Shown one piece after another: positions 1 through 54,457 of a stretch of DNA of 54,457 nucleotides (position 1 is its first letter; the number at the start of each line of letters is the position of its first letter). This DNA comes from Macrostomum lignano. Taxonomy: Eukaryota. The stretch spans positions 1 to 54,457 of the forward strand of contig NIVC01004217.1 of NCBI GenBank assembly GCA_002269645.1. Direction: 5' to 3'. The translations under genes were made by a program, and so were the position numbers. Below the pieces are notes generated by a model. That model saw only the letters and a list, made by a program, of their open reading frames with translations, did no database searches and was not told the DNA's origin.

Positions 1-235
1 CTGGATGGACGGTTGCTGACTGGATGGCTGCTGACTGGACGGATGCTGACTGGATGGTTGCTGACTGGATGGTTGCTGACTGGATGGATGCTGACTGGAC
101 GAATGGTTGCTGACTGGATGGATGTTTGCTGACTGGATGGTTGCTGACTGGATGGTTGCTGACTGGATTGTTGCTGACTGACGGCTGCTGACTGACGGAT
201 GCTGACTGGATGGATAGTTGCTGACTAAATAGTTG
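1..235. repeat. Degenerate ~15-bp minisatellite (CTGACTGGATGGTTG)n
   Basis: Repeated ctgactggatggttg/ctgactggacggatg units run from base 1 and end about 20 bp from the helicase stop codon at 255. Confidence 0.9.
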
Positions 236-254
236 CCGACTTTAGAATAGCAAG

Positions 255-1493
255 TTAGCGGCTATCAGAATTCGCGGATGAGCACATTCTCAGCAAACGC
301 TTTTGCTCATGCAACTGCGTCTGCACTTTTTGTGCAGAAAAAAGGCTCACGAAATTGTTGTAATCGCAACTTGATACTCGCAAATCTGCAAATGCACGAA
401 CTCTACTCACCGCAGTATAAAATAATCCAGCTGGAATAGCTTTCCTGGCGCCTCCTTTGCTAAACGCCACGTACGCTTTTGGAATTGTAAGTCCTTGGCT
501 CTTGTGAATCGTACTAGCCCAAGCCAATCGTAGTGGAAATTGTTGACGCGACAATTGGGCTCCTCCTTTAAACTTTTCATTCGTTACTGACAGAATTGGC
601 ACTACACGAATTGCACGATTATCTTGTACAATTGCCCCCATTGCTGGGCCAGAATAATTGTCAAATTCAACCCAAATACAATCTGGCCAATCCTTTGGTG
701 ATTGCCTTCCAGGAGCGTAGCAAATTCCTCGTACAGTTCCAACTGATCCATTCACAAGTCCATTGCGTACTGACAGATTTCTAGTTAGCATTACTCGAGC
801 ACCAATACACAAATAGAGTCGCTTCTCCAGATTCGTATCCGATTTTTTATGTTCCTTCTTTTTGCCACACAATTTTGCTTCGTCTCCTTTACAAATTGCG
901 TTAATTTGCCGCACAGGATTCAATTCGGAAACCATCTTTCCCAATAGCATGTAGTTGCGATTTCTCACATCCTCGTTAGTGTGATATAAAAATGTACACC
1001 CGCTTTGGAAACCTTCAGGCAAAAGGTCGGGAGCATAGACGCGACAATTGTTCATCAACGAATTCCAGCAGGCTTCGTCGGCCTTGCCTTCGCGAAGTTT
1101 ATCCAACAACTGGGCGAATTCCGTATCGTTTGCTTGTCGGACTTGTTCTGTCAGATGCACAACCTTTTTGAACTCCATGTACAATTTATAGCCTTCAGAT
1201 TTCAATATATCGTGCTTCTTTTGATTTGGATTGTAAACGTACAGTTGCGTGTCCAAAACTGGAGGCAATTGAAACACGTCGCCAATTAGGATTACAGATC
1301 GACCACCAAAACTCTGTTTACTGTGTTCTGGAAACAATTCGCGCAAACGAGCATCCACCTTACGGAGTAACCTTTGGCCAAGCATGCTAAATTCGTCAAT
1401 AAAAATGTAGCGCACATCTTTCCACTGCTCTTGCATCTCCATTAGGGATTTCTTGCCAACACCAGCACTAAAATTTACATTCAATTTCAAAGC
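255..1493 (-). CDS. PIF1-family (SF1B) helicase, C-terminal part of RepHel
   Basis: Motifs YIFIDEFSM, FGGRSVILIGDVFQLPPV, LTEQVRQ, GARVMLTRN..GLVNGSVG, RQQFPLRLAWASTIHKSQGLT and YTAVSRV. It continues the upstream ORF after a 1-nt frameshift. No AP-endonuclease domain precedes the stop. Confidence 0.95.
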   Translation of the reverse strand, partial: ALKLNVNFSAGVGKKSLMEMQEQWKDVRYIFIDEFSMLGQRLLRKVDARLRELFPEHSKQSFGGRSVILIGDVFQLPPVLDTQLYVYNPNQKKHDILKSEGYKLYMEFKKVVHLTEQVRQANDTEFAQLLDKLREGKADEACWNSLMNNCRVYAPDLLPEGFQSGCTFLYHTNEDVRNRNYMLLGKMVSELNPVRQINAICKGDEAKLCGKKKEHKKSDTNLEKRLYLCIGARVMLTRNLSVRNGLVNGSVGTVRGICYAPGRQSPKDWPDCIWVEFDNYSGPAMGAIVQDNRAIRVVPILSVTNEKFKGGAQLSRQQFPLRLAWASTIHKSQGLTIPKAYVAFSKGGARKAIPAGLFYTAVSRVRAFADLRVSSCDYNNFVSLFSAQKVQTQLHEQKRLLRMCSSANSDSR

Positions 1494-4400
1494 GAGTGCA
1501 AAGTTTCGCCTGCAATATTGAAAGCGGCTACGCCTGTTGATGCCATAATTCTGCATCTTGATTCTCCAATCAACCGACGCAATGTAGAAATCAAGTAGCT
1601 TTTTCCAGTTCCAGCGCTACCATACAAAATTGCTTTGAGAGGCTCCGGCTTTTCGCCTTGGTTTTCTTCGGCTAGTCTTGAAAGCTGCAAATGACTTTCA
1701 ATTAGGTTGTACATTTCTCGCTGCCGAACATTAAGCGATTCAACACTGTTTATCGGCATGTCAGCGACCTCTCTTGCGCCAAGTTTTAGGTCGCTACTTA
1801 AAAACGCCTTTGCTTCTCCAACCGTTGGAAACTGGCCGCCACTAGCTGCGCTCCAGTCAAAATTTTCTGGCGGCTTTGGCAATTGATCTTCTGGACAGGC
1901 CAATAGATTTCTCTCGCGATGAAGTGCCCCCACTGCAACCATCCAATCTTCTTGCTCTTCGTGCTCATAAGTTGGCTGAGCAGCAGATTGCGCATTTGCG
2001 TTGGTCATTTCGGGTAGCTCCGCAACTGCTTCGACTTCTTCGTCAGCTTCGTCGTTGCGCAAATCGTCCAAATTGGGCAGCTGCAGCTCGCATCGATTCT
2101 CAGCAGGCATGGCTTCGTACGCTTGCTGCCAGCTTGTGTGCAAACCTTTGGCTTCTCGCTCATTTCGCCAACAACTGTACAACAAAACCTGCTGCCGATA
2201 ATAGCCTTCGCGTCTTTCGTCTGATTGCTCATTCGGTCGAAAAAATGGACTGATTAGCAAAACTACTTGTTTCGGCCTTTTTGTGCACCTCCCATTAGGG
2301 CTGAGACAGTAGTCGGAAAAGAAACGAAACATTGTTACATTTTCCAAATTCTTTGCACGCTTTGAATACTTGTCGCAACTATTCCTGCAAACACCCTTTT
2401 CCTCCACTGCGCGGGTTTCGCCAGTCTGAACAAAAACAAATTCTCGCGAACCCTTGTACATTGACGTCTGCAATAGCAAATGCATTGCCTCTTGCGCCGA
2501 ATAATCACGCGCTCCAACTTGCGCCATCAAGTGTTGTTGTACAACACGCCTTGCAGTGTTGCTACGCTGAAAATTGTTATCGGCATTCTGTTCTGCATTA
2601 TCTTCCAACTCCTTATGAAGACGCTTTGTCAGCTCCGCCATATAATCCGACTCCTTTTCGCTTTTTGTCGCATACTTGATCAAATAGCGAATCAAATTCT
2701 TCACGGACGAAATCATTTGAACATCGACATTGGCTCTCCACATGCACAGCAACTGCGGACTGTGAGAAATCATTCGCTCGTCGTTGCGCTGCGTCTCAAC
2801 TTGCCAATTTAAACGGGATACTCGCTTTGCAACAGTCTTTTCCTGCGGCTCGCGCGGATACTTGAATCGGCACTCTTGTTTGCCTTTTACTGTTCGCAAG
2901 CACTTTTTACTGCAAATAGTGTGCCTCTCTGTCAAATGCGAAATTAACTGCAAATCTTGCTTGTCATTTTCAATCTCTTCCGGTTTCAGTTGAGCTGGAT
3001 GACCTTGACCTGCTAAACTGCCATTCAAAACTTGATTTCCATAATCCGATTCGTCCATGGCCAAATTCCAACTACAGATGTACTTGTCAACAAAGCTCGT
3101 CAATTCTTCTGCATTCAATGTATTCGATGTCACATCAACACCATCTGGCATCCAAATGCAACCGTGAACGTGTGGACTTCCGCGACTCTGATATTCTATG
3201 CGAAACCAATAATCGTTTACTTTCCAGTGCTCGACCAAAAAACGTTTCAAACATGTTTCAAATCGCAACCAAAACACAGTGTCTGCCATTCCGGGATCTT
3301 TTTGCAACTTTGACAACATTTCTGCTCTTAGTTCTACATTGCTTTCATATTGCTCTGCATCGATTCCCCAGGCATGCTGCAACTCTGGCCAATGTACATC
3401 TGCTGCCGATAGTGTCACGAAAAAATGAGGAACACCAAGCGTTCGAATCATGGCTTCCAATTGCCGTCCTTTACTCTGCCAATAAGCGCTTGTGCCTCGC
3501 AAATCTGATGCTCGAACTGACACGCTAGCCAATACTGCCGGGTCATTTAGTGCTTCAATCATTTCCTTGGCACTTAATCCAGCATACTTGTTGTCGTGTA
3601 CAAACACGCGACCAACTTCCAGCGCCCTCCAACGCATCACCATATTTTCAATGTAAAATTTAAACCGCAAATCGGTACGAAATCTTGGACACCGGAATTG
3701 CATCAAATGCTTTGCATAGTCGCCCAAACTTAGTCCAAAATTACGTGGCGTACTATAATCTCCTGCTCCATCCGGAAAGAGATGAGGATAAGCCAATGTA
3801 AAATATCCTTCATCCTGAAATTCGTTTACCGGCTCGTTGCTTCTTGCTGGCCATTTCAATTTTTCACTCAAAAATTTGTCTCGTACTGCCGATTCCAATC
3901 GACGCAAAGGAGTCTCCAACAGCGAACTAATTGTTTCCTCGAGCTCGTTCGTCTCGTCCGCATTTTTTTCTACTTGTTGCTGCAATCGCTCAGCTCTGGC
4001 TGAGCCGCCTTCTTGCTGTGCCGCCTCGAAATTCACTTCATTGTCAGACTGCATTTCGACAATCATACCTTCTACTTGATGAGCATAACCATCTTCAGGC
4101 AGATGTAGCAACGCATCATTATTCATTGAAACCTGATACTGTCTAAAGTACTTGTTGTTTGCCATTAAATAGCGCATCGCATTAGTCACTTTGTCGCGTC
4201 GAACTCGCAAATTGTTCATTGTGCCGCTTTGCGCTTCTCCAGGCTGAACACGGGCTCTTTCGTCGTACATTAAAACAACTGGCAGAGATCGTCTTGGCAG
4301 CTCTCGCAAAACGTGCGACTGATCTTGAGGCAACATGATTCCGTGTCCTCTCGATTTTGTTTGCTTTTGGGGAAAAATTTGTACCACAACAATAACCGAC

Positions 4401-6282
4401 AAAACTGGCGAAATCAACATTTGCTCTGCTACACTCAAATCTTGCAAATCTTCTGGCTGCTCCAACATCGGAATCGCATTGTTTTCTTGGCTAAACGATT
4501 TCGGCTCATTGTCATCTCTGAAACAACGATCGCACATGTCTTCAGAATCGATGCTAAAATATTTTCCAGGAAACTTTTCCCTACACACGTAGCACTGTTT
4601 CAAATGTGATACTTTTGTTATGTTTTCATTGAAAAAGTCTTGCCTCATCTTTTTGAACTGGTCTGTGAACGGATTGCGAAGGCACTTTGGCAGATTAGGA
4701 TCTCCGATTTCATCTTCAACAATTGGAGCATCTTGAGCGCTCTCTTCTGAAGTGCTGCTCTGCGGAACATTTTCTTTAGCTGGCTGCTGCTCCATTGTAG
4801 GCCGCTTTCTGGGTGACGAACGGATCGCTTCATCAGGCTTCTCCTGAGTAGCACGTGTCTTTCGTGGTGATGAATACGTAGAAGTAGCTGGAATATTATC
4901 AGACTGACGTTTATCTTGCTGCTCCTGCTGCAAAGGTGCCGTCTTCCTAGGCGACGATCGAACGGGTTCGCAGATATGATTTTCTGCGTTTGTCAATCTC
5001 TGTTTCCGTGGTAAAGAATTTGCATAGTTGACCACTTGCTGCTGGTTTTTCAAACGCTCGCTGCGACGAGTAGGAGCACTTGGTACAACGTCGCTCTTCT
5101 TTTCTCGACCTCTTCCTTTTTCCAAATGGCAAGAAACGCTTGAAACCGCCGAAACTGAGTCGCCACAACCGATGCAACTGCAACATGGTGCTCTCCGAGT
5201 GCGACTGCTTCTTCTCAATAAGCTCTGACCAGATACACTAGAGGCTGCAACAGACACAGACTCTAATGTGTTTGCTTTAGCGCTCAGTCGACTACTCCGA
5301 CGCGTAGCGCAACTTGCCTTCCCAACATCCTTTTTACGCCGACTGCGCCGCGGAACATTTGATGGCACGGACTCTGACACACGATCACTTTTAACTGACT
5401 CTGACACATGCTCAATTTCAACTGACTCTGCGCTATCCTCCGCGTCAAGATCGACATTCCAATTCCAGACAGAGTTGTTCCGATCCCGAAGCACTTCATA
5501 TGAATTCGGATGCGCAAACAAACTCGTATTATTTTCCAAGGACTTTGCTTGATTTCTACAACGTCCCTTCCAATGCCTACTTTGAACTCGGGTCCAGTCT
5601 GCAACCTTTTCAAAAGGCGTCATTGGTGGAGCTGGAGGTGGCATCATTACAACAGGATCTTCGACAACATGAACATTCTCGTTGAGAGGGGGCATTTCCA
5701 CATTCTTGGCGCTCAAATCTCCTTGGCCAGTCGGCCGAACTGAGCTTGCTTCATTAACTTCCAAATCATTGACACGAACGATTTCGTAGTGTTGACTACC
5801 AGGATTAAACAACAATCGAATAGTAGCCAAACGTTCTCCAATATTCGGTCGGGAATAATGGCCAGGCCGCGCTAGATTAAGCATGTTTGACTGATAAATA
5901 AACACTTCTAGCCGCAACAGTTCACCAATTAGTTCTGGAACTCCGCATGGCACGTACATACGGGGACGCCTTGTATCGTCGCGCACTTTTTCCCAATTCA
6001 GTCCTGTTTGCATAATTCTTTCCTGATTATTGACATCGCGATGCACCCATTGCTCGAATTCTGCAGCAACCGCATCTCGAAAATCTTCTACGCTTAGCGA
6101 TTGATAGGCGGAAAAACCTGGCAGTTCTTGTAATTGTCTCAATATGGCCGTGAAAAAACAGTTGCCGTCACCTCGTACATTCTCAACGCGACACGAAGAA
6201 AAAGGAACCCATACAGGTTGGACTTGTACAGCAGCAGTTACATGACCTTCGGCAAAATCCATTGCAGTAGCACCTGTTTCAT
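1487..6282 (-). CDS. RepHel main exon: OTU-like cysteine protease, low-complexity S/R/K region, C4 zinc ribbon, HUH Rep endonuclease, start of PIF1 helicase
   Basis: OTU: NVRGDGNCFFTAI ... QHYE. Rep motifs: HFFVTLSAAD, EYQSRGSPHVHGCIW, YLIKYATK. Walker A: YGSAGTGKS, then ASTGVAAFNIAGETLHS. Acceptor ttttacag at 6283. Confidence 0.93.
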
Positions 6283-6467
6283 CTGTAAAAGAATACAACT
6301 CTTAAACAGTGAGGTATGATAATTTTAAGGAATTGAGCATTAATTGTATTTTGCACAAGTCGTAAACACTAAAATCTAATTTTCAATATTCGCAAGCAAA
6401 GTCAGATGTAAGAAAGAAAATTAACTTGTACTATGCATAGAAATTCAATAAAAAATAAAACTCTCAC

Positions 6468-6839
6468 CAGCACTCAAGTAGCCTATAAGTTGCTCATTGT
6501 AAGCAGCACCAGAATTGGGCACTTCAGCATCACCTTCGACCACGGGGTATTCCGAAGCAGCCAGAGCGTCGGCCAGAGCAGCATCATGTTCAGCTAGCAG
6601 GGCAGCCAGACCAGCCTCGTCCAGCTTAATCACAGACTCAGTTTTAGCAGCAGCATCAGCAGAAGCACCAGCTTTAGTCCCAGCAGCGGCAATAGAAGAG
6701 GCAGCAGCAGCTTCCGGTTGTACATCTGGCTCTTGAATCTGTTCTTCGCCAGCAGTTAAATCACCGACAGCAGCAACTTTAATATTATTCTTGGAGCGGC
6801 TCCAGTTTTTCTTCTTCGGCCGTCCGCACTTTTTCGCAC
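6468..6839 (-). CDS. RepHel exon 2 (AT-hook-like CGRPKKK, Ala/Glu-rich)
   Basis: Open 372-nt frame (AKKCGRPKKKNWSRS...YLSA) with acceptor tttaaacag and donor G|gtgaga. Phase matches both neighbouring exons. Confidence 0.75.
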
Positions 6840-6879
6840 CTGTTTAAAGTCACAGTAAAAAAGAAATTTATAAATCTAC

Positions 6880-7310
6880 CTATATATATATATATATATA
6901 TATGTCTGTCCATCTATTTCGCTCTAGAGCGTGCCATTCTTGATCAATTTTGATAGCGTTTTTTCTAAACTATTGCAGATTTTGCACTGATTATACAGTG
7001 GTCAAAATTTCTTAAATCTGCTCAAATTCTAAGGGTGTTAAACATTCGAAAATAGAGTTTCTATAATTATTTTAATGATCTGTCAAACAAGGTCAGATTC
7101 CAATTGAATTTATTCCCTTTGTCGAAACTATTCAGTCGAAACTACTCAGTCGAAACTATTGAGTTCACACTATTCAGTCAAAACTACTCAGTCAAGATTA
7201 TTAAGTCTAAACTATTCAGTTGTAACTATTCAGTTGAAATTATTCTGTCTGTCAAAACTATTCAGGCGAAACTATTCAATCTAAACTATTGAGTGTGAAC
7301 TATTGATTTG
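6880..7310. repeat. (TA)n microsatellite followed by degenerate 13-14-bp AAACTATTCAGTC tandem units, inside RepHel intron 1
   Basis: (ta)n at 6880-6902; repeated aaactattcag/aaactactcag units at ~7115-7310. Confidence 0.75.
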
Positions 7311-7618
7311 AGCTGCGTCAGTTAAGAGTTTGAAAAATTCACATTTTTAGACATCTGAAAAACACTTTTTTACAGAATTACCTGTGAACTATTCAGTGTG
7401 AGTTATAGTGTGAACAATTGAGATTTATTGTTTGGTAAATAAATTGTGTAGTGCAGGAACTTTTTAGTTTGTCTGTTGCCCAAATGGGCAGCCAAGAATG
7501 CTAGTAAAAGCTGGTTTCCTAAGGTGTGAATATTAATAATAAAGGTAGGATTGCTTTGAAACTATTCCTGAAAGTAGCACCTATCACCTGCAAGTTGCAA
7601 CAAATGTACAAAACTTAC

Positions 7619-7697
7619 TATTGGCAGCAACAGAAGAAGCACTTGTATCCTTGTTAATGCTAGTGTTGTCCTTGATGCTGTTTTTGTCGTTGCCCAT
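7619..7697 (-). CDS. Putative RepHel first coding exon (MGNDKNSIKDNTSINKDTSASSVAAN)
   Basis: ATG lies just after an acag acceptor; the strong donor A|gtaagt is phase 1 and joins exon 2 in frame. Confidence 0.55.
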
Positions 7698-9190
7698 CCT
7701 GTCTAAATAAACATGTTAGTAAATATTTCAGAATGATAAAGAAACTAATTAGCTAAACACAGAAAACATGCTACTCTTTACCAAGTTAACTCAACTCTTT
7801 TCTGGTGGCAAATTTAGTTAAACTACGAACACTAGCACTGCTACTGGATTGTGGATTAATATGCTGCAGCATAATATACTGGCATATAGGCGGTGTGTGC
7901 CATGTAGTTTTTGTGCTTTCAACATTTTTTCTTGGATTTAGTGCATATTTTCTAGAGTTTTTTCAGGCATATTCCATGTTTTTGTACATGCTTCTAGGAA
8001 TTCTATATCAGCAAAAAAACATCCCTTGGTAAAAATTCACCATAAACTAAGTGTCTAGCACTTTCAAGCATTGCTTGATATAAGGAGCATTGGCATGTAT
8101 ATATTGTCTAGCAAAAATGCTAAATTTATAATAAATTGAGCAGAATTTATAAAAAGTGTCCACAAACTTCTACCATTAAGCAGAGTACTACAGATATTTG
8201 TACTATGCTAAACATATGAAGAAATAAAAAGAATACTTACTTCAAAACTAAAGTCTTAAGTCAAAATTATGCAAACAAAAGGAAAATTCAAGTTAAATTT
8301 GACTGATAACTACAAAATAAAATGTGAAAGGATGAGTACTTTTAAAAGATATATGTAAATATGACTATAATTTATAAAAATATGGAGCAAAAAGCAAAGC
8401 AGAGAAAAAAAACGTAAATATTTGGCAGAATACAATTAATTAGCTATAAAATAATATTAAAGTACTATACTTCAGTTATATTTCAAATAAAATTTGAAGC
8501 TTACACTTACAGTGTAAAACTGATAACAATTGAATATATTACAATTAAAACTTGTACTTGTAGAATATAATATATTGTACAATAATTATATATAATGTAG
8601 TAGGATACGAATAAATAGCGTAACAAAACCGAATATTATAGCTACAGATTGAAGCTTGAAAATATTTCAGATTTAGATAGCGTTTGCTTAGATAAGTTGC
8701 TTTGAAAATTTGGGGTCAAATTTGTCCTACAGCAATAAACTACTGTTAACATAACCGATTTAAATTTAAATTTTTGTAGAAATTATAAGGAACAGAACGA
8801 CTGAAATGTACAGTTTAATTATTTCAAAATTAAATAATTTCGAATTCTATTTTACCTTATTGCTTTCTTCAATTAAATTTTGTTATACAATTTATAAAAT
8901 GCCTATTTTCAAAATATACCTCAAAAAGTAAGTTCAACAGCTTTAAAAATGCGCACGTTTTTACACTTCACGGCTCCAAAAAGTCACCATAGAAGATTTT
9001 TGCAGGACGCAAGACTTTTTACGTTACAAAATAGCACTTTTATGTGCATTTTTTATTCAGTTTCAAAAGGCTTTTTAGTTACCTATTTGGTATTTTTTGT
9101 TTTAAAGATTTTTGCGAAATCAGGTCATTTTAACTTGTTACGAAACTGTGGACCCACACTTTTACGCAACGCAATGCGCATGATGTCATC

Positions 9191-10245
9191 TTAAAGCACT
9201 TGCTAAATGCTATTTATTGACACTACACTGAAGGCCTGGCGTAGGATAGTTAATAAATGGCAGCGTGAAATATAGCAAAAAAACGCATAGTACCGGAACC
9301 TCGTAATTCGGTAAAATGTTAATAGCGTCAAAATACGAATTTTCGCACACTAACGAAGATGGCAGTCATCTGTACGTGTTTACTGGGCACAATAGTGCTC
9401 TTGGAAGCTAAGAACCTCATAGCGAAAATTAATATATTTTCCGCCCTATGTAGTGCTCAAATGGGTTGTTTTTGCACAAAATCACGTTTTTCGATTTTGA
9501 GAGTCAATTAAAAATTTTTTTTGCAACTGACAGACGTGAATGTCACTTTTTCTGAGAGTATTCATCTAGATGTTTCTAATAAGTACTAATATGGGTCATT
9601 CTTATGCTTCACCTATCCTTAGTATAGGTACAAAGTCATTATTTCATTTCCAGCAAGTCACGTGACCTGGCCTGAGGTGTACAACGCATCGTGCAATGCC
9701 AGCGAACATACACTCAAATTAAAGCACTTTTTAAATGCTAACTATTGACACCACACTGAAGGCCTGGCGTAGCATCGTTAATAAATGGCAGCGTGAAATA
9801 TAGCAAAAAAACGCATAACACCGGAACCTCGTAATTCGGTAAATGTTATTAGCGTAAAAATACGAATTTTCGCACACTAACGAAGATAGCAGTCATCTGT
9901 ACGTGTTTACTGGGCACAATAGTGCTCTTGGAAGCTAAGAACCTCATAGCGAAAATCAATAAATTTTTCACCCTATGTGTGCTCATATAGGTTGTTTTTG
10001 CACAAAATCACGTTTTTCGATTTTAAAAGTCAATTATAACAAAATTTTGCAACTGACAGACGTGAATATCATTTTTTCTGACAGTAGTCATCTAGGTGTT
10101 TCTAATAAGTACAAATTTTGGTTCATTCTTACGCTTCACCTATCCTTAGTATAGGTACAAAGTCATTATTTCATTTCCAGCAAGTCACGTGACCTGACCT
10201 GAGGTGTACAACGCATCGTGCAATGACAGCGAACATACATTCAAA
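9191..10245. repeat. Tandem duplication of a ~528-bp unit (2 copies)
   Basis: ttaaagcac...tcaaa unit starts at 9191 and 9719, and the start motif recurs at 10246. The copies are similar but not identical. Confidence 0.9.
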
Positions 10246-10804
10246 TTAAAGTACATCTAAAATGTAGTTCAATGACACCAAGCGCGTCGCGCTCCGGTAA
10301 TCCGCTCAAAAGTTACAGGCTAAAAAGTATGTTCGATATGCAAGCCCCCCGTACCGTCGTTAAAGTACATTTCTGTACCGGCAGCGACTTCAATAAACTA
10401 AGACGAAATTTCAAAATATACATATTGTGCGCAATTTAGTTGTGCACCTTGCCTAAAAAGTCTGATTTTCCTAGCATGTCGTCGTTTCTTATTTTTTGTA
10501 CATTTGTATCATGAAAAATACATAAAAATAGCCTAAATCACGTTTATCGACTTTAGCAGTGTATGGCTCAGAGTCAGTGCAACGAAACGGCTCAAAATGT
10601 ATTATAAACATGTAGATCTTACCTAAATGACCGCATTCATGTACTTTTTAGAGTCTCGCAACAAGGTTGAATTTCCTTTATTTCGGTTCGAATACCTACC
10701 CGTCGAATATTCGAATGTAATTAACAGGTGCGAATGTACAGTTAAAGTGAGTATCTTGGTTAAAGTCGTGCGTCATGTAAGAGTCCCAGGTGCCATTGTT
10801 AGAA

Positions 10805-10852
10805 TGACGCAGCTCAAAGGTCGCGCTGACGCGCGACCTTTGAGCTGCGTCA
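10805..10852. other. Perfect 22-bp-stem hairpin (loop TGAC)
   Basis: tgacgcagctcaaaggtcgcgc at 10805-10826 and its exact reverse complement at 10831-10852. Confidence 0.95.
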
Positions 10853-11265
10853 GTTGAAAGTTGATAAAAATGCGCATTTTTTGACACTTAAAAAACACAC
10901 TTTTACAGAATTACCTATCAAGGTAAGCATTTAGCGGAAAATAACCAATCAGTGTCTTGAAGGTCTGAAAATTCGCCAAAAGTTGGGTTCAATCAATTTT
11001 TGACTCCATATTGTGAATCCTTATTTTTTGAGATTCAAGATTTGGACGGGTCTAAAAAAAGTCACTTTTTTGTTGCCATGGCAACCAAGACGCGTTGCTA
11101 TGGAACTTTCACGTCACACATCTTGTAGCCCTAAATGTTTTACGTCCATAGAGGGGTCACACATGGTTTCATCTCAAGTGGTTTTAACTCTGCATCAATT
11201 TTATTTTCTAAAACGTTGATTTTACGTTGGGGGAGTCTCCGGGACATCTTATCTCGGTCTCGTTT

Positions 11266-11341
11266 GTCCGGAAAAATTGCCAACGAGGAGCGAAGCGAGC
11301 GAAGCGAAGCGCTTCGCTCCTCGTTGGCAATTTTTCCGGAC
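11266..11341. other. Perfect 32-bp inverted repeat with 12-nt loop
   Basis: gtccggaaaaattgccaacgaggagcgaagcg at 11266-11297 and its exact reverse complement at 11310-11341. Confidence 0.95.
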
Positions 11342-11356
11342 TGCACTTCGACCTAA

Positions 11357-13428
11357 CTAGTCCTTCTGCTGCTGCTGCTGCTGCTGCTGCTCCTGTTGCC
11401 GCTGTCTGTACGCAAACTGGGGAACGTGGCCGAGGCGCGAGCACCGGAGCAGGAATGCACGGATTGACAACTCACCAGTGCGGTACTGCGCCCAGTACCG
11501 CTCCACACTCGTTTGCAGACGCTCGTACCGTGCTCTGTGCTGGCGCTCTTGAGCACCCTGGTTCACCAGCGCGGCATGCACTGGCACAAGCTTGGCCTCC
11601 ATGTGCAGCAGGTGCAGGAGTGGGTAGAGTGTCAACTGCACTCTCTCGGCCCGCTGCTTGAGTCTCCGGTGCCAGCCCTCGACCTCGTTGTTGGTACGTA
11701 TTGACTGGCAGTACACACTGACTTCGTGGACTCCGTGGACCGGGTTCGACAGCCAGGTCGCGCTCACGTACTCGGCCAGGTCCAGCAGCAGCGGCGCGTG
11801 CACACCAGCAACGATCTGCGCCAGACCCTCGCCCATGTGCTCGGCCGGCAGGTAGGGGAGCACCATGAGCATGCGAGCGAAGTCGCGGGTGCCAGGATCT
11901 GTCAGATAGGCCTGCTGCAGGCCCAGGTGCTGCAAGCGACGAAATATCGCCTGCGCGAAGTGAAACAGGCAGCCCTGGAACCTTGCAGCCGGAAACACGG
12001 ACCGTAAAGCCTGCCATGCCGCAGCTTCGAAGTCCATGACACAGACCTCCGGCGTCGAGTTGCCCAGTCCCTGTTTCAGTGCAGAGAAGACAGCAGTGTA
12101 GTCATTTACCGACTTACCTGACATTAGTGCGAAAGCCAGAGGAACCTGCTTGATTGTCGTTCCCTGTCGGATGTAGCAGTGCACCGAGTACAGCTGTTTA
12201 AAGGGGGCATGAACGACATCGAAGGTGCCGTCCAGAAACCACAATCTGCGGGAGACAAGCAACTCGATCTGGTTGGATGTGTAAAGAAGCAGATGACGCT
12301 TACCTGAGCCTTCGACTCGGACATCGCTGCGGAGAAAATTCGGAGGCAGATGATCCAAGGCCAGTGCAAACTGGAGGTCGACTGGAGGCTGCGGGCGCTT
12401 AACCTCACGAGACCGATTGGCGATGCGCACCAGCTGATTGATTGGGCCAATGTGCCCGGTCTCCAGCAACTTCGCCTCCACGATTGCTGCAGCCGATCTG
12501 AAGCAGTGCCGCTTCGCGTCCTCCTTGATCTCGGCGACCAATCGGCGCTTCATTCCCTCACGCACTCGTGGTTCGCAGATGTGAGCCGCTTGGCCGCTTC
12601 GAACGTTGCCCTGACTGTCTTCAATGGCAGAAGCCGGGCACTTCAACCTGGAATTGCGTTGGGTGCAGCGCCAATAGCGACTGTTATTCTTTTCGACGTT
12701 CAGCCCCAATACATATTCTCGAGCTCCAATGCGGTGAATAAGTGACGGCTTTTGCTTCTTGGTGCCATTGCGAACAATGACGAATTCCTCTAGATCGTTG
12801 GCCTCATCGATTTCTGGGAGCACCTGAGGCTCCAGACCTTCCATCGAGACTTCAGTGAGACGGACCGGCTCTTGGAAGGGCCCTGCGAGGAAGAAACGTG
12901 TTTTTTAATTTTTTTAAGAGCAGTTCCTAGGGTACTAACCATAATGTCTATAATATTTATTTAAAATTGTTGTCAATTATTTTATTGTAATTAGCCTGAC
13001 TTATTAGAAAAGATATGTTATAGCATATGTTATTAAATATAGAATTTCTCACCTGCTTCGGCAGCATACATTTCGGCCAGTAGACCTGCTGCGTCTTCTG
13101 CCTCCGCCGCAGGCTCCGCCGCAGGCTCCGCCGCAGGCTCCGCCGCAGGCTCCGCCGCAGGCTCCGCCGCAGGCTCCGCCGCAGGCTCCGCCGCAGGCTC
13201 CGCCGCAGGCTCCGCCGCAGGCTCCGCCGCAGGCTCCGCCGCTGGTCTTGCCTGACAAGTGGCACACGACCATACAAACACGTCCTGCCGCATAAGTTGC
13301 CTGTACTCTGCTTGTGAGATTCTAGTCCCACAAGTTCGATGTTGCCACTTTTGGCATGAATCGCACTGTATGGCCTGTTGACGTGGCCGCACAGTCTCTG
13401 AGCACTGAATACACTTATCAGTCTCCAT
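11357..13428 (-). CDS. MULE/Mutator-superfamily DDE transposase with N-terminal PHD finger, (AAEP)n linker and FLYWCH domain; 2 exons (13428-13053, 12882-11357), about 633 aa
   Basis: PHD: CIQC...IQCDSCQKWQHRTC...WSCATC. FLYWCH: YWRC...CPASA...HIC. DDE: FLDGTF, VMDFE..CLFHFAQ, RTNNEVEGWH. Phase-1 GT-AG intron 13052-12883 joins the exons in frame, with no stops. Confidence 0.92.
13100..13241 (-). repeat. 12-bp coding tandem repeat encoding (AAEP) x ~11
   Basis: Identical ggctccgccgca units on the + strand, within exon 1 of the transposase. Confidence 0.95.
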
Positions 13429-13686
13429 CCAAAGATGTAAAAATTGAGTGGCCCTCCTGAAACCCTACTCCATTATATAGTGTTTGAGGAGGTTGCAGTG
13501 TCAGGTTTAAGTATTTTGGATTGGTTTGGCTGGTGGGGTTGTTGAGACATGATAGTTGGGGATAAGACCTGGTGCCAATTCGCACCTCACAAGAACTGCC
13601 TACCTGCCTATACCCCTCCCCTCCGACACCACCCACGTTTTGATTGAAACCAAGACCAAGATAGGGCGCACGAGCTAGGGCGCACA

Positions 13687-13909
13687 TTGACAGCTTGGGG
13701 GGGGGAGTGGGTGCGAAGATGGATTGAGAGAACAGGTGTCAACGCGAGGGGCGCTGGTTCAAGTTACAGAGACAGGGCACGTTGTCAGTTTGGGGGGTGG
13801 GTGCGAAGATGGATTGAGAGAACAGGTGTCAGCGCAAGGGGCCCTGATTCAAGTTACAGAGATAGGGCACGTTGACAGTTTGGGGGTGGGTGCGAAGATG
13901 GATTGAGAG
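13687..13909. repeat. ~89-bp tandem repeat, ~2.4 copies
   Basis: ttgacag..gggtgggtgcgaagatggattgagagaacaggtgtc..agggcacg repeated. Confidence 0.85.
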
Positions 13910-14159
13910 ATTAAGTCAGTTGGTTCATCGGTGGTTCTTTTTGTGGTGAATTCAGAAGTAGTCGAAGAAGAAGGTGGAAAGCGTGAAAGATCGATCTTGC
14001 CTTTGTAGCGGCATGCTTGCTGCATATGTATACAAATTAATAGAGAACGTTCCGGAAAATCTGGGAGTTTCTGGGATAATACCCGATAATAACAAAGGTA
14101 ATAAGCGGATATGACATGCGTTAGTTGATGTACATGTTATGACATTTGCAAACTGTAGA

Positions 14160-14317
14160 CGAAGTAACTAACATTCTCAGGTCATTTCGTCAACTGACTA
14201 ATGAACCAATCTAAAACCTTGGTCATTTCGTCAACTGCAAGTGAGACCACCTTAAAATGTTAGTCAATTCGTCAACCCAGTTGACGAACTAGCAGTTGAC
14301 GAAATGACCAGCACCCG
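14160..14317. repeat. Cluster of GTCATTTCGTCAAC / GTTGACGAA motifs resembling a DNA-transposon terminal region
   Basis: Direct and inverted copies of ggtcatttcgtcaactg, ~750 bp upstream of the MULE ATG. No partner copy was found on the other side of the gene. Confidence 0.45.
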
Positions 14318-14777
14318 TCCCTTCTACCTGAGCCTGCTCACATTTCTTAAGCACATAACACTAACAGTATAGCCTACACTAAAGTGTTGGCCTTGAATTA
14401 GAAAGTAAAATATGTAAGTTGGTTTTAAATATATAGAAGGTTAGATGCTATAAATACTAAAATTACTAAATAGTCTGATTTAAAAGCAATGATACTAAAA
14501 TTTTAAACTTCTGGTAAGACATAACCAAGGGTACCAAGGAAGTCGATTAATTTACTAGACCTAGATATCTATTTTTATTCTGGCAATGTGCAAAATGTCA
14601 TCTTGATTCATGAAAGCAGAACTATTGATTTACGGATGCCATGAAGTGGCATTGCTGCTTGCAACAACAATAGATGGTGAATTGATAAAAAGCGAACTGC
14701 CTGCCTAGACGTATCTGTTTCCCCATAGATATTCGTATTGATATTCAATTTCTAACAAAAGCAGCAAAATAAACTAA

Positions 14778-15465
14778 CTTGTACAGCTTGGATTTGCATG
14801 AAAATTTACAGAAATATTATTACACACAAAACAAACGTCTGTGTGAAATTTCAAGTCCATCAGACAACGCAGAGCGGAACAGCGAGAGTTTTAAAGGTGC
14901 TCGTATTTATAATGCATTGTATATGGCGCACAGTATATATACATGTATGCCCGTTTGCAGCACTTGTACAGCTCGGATTTGCATGAAAATTTACAGAAAA
15001 ATTATTACACACAAAACAAACGTCTGTGTGAAATTTCAAGTCCATCAGACAACGCAGAGCGGAACAGCGAGAGTTTTAAAGGTGCTCGTATTTATAATGC
15101 ATATTGTATATGGCGCACAGTATATATACATGTATGCCCGTTTGCAGCACTTGTACAGCTCGGATTTGCATGAAAATTTACAGAAAAATTATTACACACA
15201 AAACAAACGTCTGTGTGAAATTTCAAGTCCATCAGACAACGCAGAGCGGAACAGCGAGAGTTTTAAAGGTGCTCGTATTTATAATGCATTGTATATGGCG
15301 CACAGTATATATACATGTATGCCCGTTTGCAGCACTTGTACAGCTCGGATTTGCATGAAAATTTACAGAAAAATTATTACACACAAAACAAACGTCTGTG
15401 AGAAATTTCAAGTCCATCAGACAACGCAGAGCGGAACGGCGAGAGTTTTAAAGGTGCTCGTATTT
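14778..15465. repeat. ~185-bp tandem satellite, ~3.7 near-identical copies
   Basis: Units start at cttgtacagc at 14778, 14963, 15150 and 15335. Confidence 0.95.
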
Positions 15466-15807
15466 AATAATGAACAAGCTGTTGAAACCCGCGGAATTCC
15501 AATCCCCGGAACTATACTTTTGCTTGTATTCTAAGTCATAAGTCATACTCCAACAAAAACTTGTTAATGACTACGATAAAGGTAAAAATAAAATGGAGTA
15601 CATTCGTGTAAATTTAGGATTTGAGGAAAGCATTGATCTTCTTGGCTGGGGTGCTGCGCAGAACAGAATGTCAGGCAATGTCTGTCTAAAACAAGCATTG
15701 GCAAACTCTGGCCCCTGCCCCTGCCTTTCCCTACGTCCCTTGGATCCTTTGAAACTTCTATCTTCTCTACTGTTTCCCCTCTTATCTCTCGTCTCTCGTC
15801 TCTTCTC

Positions 15808-17248
15808 TCCAACCGAGCAATGCTAATGGATACGACAGGCGCCACTCGAGCCTTAGCGATGAGAAGATGAGCAGAAACATCCTGACGCTCATGATCGATA
15901 ACCCTCAGGTACACGACAGCAGCATATGCTCGTTCACTAGCGTCAGAAAAACCGTGCAATTGCATTTCAATGTGACTGGACTGTCATTGTTAAGGCACGA
16001 CACAACGGTAAAGTTTAAGATTCAACGTCTTGAGTGAATCCAAACAGCGGGTCCATTTTGCTGCCATCTCACTCGGAAGATCATCGTCCCACGGGACTTT
16101 CTGCTTGCAAAGCTGTTGAAACCAGGCTTTGACCAGCGTCACTGCCTGTGTTAGGAACCCAAGTGGGTCAAACAGCTTTGACAAAAGTGGAAGCATCATT
16201 CTCTTAGAGTACCACTGACCTGCGACGGAATCAAGCACTGCAGCGAACTCAGCCGAAAAATGTCTTCATCCGGGTATCAAGCAAGGCCAAGAACTTTCTT
16301 TATTTTACCGACATCCGCTACAGGAAGCGACTTTATGAAATCCGCATGAATGCCGCATGTTCATGCCTGCTTCCGCAAAAATTCGCCACTTCGTCTGAGC
16401 GTACAACTCGCCGGCTTCTTCATCCGAATCGCAACAAGTGACTAAATTGTCCACGTACAGGCTAGTCTTCAAGGTGTTTACAACTGCCGGAGCATCGTCT
16501 TGATGCAGTTCAGGGTGTCGCAATATGGTAGCTCGTAGAATCGCCGGTGAACAAGTTACGCTCGTAGGCCAAAAGGTACTCGACAGAATCTATAATGTAC
16601 GACTTTGTAGGGCTCGTCAGGCTTCATCTCTGTCCACAAGAACCGAAGAGCGTCTCGATCACGCCAGTCAATACCGATTTGAAGGAATGCTTTTTCAATT
16701 TCTGCGAGTACAGCTAAACCGACTTGAGGCGAAAGCGAAGAAGAATCTGGGGAATTAGTGGAAAACACGTAGGCCCCGTCAGAAGAAAGTTGTTGATAGA
16801 GAGGTCTGTGCTGTCCGTCTTTGCTGATCTGTCAAAAACCACGCGTAGCTTCGTGTATTCGCTATTCTTTTTCGTGACGCAGCTGTGGGGTAGATAATGA
16901 ATGATATTTGGCGACTGGTCGCTGCCGTCGACTGGAACTTTCTCGATGATGCCGGCTTGTTATTCTTCTTGTTCGGAAAGAATAGCATCACACTGCACTG
17001 CGCTAGCTGTGCTGGATTACGCTGAAGATGCCGAATGCTCGCCTTTAGCCGAGTTGCCGCTAAATCGAAATGGTCACGCAGGTTAATCGTCTTCTTGGAG
17101 AAACGCCAAGGCAACTGCACAGAATATCGTCCATCATGCAGCTGCGGGTTGCAAGGAAAGACGTCGGACGAAACAGGATGTGGGTCATCTAGAATCCCGA
17201 TTGAGTCCAACCTCCAAAGAGAAGTGAAATCGTCATTTAAGGACTTCG
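15808..17248 (-). mobile_element. Degenerate BEL/Pao LTR-retrotransposon pol fragment (RT and RNase H region)
   Basis: GRYSVQLPW; AEIEKAFLQI; HYRFCRVPFGL; LYVDN; LSKLFDPLGFL..VPWDD; LHGFSDASERAYAAVVY..LLIAKARVAP. Several frameshifts. Confidence 0.92.
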
Positions 17249-17249
17249 A

Positions 17250-18140
17250 CACAGTCTTCCTGACGACGATGACGGCTTTCTGCTGCGGCGACGCGTGGGT
17301 CGACATCAACCGGAGAAGCGGCTCAGCGTGCTTGGCTACGCCGACGACCTCGCCCTGCCGTCTTCGACCGTCGAGGGCGCCCAACGGCAGCTGGAAGGCT
17401 ATTTGCCGTTGCGGCGAGCGTCGGCCTGGTGGTCAACACGCAGAAGACCGTTGTGCTCTGCGTGCCGGACAACATCGAGGCTGCAATATTCTGCCGAGGC
17501 GCTGACGGGCAGGCGACCGAGCTCCCGCGATGTCAGCAGTTCGTCTACCTCGGCGGTCTGGTTCCAGACGCTCGCGAGGACCTGCGACGCCGCCGCGGGC
17601 TTGCCTGGGCTGCCTTTCGTTCTGTGAGGGCAGTCCTGCAGTCCGAGGCCCTACCGCGGACCGCCAGAGGGCGGCGCTGTTCCAGGCGGTAATCGAGACC
17701 GTCCTGCTCTACAACGCCGAGACTTGGACGCCGACGGATTCACTCGAACAGCAACTCGATGCGGCGCACGCTTAGCCTGCTGCGCGCCGCCTTCAACATC
17801 GGCGTCGAGCGAGTCAACAACGCGGCACTCTATCGCCGCGCTGGCCTGCCACGTCCAAGCGATCTACTGCGCCGTCGGCGACTCCAGCTCGCAGGCCATC
17901 TCATCCGCGCCGAGTCGTACTGCTCACAGCCGGTGCAGGAGGTGCTGCTGCTCACGCTGCAGGCACCCTACCGGCGAGGTCAAGCGCGAACTCAGCGTTA
18001 CGTCGACTGTCTGCTGGCTGACGCCGGCGCCCCGGACACTGCCGGTGGCGCGGCCTTTGTTCGCGCCCAAGCCATGAAGCGCGCCCTGTGACGCTGACTT
18101 TTGCCATCCTGACAGCGTATTTTGTTGTTGTTGTTGTTGT
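17250..18140 (+). mobile_element. 5'-truncated RTE-clade non-LTR retrotransposon with (TTG)n tail
   Basis: LGYADDLAL, FVYLGG, RRRGLAWAAF and LLYNAETWT across shifted frames. Stop at 18091, then a (ttg)n tail at ~18119-18140. Confidence 0.88.
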
Positions 18141-19032
18141 AGATAGGACAGAGAAGTGATGAGAGAGGAGAGCAAAGAGGACAGAGTACGCTCGTAAAGA
18201 GGAGAAAGGAGAGATGAGAGATGAGAGGTGAGATGAAGGAGGAGATCGAGAGGAGAGTGGAGAGAGAAGAAAGGAGAGAAGAGATGGAAAGAGAGGAGTC
18301 ATAAGAGGGGAAAGAAAAGAGTATAGAGGAGAGTTATCATAAACTCAAAATAGTATTTGTTTGTTTCAGTCTGTTTATTAGGTGTTCCTGGTGACCTAAG
18401 GATTAAATAGCTTTTTGCTTTCAACATCTCATCTCAACATCTTCTTAAAATAAATAACATAAGCAAAATGCAATAACCCATTATTTTTAATTGATTGATT
18501 TGTACATTTTTTTGACATAACCCTATGGTTGTCCTTAATATGTTATTTATTCTTGAAATATCAGTTTAGTAGGAAAGTCAATCCTTGTATCCCAAATCCA
18601 AAAATCTGAGGATCCTAGGACTTGGGGTCTAGGATCCCAATTCTTTTGGGGTCCCTCAATTATATAGTCCCCCTTTATGCTTACCATAGTCCAGATAATG
18701 TTGAGTATTTTTCAAATGTAGCCCAATGTCACAGTAAGACATTTTTTAGCTCCTTAACTTTCAAACTGCATATCACTCTAGACTAATTCATAATAACACA
18801 AGATTTTTTCATTAAAACTTTGTGTTTTATTTAGTCACAATCTCATTTCATTTTTGCCATAATTTCATAGCAGTTGAGATAGTTTCAAAGCAATAATCTC
18901 ATTTCAGTTTAGCCTATAAACTTGAAGCAGTTTAGCCATAATCTCTAAGCAACATTGGTTATAATCTCATTTCAGTTAAAAATATAATAGTTGATGAGCC
19001 ATAATCTCCTTTCAGTTTAGCCATAATCTCAA

Positions 19033-19674
19033 CATAGGCATAGGAATGGGGGGCCAGTGGGGCCATGGCCCCCCTCACTTTTTAAAATGGGGGGGGGGCA
19101 GTAATGGTATCTGGTCCCTCCACAATTTAAATCTAAAATGTAGTCTTCTTGCTTATTTTGGGTTTTTGCTGCTTTGCATGAATGCATTTTTGCTGGTAGG
19201 TGACAAAAATAAGTGCCTGCAGCGCTAAAATGAGTGTCTGCAGTGTTAAAATGGGTGCCTGTAGCACTAAAATGGGTGCCTGCAGCACTAATGGCTGCCT
19301 GTGGCACTTAAATAAGTGCCTATGGTGCTAAAATGAGTGCCTGTGGTGTTAAAATGGGTGCCTGCAGTGCTAAAATGGGTGCCTGTGGTGCTAAAATGGG
19401 TGCCTGTGGGAAATGGGTGCTTGCGGCACTAAAATGGGTGCCTGCGGCATTAAAATGGGTGCCTGCGGCACTAAAATGGGTGCCTGTGGAATTTTTTAAA
19501 ATGAGTGCTGACAAGATAGATTTGGAAAATAATCGGTACATGATAATATGCATTTTCCATATAAAAAAATCTAACTCAACAAGGGCGTGCACCCTGTTTG
19601 CCCCCCCCCCCCCCCCCTATATCCATCACTAAACCTGCCTCCCCCCCACTTTTTGAAATGTTCCTACGCCTATG
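19033..19674. mobile_element. hAT-type MITE (642 bp) with 14-bp TIR and 8-bp TSD
   Basis: Left end CATAGGCATAGGAA, right end TTCCTACGCCTATG (13/14 match). AATCTCAA is duplicated at 19025-19032 and 19675-19682. Internal ~21-bp tandem array gcctgcagcactaaaatgggt at ~19213-19490. Confidence 0.9.
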
Positions 19675-20254
19675 AATCTCAAAGCACTTTAGCCATATCT
19701 CAAAGCACTTTAGCCATATCTCATAGCACTTTAGCCATAATTTCAGGACTTTAGAGTTTAAGAAACATTTAGGCCAGAAGAATTTAATAAATAAATTTAG
19801 TACCTCCTTCAATCTGTATGACCTCTCATTCATTCGTGTAAGCACACCCATCCTTTGATCTCAGTGGTACAACAGATTTAATTTTAACTGGGCCGTTTTC
19901 CCCTTAAAAGCCAAACATAATTTCAACTCAATGAAAGTGTAGGTTTCTTTAAATATAATTAACATACTTTTTTACCATCATAGGCTCCACTCTGCCCATG
20001 TTGTTGCCATGTTTACACAGCAAATTCCAACAAATCATTGCAGCATTTTATTACTAGCTATCTGCCAGCGTGATGAACTCCCAGTCTGAAATTGGTGCTG
20101 GCGAAGTAGGTAAGCTTTAAAACTAGACTTTTGTTGATTTCAATTTGATGATTTTTGTTGCTTATGTCGGACTCACAAATTTAGGTCGGGTAATTTATAT
20201 CTATTTAGCTCTGAACATTTGACTCAGGTCCTGAGTGCTGAATGGCTTCTGTAT

Positions 20255-20445
20255 ACCCAGGCCAGTTGTAATATGAGTACCAGCATTAGCTAGATATTGA
20301 GGGTGGGAGTGGCGCCTCTCCCTCAGTCATGGACTGAACAGCCATACGCAGCTTTGAGATGCGCCGCGCAATAACTGCAGCTGTGCTGGTGGCTACGAGT
20401 ACACAGCTGACCTGATTAGGCCACGTGCATTCAAGAAAATAAATA
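20255..20445 (+). mobile_element. Partial copy (3' body) of the tRNA-derived SINE family
   Basis: Shares gtaccagc..tggactgaacagcc..gcag..agatgcgcc..gctgtgct..ggct with the 22270 and 23041 copies. Confidence 0.65.
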
Positions 20446-20727
20446 CAGGATTGGAAAGGTCCGAATGTTGACTACCCTTAGCATTGAGAAAAAAAATATC
20501 AGTCTAATCCTTGAATCAATGCAATCAATACAATAAAAATGGTTAAGGCATTTAATCACTAGAGCGGTACAGTACAAACAGACCAACAAACTTATCTTGG
20601 ACGCTTAGTATAGGGTGATGATGATAAACAGTTTAGGCGATGTTGATTATTTCATTTGAGTTTCTGACTTAAAACTGTTGTCGCTTTTTAATTCTTCGGC
20701 TGCATATTTTAGTCGGCGACAACACCG

Positions 20728-20906
20728 AAATTCGCGAACTGCGCGCCGAAATGCGCGAAATGCTCACTGATATGCGCGCCGAAATGCGCGCGTCCAGCGC
20801 CGAAATGCGCGCGTCCAGCGCCGAACTGCGCGCCGAAATTTGCGAACTGCGCACCGAAATGCGCGCGTCCAGCGCCGAACTGTGCGCCGAAATTCGCGAA
20901 CTGCGC
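20728..20906 (+). repeat. 21-nt-periodic GC-rich repeat reading as a heptad coiled coil (EMRASSA/ELRAEI)
   Basis: Repeated gccgaaatgcgcgcgtccagc units; the ORF at 20751-20981 is open across them. Confidence 0.6.
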
Positions 20907-21249
20907 GTGAGTATTGCAAACTTTTTAATATTGCGACTTCTAAGTCTTGCTTCGAGGCTGTTTAATAAATTGTTGAATTAGGAATTTGTGGAACATTTAG
21001 TTTACAGTTAGCATTATAATTCCAGCTGAAGACTCTGGAAAAACCTGTGCGTTGGGATGGGTGCTCACTCTGCCTGATCAGAATTAGGAAAACTGCCCCT
21101 CCTTTACAATGTTCAATAGAGGAGTATTTAGTACTGGGCCTCCCTTGCAAATCGTGGTGATTCAATCGTCTCCAAATTGACTTATTTTCTACTTATTTTC
21201 CACTTAATCCACTTATAGGGAAGTAGGCTTAATGGCGAAAATGAACAGC

Positions 21250-21760
21250 GAAGTGATGAAATACTGTAACGACGCAAGCATTTCAAAGGCAATACGAGCG
21301 TATGGGACATAGGACAAACTTTGTGCCAGAATATGAGAGACACTGGAGACAGAAAGTGGAAAACTCTAAGAAACTGAAACATTTGTACTACAGCTTTAAA
21401 AGATATCACTCACCAGAAAGATTCCTTACGGAAATCACGGACTCCGAGCTTCGAAAAACCTTGTCAATCTTCAGACTGGGAAGCCACAAACTAGCTTGCG
21501 AGACATTAAGAGCTGCAAGACCTAAAGTCTCATTTGAAGACAGGATTTGCTCTAAGTGCAGAACTGAAGTAGAAAACGACACTCTTTCTTTTTAAATGCA
21601 GCTTGGCAATTTTATATTCCCATTCGAAATAGTTTCATTAGAGAAATCTCAAATATGGTCCCGAACTTTGAGAGTCTTTCACCCGAGGACAAAGCACTGC
21701 CTAATGGTGCAAGACTATGGAGAGATAACAGAAACACTCGCAAAGTATATCATAGAAATG
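21250..21760 (+). mobile_element. 3' remnant of a LINE ORF2 (post-RT region with Cys motif), frameshifted
   Basis: LRKTLSIFRLGSHKLACET...FEDRICSKC...VEND resembles the (L)xRFRLSxHxLxIETGR..ERxCxxC..VEDE motif at the C-terminus of many invertebrate CR1/L2-group and RTE-X-like ORF2 proteins. Confidence 0.7.
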
Positions 21761-22269
21761 TCACAAAGCTATTCCCATCGCTCCTACTCCACTGCCCACA
21801 GGTAGCAATCGAAAGCCTGAAAGGCCCGTTATTGGCGGTGAGTTTCATTGCTGCTGGTTGGGACAATGGGACAATGCGGTGCCTTTCAAAATGTTTCACG
21901 TTTTCAGTAATTAATCACCTCACCTGGTGTCATTGCACCAGTAAATTTAGTCAGCCAAATGCAACTTGTGACGGAGATTCTGTCCCGGGTGTTGCTTTTC
22001 AGGATTCTACTCCGTCGAGCTCTCCGGTTAGTCTTGCAGCTATGGTAGAATGTTTTAGGCGCGAATGTTTTTGGTGCTAGCATTGTCTGCGATATTTTAC
22101 TGCCTTTCGCTGAATAACCAGCGATTTTAAGTTTTCACTGTTCTAAGACAAGTATTTAAAAAATATCTTTTAAATTCCATGCCCTCGCAAATCGGGCTGT
22201 TTTTACTGCTAAATAAAGTCTAATGTCATTGGATATCCGTAATTTCATGCGGCATCACACTTGCTAGCC

Positions 22270-22560
22270 GCGTAAACCGCTTAAATTGTCTACAGGACTC
22301 ACGACTTGAATGTCGGGGGTTCGATTCCTGACTCTTGTTTCAATTTGTGTCCTTTAGCAAGACACTTAACTCTGCATTCCTTCAGTTCACCCAGCTGTTA
22401 AATGGGTGCCAGCGTCAGCTGATGTAATTGACGTTGGGCCTGGCGTCGCTCCAGTCTGTGGACTGAACAGCCGTAAGCAGTCTTCAGATGCGCCGGGCAA
22501 TAGCTGCGGCTGTGCTATCGGCTGCACTTCTGGCCTGATTGAGGCAGATGAAATAAATAG
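22270..22560 (+). mobile_element. tRNA-derived SINE
   Basis: B-box gggttcgattcc (~22318), central gtgtcctttagcaagacacttaac...cacccagctgttaaatgggt, 3' aaataaata. Confidence 0.8.
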
Positions 22561-23040
22561 TTTCTTATTAGACCAAATAAATAACTTTTGCTTGAGTCCA
22601 AGTCCAATACAGCTAGCTAGCCACCCACAGCTTAGTTTTGATTGTCAACTTCTATGTAGGACTTGTATGTATAGCATTCTTGGCTATCCGGAATTCCTTG
22701 GAACAAAACTGAGTAAAGTTACCACTTTGCAAACACGGTCAGTGTTCTCGAGCAAGACTTGTCTTTGATCAATTTACGATAAACAAAACAAGTACGAGTA
22801 GGAAATCAAATTCAATTCAAATTGGTGCCACTTCAACCACGAGTCGCGGCAGTTCTGGAACGGGTATCTGAGGTAGAAAGCGGAGCTAAAGGAAACCCCT
22901 AAGTGCTGAAACACTTTTGAAATTTCTGGCTCCAAAAAGCGAGATTTTCTCTCCTTGTTAAAAACGAAAAAGAAACTTCTCAGGTCATGGTGACGGCTCC
23001 TTTGCTATTTTCGTCAACACTTCTAGTCAAATTGACACCC

Positions 23041-23330
23041 TAATAATAATTATAATTCATGATTTACACCTGTCCAATTCGGGTCAGACGTGCAGCCAAC
23101 AGCACAGTCGCCGCTAATGTGTGGCGCATCTAAAGACTGCGTACAGTGCGGCCGTTCAGTCCGTTGACTGACTGTAAGGGACGCGACACCCCTAACCAGC
23201 ACAGCTAATGCTGGTACTCATCTAAAAACTGGGTGAACTAAAGCAACTCAAATTGTAGCAGCAGAGGCTAGAGTCGAACCCCAGAACTCAAGTCGCGAGT
23301 CCGTGACACTCTAACCACCAGGCTACAGCC
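23041..23330 (-). mobile_element. tRNA-derived SINE, same family
   Basis: Minus strand: A-box tagcctggtgg, B-box ggttcgactc, ttcacccag..atgagtaccagc, ggactgaac, then an (att)n-like tail. Confidence 0.8.
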
Positions 23331-24285
23331 CTCTGACTAAAATTATGAGCAGATGTAAATTCATAAATAAAAAAAATCTGTTCGTATTAGCCATAAATCG
23401 ATAAATTGCGGCTAGAAAGTCACGGCTTGAGTTTGCAAGTTAGTAAAAGCAATAGAAATGCTGCCATTCGGTAAGACAGTATTAAATGCAGTGAAAGTTG
23501 ATCTGTACCAAAGGGTGATAAGAATGTCTATCCAATGACAGATTTTAATTGGCTGTTCGTTTGTTCTCCGCTCCAATGGCGTTTCCAAATCTACTTCATG
23601 CAACTTTGCCCTTTTGCGATGACAGGCGGTCCGTGCTCGACGCCACCGCCGCCGCCTCCGCCGCCAACAAAAATCTGCCCCCGCCGCCTAATTGGTATGC
23701 CAGGCGAGACTGGGCACAATACGTCCCAGAAGTTTTTACGCACTTACAACATAGAGCCGCTGCTTTCTTGAAATCAATGTTTCATGACCAAATTTAGCCT
23801 GAAAGGAGTTGACATGAGAATTTAGCGCTCTGCCTCTGACATCACTTATCCCAACTCCCCAACTAGCCTTCAGAAGCCGCCGTCGTTGAAGGCAGTGGCA
23901 GCTCTGCCGAAGGCGTTGAAGAGCTGCCCGCGATGTATAGTGACTGAAATTCGGTAATTGACAAGTACTAACAAATGTAAGCTGTTTATTTGCTTTTTTA
24001 CCTTGACCATGCATCATATGTATGCGGATATAGTTGCTCATTACCGTGCCTCCTCTGCCCATTCCTGCCTTCAGCACCGCCTCCTCTGTCCTGTCCTGCT
24101 GCCTCCAGCCCCAACCCTTCCTTCTCGTTGTCCTATCTAAGCATAAAATATAGATAAAAGTAAATGCAGATTAAAGTGCACGAAATTCATTTTGCCTATC
24201 AGTGACCTTTCCATAGCTTCCGTAGAGTGTCCATGGCTAATAGGCAGACTAACTGTTGCTTTATTTTGTAGGCAAAAATTAATGT

Positions 24286-24720
24286 CACTTTTGTCAGCTC
24301 AATCTTTCCCTGTCTCCAAGTGTTTCACATGCTCCTTTGCACTTTTGGCAACTCAATCTTTCCCTGTCTCCAAGTGTTTCACATGCTCCTTTGCACTTTT
24401 GGCAACTCAATCTTTCCCTGTCTCCAAGTGTTTCACATGCTACTTTGCACTTTTGTCAGCTCAATCTTTCCCTGTCTCCAAGTGTTTCACATGCTCCTTT
24501 TCACTTTTGTCAGCTCAATCTTTCTCTGTCTCCAAGTGTTTCACATGCTCCTTTTCACTTTTGTCAGCTCAATCTTTCCCTGTCTCCAAGTGTTTCACAT
24601 GCTCCTTTTCACTTTTGGCAACTCAATCTTTCCCTGTCTCCAAGTGTTTCACATGCTACTTTGCACTTTTGGCAACTCAATCTTTCATTGTCTCCAAGTG
24701 TTTCACATGTTACTTTGAAA
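24286..24720. repeat. 54-bp tandem repeat, ~8 copies
   Basis: cacttttgtcagctcaatctttccctgtctccaagtgtttcacatgctcctttg units. The overlapping repetitive ORFs are a by-product. Confidence 0.95.
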
Positions 24721-25850
24721 CTCTTTAACTCCCGTTATTATTTTCAGTTGCCGGACCCGTGCCGATCTGGGCGAACGCGATTTCCTATTCGTTTCGAGAT
24801 AGCAATGTATTGCCAGGGCCAAATTTATTTATAACTAGCAGACTACTTCACTAGCACTTCCTGTGCCTAGGGATTCAAGTATTTTACGGTATCGCTTTTC
24901 TTTAAAATACTCAATGCATTTTTATAAACAACTAAAATCCTATACTTTCTCTTTAATGTGTTGTGTGTAGCCAAGGCTTGAAGTTTCCAGTTGAGTTGAA
25001 CAGTAAAGTGCTAGGTGCGCACAGTGGCTTTATTTATATATTTGTTATTTAGAAAAAACTACATGATCGATATTTTAACTAAACTAGAAAAACTGCACGA
25101 TCGATAAATTATAAAAGAGCTAGCTACAGATATCACGTGATTAAATTAGGTTTAAACTATACAGATAATTTATCAACTACTCTACTTAAAGTGGCAGTAT
25201 AAGTAAAAGACAATAATAATAATATAGTTAGCATTTGCGTTATAGAATAAATATTTAGTAGAGGGTAGATTAGCGTAACAGTATATCAATAATAATAAGT
25301 TGGTCTGTCAGGTTACACGACACAACAATATGTACCTCCTATGTAAGTTGCATAAAATGTTGAATTGCAATTTCAGTATACAAAGTATCAGTGCAATTTT
25401 CGCGCAAAATAAAATTGAAATTTCTGTATATTGAACTGAAAATGCTATTACAAAGTGTTATACAGTTAGAAGACTGTCTGCACATTTTATTTTGTCTAGA
25501 ATTCAATACCTTACTGCTGAAATTGCGCTGGGCAAAGCAAAATCTGCTTGATAGGGCGATTTTAATAAATTTATCAATTTTCTATGCATTGTACTTAATA
25601 CGTTTGTTTTTTATTAGCAAGCTATTTCCAACGTCATCATTTATTTACTTTAAAATTTAAAATAAACGATAATTTGATGCTTGAACAACAAAACATTTTT
25701 TATTTAAAATTGCAAATTTTGTTTTGGTGCTTGTGCTCCTTTATTAAACGTTCTACACGATAAATTTTAAATGTTATAATATTTGGATTTCATACAGCAA
25801 AGAGAACTTTGTCATCAAAATTGTCTAACACAGAATTCCCATGTGTTAAT

Positions 25851-25975
25851 TAGTTCATTCAGCTCTGAAATTGGTAGCAGTACCAGCATACGCTGGGGTA
25901 CAAATTTGGATTGATGTGTGGCGGCCCTCCCCTGTCCATGGACTGAACAGTCGTCAACAGTTTTGGAAGCGCTTT
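25851..25975 (+). mobile_element. Short degenerate fragment of the same SINE family
   Basis: ttagttcattcagct..gtaccagcat..tggactgaacag. Confidence 0.5.
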
Positions 25976-26699
25976 CTACTAATTTGTATTACTTCTTTCG
26001 ATTTTATTTTTTGCAAAGTCTAGTTCACCTTAATTCAATCGATCCCGGTTTCTCGAACAATTTTTTTACTTGATTTTTATCCCTTCTTCTTTTTCTTCCT
26101 GTCTTTCTCCTCGATCCCTCCCCTCTCCTTTGTCCCTGTCTTTGTCCCTATAAAAAGATAAAAGTGAAAATCAACATCGATTTTATTCTCCAATTTGTCC
26201 CACTTAACTACTACAATTCCAGGTTAAATCACTTGCCGTCCTTAACAACAAGGGCTGCTAATTAAGCTTGCCGTCCTTTGCAATTTTGAGCAGAAAATCA
26301 CGCCATTAAAATTTTACAAAACTTTTTTAAAACACAAAACAAAAATTAAAAACTTATATAAAAAATAGCAACACTTGAATATACAAGATGTAAAATTTTC
26401 TTACCAAGTTTGCTTTGATTCAGAAATTTTTAATGTAACTGTATACTACGTCATAAATAAACTTAGCGTAGTACTTAGATACTTTATTTAAAAAATTCCT
26501 TAATTTCATACTTCGATGAATCGATGTCGATCGAATTGATTGATCCTGATTGAAATAAGAAACCCCAAATTCTAAGTTTCAATCCGAATACTCAAAAGTC
26601 CAATCCCAGATCCGAAATTCCGATCCCAGATCCTACAATCAAATCCCGAATCATTAAATTCAATCCCAAATTTAAGAAATTCAGTCCCAGATGCCAAAC

Positions 26700-28075
26700 T
26701 CAGATCGTGTTGACCACCACGCCGACGCTCGCCGCAACGGCAACTAGCCTGTCCAGCTGGCGTTTAGCGCCCTCGACGGTCGAGGACAGCAGGGCGAGGT
26801 CGTCGGCGTAGCCAAGCACGCTGAGCCGCTTCTCCGGTTGACGTCGACCCACGCGTCGCCGCAGCAGAAAGCCGTCGTCGTCGGTGGTAAGAGCAGTCCG
26901 CAGCATCCAGTCAAGCACCAGGACGAACAGGAACGGCGCCAGCGTATCTCGCTGAAGCACTCTGGAGGATGTCTCAAACGAGTCCGATAGGACGTCCGGT
27001 TTTGTCACAGCAGCTGTCGTATCACGGTAAATCGCCATGATGGCGGAGATCAGCTGCTCAGGCAGGTTGTACGTGCGAGCACCATTGGAAGCACGGCTCT
27101 GACAACCGAGTCGAAAGCCTTCTTGAAATCAATAAAGATTAGAATCAGGATCGACTGGCGAATCCGCGCCTCCTCGATGACTCGGCGAAGAGCCAGGATC
27201 TGCGCCACTGTGCCGCGATGGGGCCAGAACCCGTTCTGCTCTGGGCGCAGGTACGGATCCAGCACGGGTTGCTACCGCGAAAGCAGCATCTGGTTGAATA
27301 GCTTCGCTGCACAGGACTGAAGGCAGATGCCTCGATGGTCTTCAAGCCTAGTGGTGCCCGGCTTCTTTGGAACAGCGACGATGTGCGCCGTGGTCCATTC
27401 GTTGGGCCTCACCGAAGAGCACGCGGTTCATCACTCTGGCGACCTCGATCAGCGGCCACAAGGGGATGCGCAGCGCCTCGATGGCACCTCGTCCGGACCC
27501 AGCGCTTTCCCGCCCGGTGACTGCTGGGCGAGCTTGACAACGTCGGCTGCGTTAACTGGGGCTACGCTGAAACTCTCCTCTGCCGGCAACGGCGTCTCCG
27601 GCGGCAGCGTCAGACTGTCTGGCAGCGGGGGTGGCGGCGCGTTGACGATGGCGGCGAAGAACTCGCGCAGCTCGTTCCTGCGCTCGTCCGGAGTGTCACC
27701 AGACAGGTTCAGCGGATTGCGCAGCTTTCGCCCCGTCAGAGCGTTGATGGCGGACCAGGCCACGCGCCCTCTGGCATCGGGCCCAGCGGCAGAGACAAGC
27801 CTGAATGGCGTCATCGACAGCCGCTTGTTGGCGCTGCACTGCAGGTAGACAGCCGCCAGTGCTGCCTCTGCCTCGCGGATTGGTCGCCTGCTCAAGCGGA
27901 GCCTCTCTAGATCTTCCCTCGCTGCCTGAATCGCGGGGTCATTCTGCCAGACCGGCTGCCCACGTTAAGCCAGTTGCATCATCGGGACTGCTTGCTCCGC
28001 GGCGGTTCTGACTGCAGCGCACACTTCCGCATACTTGGCACTTCCACGCAGCTTGTCGCCCAGCGCAGTGTTAAA
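26700..28075 (-). mobile_element. Internal fragment of the same RTE-clade family (RT N-terminal half through YADD), truncated at both ends
   Basis: LDPYLRPEQNGF..RGTVAQILALRRVIEE, FIDFKKAFDSV, QRDTLAPFLF, LGYADDLAL. It overlaps the 17250 copy by ~210 bp at high identity and is flanked on both sides by degenerate aatcccagatcc repeats. Confidence 0.9.
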
Positions 28076-28487
28076 GGCTAAAGATACTAAATTCTGATCC
28101 CAGATCCTAAACTCTAGTTCCAGATCCTAAAATCCAATCCCTAATCCTAAAATCCAATCCCATGTAACAAAACGACAATCCTAATATTCTAAATCTAATA
28201 TAATAATTTTTTATTCGTACAAATCCTAGATACTCAATTGAATTCCTAAACAAAAATCCTATCGAAATGTAGGTTCCAGTTTTATAATTTTAATCGCATA
28301 GGTCTATCATATCATAACCTCCAATTTTAAGATCTTGACTTCCATTCCCATATCGTAGGCTCCAATCACAAACAGCAACTTTAGAGGATCTTTGGGCTCT
28401 AAATTTTAAATCCCGAATTTTAATTCCTCATAGTCTCAGGTACTTTTTTAAAGATCCCCAGTCTTTTAGAAAATGAGGAAAATAATG

Positions 28488-28792
28488 ATAAAGTTTTTCG
28501 TTCAGAAAATTAGGATTCTATGTTAATTTTTTATTCTACATTTCTACGTATGTTCTGTATCTAAAAATCACAAAAATGCATGACATAGCTCCAATATTTG
28601 GTTTTATGAATCTATATTATCATTTCTGTTACAAATCTTTGCTACACAGTCAGGTAAGAATGATAAAATAGACTCATAAAACCAAAGAGCCGAGCCGTGG
28701 CATTTTACGTATTTCAGACACAAGGCACTTGAAAATATACGTAGAATAAAAAATTAACATAGAATCCTAATTTTCTGAACGAAAAGCTTTAT
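28488..28792. mobile_element. MITE-like element with 52-bp inverted repeats
   Basis: 28488-28539 and 28741-28792 are reverse complements with 1 mismatch. A TA TSD is possible but ambiguous. Confidence 0.7.
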
Positions 28793-30788
28793 AAATATCG
28801 ATAGAGCAATAAATAAGGCACAACATATCAAAATATCAACACTGGATCTGCCTCCTATCAAAAGTTATAGCAATTTTTGTGCTGAAAAAATGAAAATTTC
28901 CTATCTCCGCAGTGTATTTTTTCGGGAAAAAGTGCCTTCAAAAATTTTCTAAGAAACGAGGTTTCCCGTCCTTCTACTTAAGTCGTCCTTGTTATGCAGT
29001 GTGTACACTCGATATCTAGCAATAGACACGTACAGTTCACTTTAAAATCTGCAAACAGGCCTTTGTGAAAGAGAAAGCACTGCACCTCCTTATACGAGTA
29101 GTGCATCATTTTATTAAAAAGTAAACCAGCTACAACGATGGAAATTTCGCATACATCGGATTCAGAGACTGATGATGTCATCACAGAGAATGCTGAAACC
29201 TGAAACCGAGTCACTGGATTCCATTGCAGCTAAATAGGACTTTTTTCACCCATTTTTATGATCAGCGTTGCTGACCATGCTCGGCAGGAACGGCTACTGT
29301 GCAGTATATAACCAGCAGTAAAGGCTGTTGGTCCATGGTTAGCTCTGCTGCCCATCTGGCAGCTTAAAGTTAACACTACCAGGGGGGTGAGTGAGAGGGG
29401 TCAAACGCGTTTGCCTCTCGCAGCACGGTCCCTGAGCTCGATTCCGCGGCGAGGCCCACGTACATGTACATTAATTTGAGGCGCAGCCGCGGAGAGAAGG
29501 CTTGGGGGGGGGCTTTTCGTGCAATTTACGCCCATGAGGGCCAACCTCCAATTAAAGACACCGAGAGAATGTACACTGCCTGACGATGACAAAGTCAGAG
29601 CAGATGTACACATTTGTGTGAGTGCGTGCCTGCGTACGGTATCTGTGTGCGTGTGTGCTCAATCAGGAGTCAGTAGAATGGGCGGAGTTGCCTCCTCGCT
29701 GGCTGCCGGTCTACTGTCAACTGTTACCAAATGTTGTGCCAGTGCTAGCTCACAGCCCTCCTGCAAATAAGAAGAATAATAAAATAAGCAACACTACACA
29801 CAGAACCGTAAACTAAACATTTATTTACCCCGATATGTCCATTAACATGTACGATATAAAACAGCAGTCATGCGCCAATTTAAGATTATGCACACTTACG
29901 CCACATATATGCGTCGAACTCGAACTACAAATATCTTACATGTACATACAGCTGTAGTCGCTAAAATATCACACATAAAATTTGTGAAAATAAAATAACA
30001 CAAAAATATCACAAATCTAAATTTCCTATCTCCGTAGTGTATTTTTTCGGGAGAAAGTGTCTTCAAAAATTTTCTAAGAATAGGCATTCTATGATTCGAA
30101 AATGCCTGTCATTCAGGTACAGGTCACGGAGAGCTCCGAAAATCGATACACGTCAGTTTCAGATGGACACTTTTGTGCCTGTAAATTTCCAATCAGATTT
30201 ATTCAGTAGAAAATGCTGTACGAGGACTACAAAAATACGCTACGGAGATATAGGAGCAGAGCGAAAATGCCTGACATTTTCCAGTCACTACGAGCTATAA
30301 TGAATCATGAAAATGCTTAAAAATCGACATACATATACGTCAGTTTCAAATGGGAAATTTTGTGCCTGTAAAGTTTTGTGGTTATCCGTTAAGCCAAATA
30401 AGTCCTTAATATTTTGTTTACCATCGACTCTAAATCTGAATATCGCTCGGGAAACTAATAAATTGTCTGTGAAAGATCAGGGACGAAAATGAAAACTTCC
30501 ATTTTTCTGTATACTATTTTTTTACCTAAATCCAACATCGGCAGACACTTAGTTAAGTTTTTATAGTAAAGCACTATTTTTTATAATTTTTTTATAAAAC
30601 TTCCTAGCTTAGTAAAATTATTCCTTGAAAATGCACTAACATTGCTAAGTTTTGTTTGTATGCTTTAATAATTGAGTTTCTCTTCTATATAAGCCGTCAT
30701 ACAGATACACGTAAGAAATTCTAATACTTACGTACACTACTACATACTGCTTTACTATTTTGAAGCTTACAACAAGAAACAGTCATCC

Positions 30789-31686
30789 ATGAAAAGTAAT
30801 TTAATTTTACTCTTTCTGGGCTCATTGTTTATTTACGGTGAATGTCAGCAGAAAGTTCTTCTCTCTAGCGTGCAATCAATAACACTCCACAGTGAAAAGT
30901 TTACCACAGCGCGGAGAGGATCGCCAATACCTCAACTTCGTTGCATTCCAACTGTTATACCTTGTAAATCTCTTCCAAGCACAGTGCAATGTTACAATAA
31001 AGGAACGGATGGACTAGACGTGCAGTGGAAATGCGAGGCTCAATTGCCAAAAAGTGTTCAGTTCGACACAATACAGGTAAGCTAAATAGTTTTTAGATGC
31101 TACAGTTTATGTTTAAGAATAATGACAGAGTAACATTGCATTGCAGGTCAGCTGTGAAGGCTACGATCACCCATCTGATCCCTACATTCTTGCTGGCTCT
31201 TGCGGTTTGACGTTCTCACTGAAGCCAACTGGAATTCATCATCACAAGCATAGTCATCATGGACATCACCACCATCATCAGCACAACGCGCACTATGAAG
31301 TGCACACTGTGCGAAGTAGTGCCACGGTGCCAATTATTTCCGGCATACTATTGGTAGTTGTGCTGATTGGCCTAGTGTTACTAGCCTACAGAATTTGTCC
31401 CTGCCATCCGACGCATCCGACAATGCTTAGCGACACTCCGCCGACCTATTATTGTCGAACTCAGTACAAACCGCTGGTCGATGAGTGCAGCGGCGGCCAC
31501 AACGGTCCTGGTTTTTGGACAGGAGCGGCAATTGGCGGTGCTGCTGGATACCTGGTTGGCAGCTCGGGCCCGACGGTGGCTGATACGACAGTTGTCCAGA
31601 CATGCGTGATATCATCTGACGATGATTCCTGCGATGAAGACGAAGTCGTAACATCGGCCGGCTACGCGTCGACCTGGAGACGATAG
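30789..31686 (+). CDS. SARAF: Store-operated calcium entry-associated regulatory factor (SARAF/TMEM66); 2 exons (30789-31076, 31147-31686), 275 aa
   Basis: Signal peptide; KVLLSSVQSITL..TTARRGSPIPQLRC..VQCYNKGTDGLDVQWKCEAQL..VSCEGYDHPSDPYILAGSCGL; one TM helix; GPGFWTGAAIGGAAGYLVG; C-terminal GYASTWRR. 70-nt phase-0 GT-AG intron. Confidence 0.95.
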
Positions 31687-32194
31687 TTTTTTTAACTTCA
31701 GCAAAGTTTTTAACACTCGGGCGTTGACAAGCAATACGTTTCAAAGCCAAATTTATTGTGTTCGCAAAAATATTTAAAACGCTGAATCTTTCGGCTTGAT
31801 TCTATTTCAATACTTTTACACGTAAAAAGATTCTGCTCATTTAAATGTAATTTGACCTCCCGTATTCCCCATCGTCTTTTACTCTCAAATGCTTCGCTGA
31901 ATCTTGTCCATTTTAGAATATTTAATTTCAGTATATTGGATTACGGATTGCTGCAGCTTCAAAAATACATGACTGCATGTACAAGTACATTCCCATATGT
32001 ACTTTATAAGTATTGCATCTTTAAATATAAATCGTTATAGTAATTGTGCATGCCTGCACTCTGGTAGGTTGTTTATTTTTCAATCTGTCCAATCAGTTAT
32101 TTAAACCAAAAACTCATGGTTTACACTGCTATTGTATCATTGTATCATTTCTCACTGAAAATTGGGATAGAAATGACATCGGGGGAAATTTCTG

Positions 32195-33270
32195 AGATTT
32201 CAAGGCTCACCCAGGGGGGGGGGTAATAGCTGAAATATGTCATTGCTTACGGGGATATTTCTGAGATCTCAAGGCTTACTGGGGGAATTTCTGAGATCTC
32301 AAGGCCTACTGGGGGAATTTCTGAGATCTCAAGTCTCACAGGGGAAAATCGCTGAAATATCATTGCTTACGGGGATATTTCTGAGATCTCGAAGCTTACT
32401 GGGGAAATTTCTGAGATCTCAAGGCTTACTGGGGGAATTTCTGAGATCTCAAGGCCTACTGGGGGAATTTCTGAGATCTCAAGTCTCACAGGGGAAAATC
32501 GCTGAAATATCATTGCTTACGGGGATATTTCTGAAATCTCGAAGCTTACTGGGGAAATTTCTGAGATCTTAAGGCTTACTGGGGGAATTTCTGAGATCTC
32601 AAGGCTTATTGGGGCATTGCTGAGATGTCAAGGCTCACGGGGAATAGCTGAAAAGTCATGGCTTACATGTATGAGGGAATTGCTGAGATGTCAAGGCTCA
32701 CGGGGAATAGCTGAAAAGTCATGGCTTACATGTATGAGGGAATTGCTGGAGATGTCAAGGCTCACGGGGAATAGCTGAAAAGTCATGGCTTACATGTATG
32801 AGGGAATTGCTGGAGATGTCAAGGCTCACGGGGAATAGCTGAAAAGTCATGGCTTACATGTATGAGGGAATTGCTGGAGATGTCAAGGCTCACGGGGAAT
32901 AGCTGAAAAGTCATGGCTTACATGTATGAGGGAATTGCTGAGATGTCAAGGCTCACGGGGAATAGCTGAAAAGTCATGGCTTACATGTATGAGGGAATTG
33001 CTGGAGATGTCAAGGCTCACGGGGAATAGCTGAAAAGTCATGGCTTACATGTATGAGGGAATTGCTGGAGATGTCAAGGCTCACGGGGAATAGCTGAAAA
33101 GTCATGGCTTACATGTATGAGGGAATTGCTGGAGATGTCAAGGCTCACGGGGAATAGCTGAAAAGTCATGGCTTACATGTATGAGGGAATTGCTGGAGAT
33201 GTCAAGGCTCACGGGGAATAGCTGAAAAGTCATGACTTACATGTATGAAGGAATTGCTGAGATGTCAAGG
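32195..33270. repeat. Compound satellite: ~30-bp monomers in 120-150-bp higher-order units, passing into ~10 copies of a 63-64-bp dimeric unit
   Basis: tttctgagatctcaaggcttactggggga monomers at 32195-32620; gggaattgctggagatgtcaaggctcacggggaatagctgaaaagtcatggcttacatgtatga units at 32620-33270. Confidence 0.93.
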
Positions 33271-34104
33271 CTGAGGTCAGAAGCTAATTTGTAGTTTATT
33301 CAAAAAATTGTATTCCATTTTTTGTTTTTGGCTCCCCTAAAAGGGAGGGCGCTGATTGGCATTGCTAGTTTCTCACTGAAAATTGGGATGGCTGAGTTGA
33401 CCAATGGTTTGGGGTACTCAATTTTCAACGCTGCTGTAGTGTATGACGTATGAGTGAATTTCTTGCCATAGTTTTGCTTTCATCAGATTGGTCCAGTGTT
33501 TTCGTTTTGTTATTTCTTAGTGGTTTTATACAATGCATTTCTCTCCTCTATAATTTTGAAACCACTTTTCTAAGCTGCTGTTACTCGCATGTTGCAACCG
33601 GGGACAGATATTAGACCGCTTTAAACCGGTAGTGGAAGCGATATTAACTCAACGTCTATTATCAAGAACTATCGGATCGATAAAAATGAGTTTCTCACCA
33701 TTGCGCATGGCAGGAATATCAGGAACACTGCGCATGTGAATTTTGAGCGCGCGCAAGTCCACCGGGTTCCTCACTTCACTGTCAAAAAGTTGGACTGACT
33801 ATCGATTTATTCATATCTTCACTGTACCGCCAGATCGTCAACGTGCTGCATGCTTCGTAAAACAGTGTACATGTAGATTCTTTAACACTGCTCTGCTCGG
33901 CTCTCGGGCAGAGAAGTGGAGTGTAAAGCATTTAATAATAGTAAGAAAGAAAACATCTGCCCTCGCTTTTAAATACATTATACAATTTAGACCACTAATT
34001 CAGTGTGAATTACCAATACTGTGACCAGTACTAATAGTAGCGTCTTGTGCTCGTAACTCTCACGTTGTCATGCGGCACAGAAGTACAGTAAATCGATCAG
34101 CGAC

Positions 34105-34345
34105 CCTCCCCAGTCAATAAAGCCAACCACCCTCCACAGTCAATAAAGCCAACCACCCCTCCCCAGTCGATAGAGCCAACCACCCTCCACAGTCAATAAA
34201 GCTAACCACCCTCCCCAGTCGATAGAGCCAACCACCCTCCACAGTCAATAAAGCCAACCACCCCTCCCCAGTCGATAGAGCCAACCACCCTCCACAGTCA
34301 ATAAAGCCAACCACCCCTCCTCAGTCGATAAAAGCGGTCGATAAA
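34105..34345. repeat. 26-27-bp alternating tandem repeat
   Basis: ccctccacagtcaataaagccaacca alternates with ccctccccagtcgatagagccaacca. Confidence 0.9.
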
Positions 34346-34609
34346 GCCAGCCACCCCTACTTATCTACCTTCAGAGTTTAAAATCCTTCAACCCTTTAGC
34401 TCGTAATAAATCTAACCACCTCCTACCTAATCACCCTTAATCGGTGAAAAAACAAGCCATTTCGCAGATTCCAGCAATCTATTACTAGATCAAAGAAAGT
34501 TCTGGTTTCCAATTTATCTAGCCTTTGGTCTCATCTGAATGATAAGATTTTTCTTGGGACGATTATTGCAATTTTCTCTTATAGTTTTCTTTTACAATAA
34601 TGTGCAAAC

Positions 34610-34770
34610 CAACCCCTCTCCGCCTTAACCATCAAACCAACCCACCTCACGCACTCCTCTCTGCCTTAACCATCAAACCAACCACCTCACGTAACCCTCT
34701 CCGCCTTTACCATCAAACCAACCACCTCACGTACCCCTCTCTGCCTTAACCATCAAACCAAACATTTCAC
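34610..34770. repeat. ~40-bp tandem repeat, ~4 copies
   Basis: ccctctccgccttaaccatcaaaccaaccacctcacg units. Confidence 0.85.
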
Positions 34771-34879
34771 GCACCTCTAAACGTCCCAATATACTTTAAG
34801 GCCCGAAGTCTGCGTACCGCACATGTCTATTCAAGACCAATTTAAAAAAATACAAGACGAAACCTTCCTTCAACTCCAG

Positions 34880-35691
34880 CGATGGAAAAATTTCCAAGGC
34901 GGAGATGCAAGCCTACTTCACTCGGATAGACTCGCAAGCGCTCAAGATGAGCTTTAGCCACAATTTCCACGTGAACACGTACTTCCGGCCAACTTTCTGC
35001 GACAGATGCTCCGGCCTGTTGTGGGGCATCCGACGACAGGGCTGGAAGTGCCGAGACTGCGGCATCAGCGTGCACAAGCACTGCAAAGACGCTGTTGTCG
35101 TTGAGTGCCGGGGCCACGGCACGAGGCACGGTTCCTTGGCTGATGGTAAGTGGCGAGGCTGCTGTGAGCCGATTGGGTCCAAATTTATCAACAATACAAC
35201 AGCGACAGAATACGCTGCCAGTAGGTCTTAAAATATAAATGACGTCCCTCGCGACTAAAGCGGTCCTCCAAGATTCGTCGCGAGTTTAAATGTCACTTTT
35301 TTGGACGCAAATTATTGATAAGTAAACAAACGCTTCAGGCTCGAATTCTGGCAGCAACGGCAGATCGATTTCCAATTCGGCCTCCGCCTCCGGCGGTTCC
35401 GCTTCATCAGCTTCACCATCTCCGTCATCGCAGCGGGCCGACAGGGTGAAAGAAAGTCAAACTGAGCCGGACAGCCTGGTGACTGAAGCGGTAAGAGTTG
35501 CTCAGGCTCAGGAGAGCTCCCGGCTGCAGCAGGAGGCCATGGAGCTGCGTGAAACTGTAGCTAGACAGTCTGCGCTTCGCCAATATATCAGCGACCCCCA
35601 GCTTCATTGTGCAGCAGAGCAAGACACTCGGGTTGCCATTGGACACGGAGATCTGAGTCTTGGGAGCCGATGCGAAATCACGAGCCTCTGA
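34880..35691 (+). CDS. RASGRP: Last two exons (34880-35145, 35339-35691) of a RasGRP/CalDAG-GEF-like gene: second EF-hand, C1 domain, low-complexity tail
   Basis: DGKISKAEMQAYF (EF-hand) is followed directly by HNFHVNTYFRPTFCDRCSGLLWGIRRQGWKCRDCGISVHKHCKDAVVVEC, the RasGRP domain order. Acceptor ccttcaactccag, donor G|gtaagt, and a phase-1 join to the last exon. The REM/RasGEF exons were not located. Confidence 0.8.
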
Positions 35692-35914
35692 GACACAGAG
35701 TCTGACTGATATCTGCATCAATTTCGATCAGTGCACATTAGTTTAGCTAGAATAGTTTGTCAGCACTAATAGATCTTGATGTTCGTCTGTGCTAGATTAG
35801 TTAGCTAGTGTTGTGCCTGTAAATATACGTTGTAGAGTATCTATGTTGTGTCAGTATTTATAGATCAACTACTAGCTATTATTGTCTCAGTTTATATATA
35901 ATAAATACTGAAGC

Positions 35915-36260
35915 TTGATAGATTAGATAGATCAGATACGAGTACACTTTAGAACAGATATATCAGATAGATCAGATAGATCAGATAGAACAGATAGATT
36001 AGATGGATCAGAAAGATCAGATAGATAATATATATCGGATAGATCAGATAGATTAGATAGATCAGATACAAATGTAGATCAGATAGATCAGATAGATCGG
36101 ATAGATCAGATAGATCAGATAGATCGGATAGATCAGATAGATCAGATAGATCGGATAGATCAGATAGATCGGATAGATCAGATAGATCAGATAGAACAGA
36201 TAGATCGGATAGAACAGATAGATCAATTATATCAGATAGAACCGATAAAACAAATAAATT
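35915..36260. repeat. Compound (GATA/GATCA)n microsatellite
   Basis: agatagatcagatagatc runs. Confidence 0.9.
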
Positions 36261-36355
36261 GATAATAAAATTCGATCATAAGTTCCATAGATGGATAGAC
36301 TGGACACAAAACTGTTAATCTCGCACAGATATTATAAATACGCTCGTATTAAAGA

Positions 36356-38301
36356 TGTAACGAACTTGTTTAAGATCCAATTTTATTCATAAGTACTAAT
36401 CTGACTAATTAGCACAATTAAAATAATTGTCACGCGGATAATCGTTGCTCTTGTTGAGGTCAGAGGTCTGACATTGTTGCGGGATGGTGATAGAACTACG
36501 TATCGTGCAGTTAACGGTCGATTTTCAGATGCTTAGAAGCAAAAAACGCAAAATATACTACTATCTGAAAATGAGGTAAGTAGTATATGAAAAAGCTATC
36601 CTAAGCGTGATATATGTATTTCATAGCATACTTCTATACTCGTATGTACTCGTATATGTACATTAATCCCATGTACTTTTATATGTAAATTAATTCCTAT
36701 CTATCCCAATTCTATATGTACATTGTCTACTTGTATATGTGTGGTAGGGCTCCTAGGAATTTATCGTTAATTACGCGAATAATTTATTATTATTATATTA
36801 CTAATAACTTGCGAGAGTATACTAACGTGCGCAATTAATTCACTGGAAGATCCTGCACATGCGAGAACGAATAGTTTACCGTATATGTGTGACAAGAGAT
36901 CCACCAGTTGTTTTACTGCACTGTTTCTGCGGGTATATAAATACCGCACGCACCGATTCGAATTCGGCCCCTCCCCCTCCCTTTTGCCGTGTTGACTCTT
37001 GTTCTCGTAGGCCAGACTGTGTGCTCTCAGTTTAGTATTGTCTTGTAGGATCGGCCCGGTGTGCCTGACAAAATATTAGTTCATGACTAGTTATTAGTGA
37101 CTATTGAGTCTTAGTTGAGCACTGCTCCTAGTCCTAAGTACTAAGTTAGATTAGTCAACTAAATCTTAGCTCTAACAGACTGTGTTACTACTGTCCAATT
37201 CTGTTTTTCGCGCACTCCCGAGGACCTGTCTGCTGGGGGGTAGCCTGGGTGGACTCGGTCCTAGCACCGTCCCTGATTCCACTGTTGGTTTGGCGGTGTC
37301 TTGTACCGTAGGTTTGGGTCAACTCGCCCACCCGCGCTTTGAGCCGGGTCCAATCCCAATGCATCCATAGGGTATCTCGGGCCCTGGACAGTTAATGCCT
37401 TGGCCCCTGGTAGTGCCCCTCGCGGCAGAGCCCACCCCGGGCTGATCCGCGGGTAGCAATGCTTCCCACCCTCGTTTAACAACAACAACAGACTGTGTTG
37501 GTAAGGACACAGGAGGCCGAGCTTATCTTTGTGTTTTTGTTCATCAATTTTGTTAAGGTTAATTAGTATTTTCTGCTGGTGCGCTAGTTCCAATATTTGT
37601 TAATTTTCGTTTAATTAGTAATTACAATTGACAATTGGCAGTGATTTAGTTATCGTTTAATCTAAGTTCTAATTCAAGTTATTCCAATCTTCTTTGATAG
37701 CGGTTTTGGCTCAGTCATTTGATCATAACTTCGATTGGTGGCAGCGATCTACCTTTCGTGACAATTAATAGTTTGGGACTGAATTATCGATACATTGGGG
37801 AACGTAACTTATCGAGAAATTATTGGCATTGCTCTATCAGACCATCTCAGGGTACCGCTCTTCGACTGGTGCAAAATAAGCAGTTTTGCCTTAGACCAAT
37901 TCTCGGAAAGCTACCGAAAGTTAAAGTTATCTGGGACTCATGTCCACCCGGAAATAGAGAAACCAGTCACTCCGCTCACTAAGAGTTCGCGGACAAGAGG
38001 TCCGTCTGAGCCAGGCCAGACGCTGAGTCATCTGAGTGCTAAAGTGCGTGTGAGTCATAGTCTGCCGACAAACAAAGACCGTAGGGACCAGGAGGCCCAG
38101 AGGAAAACTATAGTTCCGCGAGCCATAGGGCCCATAGGAAATTATAGGGCACTCGCGACAGGAGGTCCGTTTGAACTCCGCGCTGGAATTAATATTCTTG
38201 GTAGACTACTCGCCAGCAGTAGCCCAGTTAGCGTTAGTCGCAATTTCATAGTTAAAGTCATCAACCACACCGGAGTTTTAATTAAACAAAGACCCGTTAC
38301 A
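36356..38301 (+). mobile_element. 5' LTR of a Gypsy-type retrotransposon (1946 bp including a nested insertion)
   Basis: Termini TGTAACG...CGTTACA form a 7-bp inverted repeat. TATA-like tatataaa at ~36934, ATTAAA at 38281, and a PBS follows after 2 nt. Confidence 0.8.
37187..37486 (+). mobile_element. 300-bp GC-rich retroposed insertion with (AAC)n tail and 13-bp TSD, inside the LTR
   Basis: AACAGACTGTGTT occurs at 37174-37186 and 37487-37499; an aacaacaac tail precedes the second copy. Confidence 0.8.
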
Positions 38302-38303
38302 TT

Positions 38304-38322
38304 TGGTAGCGACGGTGGGATT
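38304..38322 (+). promoter_or_regulatory. Primer-binding site (TGG start, tRNA-Leu-like)
   Basis: TGGTAGCGACGGTGGGATT lies 2 nt after the LTR terminal CA. It is complementary to a tRNA 3' end of the form AAUCCCACC......ACCA, as in tRNA-Leu. Confidence 0.7.
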
Positions 38323-38619
38323 TGCTAGCCAAGCCGTCAAGTTTAATCAGCAAAGCCCGTTGCATATGTACACTGCATACTTATACGAGTATATGTATTT
38401 GCGCATTAAACCCCAATCTACTTCTATGACAATTTCTATATGTACACAATGTCTACTTCTATATATGTACATTAATCCCCAATCCGCACGACAGTCCTGC
38501 TGTATTTGAATCACTCTATACAACAGCCAACCCCAAAAAACAAGAATATACGTACATTCCAACTCTCAGAGTAGAGGAAAATTTCTTACTCGAAACACTA
38601 TAATTGCTGCCCCAGTAGG

Positions 38620-39145
38620 GAATCATGCAAAAATAATGCATTTCAGGTAGCAGACGTGTCAGCACTGAGTTCAAGCTTACAGCAACAGAACAGAGACACT
38701 GAGCCTGATCACAGAATGAGTGAGATGCCTAGTTGGAAAATTGCTAACTGACTACTTGCAAGTACCATTGAAGAAGGAGCAAATTGTTAAAGCTCAGACG
38801 GAAGATACAGCAATCTGCACACTAATAGAGTGGAAGCAAGAAAATCTGTCAGTCCCGCCAATTCAGAAAAATGAGTCAGTCGAACTGAAGCAGTTGAGGC
38901 GAAAATATGAGAAAATGAAGTTAGAGAGGAATCTGTTGACTAACCTAAGTCTTTAGATAAGCTAGTGTTTAGCGATCTGCATGATAGCCCGCTAGCAGGA
39001 CATTTAGGTAGAGACAAAACAGTTCAGCGAGTTTGAGAGAGGCTTAGTAGCCGCAGTAGAAAAGCATGTGGCAGAGTGCATCCCATGCTTAGAGAGCAAA
39101 AGAGGACATAAAGTGCAAGCTCCGATTCAGTCATTTCCAACCCTG
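38620..39145 (+). pseudogene. Gypsy pol remnant (RNase H-integrase linker and integrase HHCC zinc finger)
   Basis: EQIVKAQTEDTAICTLIEWK, then LHDSPLAGHLGRDKTVQRV...ECIPC, with stops and frameshifts. No gag, protease or RT lies between the PBS and this remnant. Confidence 0.8.
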
Positions 39146-39962
39146 TGAAAAAAGCCTCTGCGGTCTGACATCGGACCGGCCTCGGTTTGCCGATCCAGTC
39201 GGTAATTGAAATATGTAACTATATTTGCGTATCGTTTACTGACAGTAGTAATTTGAAACCTTATAGGAACGCAATTTTCTAAATTTCGGTACGCTTGTGA
39301 TGCGTAAAAAACATTACTGTTCCTTGTAATTAGCTGATCCAGAATATCTTTACAAGCATATAAAGTATAAATTTTAACTCAATTTAAGGTCGTTACAGCG
39401 TGGCCTGATCTATCAATACATGCGGTTTCTTTTTGAAAGTTGAAGTTAAATTTGTGGAAATTCAAAAACGATTACAAACCTAATTTATTTTAAAGAATAA
39501 TTATATGCCATGGACGTGACGTCATTGAGCTTCAAGAACATTAAAAAGAGTACAATTTAAAGAACAAACTGAAACAAGCAAGGATCTATAATGACACTTA
39601 CCTTCTGCGTTGACTCGAAAATAGACGCCTAAGTAGAAAGTGTAGAAAAAGTGAGAGTTGAATTAGAAAATTAGAAAGAAGTAAGAAAATTATTTAGTAA
39701 GAGAGTGTAGGAAGGAAACTGAGTTTCAGTTGCAAGTGTTTAGAGTTTAGACTGGAGACTGCAGACTGCAGAGTTAGAGTTCGACGAGCTTTCCAACCGG
39801 TTCAAATCGGTTTATACTGGACAGATTGCTTTGTCTGCTTTCTGGGAATTTTCCACTCCCCATTTTCCATTACTGTTGTTTACGGAAAGTGGGGGAAAGA
39901 AACTCCGTGCACTTAGAGGACAAGTGAGTTCGCATCTCCTCATCCAATGGCAGCTCGCTATT

Positions 39963-41062
39963 CTCTTCGGTGGCAGAGGAATAGAATAGAATAGAATAGA
40001 ATAGAATAGAATAGAATAGAATAGAATAGAATAGAATAGAATAGAATACAATAGAATAGAATACAATAGAATAGAATAGAATAGAATAGAATAGAATAGA
40101 ATACAATAGAATAGAATACAATAGAATAGAATATTCTTGGATACTGCACTGTCTAAGAAGAATTATTTATTCTTTTTTCTCTTTAGACTGTTATTTTTGG
40201 CTGCTAAGAAATTATTTTACCTCGCGTACTTCAGCCGCACTACTAAGTAGTGCAAAAAGGATATGAAAGGTAGAATCGTGTTTTATGCGCATAGCGAATG
40301 ACTTTGCGACTGTCAATACACATTACTGTACTGGTCACCAGAGGAAATGTGCTATAGCAAATTATCTATGCAACAAACATACTGCGCGAGAACACACTGC
40401 CCTTCCATGGGGGCGCTGTATTTGGGAGTGCTGTCTTTGGGTGGCGCTTGATCTCGCCACACTGATTTTGGGCGAGATTCTTACCGGCCCTCTGAGATCC
40501 GCCCTCTCTCCCCGGACTCACCCAGCAGCGCAAGCCGGTGGTGGGCAGCAGGAGGCCACCGGGCTGCAGAGGCCCCAAACCGGAGCCCCACAGAAGCTGC
40601 TGCTCTTCGGTGGCAGAGGAATAGAATAGAATAGAATAGAATAGAATAGAATAGAATAGAATACAATAGAATAGAATAGAATAGAATAGAATAGAATACA
40701 ATAGAATAGAATACAATAGAATAGAATATTCTTGGATACTGCACTGTCTAAGAAGAATTATTTATTCTTTTTTCTCTTTAGACTGTTATTTTTGGCTGCT
40801 AAGAAATTATTTTACCTCGCGTACTTCAGCCGCACTACTAAGTAGTGCAAAAAGGATATGAAAGGTAGAATCGTGTTTTATGCGCATAGCGAATGACTTT
40901 GCGACTGTCAATACACATTACTGGACTGGTCACCAGAGGAAATGTGCTATAGCAAATTATCTATGCAACAAACATACTGCGCGAGAACACACTGCCCTTC
41001 CATGGGGGCGCTGTATTTGGGAGTGCTGTCTTTGGGTGGCGCTTGATCTCGCCACACTGATC
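39963..41062. repeat. Direct duplication of a ~460-500-bp unit containing an (AATAG)n microsatellite, with a ~140-bp unique spacer
   Basis: ctcttcggtggcagagg(aatag)n...gatctcgccacactgat at 39963-~40465 and 40604-~41062. Confidence 0.9.
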
Positions 41063-41355
41063 CATTGGCACTGGAGTTATCGCAGCTATTCTTAACAAAA
41101 TAACTCAGGTTGAAAGAGATCTTGCAGAGTGGATCGCGAATAATATATATTTGCTACTTTTCCTCTGCAGTGCTTGAGGCTCTAGCTTAATCAGCTTTCC
41201 AGATATTCAATGGCGGAGATTCCGAAAAATTCTAATGTATTCAAATGGGGGAATTCGGGAAAATCAATCAGGAATTGCCAAGCTGTAGTAATAAACTCAG
41301 ATTTGAGATTCTACAGATCATTAGAGCGTGCCAGTCGGTGTCTTCCGCAGAATGA

Positions 41356-41485
41356 AGGTTCTTGGGTCAGGATAGGAGATTCTTGGGTGAGGCTATTCTT
41401 GGGTCAGCATGGAAGATTCTTGGGTCAGGATAGGAGATTCTTGGGTGAGGCTATTTTTGGGTCAGCATGGAAGATTCTTGGGTAC
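41356..41485. repeat. ~58-bp tandem repeat (internal ttcttgggt submotif), ~2.3 copies
   Basis: gaagattcttgggtcaggataggagattcttgggtgaggctattcttgggtcagcatg repeated. Confidence 0.8.
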
Positions 41486-42383
41486 TGACACTTCGATGAC
41501 ATATTTTATCAGTTTGAAGAATACCTTGCACGGCTTTAGACTCAGTTTTCGAGCTGGTATCTAAGCACAGTCTCATTCAAGCTGTAGTTAAGCCAGTATT
41601 ATCTTCACTTCAGCAGCGCATACAACTTATCCGATTTCAGTGGCGTCCTGGTTCATTTTGCCCCTACTGAGCGGTGGAATCTCCATTGCCCTGTTCTACT
41701 TTATCCAGGTCTTCATCCTTATACTAAGGTGATTATGTAAAGCTTTAAAAATGTTTACTTTTAATTTGTGATTGTGTGCACAAGCGCGCACTAGCAGAGG
41801 CGCACACTGGCACAAGAGCGCACTGGCAGAGGCGCGCACTTTTGACACGCTGTAGCATAAGCGCGCTGTCTGTCTGTCTGTCTATCAGACGGCATGTCTG
41901 AGAGAAACCCTACAAACTGAAACACACAGGGAAGGCAGAAACAAGTATTTGCAGAATGCGAGTAAAAACAGACGCCAGCCTATAAATTGGTCCATAAAAT
42001 ATTTCTTTATATTGTTTGTCACAGATAAGACGCCTAAGCTAATTACAAAAAAAACAGCCGCAAAAAAGACTAAGCTGAAAATTTTCTGCCCAACCAAATT
42101 TAAAAACTGTTAAAAGACCAACAATTAAAGTAATACAGTTGAAGAGAAAAAATACAATAGTAGGCACTATCTACTGCTATAGGTAAAATTAAACGAGACA
42201 CTGATAAGAAAACGATAAAAAATATTTTACGAGCGTACTACCAAAGCGAGAGAAAAGTGAGGGATGGAAAAATAACAGATAAAATTGAAAAAGTCCATAA
42301 ACAGACCGACACCGCAGATAATAGTTAAACAGCTACAACTAGCTACTTAAGGACAGTAGTGCAAGCGCATGCTAGTGCAGTTT

Positions 42384-43934
42384 TTAAATAATCGACGAAT
42401 TCAGCCGGAAATTCGGCTCCGAGTTCAGCTGCTGGTGACCAGACAGTGTGGCGTCGAATTCGCCCTCGTAATCTTCGTCATCGTTATCCACTTTGACATC
42501 AAGATCGAGGTCGTCCTCGGATTTCGGATCGGCGGAGGCCTGCAGGTTAGGGGTGGCGACCGAGTTTTTGAAAGGCCATTTGAGGACAGGGAGATGATGA
42601 TAAATGAGGTCATTCAAGGATGAGGAAATATATGCCATGAAAGGTCGATATTTAGAGACACGAACAGGGGTCGGGTCATTTAAGTGCACGGACAGGGGTC
42701 ATGTAGGACAAGACAAGGGGTTATTTAGGGACATGAGTATTGGTCATTTAAGGTCACAAACATCATGACGGTATCACATGTTTAGTTGCACGCATATAAA
42801 GTGGTGAGTCATACATTAACATGGGTTGATAAAATTTCCCAGCTCACCGATCGATTATAGCCTAGCCGGGAGTCGGTCTCGCCATCTCGACTATCGTCGT
42901 TGCCCCCAGCCAGCGATGCGGCTAAACAAGCGGCCACATCGAAGGCGGTTGTAGCGGCAGCAGCGTTAGCAGCAGTCCTACTACCCATAGTATTGCTGCC
43001 TAACACAGCAGCGCCGGTAGTATTCGCCAGTGGAAAATAAATTTTGCTAGCCACCACCGTCTGCTTCTGCTGCTGCTGCTGGCTGTCAGAGCCGGTCGCT
43101 CCCGATGCCGGGTATCGCCGACGGCCGGAACGGGCGCGCAGCTGCGGCTCCCCTGCACTCAGGCGTCTCTGCGCGAGAGATAAGAATAGGAAAGGGGTCA
43201 AATGAGGACAATAATTCTAAGCAGAGGTCATTTCAGGACAAAAGTCTACCCTGGGGTCAGTTGAGGACAAAAATCAACCCTGGGGTCAGTTGAGGACAAA
43301 AGTCTACCCAGGGGTCATTTGAGGACAGAATCTATCCGGAGGTCATTTGAGGACAAACTAATATACGTAAAGATCATTTGAGGGCAAACATCTACCGTGG
43401 GGTCATTGAAGACAGAGGTTATTTGGGGCAAAAAAAGTGCGCAGGGGTCAACTGTCCTTACCTGGCCAACAGTTGTGACGGCGGCGGCGGAGGCGGCGCA
43501 CCACCCCGTCGGAACAAGGCGGCAGCGTCAGCGCCTTTGACAGTCGCCGATTGGCCCGCCTGGGTCGGCCGCCGAGATCGCCAAGACTGGGCGACATGGA
43601 CGACGCCTGCTCCGTCGAAGACTGCTGCGGCAGAGTTGTTGTTAAAGAGTCGGTGGCCATCGACGCGGCAGCGGCGACGGCGGCTGCGGCCGTGGCGTCG
43701 AGTAGAGGCTGGTCCAAGACAACGGCTGCCGACAGCTGCTGGCGAGAGCAGACGGCTCGACTCGAAGGCTCTGCTGGCAGGCGCGGCAACAGCTGCGCCG
43801 AATGATGGAGCGCAGTTTAGCCGAACGATCGCGCTCCGCAAGGACCTGCAATTGCAGCTGCATGCGAAGATTGGTCAGGTCCATCTGGAGGTCGTCCACA
43901 CGATGCAGGCGTTTCTCGTAGTGCTGCCGAATCT
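42384..43934 (-). CDS. 3' exons of a DLK/LZK (MAP3K12/13, wallenda)-like kinase gene: second leucine zipper plus low-complexity tail (exons 43934-43462, 43168-42848, 42539-42384)
   Basis: EIRQHYEKRLHRVDDLQMDLTNLRMQL aligns by eye to the DLK/LZK zipper [27 protein letters not shown]. GT-AG sites are present, and the last two exons join in phase 0. The frame within the first exon is broken (TAA at 43642), so this part of the model is uncertain. Kinase exons are not in the window. Confidence 0.6.
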
Positions 43935-44288
43935 CTGGGGGCGAAAGAAATGACAAGAGACTGTTAGGCGGCAAACAAGGACACAGGACTTCTAGAGGTT
44001 AAAGGACACAAAAGGTCTCTTAGAGGTCGAATGAGAACACAGAACTATAAGGGTAAAATGAGGACACAGGACTGTTAGGGGTCAAATGAGGACACGGGAC
44101 TGTTGAGGGTCAATTGAGGACACGGAGCTGTTATGGGTCAAACTAGGACACGCGGGGACTGTTGTTGTGATAAGTTTTTGCATCATGTAGCAAACAGACC
44201 ATGGCACATTTGCACTAATGCACCATATCTAGACCAGCAGTATCTGAAATAGAAGCAAAAGCCATTTATAAGATAATATACATGTAGG

Positions 44289-44580
44289 TCAGTGAAGCAA
44301 ATATCTAAAATTGTTAACAGAACTATAAAAGAAAAATGAACAAGAAAAAATGGTGCTCAGTTAGCCGATTCTAAAAGTGAATCGTGGATCCCCTGAGCCA
44401 CGAAGAGGCCGAACACCGTTCAGGGGGTTAATCCATAGTTCACTTTGCAGAGCAAAACAAATTCCACAGCACAGTAAACAGTGCACAGCGGTCTTTTGCA
44501 GCATTGAACTAAGGATCAATCCCGCCACTAAGAGCGGGAAGCCACAGCAAGAAATGCAAAGCGGCCAGCTTTTTGAAAGC
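44289..44580. repeat. 292-bp direct repeat, copy 1 (3' of the SET gene)
   Basis: Matches 48269-48560 (offset 3980) with one substitution seen (aactata vs aagtata). Confidence 0.95.
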
Positions 44581-44648
44581 CGATAAAATCTTATAGCGAA
44601 CTCCCCATGCAACGGGGGCTTATGGTTTCAGAGAATAAACTTAGCCTT

Positions 44649-46687
44649 TCAGTCTTTAAGCCACGGATGCAGTCGAAGCACATCCGATCGCCTTTCTCCA
44701 TAATCGTAGAGTAGCTCCTCGCCTCGAGCAATGTCTCGAATGGCTTGGAAGACCAGATGCGGTTTATTGTTTACATCAGCAACAATCGGCTTCAAGTTAT
44801 TTCTTCGCCGGCTATGGTTAATGTACCGACCGACGTACTGGAAAGTGTTGGTTGCGTCGATGCAATAAGCTTGATCTCGCCAGGAAAAGAAAAACAAGAA
44901 GCAGCATGGCTTCCCTTGCTTTACAATATCTTCCTCCCGGGCGAGGCGTGCTTTTTGTCCTTGGATTAATTCTCCACCGTAAGTACAGACGACAGTGCCT
45001 TTTGGGAGGTCCGTACGGGCAAATGCCCCCAGACCCTCTGCGTCGACGCTACCGGCCTGAACCACGACGTTGCCGGTAGAAATCATTGTCTGTCGAACCA
45101 CATCGGCCATAGTGAGTTGCCTCATAGACGCCATTTCGGTCGGCAGGGATCGCTCTGGACTCCCACGGCTAGCTCGGCCGTGAGGCGTCACGTGAAGGAG
45201 CGGCGTGCATGCTCCGTCCGGAGTTGTGATAGTGTCCGGGACTAGACGCTCGCGATTAGCTGCCATTGCAGGAGGGGCAACCGCAGCAGCGTGGCTATTT
45301 GAGTCCTCAGACGAAGTCACAGTCGGCTCGAAAGGCGGATCATTGGACAGGCCATCTTTATTGGCTTCTCCTCTTTGGAGCCGAACGCTAAGGGGAACCT
45401 GACAATGAAGAAAATGAAGAGGACAAATGATTCATAGTGGTAACGGCATACAAATGCAGATTAACCCCAACGCTTTAATCTTTGCATTGAATAAACATGC
45501 AACAAAATTGTTCCTAAGAACACTGTTTCACACAATAAACTGTGGACTTCATTTAGTTTGACCAACTTACTTCATTGGAGGTCGCCGGTACAGCGTCGGT
45601 AGATAAGGCGACGTCTATAGTTGCAGCAGCGGCAGACTCCGGGACCAGAAGCTCGCGATTAGCTGCCATTGCAGGAGGGGCAACCGCAGCAGCGTGGCTA
45701 TTTGAGTCCTCAGGCGAAGTCACAGTCGGCTCGAAAGGCGGATCATTGGACAGGCCATCTTTATTGGCTTCTCCTCTTTGGAGCCGAACGCTAAGGGGAA
45801 CCTGACAGTGAAGAAAAAAGTACATCATAATGGTTACAACATGCAATTAAAGATGAACGTAACCCTTTGTTATTTTCATTAAACATACATGCAACCCAGC
45901 TGATGGTAAGATAATTGCTCTACACCATAAACCATGGGCCAGCATAAAAGACCCCACCCCTTGTTGTTAATCCCTAATATTTCCTTTTGAGCAAAGTATC
46001 TAAAAGCTTTTATTTATTCATTTTTCACTTTCATCTTCTCAAATTTACCAAACATTCAACTTTTTAAGAAAAGTTGCGACCTGACCTGACCCGCGACCTG
46101 ATGCTTTCAAGGTTACAGGCCGCAGCGTTTTAACAACAAAAAACCATGGACACAAATTTTAGTTTAACACACCTCATTGGAGGTCGCCATTTCAGCGTCG
46201 GTAGCTAAGTCCGCGTCCATTGTTATAGCGGCGGCAGATTCCGGCAGGCTTTCAAGCGGCAAGGCTGGATTAAGATTTAGTTGAGGCCGGATGCCGTAAA
46301 AGGCCAACAACCGCAGGCCCTCAATTCTGTCATATGCCCTTGCCCTCGCATCAGCTACGGCTGCACGGCCGACAACAAATGCTTCGCCGAAATGGCACAG
46401 CCGCATGTGTTGTCTCATATTAGAGGCGGCAAATGAGCTGCACAGCTGGCAAAGCTTTAAATCTCTTTTGCCATGCCAACGTTTGTAGAGAATGTAGGCT
46501 TCGACTCGATCGTAGTTTGCTGTATGCTTGCTTCGAGCGTGTCGAAGGAGGGTGGCGGACCGATTGGTGGAATAGTCACACATCGGGCAAATAAACTGGT
46601 CAGGGTCCATATTGAATTGATTCAAGTTTTCAACGTAAACGTTTAGAGTAAAATTTAGTTCTCGATAAAACGTGTCGCGCAAACTTT
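44649..46687 (-). CDS. C2H2 zinc-finger plus SET8/PR-Set7 (KMT5A)-like SET-domain protein; exons 46687-46172, 45801-45571, 45398-44649
   Basis: SET: GLGAFARTDLPKGTVVCTYGGELI..YCIDAT..GRYINHS..PHLVFQAIRDIARGEELLYDYGER..HPWLK, close to SET8 including its HPWLK end. ZnF: CPMC..HARSKH and CQLC..HMRLCH. Phase-0 GT-AG joins. The 5' start is not resolved. Confidence 0.88.
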
Positions 46688-46972
46688 CTGAAAATGAGGA
46701 AAAATCAAAATGAAACCTTTAACTACGGTGAAAGATGAATGAACTAGGCATCTTGGTAATAGGTACTTTACAATGCACTCTTAAAGACTGTCAGACTGAA
46801 AGCAAAGAAGGCATGTTCCGCTCGCTCGTAGTCTCAGGACAATAATAAAAGGCAGCTGAACAGATCAAATCAAATGTTTATTTGAAAGGTTGGGCGATAC
46901 AACGGACTTGATAACGCATTACAGTCCCGAATTTCTGCATAGTAGCATTAAGTTGCCAGTCACACTGAAGTT

Positions 46973-47590
46973 TTAAAGCAAATCGAGTAGTGAAACGGAA
47001 TTCGAAATTGTAGGATTTGCATTTTGTTGCAACGAAACGCTGGGAGAAGCTGGATTAAAAAAGCCATTGAAATCATTGTCTAACGTAGTTACACTACAAC
47101 TGTGGCAGGGGCATGTACAATGGCTATCAGGGCAATTGAAAATGTTTGAACGTAAAACACTTGGACCGGAGAGCTGTGAATCGGCACACTTTTCGGAGGG
47201 GTTCCTGGCGGCTAGTGATTGCAGCTTAGAAATTAAAACTTCAGCGTTTTCTTTAGCCTCGTCTAAGTTATAGGTAGATTGCGAATTTCCATTTGTCTTA
47301 GATTGCTTTCCATGTTTTACCCTAACATGGCTTGGTAAATTCGAAGTGATAACACTGCAAACAGGACACTGATAGAGGTAACCCGATTCGGTTCGCTTCT
47401 TTGCCTTTAAAAGTCCAAAAAGGCGGATTGTGGCATCAATTTGCTCTTCAGTGGCATCAGGGTGCTTTCGATTGCAATGTACCTTGAAACCAGATGCGCG
47501 TCCTGTCCAAGCATTGCAGATCAAACAGGAAATCTGCGTATGAACCTGCACCATGTGAGACATTGTCCCGCGGGTGACATTCAAGAGCAT
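46973..47590 (-). CDS. Two-C2H2 zinc-finger ORF (205 aa)
   Basis: CLIC...HCNRKH and CPVC...HVRVKH, followed by a Cys/His cluster CPDSHCTCPCHSC. Its linkage to the SET gene is unresolved. Confidence 0.65.
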   Translation of the reverse strand: MLLNVTRGTMSHMVQVHTQISCLICNAWTGRASGFKVHCNRKHPDATEEQIDATIRLFGLLKAKKRTESGYLYQCPVCSVITSNLPSHVRVKHGKQSKTNGNSQSTYNLDEAKENAEVLISKLQSLAARNPSEKCADSQLSGPSVLRSNIFNCPDSHCTCPCHSCSVTTLDNDFNGFFNPASPSVSLQQNANPTISNSVSLLDLL

Positions 47591-48268
47591 CGGGAAAACG
47601 TTGTGGGCTTATTATTATACTGCTTCCAGGGAGGTTAGGCAAATTAAGTCTTAATTTTTGTATTCTAAGACAATGACGGAGAGGAAATGCTTTAGAGTAT
47701 AAAAAATTCTGAATCTCACATCTGAATCTCCTATCCTCTGATCGGAACCAGGTCTATCTTCCAACATGAACATCCTTTCCTCTCAACTGAAACCCTCGAG
47801 TCCGAGTCAATAAGGCTACAGGCCAAGCAGGGTGCCATTAGTTAGTGTGGGCAGTTACATTTTCAATCTCCCCAGCCAAGCCTAAAGTGCTGCTATAAAT
47901 GGGATAATGAGTGCATGGCGGGATGGGTCACTGCTATTGCTTATGGTTAACACGTAACAAAAGTAAAAGACAAAAATGTGTATATCACGATTACTAGTTC
48001 CACTTTTATTATACTTTCGCGCTATCTTTGAAGCAGTATGCAAATATACTATTGGCATAGCGGGCGTCTAAACGCAGGCTAACATAAGAGAACTGACAAA
48101 TTGCAGTGAGTGTCAAAGTGTAGTACAACGAAAAGGGACAAAAGTAAGACGCATATGCGCCTCTCGCTGCAACGACAGGCGACTGCATATAAATGCATGA
48201 AATATTAAGTAATACAAACGAGAGAATAAAACACATTCAAGAAAGTTGCTCGTAGTTATAAATTTCAA

Positions 48269-48560
48269 TCAGTGAAGCAAATATCTAAAATTGTTAACAG
48301 AAGTATAAAAGAAAAATGAACAAGAAAAAATGGTGCTCAGTTAGCCGATTCTAAAAGTGAATCGTGGATCCCCTGAGCCACGAAGAGGCCGAACACCGTT
48401 CAGGGGGTTAATCCATAGTTCACTTTGCAGAGCAAAACAAATTCCACAGCACAGTAAACAGTGCACAGCGGTCTTTTGCAGCATTGAACTAAGGATCAAT
48501 CCCGCCACTAAGAGCGGGAAGCCACAGCAAGAAATGCAAAGCGGCCAGCTTTTTGAAAGC
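48269..48560. repeat. 292-bp direct repeat, copy 2 (3' of the KDZ gene)
   Basis: Near-identical to 44289-44580; starts ~105 bp after the KDZ stop codon. Confidence 0.95.
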
Positions 48561-48665
48561 TGAAATACTGCTTACTTTGGTAGGCTGTAAACTTTACAGT
48601 AAATTTCTAAGAGAAATCGGTATACGTTTATAAACTGGTTTAGAATTTCATGTAAACAAGCTAGT

Positions 48666-51526
48666 TTACATCCGAAATATGATTATCCTATGGATAACAG
48701 TTTCAAGTAATCGAGTTTCGGAATTAAATACTATCAATCCATTCTTCATCTGACTCAGACTGCTCACGACTTGATTCAACGTCTGAATGACTCGGGCTTC
48801 AACGTCATCTGGCTGATTTACGTTGGTACCAGCGTCGTTTGGATGCTGCGCATCAGCAGCAGCAGCTTCAATGCTTGCGTCAATGTGATCAAAGCGAAGA
48901 GCTTGAAGTTGCTTTAAAATAGTCTGAAAGAGGCATCGAAACTGGGCTGGCAATCCAGGTTGATGATGGAGTGTTTCACAGTGCTGTTCAAGTTTAATTT
49001 GAACGTCACGCCACTCTTGCACAATAATGATCTTTTCCTCCGCTAGACGATTCAGCTTGTGATACAAGTCAACCACCCGTCGCTTGAACCTCTCAGACAC
49101 ATCGATCGAAAGACCGAAGTAGAAGTCTGACTGGAAGTCGCGAAGCTGAATCATAGTGGGCACGCGAAGGCCTGGCGGAAGCGAGGCGGGCGCGCCATTC
49201 GAATGTCTGCATTTAAAGCCGCAACCTTGCGTAGAACATGCTCGATTTTCTTTTTGTCCATCTGAGCAGCCACTCTGACGGATCCAATAGAATCGTTCCA
49301 AAGCAAGTGCCTTAAGCTTTGCGTAAGGTTCCCTGCTCAATGGAGAGTCGCTATTGGGATTTATGGCTTCTGCATGCCATTGTTGAGCAAGATTTAAAAT
49401 GGCTACCTCAGAGATTGCAGGAATAGTTAATTTGTTGTTCCGCATCAAATCGCCAGCTTGTAGAAGCAATTGCTCCATTTCAGCTGAACAAGACGCGGCT
49501 GTGCGAGTTATTAGTTTTAATCGAGCAGAAAACCAATTGGAGGCGTACAACAACTGATTAGCATTGAAGCAATGCAAAATGTAAGACATACAAGCACTTC
49601 TGCGATCGGACCGCATGTACTTTAAGCTTTTACCAAACGGTCGTAGTGCAGACCAAGCGCGCTCCGTATTCTCCCGTCGCAAAGACCCGCTCCAGGAGTT
49701 ACCCGCACGGAGTACTTTAGTTGGCATTGTCTCTCGGCCCAGCACATGAAAGGCGTTCACAGCGCACGTGACACTGTTAAGCTGTACACCAGATGCTGAC
49801 ACCATGGACTTGACACGATTGGAAATGCGACAACCTGATTTTAGGAAAAAGTTTTAAATGAATAAATAATTGAGCTTCGTGTCGCAGTACGCATGCACGT
49901 ACATAAGTAAGCACAAGCATAAGTAAGCACACACTATAAGTGTATAGTGTAAATAAGTGCAGCATGATAGAAACACGATAAAAATCAACTCACCAACATC
50001 ATAGATAAAAATGAGATCCTTTGAGACGGGCTGTGTCATTAGGTAATGACGAAGAGTCTGTTCTGGATAGCACAGGCCCTCACCAGCTGTAATAATGTTG
50101 CAACCTGTCAGAAGCCTGTTATGCCGGCAAAATAAGCCAAAGAAACCGTTGACATCGTGCTTGCTGGCCCTGATCACGGGTTTTTCTGTTCCAGCCTTCC
50201 AGTTAGTGCAGCCTTCTGCAGACACTTGTGTCGTAGGAGGCGGTACAGTTGCTGGTTCTACATGAATAAGCGGTGACGGCAATGAGCGTTCAGAATCTGG
50301 CACTAGACGTTGCTTCGAACCCATACTTTGTAGTCTTCGCCATCCAAATAGAGCATCAGCACAAACTACAGACTTCCGACTTGAATTTTGGTCAGGACAC
50401 AAAAGACAACTAGCAGGCCAGCTTGCTGAACACCTCTGCAACTCTCGAAACCGCAGTAGGACTCCATTACGCTGCAATCTCTGATACACTCGATCGGCTA
50501 AACCAGGGTTCCAGCGACCTTGTCCTACGACGGAGCCTTTGAAAAGACAGGTAATTGCACGAGACAGTGGCAGTTGACCGTCAAAGCACAAGGAGTCAAG
50601 AGTTGATAGAAAGCTAATTGAAAAAAATGTTAACAATTCGCCAACGCGTGACTCGCTTCCAGGAAAGTATCCTTTTGCTAGCATGGCATCAACTTTATCA
50701 CAGGATTGGCACGTATAAATTCTGGCGCAAACAATTCCGTTGATGTCAATAATCTGAATTTCGGATGATGTTGTAAACTCAGAAGACAAGCTTGATTCGC
50801 TACAGCAGAATAGAGAGACAGGCTCTTCTTCTTGAATGTCTTCAAACATTAGCGATTGAGCCTAGGAAAAAGGGTTAAATTTTGTATGCGGTGTTATAAA
50901 AATATTATTCCGTACTAAGGCTATTAGCATTCTAAATACTTTTGTTTCACGTCAAATTTAATACAGCGTTATACTGCCAAATAGGCGTCATTGTTTTCTT
51001 CACAGTAAACTAATATCCTTAGAAATTGCAATTTAGATTTTAAAACAACTTACATTCCACTGGAGGAACTTGTGAGCAGCAAAATTTCCATGCGTTATCT
51101 TTTTACAATCACTGCAGACATCGTACTGACAATGAACGCATCGGAAAACTCCAGGCTGCATGTCGCAACGAACACAGCATTTTAACTCGAATGACTGTTT
51201 ATAACCGGCAGTGTAACTTTCCACAATGGCCGTGTAGTCTTCCCATTCCGTGAATTTAGGCGGCTGTTCAAACTTATTACTAATCTGTTCAGGCATAGAG
51301 TCATGGTTTCCTGCACCCAGATCTTGTGAAAGACTGCCGCCAGTGACTGTGGAACACGAGGAAGCCGTGGCAATCGATGTAGTACTTTCCAATGCATTGC
51401 ATTAGACGTTCGCAATATCCTTGGCCTTCCGCGTTGGCCAGTCATCAGTACTACTTCAGATTGTCTTTTCTCGATTTCGCATTTAGTTTTCTTGACGAAA
51501 TCATTGCTGAAATTCGTGAGGATCAT
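48666..51526 (-). CDS. KDZ (Kyakuja-Dileera-Zisupton) transposase gene with AT-hook-like, B-box-like and CxC cysteine clusters; exons 51526-51054, 50861-49994, 49834-48666; contains frame lesions
   Basis: GRPR; CVRC..FRCVHC..CSDC..H..H..WN; IIDINGI..C..C..GYFP; CLLCP..CADALFG; GFFGLFCRH..GE..YP; YDVG|C spliced across intron 2; FH..G(H)..CQLKYS..GAG..DGE..ERAWS recovered through two compensating shifts. Splice phases 0 and 1 match. Confidence 0.85.
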
Positions 51527-54349
51527 TCTGAATTGTATATTACATCATATGCTAAGCTCAAAAGGTGTTTATCTATATCAGTGTCTTTTTAGAGCAGGTG
51601 CTTAGCCATCTGCTCAGCCACCTGCAAGGCAACCTGCTCAGGCATTGCAGCTCAGGCAGTGGCTGGCTTGGAGCATCAGCTGATTTGATTAAAGTTGATT
51701 AAAATCTAGCAGATTTATAGTCTATAATTTGTTATCCATAGCCATATTGCATTGAGTTGTGTTTATAAGTATATAATAAGCAGCTTAAATTATTATTTGG
51801 TGTAATTGGGATGCTTTGGAATATGTTTTCTAAATTTTCCACTTCATCTTGTATTCTTGATTGTTGTATTTTCTTACAAGTCTTTTCTGGGTCCTTATGT
51901 CTATGAAAAAGGGTAGGCCTACCTGCATATAGTGGCTCTTTGATTTTAATTTATAAATTTTAGATGTATACATTTTTTGTTTTAATAGTTGCAGTTTAAT
52001 GAGCCACAACACAAATGCCCACAAAGTTTTTATCAGTTTTATTTTATTTGGAATATTCCAATAAATTATAATATATAAATATATATTATTTATCCTAACA
52101 AAAAGAATTCTATATGAATATTATATTTACATATTTATAGTCACAGAATCATGCACTGAAAAAGTTCTTCTTAGGCTTGATAACAATATAGAAACAATAG
52201 AAACTAATAGATAAAAGTCTTAAATAACATTTATCATTTTTGATATTCTGTTTTTTAATTTGACTAAGAACATCTAAAGAAATCATACTTTTTTATTAGA
52301 ATATTTAAACTTATTTAAAGGCAACAAAGGTACAAAAGAATAGGCAGCCTTATGGTCATAACATTATGGTTTTAACTTTTTTCTGTCAATTCACTAACTT
52401 TGAATTACCAATAGATTAAAAATTTAATAGATTATATGGCCATTAATGTTTATATCTAATTATGCAAATACTATATAATTTTATCTATAGTTTGTTTCAA
52501 TCTTCCAAAGCTTTTTATTTGTTTTCAAAAGGTACACAAAGTTAATGATGTCTTTTGCTAAAAAAATGTCCAATTTTTTATAAAAATAGCTTTTTGCCAA
52601 CTGATATTATACTAATCCAACATTTTACCATTCATTTTTGGCATTTGTTATTTGTCCAATGACTGGACAAATAGCCTTTTTGCTATTTGTCTGCTTAAAT
52701 TGCTAACACAAGTATCTGTTTGTTTTATGATGAATATTCTAAATTTTTAAGACCTTTTCTTGTATATTAATTAATATTTTCTTATACTATGTTAGCAAAG
52801 CAATGTATTCAATTGGCATAATTTTGTATATAAGACACACTAGTATAACAACATAATAAACTAATAATCAAGATACAAATAAGAAGTCTTTAAAGTCTAG
52901 GAATATTTATCCTTGTAGTTTCTATGAAATAGATTTTTTAGCATTATTAATTTAATTGGACAAATAACAAAATGTCTATTTGTCCAGTATTAACTAGATG
53001 AATAGAAAGCATGGTCATAATCCAGTAACTGCGACAAATAACAATTGCCTTTATTTTTAGATTGTATGCTAGTATAGGCTTATATTATACATAAAGAACA
53101 TTTGGCAGAAAAATTAGCTAGCAAGGCAATGGTGAGCAAAATATTGACTTTTTACTATTTTCCAAATATGTCTATCTTATCTGGCTGGAATGAGCCACCT
53201 GACATAGGCCCTACTCACTATATATTCCACTCTTGACTCCAAGGTGCATATAGGAAAACATTATTTAAGTGTAAGGTGTGCGGTGAAAAATACAAAGTGG
53301 GACTGTAGCCTAAGAGCAATGCTGTTACCTAGCTATTTAAGAAGTAGTACTTCAACCAACCTGCTGTCTAGCAACAAATGAGATCTACTGTCACTGACAT
53401 ATGACAAGCATATCTAGGTCCCTAGGATGCTTAAAATTCTTAATACTCTGGTCACAGTTGCTGTGTCACTGTCACAGATTCATCAGTTAATTCATCACAA
53501 ATAAGCCCTCAAATCTCTAGAAGGTATTCATTTGAAGTAGCCAGGATCACCATATTATTTTTTGTTATTGGCCCTTGCTCTATGCACTGGCCTACAAACT
53601 TGAAGGTCTATATTATATTATTACACAATCTAAATATACTAAATCTCTAAGGTTTGTTGTATGCTTGAATGAATGTCCATAATGCTCTAGTTGTATAACT
53701 AAATTCATGCAAATATATATCTAGATTTGAAAGGCCTTCTCGTCTCAATTTCAGCACAAAAAGTGCCAGGAATCAGGTCGACAGGTCATTCGCAAGTCAG
53801 TTTCATCACATACTACTATTGTATCAATATTTACACAAACTACACGTCACAATTTACACAATGATGTATGACAAAAAATTACATATATTACAAACTACAC
53901 GTCACAATTTACACAAATATTTACACAATAATTAATATATTACAAAAAAGCTATGCGATTAGCGAATACGTGGCTACACACACATCAGCCATAGCTTTTA
54001 TGATAGCTAGAAGAAAAAATTATTGCCGATGTAACGCATCAGCTATGGTAAACAAAGAAACACTAGAACTAATGACGCAGCGCGAGAAAAATCTGTTTTA
54101 GATTGCGGCTGTTAGTTTGTTCACATAAGATAGGCATATTAAGTATTATTAAAATAAAATGCAAATACAATAAATAAACGTATTTTTTTCTCCTAAAACA
54201 GAACCCACCGAGGCATTAGTTTTTTTTATCAATAAATTATTACATTTGTTATACTACAGAATAAATTTCCGTCGGTCTAAGCCAAGTGTAATAACTAGCG
54301 CAACGATCCCTAAATCATCGCTAGTGACGCTTGGAACCCCAAATCAACT

Positions 54350-54457
54350 CAAGAAGGCCCAAACCAGCCCTAGGAAGCTCAAAACTAGCCCTGGAAAGCT
54401 CAAACTAGCGCCTGGAAAGCTCAAATTGGCGCGCGGAAAGCTCGAATTGGCGCCGGA
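54350..54457. repeat. ~21-bp degenerate tandem repeat running off the window end
   Basis: ggaagctcaaaactagccct-like units. Confidence 0.75.

What the first reader, a model, noticed from the sequence alone, without database searches (positions are those of the whole stretch)
44289..48560. The same 292-bp sequence follows both the transposase gene and the SET gene
Seen: two copies 3980 bp apart, one substitution noticed, each starting 70-105 bp downstream of a stop codon on the minus strand. R contains small hairpins (cgattc-taaaagt-gaatcg; cccgc-cactaaga-gcggg). Inference: a very recent event. Either the element end was duplicated while capturing the SET cassette, or both genes share a common 3' processing module. 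The direct repeats would also let the 4-kb cargo loop out or amplify by recombination.
Basis: partly seen in the sequence, partly recalled or inferred. Interest (0 to 1): 0.7.

Follow-up and report, generated by a model that had tools for sequence, protein, structure and literature searches.

The report
Repeated gene-end module with ribozyme-like fold
In a flatworm transposon-like gene cluster, the same 292-bp stretch follows both the transposase gene and its partner histone-methyltransferase gene. It folds like a self-cleaving HDV-type ribozyme, so it may cut their shared transcript, but cleavage has not been tested.

Summary
R is 292 bp at window 44289-44580 and 48269-48560, with one mismatch and sharp edges. 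The window is a whole contig of Macrostomum lignano. R lies on the sense strand 105 nt after a KDZ (Kyakuja-Dileera-Zisupton) transposase stop codon and 68 nt after the stop of a zinc-finger/KMT5A-like SET gene.

All six near-identical copies of this unit carry both R copies, so it is not a misassembly. These copies count as only one independent observation.

A sister family (transposase 46% identical) has the same three genes. It has its own unrelated 553-bp repeat after each gene. That repeat starts inside the transposase coding tail, carries the AATAAA signal and shows gene-conversion mosaics. One copy of that family has lost SET plus one repeat.

SET was therefore not recently captured. 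Repeated gene-end modules are a property of this lineage, and they do mediate cassette loss.

New finding: R contains a complete HDV-like ribozyme fold (P1, P2, P3/L3, P1.1, P4, catalytic C). The Rfam score is sub-threshold, and the sister repeat has no such fold. Cleavage is inferred and not shown. No covariation test was possible.

The parts
48269..48560 (-). R copy B, the 292-bp module. It starts 105 nt downstream of the KDZ transposase stop codon and lies upstream of the ZNF ORF.
   Evidence: Identical to both R copies in L001 and L003-L006.
44289..44580 (-). R copy A, the 292-bp module. It starts 68 nt downstream of the SET stop codon. It carries one private substitution at 44323.
48332..48406 (-). 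HDV-like ribozyme candidate in copy B (75 nt, sense strand). P1 48406-48400 pairs with 48376-48370. P2 48397-48391 pairs with 48338-48332. P3 48389-48387 pairs with 48379-48377. L3 is 48386-48380. P4 48364-48359 pairs with 48351-48346. J4/2 is 48345-48339, with the putative catalytic C at 48344. The predicted cleavage lies between 48407 and 48406.
   Evidence: Rfam RF02682 matches the full model at 21 bits, with a gathering score of 44. My own descriptor hits only the R copies in 535 kb. Its false-positive rate is 7 per 6 Mb and 0 per 6 Mb.
44352..44426 (-). HDV-like ribozyme candidate in copy A, identical in sequence to the one in copy B. The predicted cleavage lies between 44427 and 44426.
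48409..48499 (-). Long imperfect hairpin of about 90 nt, immediately upstream of the predicted cleavage site. The same hairpin occurs in copy A at 44429-44519.
   Evidence: Minimum-free-energy fold of the R sense strand, z = -4.3.
48666..51510 (-). KDZ transposase gene. Exon 3 is 49834-48666 and exon 2 is 50861-49994. The N-terminal B-box/CxC exon ends at 51054. Its start near 51510 is inferred from L001, and in the window this exon is frame-disrupted.
   Evidence: Pfam KDZ scores 119 bits on the full-length homologue P0001. Splice sites were read from the sequence. The homologues are M. lignano B-box proteins.
46973..47590 (-). ZNF ORF (205 aa) with a pair of C2H2-like zinc fingers. It is the orthologue of the third gene in the sister family.
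   Evidence: 31% identity, E = 6e-12, to the L002 ORF at 15239-16057.
44649..46610 (-). ZnF-SET gene. Exon a is 46610-46173, optional exon b is 45801-45571 and exon c is 45398-44649. The SET domain is KMT5A/SETD8-like.
   Evidence: Pfam SET, E = 3e-20. Gene model. PDB KMT5A, E = 2e-26. Orthologous to the family-2 SET gene.
42384..44288 (-). Region downstream of R-A. It contains arrays of a 28-29-bp motif and a small annotated gene (98 aa in sister loci). It is not conserved in the sister family.

Best explanation
R is the gene-end (intercistronic) module of a three-gene KDZ transposon-like unit of Macrostomum lignano: transposase, zinc-finger protein, and zinc-finger/KMT5A-like SET methyltransferase. 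The unit appears to be transcribed as one precursor RNA. The same module sits shortly after the transposase stop codon and again after the SET stop codon.

In this family the module carries a 75-nt HDV-like self-cleaving ribozyme fold on the sense strand. The most likely mechanism is that the nascent RNA cuts itself about 260 nt past the transposase stop codon and about 222 nt past the SET stop codon. That would separate the transposase part, the ZNF-SET part and whatever lies downstream. In effect it makes a 3' end for the upstream message and a 5' end for the downstream one.

The two copies are identical either because the duplication is young or because the copies convert each other. As direct repeats they can also recombine and delete the cassette between them.

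Shown: the repeat; its position relative to the stop codons; its presence in all copies; the analogous repeats, conversion mosaics and SET-less derivative in the sister family; and a sequence that satisfies every structural requirement of the HDV fold.

Inferred: co-transcription (from annotation names), self-cleavage, and its role.
For: 1. Repeat and positions.

2. All six family-1 loci have R at both sites, and 11 of the 12 copies are identical.

3. The sister family (L002, L008, L009) has an unrelated 553-bp repeat after KDZ and after SET, plus a partial copy after ZNF. There is no R-R' similarity. The first R' copy begins 46 nt inside the KDZ coding sequence, so the module was copied from the transposase 3' end.

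4. R' holds AATAAA 80 nt after the KDZ stop codon. The same signal lies 192 nt after the SET stop codon, and ATTAAA lies 115-140 nt after the ZNF stop codon. R has no canonical signal, and none follows SET for 2.3 kb.

5. The modules lie at most about 140 nt from the upstream stop codons, but 175-680 nt from the next start codons.

6. Conversion mosaics in family 2: a 42-nt remnant at 88% identity beside the 100% tract, and a roughly 205-nt perfect core in the third copy between diverged flanks.

7. L007 equals L002 minus SET and one R'.

8. HDV-like fold: P1 7 bp, P2 7 bp (a pseudoknot that Rfam does not score), P3 GCC/GGC, L3 UCUUCGU, P4 6 bp, J4/2 GCUAA. My descriptor hits only the R copies in 535 kb and has a low random rate. 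It recovers the bacterial RF02682 consensus. The P1.1 pairs U:A plus C:U are exactly those of the fast C. briggsae ribozyme. The important L3 G and the A three nt after the catalytic C are both present (PMC13635239; PMC4908430 and PMC3774820).

9. KDZ and SET share transcriptional-unit name prefixes (Mlig022522g1/g3; Mlig001681g4/g6/g7). In this annotation a shared prefix marks genes cut from one unit or cluster of units, and many units are polycistronic precursors (PMC5730564).
Against: 1. The Rfam score (21 bits) is far below the gathering score (44). In a 10-kb scan its E-value is 2.5, and a clearly spurious riboswitch hit scores better.

2. I wrote my descriptor after seeing the candidate.

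3. All R copies are identical, so no covariation test is possible. The six loci differ at only 0.26% of sites, and R's invariance among them is not unusual.

4. The sister family's repeat has no ribozyme of any Rfam class and no descriptor hit. A ribozyme therefore cannot explain the shared architecture, which could be purely structural (duplication plus gene conversion).

5. Weak poly(A) variants exist: UAUAAA 32 nt after the KDZ stop codon and 19 nt past R-A. Conventional 3' ends are therefore not excluded.

6. Co-transcription rests on name prefixes, not on reads that I could inspect.

7. A ribozyme-made mRNA 3' end lacks a poly(A) tail, which would normally destabilise a message.
Confidence: 0.5

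Rival explanations
1. R is a passive internal duplication. A piece of the transposase 3' flank was copied behind the SET gene by replication slippage or unequal recombination, and it stays identical through youth or gene conversion. It has no function, and the HDV-like fold is a chance match.
For: The Rfam score is sub-threshold and at noise level in a 10-kb scan. The sister family shows the same architecture without any ribozyme. Gene conversion is directly visible in that family. Other internal duplications exist in the same cassette, such as exon b. The six copies are too similar to show constraint.
Against: Two families with unrelated repeat sequences both place the repeat within about 140 nt of stop codons, and in family 2 it supplies the poly(A) signals. 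That points to use, not accident. The full HDV geometry, including a 7-bp P2 pseudoknot and a validated type of P1.1, is expected by chance in R at about 7e-4 or less.
Confidence: 0.28
2. R is mainly a 5' module for the gene that follows it: a promoter, or the outron and trans-splice acceptor for ZNF-SET and for the small downstream gene. It is not a 3' module for the gene before it.
For: R lies between genes, so both readings fit. Its sense-strand 3' end is a pyrimidine-rich tract with UUAAC followed by UUUUAG. M. lignano trans-splices widely (PMC5730564). In retrotransposons HDV-like ribozymes serve the downstream RNA (PMC3774820).
Against: The distance to the upstream stop codon is short and consistent, while the distance to the next start codon varies from 175 to 680 nt. 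The last copy in each family is followed by unrelated sequence. R' begins inside the KDZ coding tail and carries poly(A) signals.
Confidence: 0.1
3. R marks a transposon 3' end. The internal copy would be an alternative terminus, so the transposase could move either a short unit (ending at the first R) or a long unit (ending at the second R).
For: The last repeat copy coincides with the downstream limit of what the two families share. A conserved 20-bp repeat array lies upstream of both families and could hold the binding sites of the other end.
Against: No terminal inverted repeats or target-site duplications could be found. Homology between copies runs well past R-A. R has no similarity to the upstream region. 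The repeats are direct, not inverted.
Confidence: 0.07
4. R is an independent small mobile element (SINE or MITE), or a small Pol III gene on the plus strand, that landed twice. Alternatively, R is an assembly artefact.
For: The plus strand of R has TATAAAA, an A-box-like GGTGCTCAGTTAGCC and a T5 run.
Against: There are no target-site duplications around either copy. There is no tRNA and no Rfam family. There are no other copies in 267 kb. The sister family's analogue includes the transposase coding tail. Six contigs show the same structure.
Confidence: 0.04

Closest known systems
HDV-like (delta-like) self-cleaving ribozymes. Examples are Rfam RF02682, the C. briggsae ribozyme, the R2/RTE/L1Tc retrotransposon ribozymes, and the phage theta ribozymes.
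   Same: The nested double-pseudoknot layout and helix lengths are the same. So are the L3 U...G signature, the catalytic C-N-R-A in J4/2, and the U:A plus C:U P1.1 seen in the C. briggsae crystal structure. Like theta ribozymes, it sits just downstream of a functional RNA, where cleavage would make that RNA's 3' end (PMC10879173).
   Different: It is not at the 5' end of a retrotransposon and not in an intron. It lies in a duplicated intergenic module of a DNA-transposon-type gene cluster, downstream of protein-coding genes. It is below the Rfam threshold, and its activity is untested.
Retrozymes: direct repeats that each carry a ribozyme and flank a cargo, giving circular RNAs.
   Same: Two direct repeats of about 300 bp, each with a self-cleaving-ribozyme motif in the same orientation, delimit a unit. 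Double cleavage would release a 3980-nt RNA with 5'-OH and 2',3'-cyclic phosphate ends (PMC4918200).
   Different: Retrozymes use hammerhead ribozymes and have non-coding cargo of 0.3-1 kb, 4-bp target-site duplications, a primer binding site and a polypurine tract. Here the motif is HDV-like, the cargo is 3.7 kb with two intron-containing protein genes, and none of those retroelement marks is present.
KDZ (Kyakuja-Dileera-Zisupton) DNA transposons with accessory chromatin genes, such as the fungal TET/JBP-carrying elements.
   Same: A KDZ transposase with B-box/CxC cysteine clusters is tightly linked to a chromatin-modifying accessory gene on the same strand (PMC12730594).
   Different: The accessory genes are a KMT5A-like SET methyltransferase and a zinc-finger protein, not TET/JBP. 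The host is a flatworm. The element ends are undefined. I found no report of repeated gene-end modules for KDZ elements in the papers I read.
Operon-like polycistronic units resolved by spliced-leader trans-splicing in M. lignano.
   Same: Several genes lie on one transcriptional unit with processing signals between them (PMC5730564).
   Different: The intercistronic signal proposed here is a ribozyme in a duplicated module. Neither trans-splice sites nor poly(A) sites could be inspected.
Concerted evolution of, and deletion between, direct repeats, as in solo-LTR formation.
   Same: There are conversion tracts with older diverged edges, and there is a derivative with one repeat and no cargo.
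   Different: The repeats are not LTRs. They are the 3' flanks of different genes inside one unit.

Membership tests
HDV-like self-cleaving ribozyme | Nested double pseudoknot: P1 (about 7 bp) pairing immediately 3' of P3/L3, P2 closing the outer pseudoknot, and P4 optional. | tested here: met
   P1 is 7 Watson-Crick bp. P2 is 7 bp with one G-U pair. P3 is 3 bp. P4 is 6 bp. J1/2 is 2 nt. The layout follows PMC4908430 and PMC3774820.
HDV-like self-cleaving ribozyme | Core nucleotides: L3 with a leading U and a G at position 6; a catalytic C in J4/2 followed by N-R-A; P1.1 of one or two pairs. | tested here: met
   L3 is UCUUCGU and J4/2 is GCUAA. P1.1 is U:A plus C:U, the same as in the C. briggsae structure (PMC13635239).
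HDV-like self-cleaving ribozyme | Score at or above an Rfam family's gathering threshold. | tested here: not met
   RF02682 scores 21 bits against a threshold of 44. E = 0.11 in a 441-nt scan and 2.5 in a 10-kb scan.
HDV-like self-cleaving ribozyme | Compensatory base changes in the helices among homologues. | not testable with these tools
   All 12 copies have an identical ribozyme. The locus of the intermediate subfamily (P0014) could not be retrieved.
HDV-like self-cleaving ribozyme | Site-specific self-cleavage 5' of the first P1 nucleotide. | not testable with these tools
   This needs in vitro transcription or mapping of RNA ends.
Retrozyme / LTR-type element | Target-site duplication around the unit, a primer binding site after the 5' repeat and a polypurine tract before the 3' repeat, with non-coding cargo. 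| tested here: not met
   The flanks are GTATTTCA...CCTACATG, which is not a duplication. There is no primer binding site or polypurine tract. The cargo holds two protein genes with introns.
SINE/MITE | Dispersed copies, each with its own target-site duplication. | tested here: not met
   R occurs only at the two fixed positions in 267 kb, and neither copy has a duplication. Genome-wide copy number was not testable.
KDZ DNA transposon | A KDZ transposase domain. | tested here: met
   PF18758 scores 119 and 110 bits on the full-length proteins.
KDZ DNA transposon | Defined termini (terminal inverted repeats or CA..TG ends) and 7-8-bp target-site duplications. | tested here: inconclusive
   No terminal inverted repeats were found. 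Homology between copies runs beyond the fetched flanks and into satellites. The criteria come from PMC12730594.
Polycistronic trans-spliced unit (M. lignano) | Several genes on one assembled transcriptional unit, with trans-splice and poly(A) sites between them. | tested here: inconclusive
   KDZ and SET share a unit-name prefix in both families. The naming rule is given in PMC5730564. The reads and sites themselves were not available.
Gene conversion between direct repeats | A tract of perfect identity bounded by older, diverged homology. | tested here: met
   This is met in family 2 only: a 553-bp tract at 100% next to 42 nt at 88%, and a third copy with a roughly 205-nt perfect core. Family-1 flanks show no residual homology.

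The most novel reading that the evidence does not exclude
The two R copies are active HDV-like ribozymes that cut a polycistronic transposon transcript at both ends of the ZNF-SET cassette. This would release a 3980-nt RNA with 5'-OH and 2',3'-cyclic-phosphate ends. That RNA could be used as a non-polyadenylated message protected by the long hairpin, or ligated into a protein-coding circular RNA. It would be a retrozyme-like design built with an HDV-type ribozyme inside a DNA transposon. It would also be the first case of ribozyme-based mRNA end formation in an animal gene cluster.
Probability: 0.15. Interest if true: 0.85.

Novelty: new variant of a known kind. Interest (0 to 1): 0.6.

Why it matters
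HDV-like ribozymes are widespread in animals, but outside retrotransposon 5' ends and the CPEB3 intron their roles are mostly unknown. A copy placed just after each of two coding regions of one transcriptional unit would be a concrete, testable case of a ribozyme acting as a gene-end or intercistronic processing signal.

The host is a laboratory flatworm with transgenesis and with public 3'-end and RNA-seq data.

Independently of the ribozyme, the comparison shows that this KDZ lineage carries a KMT5A-like histone methyltransferase and a zinc-finger gene as long-standing partners. It also shows that each family keeps one repeated module behind its genes, that these modules evolve in concert, and that they cause loss of the cargo. 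This is a small, clear model of how multi-gene transposon units are organised and how they decay.

Tried and rejected
1. The arrays of the 28-29-bp motif GGGGTCAnnTGAGGACA as inverted subterminal transposon repeats. All lie on one strand downstream of R-A, so this was rejected.

2. R as homologous to R'. There is no similarity.

3. A ribozyme as the feature shared by both families. This was rejected: R' and the whole family-2 intercistronic span have no ribozyme hit.

4. R's invariance among the six copies as evidence of constraint. This was rejected: the copies differ at 0.26% of sites, and 56% of 292-bp windows have no variable site.

5. A hidden third R copy after ZNF1 or after the small downstream gene. 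None was found.

6. Element termini. No terminal inverted repeats were found, and the L006 breakpoint at 53461 has no inverted partner.

7. A third KDZ-SET family. The profile search found only SET-only relatives without a KDZ gene (L012, L013). The P0014 locus is not on record.

8. R on the plus strand as a tRNA-derived SINE or Pol III gene. It has no tRNA, Rfam or target-site-duplication support.

9. The sequences of the crystallised ribozymes, for a direct comparison. The supplements are not held. The review PMC3256349 is not held either.

10. A literature search for the gene IDs found nothing.
Full report
**1. Observation**

The repeat is real. Copy A is 44289-44580 and copy B is 48269-48560, 3980 bp apart. 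Each is 292 bp, with one internal mismatch (44323 C versus 48303 G). Both edges are sharp, and the 300-nt flanks on either side show no residual similarity. A 48-mer from R occurs twice in the window against 0 expected.

The genes are on the minus strand. A KDZ (Kyakuja-Dileera-Zisupton) transposase ends at 48666, 105 nt before copy B. A SET-domain gene ends at 44649, 68 nt before copy A.

**2. Organism and copies**

The transposase matches Macrostomum lignano proteins. The window is itself a whole 54,457-bp contig of assembly GCA_002269645.1.

Five other contigs carry the same unit of at least 13 kb: L001 and L003-L006. All have R at both positions with the same spacing, and 11 of the 12 copies are identical. 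This rules out a misassembly.

These copies differ at only 28 of 10,668 aligned sites, and 56% of 292-bp windows have no variable site. R's invariance among them therefore says nothing about constraint, and the six loci count as one observation.

**3. The cargo is old, not captured recently**

A second family (L002, L007-L011) has a transposase only 46% identical. It has the same partners:
- a ZnF-SET gene, 35-37% identical over both the finger region and the SET domain;
- a zinc-finger ORF, 31% identical, E = 6e-12.

The SET domain is KMT5A/SETD8-like, E = 2e-26, aligned to the C-terminal end.

Gene order differs between the families. Family 1 is KDZ-R-ZNF-SET-R. Family 2 is KDZ-R'-SET-R'-ZNF-partial R'. 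Downstream of the last repeat the two families share nothing.

**4. The sister family has its own repeated module**

In L002, R' is 553 bp at 12466-13018 and 14299-14851, 100% identical. A third copy follows ZNF. R and R' show no similarity.

R' copy 1 begins 46 nt inside the transposase coding sequence. That coding tail is carried, non-coding, behind SET. The module was therefore copied from the transposase 3' end.

R' contains AATAAA 80 nt after the KDZ stop codon. The same signal lies 192 nt after the SET stop codon, and ATTAAA lies 115-140 nt after the ZNF stop codon. R' is therefore the polyadenylation module of all three genes.

The 100% tract is bordered by 42 nt at 88% identity with a 14-nt indel. 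The third copy is a roughly 205-nt perfect core between weakly similar flanks. This is the footprint of gene conversion laid over an older duplication.

L007 lies convergent to L002 on the same contig. It equals L002 minus SET and one R', with the junction inside the repeat. SET-bearing copies are the majority, and the deletion needs only one step. Recombination between the repeats is therefore the simplest reading.

**5. What R itself contains**

R has no canonical poly(A) hexamer. After KDZ the first AATAAA is 654 nt past the stop codon, beyond R. After SET there is none for 2.3 kb. Only weak UAUAAA variants occur: 32 nt after the KDZ stop codon and 19 nt past R-A.

A permissive Rfam scan of R gave a full-length match (positions 1-74 of 74) on the gene-sense strand to an HDV-like ribozyme model, RF02682. 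The score is 21 bits against a gathering score of 44, with E = 0.11. In a 10-kb scan E = 2.5, and a spurious riboswitch hit scores better. The covariance score alone is noise.

What the model does not score is more telling. The 75-nt stretch (48406-48332, and 44426-44352) has these elements:
- P1: CCCCUGA/UCAGGGG
- J1/2: AC
- P2: GGUGUUC/GAGCACC (7 bp, the outer pseudoknot)
- P3: GCC/GGC
- L3: UCUUCGU
- J1/4: AUCCA
- J4/2: GCUAA

These match the published requirements:
- cleavage at the first P1 nucleotide, a core formed by L3 and J4/2, and P1.1 of one or two pairs (PMC4908430);
- a P1 of about 7 nt pairing just 3' of P3/L3, an important L3 G, and a catalytic C plus a constrained A (PMC3774820).

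I had marked the P1.1 (U:A plus C:U) as a weakness. It is exactly the P1.1 of the crystallised C. briggsae ribozyme, which is among the fastest known (PMC13635239).

An explicit descriptor of this fold hits only the 12 R copies in 535 kb of real sequence, counting both strands. In random sequence it gives 7 hits per 6 Mb at the loci's composition and 0 per 6 Mb at R's composition. A chance hit inside R is therefore expected at about 7e-4 or less. The descriptor recovers the bacterial RF02682 consensus.

Caveats: I wrote the descriptor after seeing the candidate. No covariation test is possible. The sister family has no ribozyme of any class.

The R sense strand folds unusually well (z = -4.3). 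A hairpin of about 90 nt ends two nucleotides before the predicted cleavage site.

**6. One transcript?**

In the source annotation, genes cut from one transcriptional unit (or from one cluster of units) share a name prefix. About 7% of units are polycistronic precursors with several trans-splice sites (PMC5730564).

The transposase and SET genes share prefixes in both families: Mlig022522g1 and g3, and Mlig001681g4, g6 and g7. An older gene model (P0011) even splices KDZ exon 2 to SET exon 2. This suggests co-transcription, with R and R' at the intercistronic positions. I could not inspect the reads.

**7. Interpretation**

The shared property of the two families is a repeated module placed within about 140 nt of the stop codons. 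It is kept uniform within a unit and differs between families. In family 2 it is plainly the 3'-end (polyadenylation) module. In family 1 it lacks a canonical signal and instead has an HDV-like fold.

My best reading is that R is a gene-end or intercistronic processing module that works by self-cleavage, with confidence 0.5. The main rival is a functionless duplication with a chance ribozyme-like match (0.28).

Lesser rivals are a 5' module for the next gene, an alternative transposon end, and a SINE or an artefact.

Natural precedent for 3'-end processing by HDV-like ribozymes exists in phage theta ribozymes (PMC10879173). The layout of two ribozyme-bearing direct repeats around a cargo resembles retrozymes (PMC4918200). 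The retroelement marks are absent, however, and the cargo is coding.

**8. Limits**

The element ends were not found. The genome-wide copy number of R could not be measured, because the collections that can be searched by DNA do not hold this genome. All functional statements about cleavage are inference.

Noticed in passing
window 45235-45414 vs 45638-45817; 45564-45642 vs 46166-46244: The SET gene contains a chimeric duplicated exon (exon b, 45801-45571). It is made of the first 180 nt of exon c (98% identical) joined to the last 79 nt of exon a with its splice donor (80% identical). It is in frame, so it could be a cassette exon. Sister-locus gene models of 409 aa versus 486-497 aa differ by it.
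   Followed up: partly
window 54353-54457; L001 5475-7162; L002 871-7319: A satellite built from the 20-bp unit GGCGCCAATTTGAGCTTTCC, in 138/158-bp higher-order repeats, lies about 2.7 kb upstream of the transposase in both families. It is about 80% identical at nucleotide level between families, although the transposases are only 46% identical. It occurs in one orientation only and is absent downstream. It may hold binding sites or be a preferred target.
   Followed up: partly
window 42574-42756, 43194-43357, 43959-44151: Arrays of a 28-29-bp motif (GGGGTCAnnTGAGGACA), all on one strand, lie between GC-rich coding-like blocks downstream of R-A. The motif has 22 matches against 4 expected in the window.
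   Followed up: partly
window 44649-46610 and 46973-47590: The SET protein is KMT5A/SETD8-like (the H4K20 methyltransferase family) and is fused to an N-terminal pair of C2H2-like fingers. The separate ZNF ORF has a weakly similar finger pair. A histone methyltransferase as a long-standing partner of a KDZ transposase was not mentioned in the KDZ papers I read.
   Followed up: partly
window ~51054-51526: The N-terminal (B-box/CxC) exon of the window's transposase is split over two reading frames relative to L001. The window's own protein is 759 aa, against 830 aa in L001. This is either a real frameshift or a long-read indel error.
   Followed up: no
L002 and L007 (contig NIVC01001431.1, 58779-102823): Two family-2 units lie tail to tail on one contig, separated by a 387-bp satellite. 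One arm has SET and the other lacks it. The downstream parts are 99.9% identical, while the alignment spanning the upstream satellite and transposase side is 97.3% identical.
   Followed up: partly
P0011 (ML2-assembly gene model), corresponding to L002 ~11300 and 13735: This gene model joins transposase exon 2 (ending ...LLIYDV) directly to SET exon 2 read out of frame. It is either a cross-gene splice isoform or an annotation artefact.
   Followed up: no
window 255-6298 (-), 11357-12844 (-), 31141-31686 (+): The rest of the contig holds a Helitron Rep/helicase ORF pair, a MULE transposase with a FLYWCH finger, and a fragment of a SARAF-like gene. No non-LTR retrotransposon is present.
   Followed up: no
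window 17255-17440 and 26706-26892: A long inverted repeat (arms of 141 and 45 nt, 92-96% complementary) lies 9.3 kb apart. It may mark the ends of another large element.
   Followed up: no
L003 5329-8660 (at window ~52840): L003 carries a 3.3-kb nested insertion. It has terminal inverted repeats (CCCAGTGAGCT...AGCTCACTGGG) and an apparent ACTAG duplication, and it is absent from the window.
   Followed up: no
window 48269-48560 (+ strand): On the strand antisense to the genes, R shows TATAAAA, then about 25 nt later a tRNA A-box-like GGTGCTCAGTTAGCC, and a T5 run near its end. It has no tRNA or Rfam support, so this is probably coincidental.
   Followed up: yes

What the first reader, a model, noticed from the sequence alone, without database searches (positions are those of the whole stretch)
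44289..51526. Candidate new composite transposon: KDZ transposase plus zinc-finger/SET8-like histone methyltransferase cargo
Seen: same-strand tandem genes, KDZ transposase, then repeat R, then C2H2 ORF, then C2H2-SET gene, then repeat R again. Known: KDZ-superfamily transposons (Zisupton in animals; Kyakuja/Dileera in fungi) are multi-exon, and the fungal ones are linked to TET/JBP DNA-modifying genes; SET8/PR-Set7 is the H4K20 monomethyltransferase. Inference: an animal KDZ element carrying a histone writer with its own sequence-specific DNA-binding fingers. It could mark its own copies or target sites with H4K20me1 to evade silencing or alter replication timing. I do not know of this pairing having been described, but I cannot search the literature.
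Basis: partly seen in the sequence, partly recalled or inferred. Interest (0 to 1): 0.9.

Follow-up and report, generated by a model that had tools for sequence, protein, structure and literature searches.

The report
Flatworm KDZ transposon carrying SET8-like methyltransferase
A jumping-gene family in the flatworm Macrostomum lignano carries, next to its KDZ transposase gene, two zinc-finger genes, one fused to a SET8-like histone methyltransferase; this pairing did not turn up in the literature I searched, but it follows a known pattern of transposons carrying chromatin enzymes.

Summary
On the minus strand the window has a three-exon KDZ transposase gene, a 292-bp repeat R, a zinc-finger ORF (ZnF1), a spliced ZnF2-SET gene, and R again.

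The window is a whole contig of the Macrostomum lignano Mlig_3_7 assembly. At least 8 other contigs carry the same unit at 98.6-99.8% identity.

A second family, whose KDZ is only 45% identical, carries the same trio of KDZ, ZnF2-SET and ZnF1, so the linkage is old and not chance. The SET domain is KMT5A-like (38% identical to human, catalytic motifs intact). It is multi-copy and fused to a zinc-finger module, so it is not the host KMT5A.

Five copies of the sister family share one exact left edge (CAGTTTATGG...) against five unrelated flanks. That marks a real dispersed element.

The "composite transposon" reading is wrong. R is internal, and the repeated unit is about 17 kb with tandem arrays at both ends. 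The sister family has an unrelated repeat R' after each of its three genes, and one copy has lost exactly the SET cassette by R'xR' recombination.

The right end, TSD and enzyme activity are not established. The window's own KDZ copy is frameshifted; sister copies are intact.

Verdict: a new variant of a known kind.

The parts
54333..54457 (-). Last units of the subterminal tandem array (20-bp unit GGCGCCAATTTGAGCTTTCC, higher-order repeat of about 158 bp). The contig ends inside the array. In L002 the array runs 1.7 kb further, preceded by a 250-bp leader and the left edge of the repeated unit.
51505..54332 (-). AT-rich spacer (about 29% GC) between the array and the KDZ gene. It contains a MITE-like inverted repeat at 52662-52706 / 52944-52988. 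In other copies this spacer has taken nested insertions (L004 at window-equivalent 52840, L007 at 53458).
48666..51504 (-). KDZ transposase gene, with exons at 51504-51054 (AT-hook-like RGRPR motif and B-box-like Cys cluster), 50861-49994 (weak CxC1 hit and N-terminal half of KDZ) and 49834-48666 (C-terminal half of KDZ and a coiled tail). In this window copy the frame is broken in exons A and C. The copy in L007 is an intact 831-aa ORF.
48269..48560 (-). Repeat R, copy 1, starting 105 nt after the KDZ stop codon.
46973..47590 (-). ZnF1 gene (205 aa, single exon). It holds a module of about 100 aa with two C2H2-like fingers, paralogous to the N-terminus of ZnF2-SET. It is 100% conserved in five other copies, and the sister family has a 31%-identical homologue. 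An AATAAA lies about 95 nt downstream.
44649..46682 (-). ZnF2-SET gene (PAA48172.1/P0028, at least 486 aa). Exon 1 (46682-46170) is the two-finger module, exon 2 (about 45798-45568) is a linker, and exon 3 (about 45395-44649) is a linker plus the KMT5A-like SET domain ending HPWLKD. A polypyrimidine-AG acceptor lies at 46686.
45235..45817 (-). Internal 180-bp duplication (45235-45414 = 45638-45817, 98% identical) that created linker exon 2 as a copy of the start of exon 3.
44289..44580 (-). Repeat R, copy 2, starting 68 nt after the SET stop codon. It differs from copy 1 by one private substitution at 44323.
42387..44151 (-). Downstream part of the shared unit: 28-bp repeats (43959-44151), an ORF at 43974-43642, 29-bp repeats (43194-43357), and a two-exon gene for a 98-aa acidic protein (42988-42387, P0025, Mlig004599g28). 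None has a Pfam hit.
39563..41483 (-). Right-hand tandem arrays: 58-bp repeats at 41354-41483 and 595-bp repeats containing (GAATA)n at about 39979-41061 (2 copies here, about 10 in L016). A tail of about 420 bp follows. Homology with L009 ends at 39563 (...TTTCAGTTTGTT), which is the provisional right edge.

Best explanation
The locus is one copy of a low-copy, roughly 17-kb KDZ-superfamily DNA element of Macrostomum lignano. The window's copy has a frameshifted transposase gene.

Read on the minus strand, the element has these parts in order:
- a sharp left terminus beginning 5'-CAG, lying outside the window;
- a leader and a 20-bp-unit tandem array;
- an AT-rich spacer;
- the KDZ transposase gene;
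- R;
- ZnF1;
- ZnF2-SET;
- R;
- a small acidic-protein gene;
- further tandem arrays.

Shown:
- the gene order;
- conservation of the order in two deeply diverged families;
- intact transposase and SET motifs in sister copies;
- identical left edges against unrelated flanks;
- variable presence of the SET cassette.

Inferred:
- The transposase moves the whole unit.
- The genes are co-transcribed as one trans-spliced transcriptional unit.
- R (and R' in the sister family) is a shared 3'/intergenic module. Because it is a direct repeat, it also makes the cargo cassette removable by homologous recombination.
- The ZnF module, present once alone and once fused to SET, targets the methyltransferase. 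The target may be the element's own arrays, where a KMT5A-like enzyme would methylate lysine (most likely H4K20me1) to shape the element's chromatin. This would parallel the fungal KDZ elements that carry TET/JBP.
For: Identity of the source:
- KDZ hits are all M. lignano. The window is the 54,457-bp contig that carries PAA48173.1 and PAA48172.1.

Linkage:
- L001 (KDZ 45% identical) has KDZ at 10001-12512, ZnF2-SET at 13235-14233 and ZnF1 at 15185-16057 on one strand.
- ZnF2 is 38% identical (E=7e-19), SET 35% and ZnF1 31% between the families.
- Both SETs best match KMT5A in the PDB over the whole domain and C-flank. The GxG, YxG, NHS and ELLYDYG motifs are kept.

Copies:
- KDZ at more than 90% identity is on at least 9 contigs, and ZnF-SET on at least 8.
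- ZnF1 and ZnF2 are 100% and SET 99.6% conserved in five other copies.
- L007 has an intact 831-aa KDZ ORF. The residues I take as the candidate catalytic D/D/E and the H-H-C motif are invariant across the three families.

Mobility:
- Five sister-family copies share the exact edge CAGTTTATGGCC with five unrelated flanks.
- L002 and L004 share the edge CAGAGCATATTCC with different flanks.
- The window and L009 have different right flanks.

Cassette:
- L012 lacks exactly the R'-to-R' interval holding ZnF2-SET and keeps ZnF1.

Co-transcription:
- Genes g25, g27 and g28 share the transcriptional-unit prefix Mlig004599. The annotation paper defines that prefix as a cluster of transcriptional units, which are often trans-spliced polycistronic precursors (PMC5730564).

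Precedent:
- KDZ elements carry TET/JBP in fungi, and SET genes are carried by Phytophthora HarbingerS and MuDR families (PMC12730594).
Against: - No right terminus, TIR or TSD could be defined.
- The window-family copies are 98.6-99.8% identical over at least 14 kb. The assembly is known to be redundant, with 180-312 Mb duplicated, so most of these copies may be homeologues or haplotypes rather than transpositions.
- Leader and array are 92-95% and about 80% identical between two families whose coding DNA is about 60% identical. The sharp left edge could therefore belong to an array-bearing unit with its own history.
- The third KDZ family (L003) has an array but no ZnF or SET within 10 kb.
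- The CxC1 hit is below threshold.
- No relative of this KDZ-SET pairing was found outside M. lignano.
- The SET tree does not resolve the two element SETs as sisters: 4/100 bootstraps.
- Neither DNA binding by the fingers nor the enzyme's substrate is tested.
Confidence: 0.7

Rival explanations
1. This is a domesticated, no longer mobile host gene cluster: a transposase-derived gene with ZnF and SET partners, transcribed as an operon-like unit. Its many copies come from the hidden polyploidy, extra chromosomes and assembly redundancy of the DV1 line.
For: - Copies are near-identical over at least 14 kb, including far-flanking arrays.
- Assembly redundancy is documented.
- No TIR or TSD was found.
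- The genes were kept in the 'coregenes' annotation, which excludes repeat-overlapping transcripts.
- The cargo ORFs are perfectly conserved between copies.
Against: - Five identical left edges lie against five unrelated flanks in the sister family, one of them 240 bp from a PDZ-domain gene.
- There are two different left flanks and two different right flanks in the window family.
- Three families 31-48% identical coexist in one genome.
- The SET cassette is present in some copies and absent in another.
Confidence: 0.15
2. The mobile unit is the array-bearing leader element. It is a separate repeat that sits upstream of, or is targeted by, KDZ loci. The KDZ-ZnF-SET genes are passengers or neighbours, not the machinery that moves it.
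For: - Leader and array are far more similar between families (92-95% and about 80%) than the genes are (about 60% at the DNA level).
- The sharp edges that were found are edges of the leader.
Against: - The array lies 2.7-2.8 kb upstream of the KDZ start codon in both families and in every copy seen. A third family has its own different 20-bp array in the same position.
- No array copy without a KDZ gene was seen in the roughly 250 kb sampled.
- Flanks change only outside the whole block.
Confidence: 0.08
3. R-cargo-R is an independent mobile cassette that landed beside a KDZ gene. It could be an LTR-like retroelement, or a composite unit bounded by two copies of a small mobile repeat.
For: - The two direct repeats are 292 bp, 99.7-100% identical and 3,980 bp apart, with sharp edges.
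- R folds more stably than shuffled sequence, z=-4.3.
Against: - The interval has no RT, integrase or other transposase.
- The cargo gene has two sense-strand introns.
- There is no TSD and no TG..CA ends.
- R occurs nowhere else in the window or in the unrelated loci.
- The sister family has three R' copies, one after each gene including the transposase. The first of them overlaps the KDZ stop codon.
Confidence: 0.05
4. The SET gene is simply the host KMT5A, or an ordinary paralogue, lying next to a transposon by chance.
For: The best matches of the SET domain are canonical KMT5A/SET8/set-1 proteins of Hydra, Pocillopora, Bulinus, Trichinella and human.
Against: - It is only 37-47% identical to those proteins.
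- Its N-terminus is a zinc-finger module shared with the neighbouring ZnF1 gene.
- It is present on at least 8 contigs, always beside KDZ.
- The same arrangement occurs in a family with 45%-identical KDZ.
Confidence: 0.02

Closest known systems
Fungal KDZ (Kyakuja, Dileera, Zisupton) transposons that carry TET/JBP dioxygenase genes (Iyer et al. 2014; PMC12730594)
   Same: - The transposase superfamily is the same (Pfam KDZ).
- The transposase gene is multi-exon.
- A chromatin- or DNA-modifying enzyme gene is carried beside the transposase.
- The left terminus begins 5'-CA, as in Kyakuja, and no TIR was found, also as in Kyakuja.
   Different: - The host is an animal (flatworm).
- The cargo is a histone-type SET lysine methyltransferase plus zinc-finger genes, not a DNA dioxygenase.
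- There are large subterminal tandem arrays.
- Each gene is followed by the same internal repeat.
- The TSD and right end are not determined here.
Phytophthora HarbingerS and MuDR families with captured SET histone methyltransferase genes (cited in PMC12730594)
   Same: A cut-and-paste DNA transposon carries a SET-domain methyltransferase gene.
   Different: - The transposase superfamily and the host kingdom differ.
- I could not see what type of SET those elements carry.
- Here the SET is KMT5A-like and fused to a two-finger module that is also encoded separately.
Host KMT5A / SET8 / PR-Set7 (H4K20 monomethyltransferase)
   Same: - The SET fold is matched end to end, including the C-terminal HPWLK flank.
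- The GxG, YxG, NHS and ELLYDYG motifs are conserved.
   Different: - It is about 38% identical to the human domain.
- It is multi-copy and transposon-linked.
- Its N-terminal region is a C2H2-like module, not the KMT5A regulatory region.
- Its substrate is untested.
Zisupton of Xiphophorus (Bohne et al. 2012)
   Same: It is an animal KDZ-superfamily element with a multi-exon transposase and cysteine-cluster domains.
   Different: - Zisupton has TIRs and 8-bp TSDs (PMC12730594); neither was found here.
- By my recollection Zisupton carries a SUMO-protease-type domain rather than SET.
- The two proteins were not compared directly.
SETMAR (primate SET gene fused to a mariner transposase)
   Same: A SET methyltransferase and a transposase are physically linked.
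   Different: SETMAR is a single host gene that captured an immobile transposase. Here the genes are separate, inside a multi-copy element, and the SET belongs to another subfamily.
Bacterial-type composite transposon
   Same: Cargo lies between two copies of a repeat.
   Different: R is a 292-bp non-coding direct repeat inside a larger unit. It is not a pair of insertion sequences that supply ends and transposase.

Membership tests
KDZ (Kyakuja-Dileera-Zisupton) transposase superfamily | KDZ transposase domain (Pfam PF18758) above the curated threshold | tested here: met
   The spliced window protein scores 73.3 bits against a cut-off of 26.6, E=2.9e-20, covering profile positions 4-212 of 217. 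The precomputed PF18758 annotation is present on P0016-P0019.
KDZ (Kyakuja-Dileera-Zisupton) transposase superfamily | Associated CxC cysteine-cluster domain N-terminal to the transposase core | tested here: inconclusive
   CxC1 scores 15-17 bits, below the 26.9 cut-off. UniRef names one sister-family member a 'CxC2 domain-containing protein'. A B-box-like Cys cluster gives only weak hits.
KDZ (Kyakuja-Dileera-Zisupton) transposase superfamily | Intact reading frame with conserved acidic and H-H-C residues of the core | tested here: met
   This is met in sister copies. L007 has an 831-aa ORF, and D321, D440, E497, H471, H475 and C479 are invariant in three families. It is not met in the window's own copy, which has frameshifts.
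KDZ (Kyakuja-Dileera-Zisupton) transposase superfamily | Discrete termini shared by copies at different genomic sites | tested here: inconclusive
   The left edge is met: five identical edges with unrelated flanks in the sister family and two in the window family. The right edge is only provisional, at window 39563.
KDZ (Kyakuja-Dileera-Zisupton) transposase superfamily | TSD of 7 bp (Kyakuja) or 8 bp (Zisupton, Dileera); TIRs in Zisupton, or CA..TG ends without TIRs in Kyakuja (PMC12730594) | tested here: inconclusive
   No copy was obtained with both flanks, so the TSD could not be read. There is no inverted match of the left end in 54 kb of window or in the other loci. Both families start 5'-CAG. 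The similarity between the L002 left flank and the L009 right flank is at background level.
KMT5A / SET8 / PR-Set7 family of SET methyltransferases | SET domain closest to KMT5A over its full length, including the C-flank | tested here: met
   The top 14 PDB hits are all KMT5A/SETD8, E=6e-27, query 88-222 against chain 27-159, ending HPWLK. The sister-family SET gives the same result at E=4e-13. The nearest named proteins in the representative library are KMT5A/set-1.
KMT5A / SET8 / PR-Set7 family of SET methyltransferases | Cofactor and catalytic motifs (GxG, YxG, NHS, ELxYDY) present | tested here: met
   These were read directly from the alignments. The window has EGLGAF, TYGGE, INHS and ELLYDYG. 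The sister family has KGYGLF, FYGGA, INHS and ELLYDYG.
KMT5A / SET8 / PR-Set7 family of SET methyltransferases | Orthology to the host gene (single locus, KMT5A-type N-terminal region) | tested here: not met
   It is on at least 8 contigs. Its N-terminus is a two-finger module paralogous to ZnF1. It is 37-47% identical to canonical orthologues, and the tree is unresolved. The host's own KMT5A could not be identified with these tools.
KMT5A / SET8 / PR-Set7 family of SET methyltransferases | H4K20 monomethylation activity | not testable with these tools
   This needs an enzyme assay.
Composite transposon (cargo between two mobile repeats) | The flanking repeats are themselves elements or ends used by the transposase, and they bound the mobile unit | tested here: not met
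   Homology among copies continues far outside both R copies. R has no real ORF, no TIR and no other copies. The sister family has three internal R' copies.
LTR retrotransposon (R as LTR) | RT/integrase genes between LTRs, TSD, and an intron-less sense-strand interior | tested here: not met
   There are no such domains. The cargo has two sense-strand introns. There is no TSD.
Transposons carrying chromatin or DNA modifiers (KDZ with TET/JBP; HarbingerS or MuDR with SET) | The modifier gene lies beside the transposase, inside the repeated unit, in several copies and lineages | tested here: met
   This holds in two families and at least 11 loci. One copy is missing the cassette.

The most novel reading that the evidence does not exclude
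An animal DNA transposon encodes its own targeted histone writer. The ZnF module, alone and fused to a SET8-like enzyme, would recognise the element's conserved 20-bp arrays or its R repeats. It would lay down H4K20 methylation there to control the element's chromatin, replication or silencing. The cargo genes would be organised as recombination-exchangeable cassettes, each ending in the same repeat.
Probability: 0.15. Interest if true: 0.85.

Novelty: new variant of a known kind. Interest (0 to 1): 0.62.

Why it matters
Transposons that carry enzymes acting on chromatin are known mainly from fungi (KDZ with TET/JBP) and oomycetes (SET genes in Harbinger and MuDR families). An animal example would add two things.

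- **A new pairing.** The cargo is a KMT5A-like histone methyltransferase together with a matching pair of zinc-finger modules. This extends the pattern to Metazoa and to a different histone-modifying activity.
- **An experimentally tractable host.** Macrostomum lignano has transgenesis, RNAi and regeneration assays, so one could test whether a mobile element manipulates histone marks.

The locus also shows direct repeats making a cargo gene gainable or losable within a transposon family.

For annotators, it is a caution. 'KMT5A-like' genes in invertebrate genomes may be element cargo rather than host paralogues.

Tried and rejected
1. A word-indexed homologue search with the 223-aa SET ORF returned only bacterial SET proteins and missed the M. 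lignano proteins that contain it. I judged this a tool limitation.
2. A profile search with three KDZ proteins found nothing outside M. lignano except two weak fungal hits.
3. R as a tRNA-derived SINE or known RNA: ARAGORN found none and Rfam found nothing relevant. R and R' show no sequence similarity, score 16 against a shuffled mean of 14 +/- 2.
4. TIR search: the left-end 200 bp has no inverted partner in any locus or in the window.
5. TSD: I fetched the L002 contig further (L016), but its 595-bp array is about 10 copies long, and the locus ended 59 bp into a nested insertion. Flank-to-flank alignments were at background level.
6. The tail-to-tail 'palindrome' of L012 and L001 on one scaffold is unreliable, because an N gap lies at its centre.
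7. An NJ tree of 61 SET domains was unresolved. A first attempt timed out.
8. The nearest non-flatworm SET (P0041) led to a giant-virus-like contig, not to a KDZ element. Other near hits are unnamed metagenomic fragments.
9. The AlphaFold2 model of the ZnF module had a mean pLDDT of 47, so no fold search was run.
10. Literature searches for KDZ or Zisupton with SET, and for KMT5A with transposon, found no description of this pairing.

Full report
**What is in the window.** Everything in the finding lies on the minus strand.

- *KDZ gene.* Translating 52600-48560 shows three in-frame exons joined by GT-AG introns: 51504/51389-51054, 50861-49994 and 49834-48666. The spliced protein hits Pfam KDZ (PF18758) at E=2.9e-20, 73 bits against a cut-off of 26.6. 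It also gives a sub-threshold CxC1 hit and weak B-box hits.
- *R.* Downstream lies a 292-bp repeat R (48560-48269). Its second copy (44580-44289) is direct, differs by one base and has sharp edges.
- *ZnF1.* Between the R copies is a 205-aa ORF (47590-46973).
- *ZnF2-SET.* Also between the R copies is a three-exon gene (about 46682-46170, 45798-45568, 45395-44649). Its product equals the annotated protein PAA48172.1.
- *SET domain.* It is well above the Pfam threshold (E=3e-20). Its 14 best solved-structure matches are all human KMT5A/SET8 (E=6e-27) and run to the C-terminal HPWLK. It is 38% identical to the human domain.

In intact copies the start corresponds to 51504.

**Source and copies.** The KDZ protein finds only Macrostomum lignano proteins. 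Cluster look-ups show that the window is an entire 54,457-bp contig of assembly GCA_002269645.1 (Mlig_3_7). Its KDZ gene is annotated as Mlig004599g25, its ZnF-SET gene as g27 and a downstream 98-aa gene as g28. KDZ genes more than 90% identical lie on at least 9 contigs, and the ZnF-SET gene on at least 8.

I fetched seven further loci of this family (L002, L004-L009, L016). All match the window at 98.6-99.8% from the contig end at 54457 down to about 39563.

The window differs from them mostly by indels, with 103 gap positions against 29 substitutions. These break the KDZ frame in exon A (-1 in an A run, -4) and in exon C. L007 carries an uninterrupted 831-aa KDZ ORF. The window's transposase copy is therefore either decayed or poorly polished, but the family is intact. 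ZnF1 and ZnF2 are 100% and SET 99.6% identical in five other copies.

**The linkage is old.** P0018, a KDZ protein 45-48% identical, lies on another contig (L001). Directly downstream on the same strand are a ZnF2-SET gene (13235-14233, 300 aa) and then a ZnF1 homologue (15185-16057).

Identities between the families are 38% for the ZnF2 module (E=7e-19), 35% for SET and 31% for ZnF1. The second SET also matches KMT5A best and keeps the GxG, YxG, NHS and ELLYDYG motifs and the PWL C-flank. A third M. lignano paralogue of the ZnF2-linker region is 76% identical (P0037). A third KDZ family (P0019, 31% identical, L003) has no ZnF or SET within 10 kb.

ZnF1 and the N-terminus of ZnF2-SET are paralogous modules of about 100 aa. 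Each has two spaced C2H2-like fingers and a basic helix (E=3e-4 to 3e-6 across comparisons). Each family thus encodes the module twice, once alone and once fused to SET.

**Not the host KMT5A.** An exhaustive search of 1.84 billion representatives gave only five hits below 1e-30. Three were the M. lignano paralogues. The other two were multi-SET proteins from a seadragon and a sea cucumber. Everything else is a continuum of canonical KMT5A/set-1 orthologues (Hydra, Pocillopora, Bulinus, Trichinella) and short metagenomic SET proteins at 34-49% identity. An NJ tree is unresolved. One close hit lies on a giant-virus-like contig. I could not identify the host's own KMT5A. Even so, the copy number, the fused finger module and the two-family linkage exclude simple orthology.

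**Is it mobile, and where are its ends?**

*Upstream arrays.* Upstream of the KDZ gene every family has a tandem array of 20-bp units. In the window family and the L001 family the unit is GGCGCCAATTTGAGCTTTCC, the arrays are 1.4 to more than 6.8 kb long, and they end 2.7-2.8 kb before the start codon. L003 has a different 20-bp unit in the same place. The window ends inside this array.

*Left edge.* A 250-bp leader precedes the array. In the L001 family five copies (L001, L012, L013, L015, L017) begin at exactly the same base, CAGTTTATGGCCGCC, and five unrelated sequences precede it. One of those lies 240 bp from a PDZ-domain gene. In the window family L002 and L004 share the edge CAGAGCATATTCC with different upstream sequence. 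Identical breakpoints against unrelated flanks mark insertion of a discrete element rather than segmental duplication.

*Right side.* The window and L009 diverge at window 39563, after 58-bp and 595-bp tandem arrays. L008 and L016 carry a nested insertion a little earlier.

*What is missing.* No inverted copy of the left end exists anywhere, and no copy gave both flanks. TIR and TSD therefore remain open. Kyakuja elements are reported to have CA..TG ends, no TIRs and 7-bp TSDs; Zisupton elements have TIRs and 8-bp TSDs (PMC12730594).

*A puzzle.* Leader and array are 92-95% and about 80% identical between families whose coding DNA is about 60% identical.

**What R is.** R is internal to the roughly 17-kb unit, not an end. 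In L002 the two R copies are identical.

The L001 family has its own repeat R', unrelated in sequence to R. R' follows all three genes:
- 12466-13061, overlapping the KDZ stop codon;
- 14299-14909, 96% identical overall, with the first 553 bp identical;
- 16186-16445.

Copy L012 lacks exactly the interval from R' to R' that holds ZnF2-SET. It keeps one R' followed by ZnF1, and there is no gap in the sequence. The direct repeats therefore make the SET cassette removable by homologous recombination. In principle they could also make it insertable.

The shared name prefix of the KDZ, ZnF-SET and 98-aa genes denotes one cluster of transcriptional units. The annotation paper states that such units are often trans-spliced polycistronic precursors (PMC5730564). 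A polypyrimidine-AG acceptor lies just before ZnF2, and an AATAAA follows ZnF1. I infer that R and R' are shared 3'/intergenic modules of such a unit. This is an inference, not a demonstration. R RNA folds better than shuffled sequence (z=-4.3), but it matches no tRNA or Rfam family.

**Comparison with what is known.** KDZ elements carrying TET/JBP dioxygenases are established in fungi. SET genes carried by Harbinger- and MuDR-type elements are cited for Phytophthora (PMC12730594). F-box associations with Zisupton domains are known in fish (PMC12062965). Six full-text searches found no description of a KDZ element with a SET or KMT5A-like gene, nor of this element in M. lignano. I therefore rate it a new variant of a known kind: a known transposase superfamily and a known strategy, with new cargo, a new host group and an unusual cassette-with-repeat layout.

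**Verdict.** The core inference, a KDZ element with a zinc-finger/SET8-like cargo, is supported by comparative evidence. The 'composite transposon' structure is rejected. Self-marking with H4K20me1 is untested. The main weaknesses are the undefined right end and TSD, the redundancy of the assembly, and the absence of relatives outside this species.

Noticed in passing
window 255-6298 (-): Helitron coding region: a 1603-aa ORF with Helitron_like_N (7e-30) and DUF6570, followed by a 433-aa PIF1-helicase ORF. The split looks like a frameshift.
   Followed up: partly
window 11357-13428 (-); L007:1971-3709: A FLYWCH+MULE transposase ORF (495 aa) has a PHD-finger ORF upstream. A related PHD+MULE pair is inserted in the AT-rich spacer of another KDZ copy, L007.
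   Followed up: partly
L001:871-7319, L002:5460-7162, L003:6436-9910, window 54333-54457: All three KDZ families have a kilobase-scale array of 20-bp units upstream of the transposase gene. Two families share the unit and a 250-bp leader at far higher identity than their genes. The third has a different unit.
   Followed up: partly
L012:12469-13021 versus L001:12466-14909: One sister-family copy has lost exactly the ZnF2-SET cassette by recombination between the R' repeats.
   Followed up: yes
L001:12781 region (R'); window R 44289-44580: R' contains the 14-nt palindrome CAGTTTATAAACTG. Half of it equals the first 8 nt of that family's left terminus. R contains, on the other strand, the first 7 nt (CAGAGCA) of the window family's left edge. 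This was seen post hoc and is statistically weak.
   Followed up: no
L011 (Logan SRR33465455 contig, 51 kb): A 138-aa SET8-like protein, 46% identical to the window SET, lies among densely packed small intronless genes that include Evr1_Alr and HARE-HTH. The contig looks like a giant virus.
   Followed up: no
P0038 (Phyllopteryx taeniolatus, 4152 aa); P0039 (Holothuria leucospilota, 799 aa): These predicted proteins consist of several tandem SET8-like domains. They may reflect tandem arrays of KMT5A-like genes in other animals.
   Followed up: no
L004:5329-8660; L008:14520-15649 and L016:21945 onward: Nested insertions distinguish copies: 3.3 kb at window-equivalent 52840, and about 1.1-1.3 kb at window-equivalent 39762.
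   Followed up: partly
window 17255-17395 and 26752-26892: A 141-nt inverted repeat, 92% complementary, with arms 9.4 kb apart. These may be the ends of another element.
   Followed up: no
window 49676-49737 and 49186-49236: The frameshifting indels in KDZ exon C compensate each other (-2 and -1; +1, +1 and +1). A long ORF therefore persists, although the conserved H-H-C segment is read out of frame.
   Followed up: partly
NIVC01001431.1 (L012 + L001): Two sister-family copies lie tail to tail around 387-bp satellite arrays, but an N gap sits at the centre. L013 has no Ns and also shows the satellite followed by an inverted satellite.
   Followed up: partly
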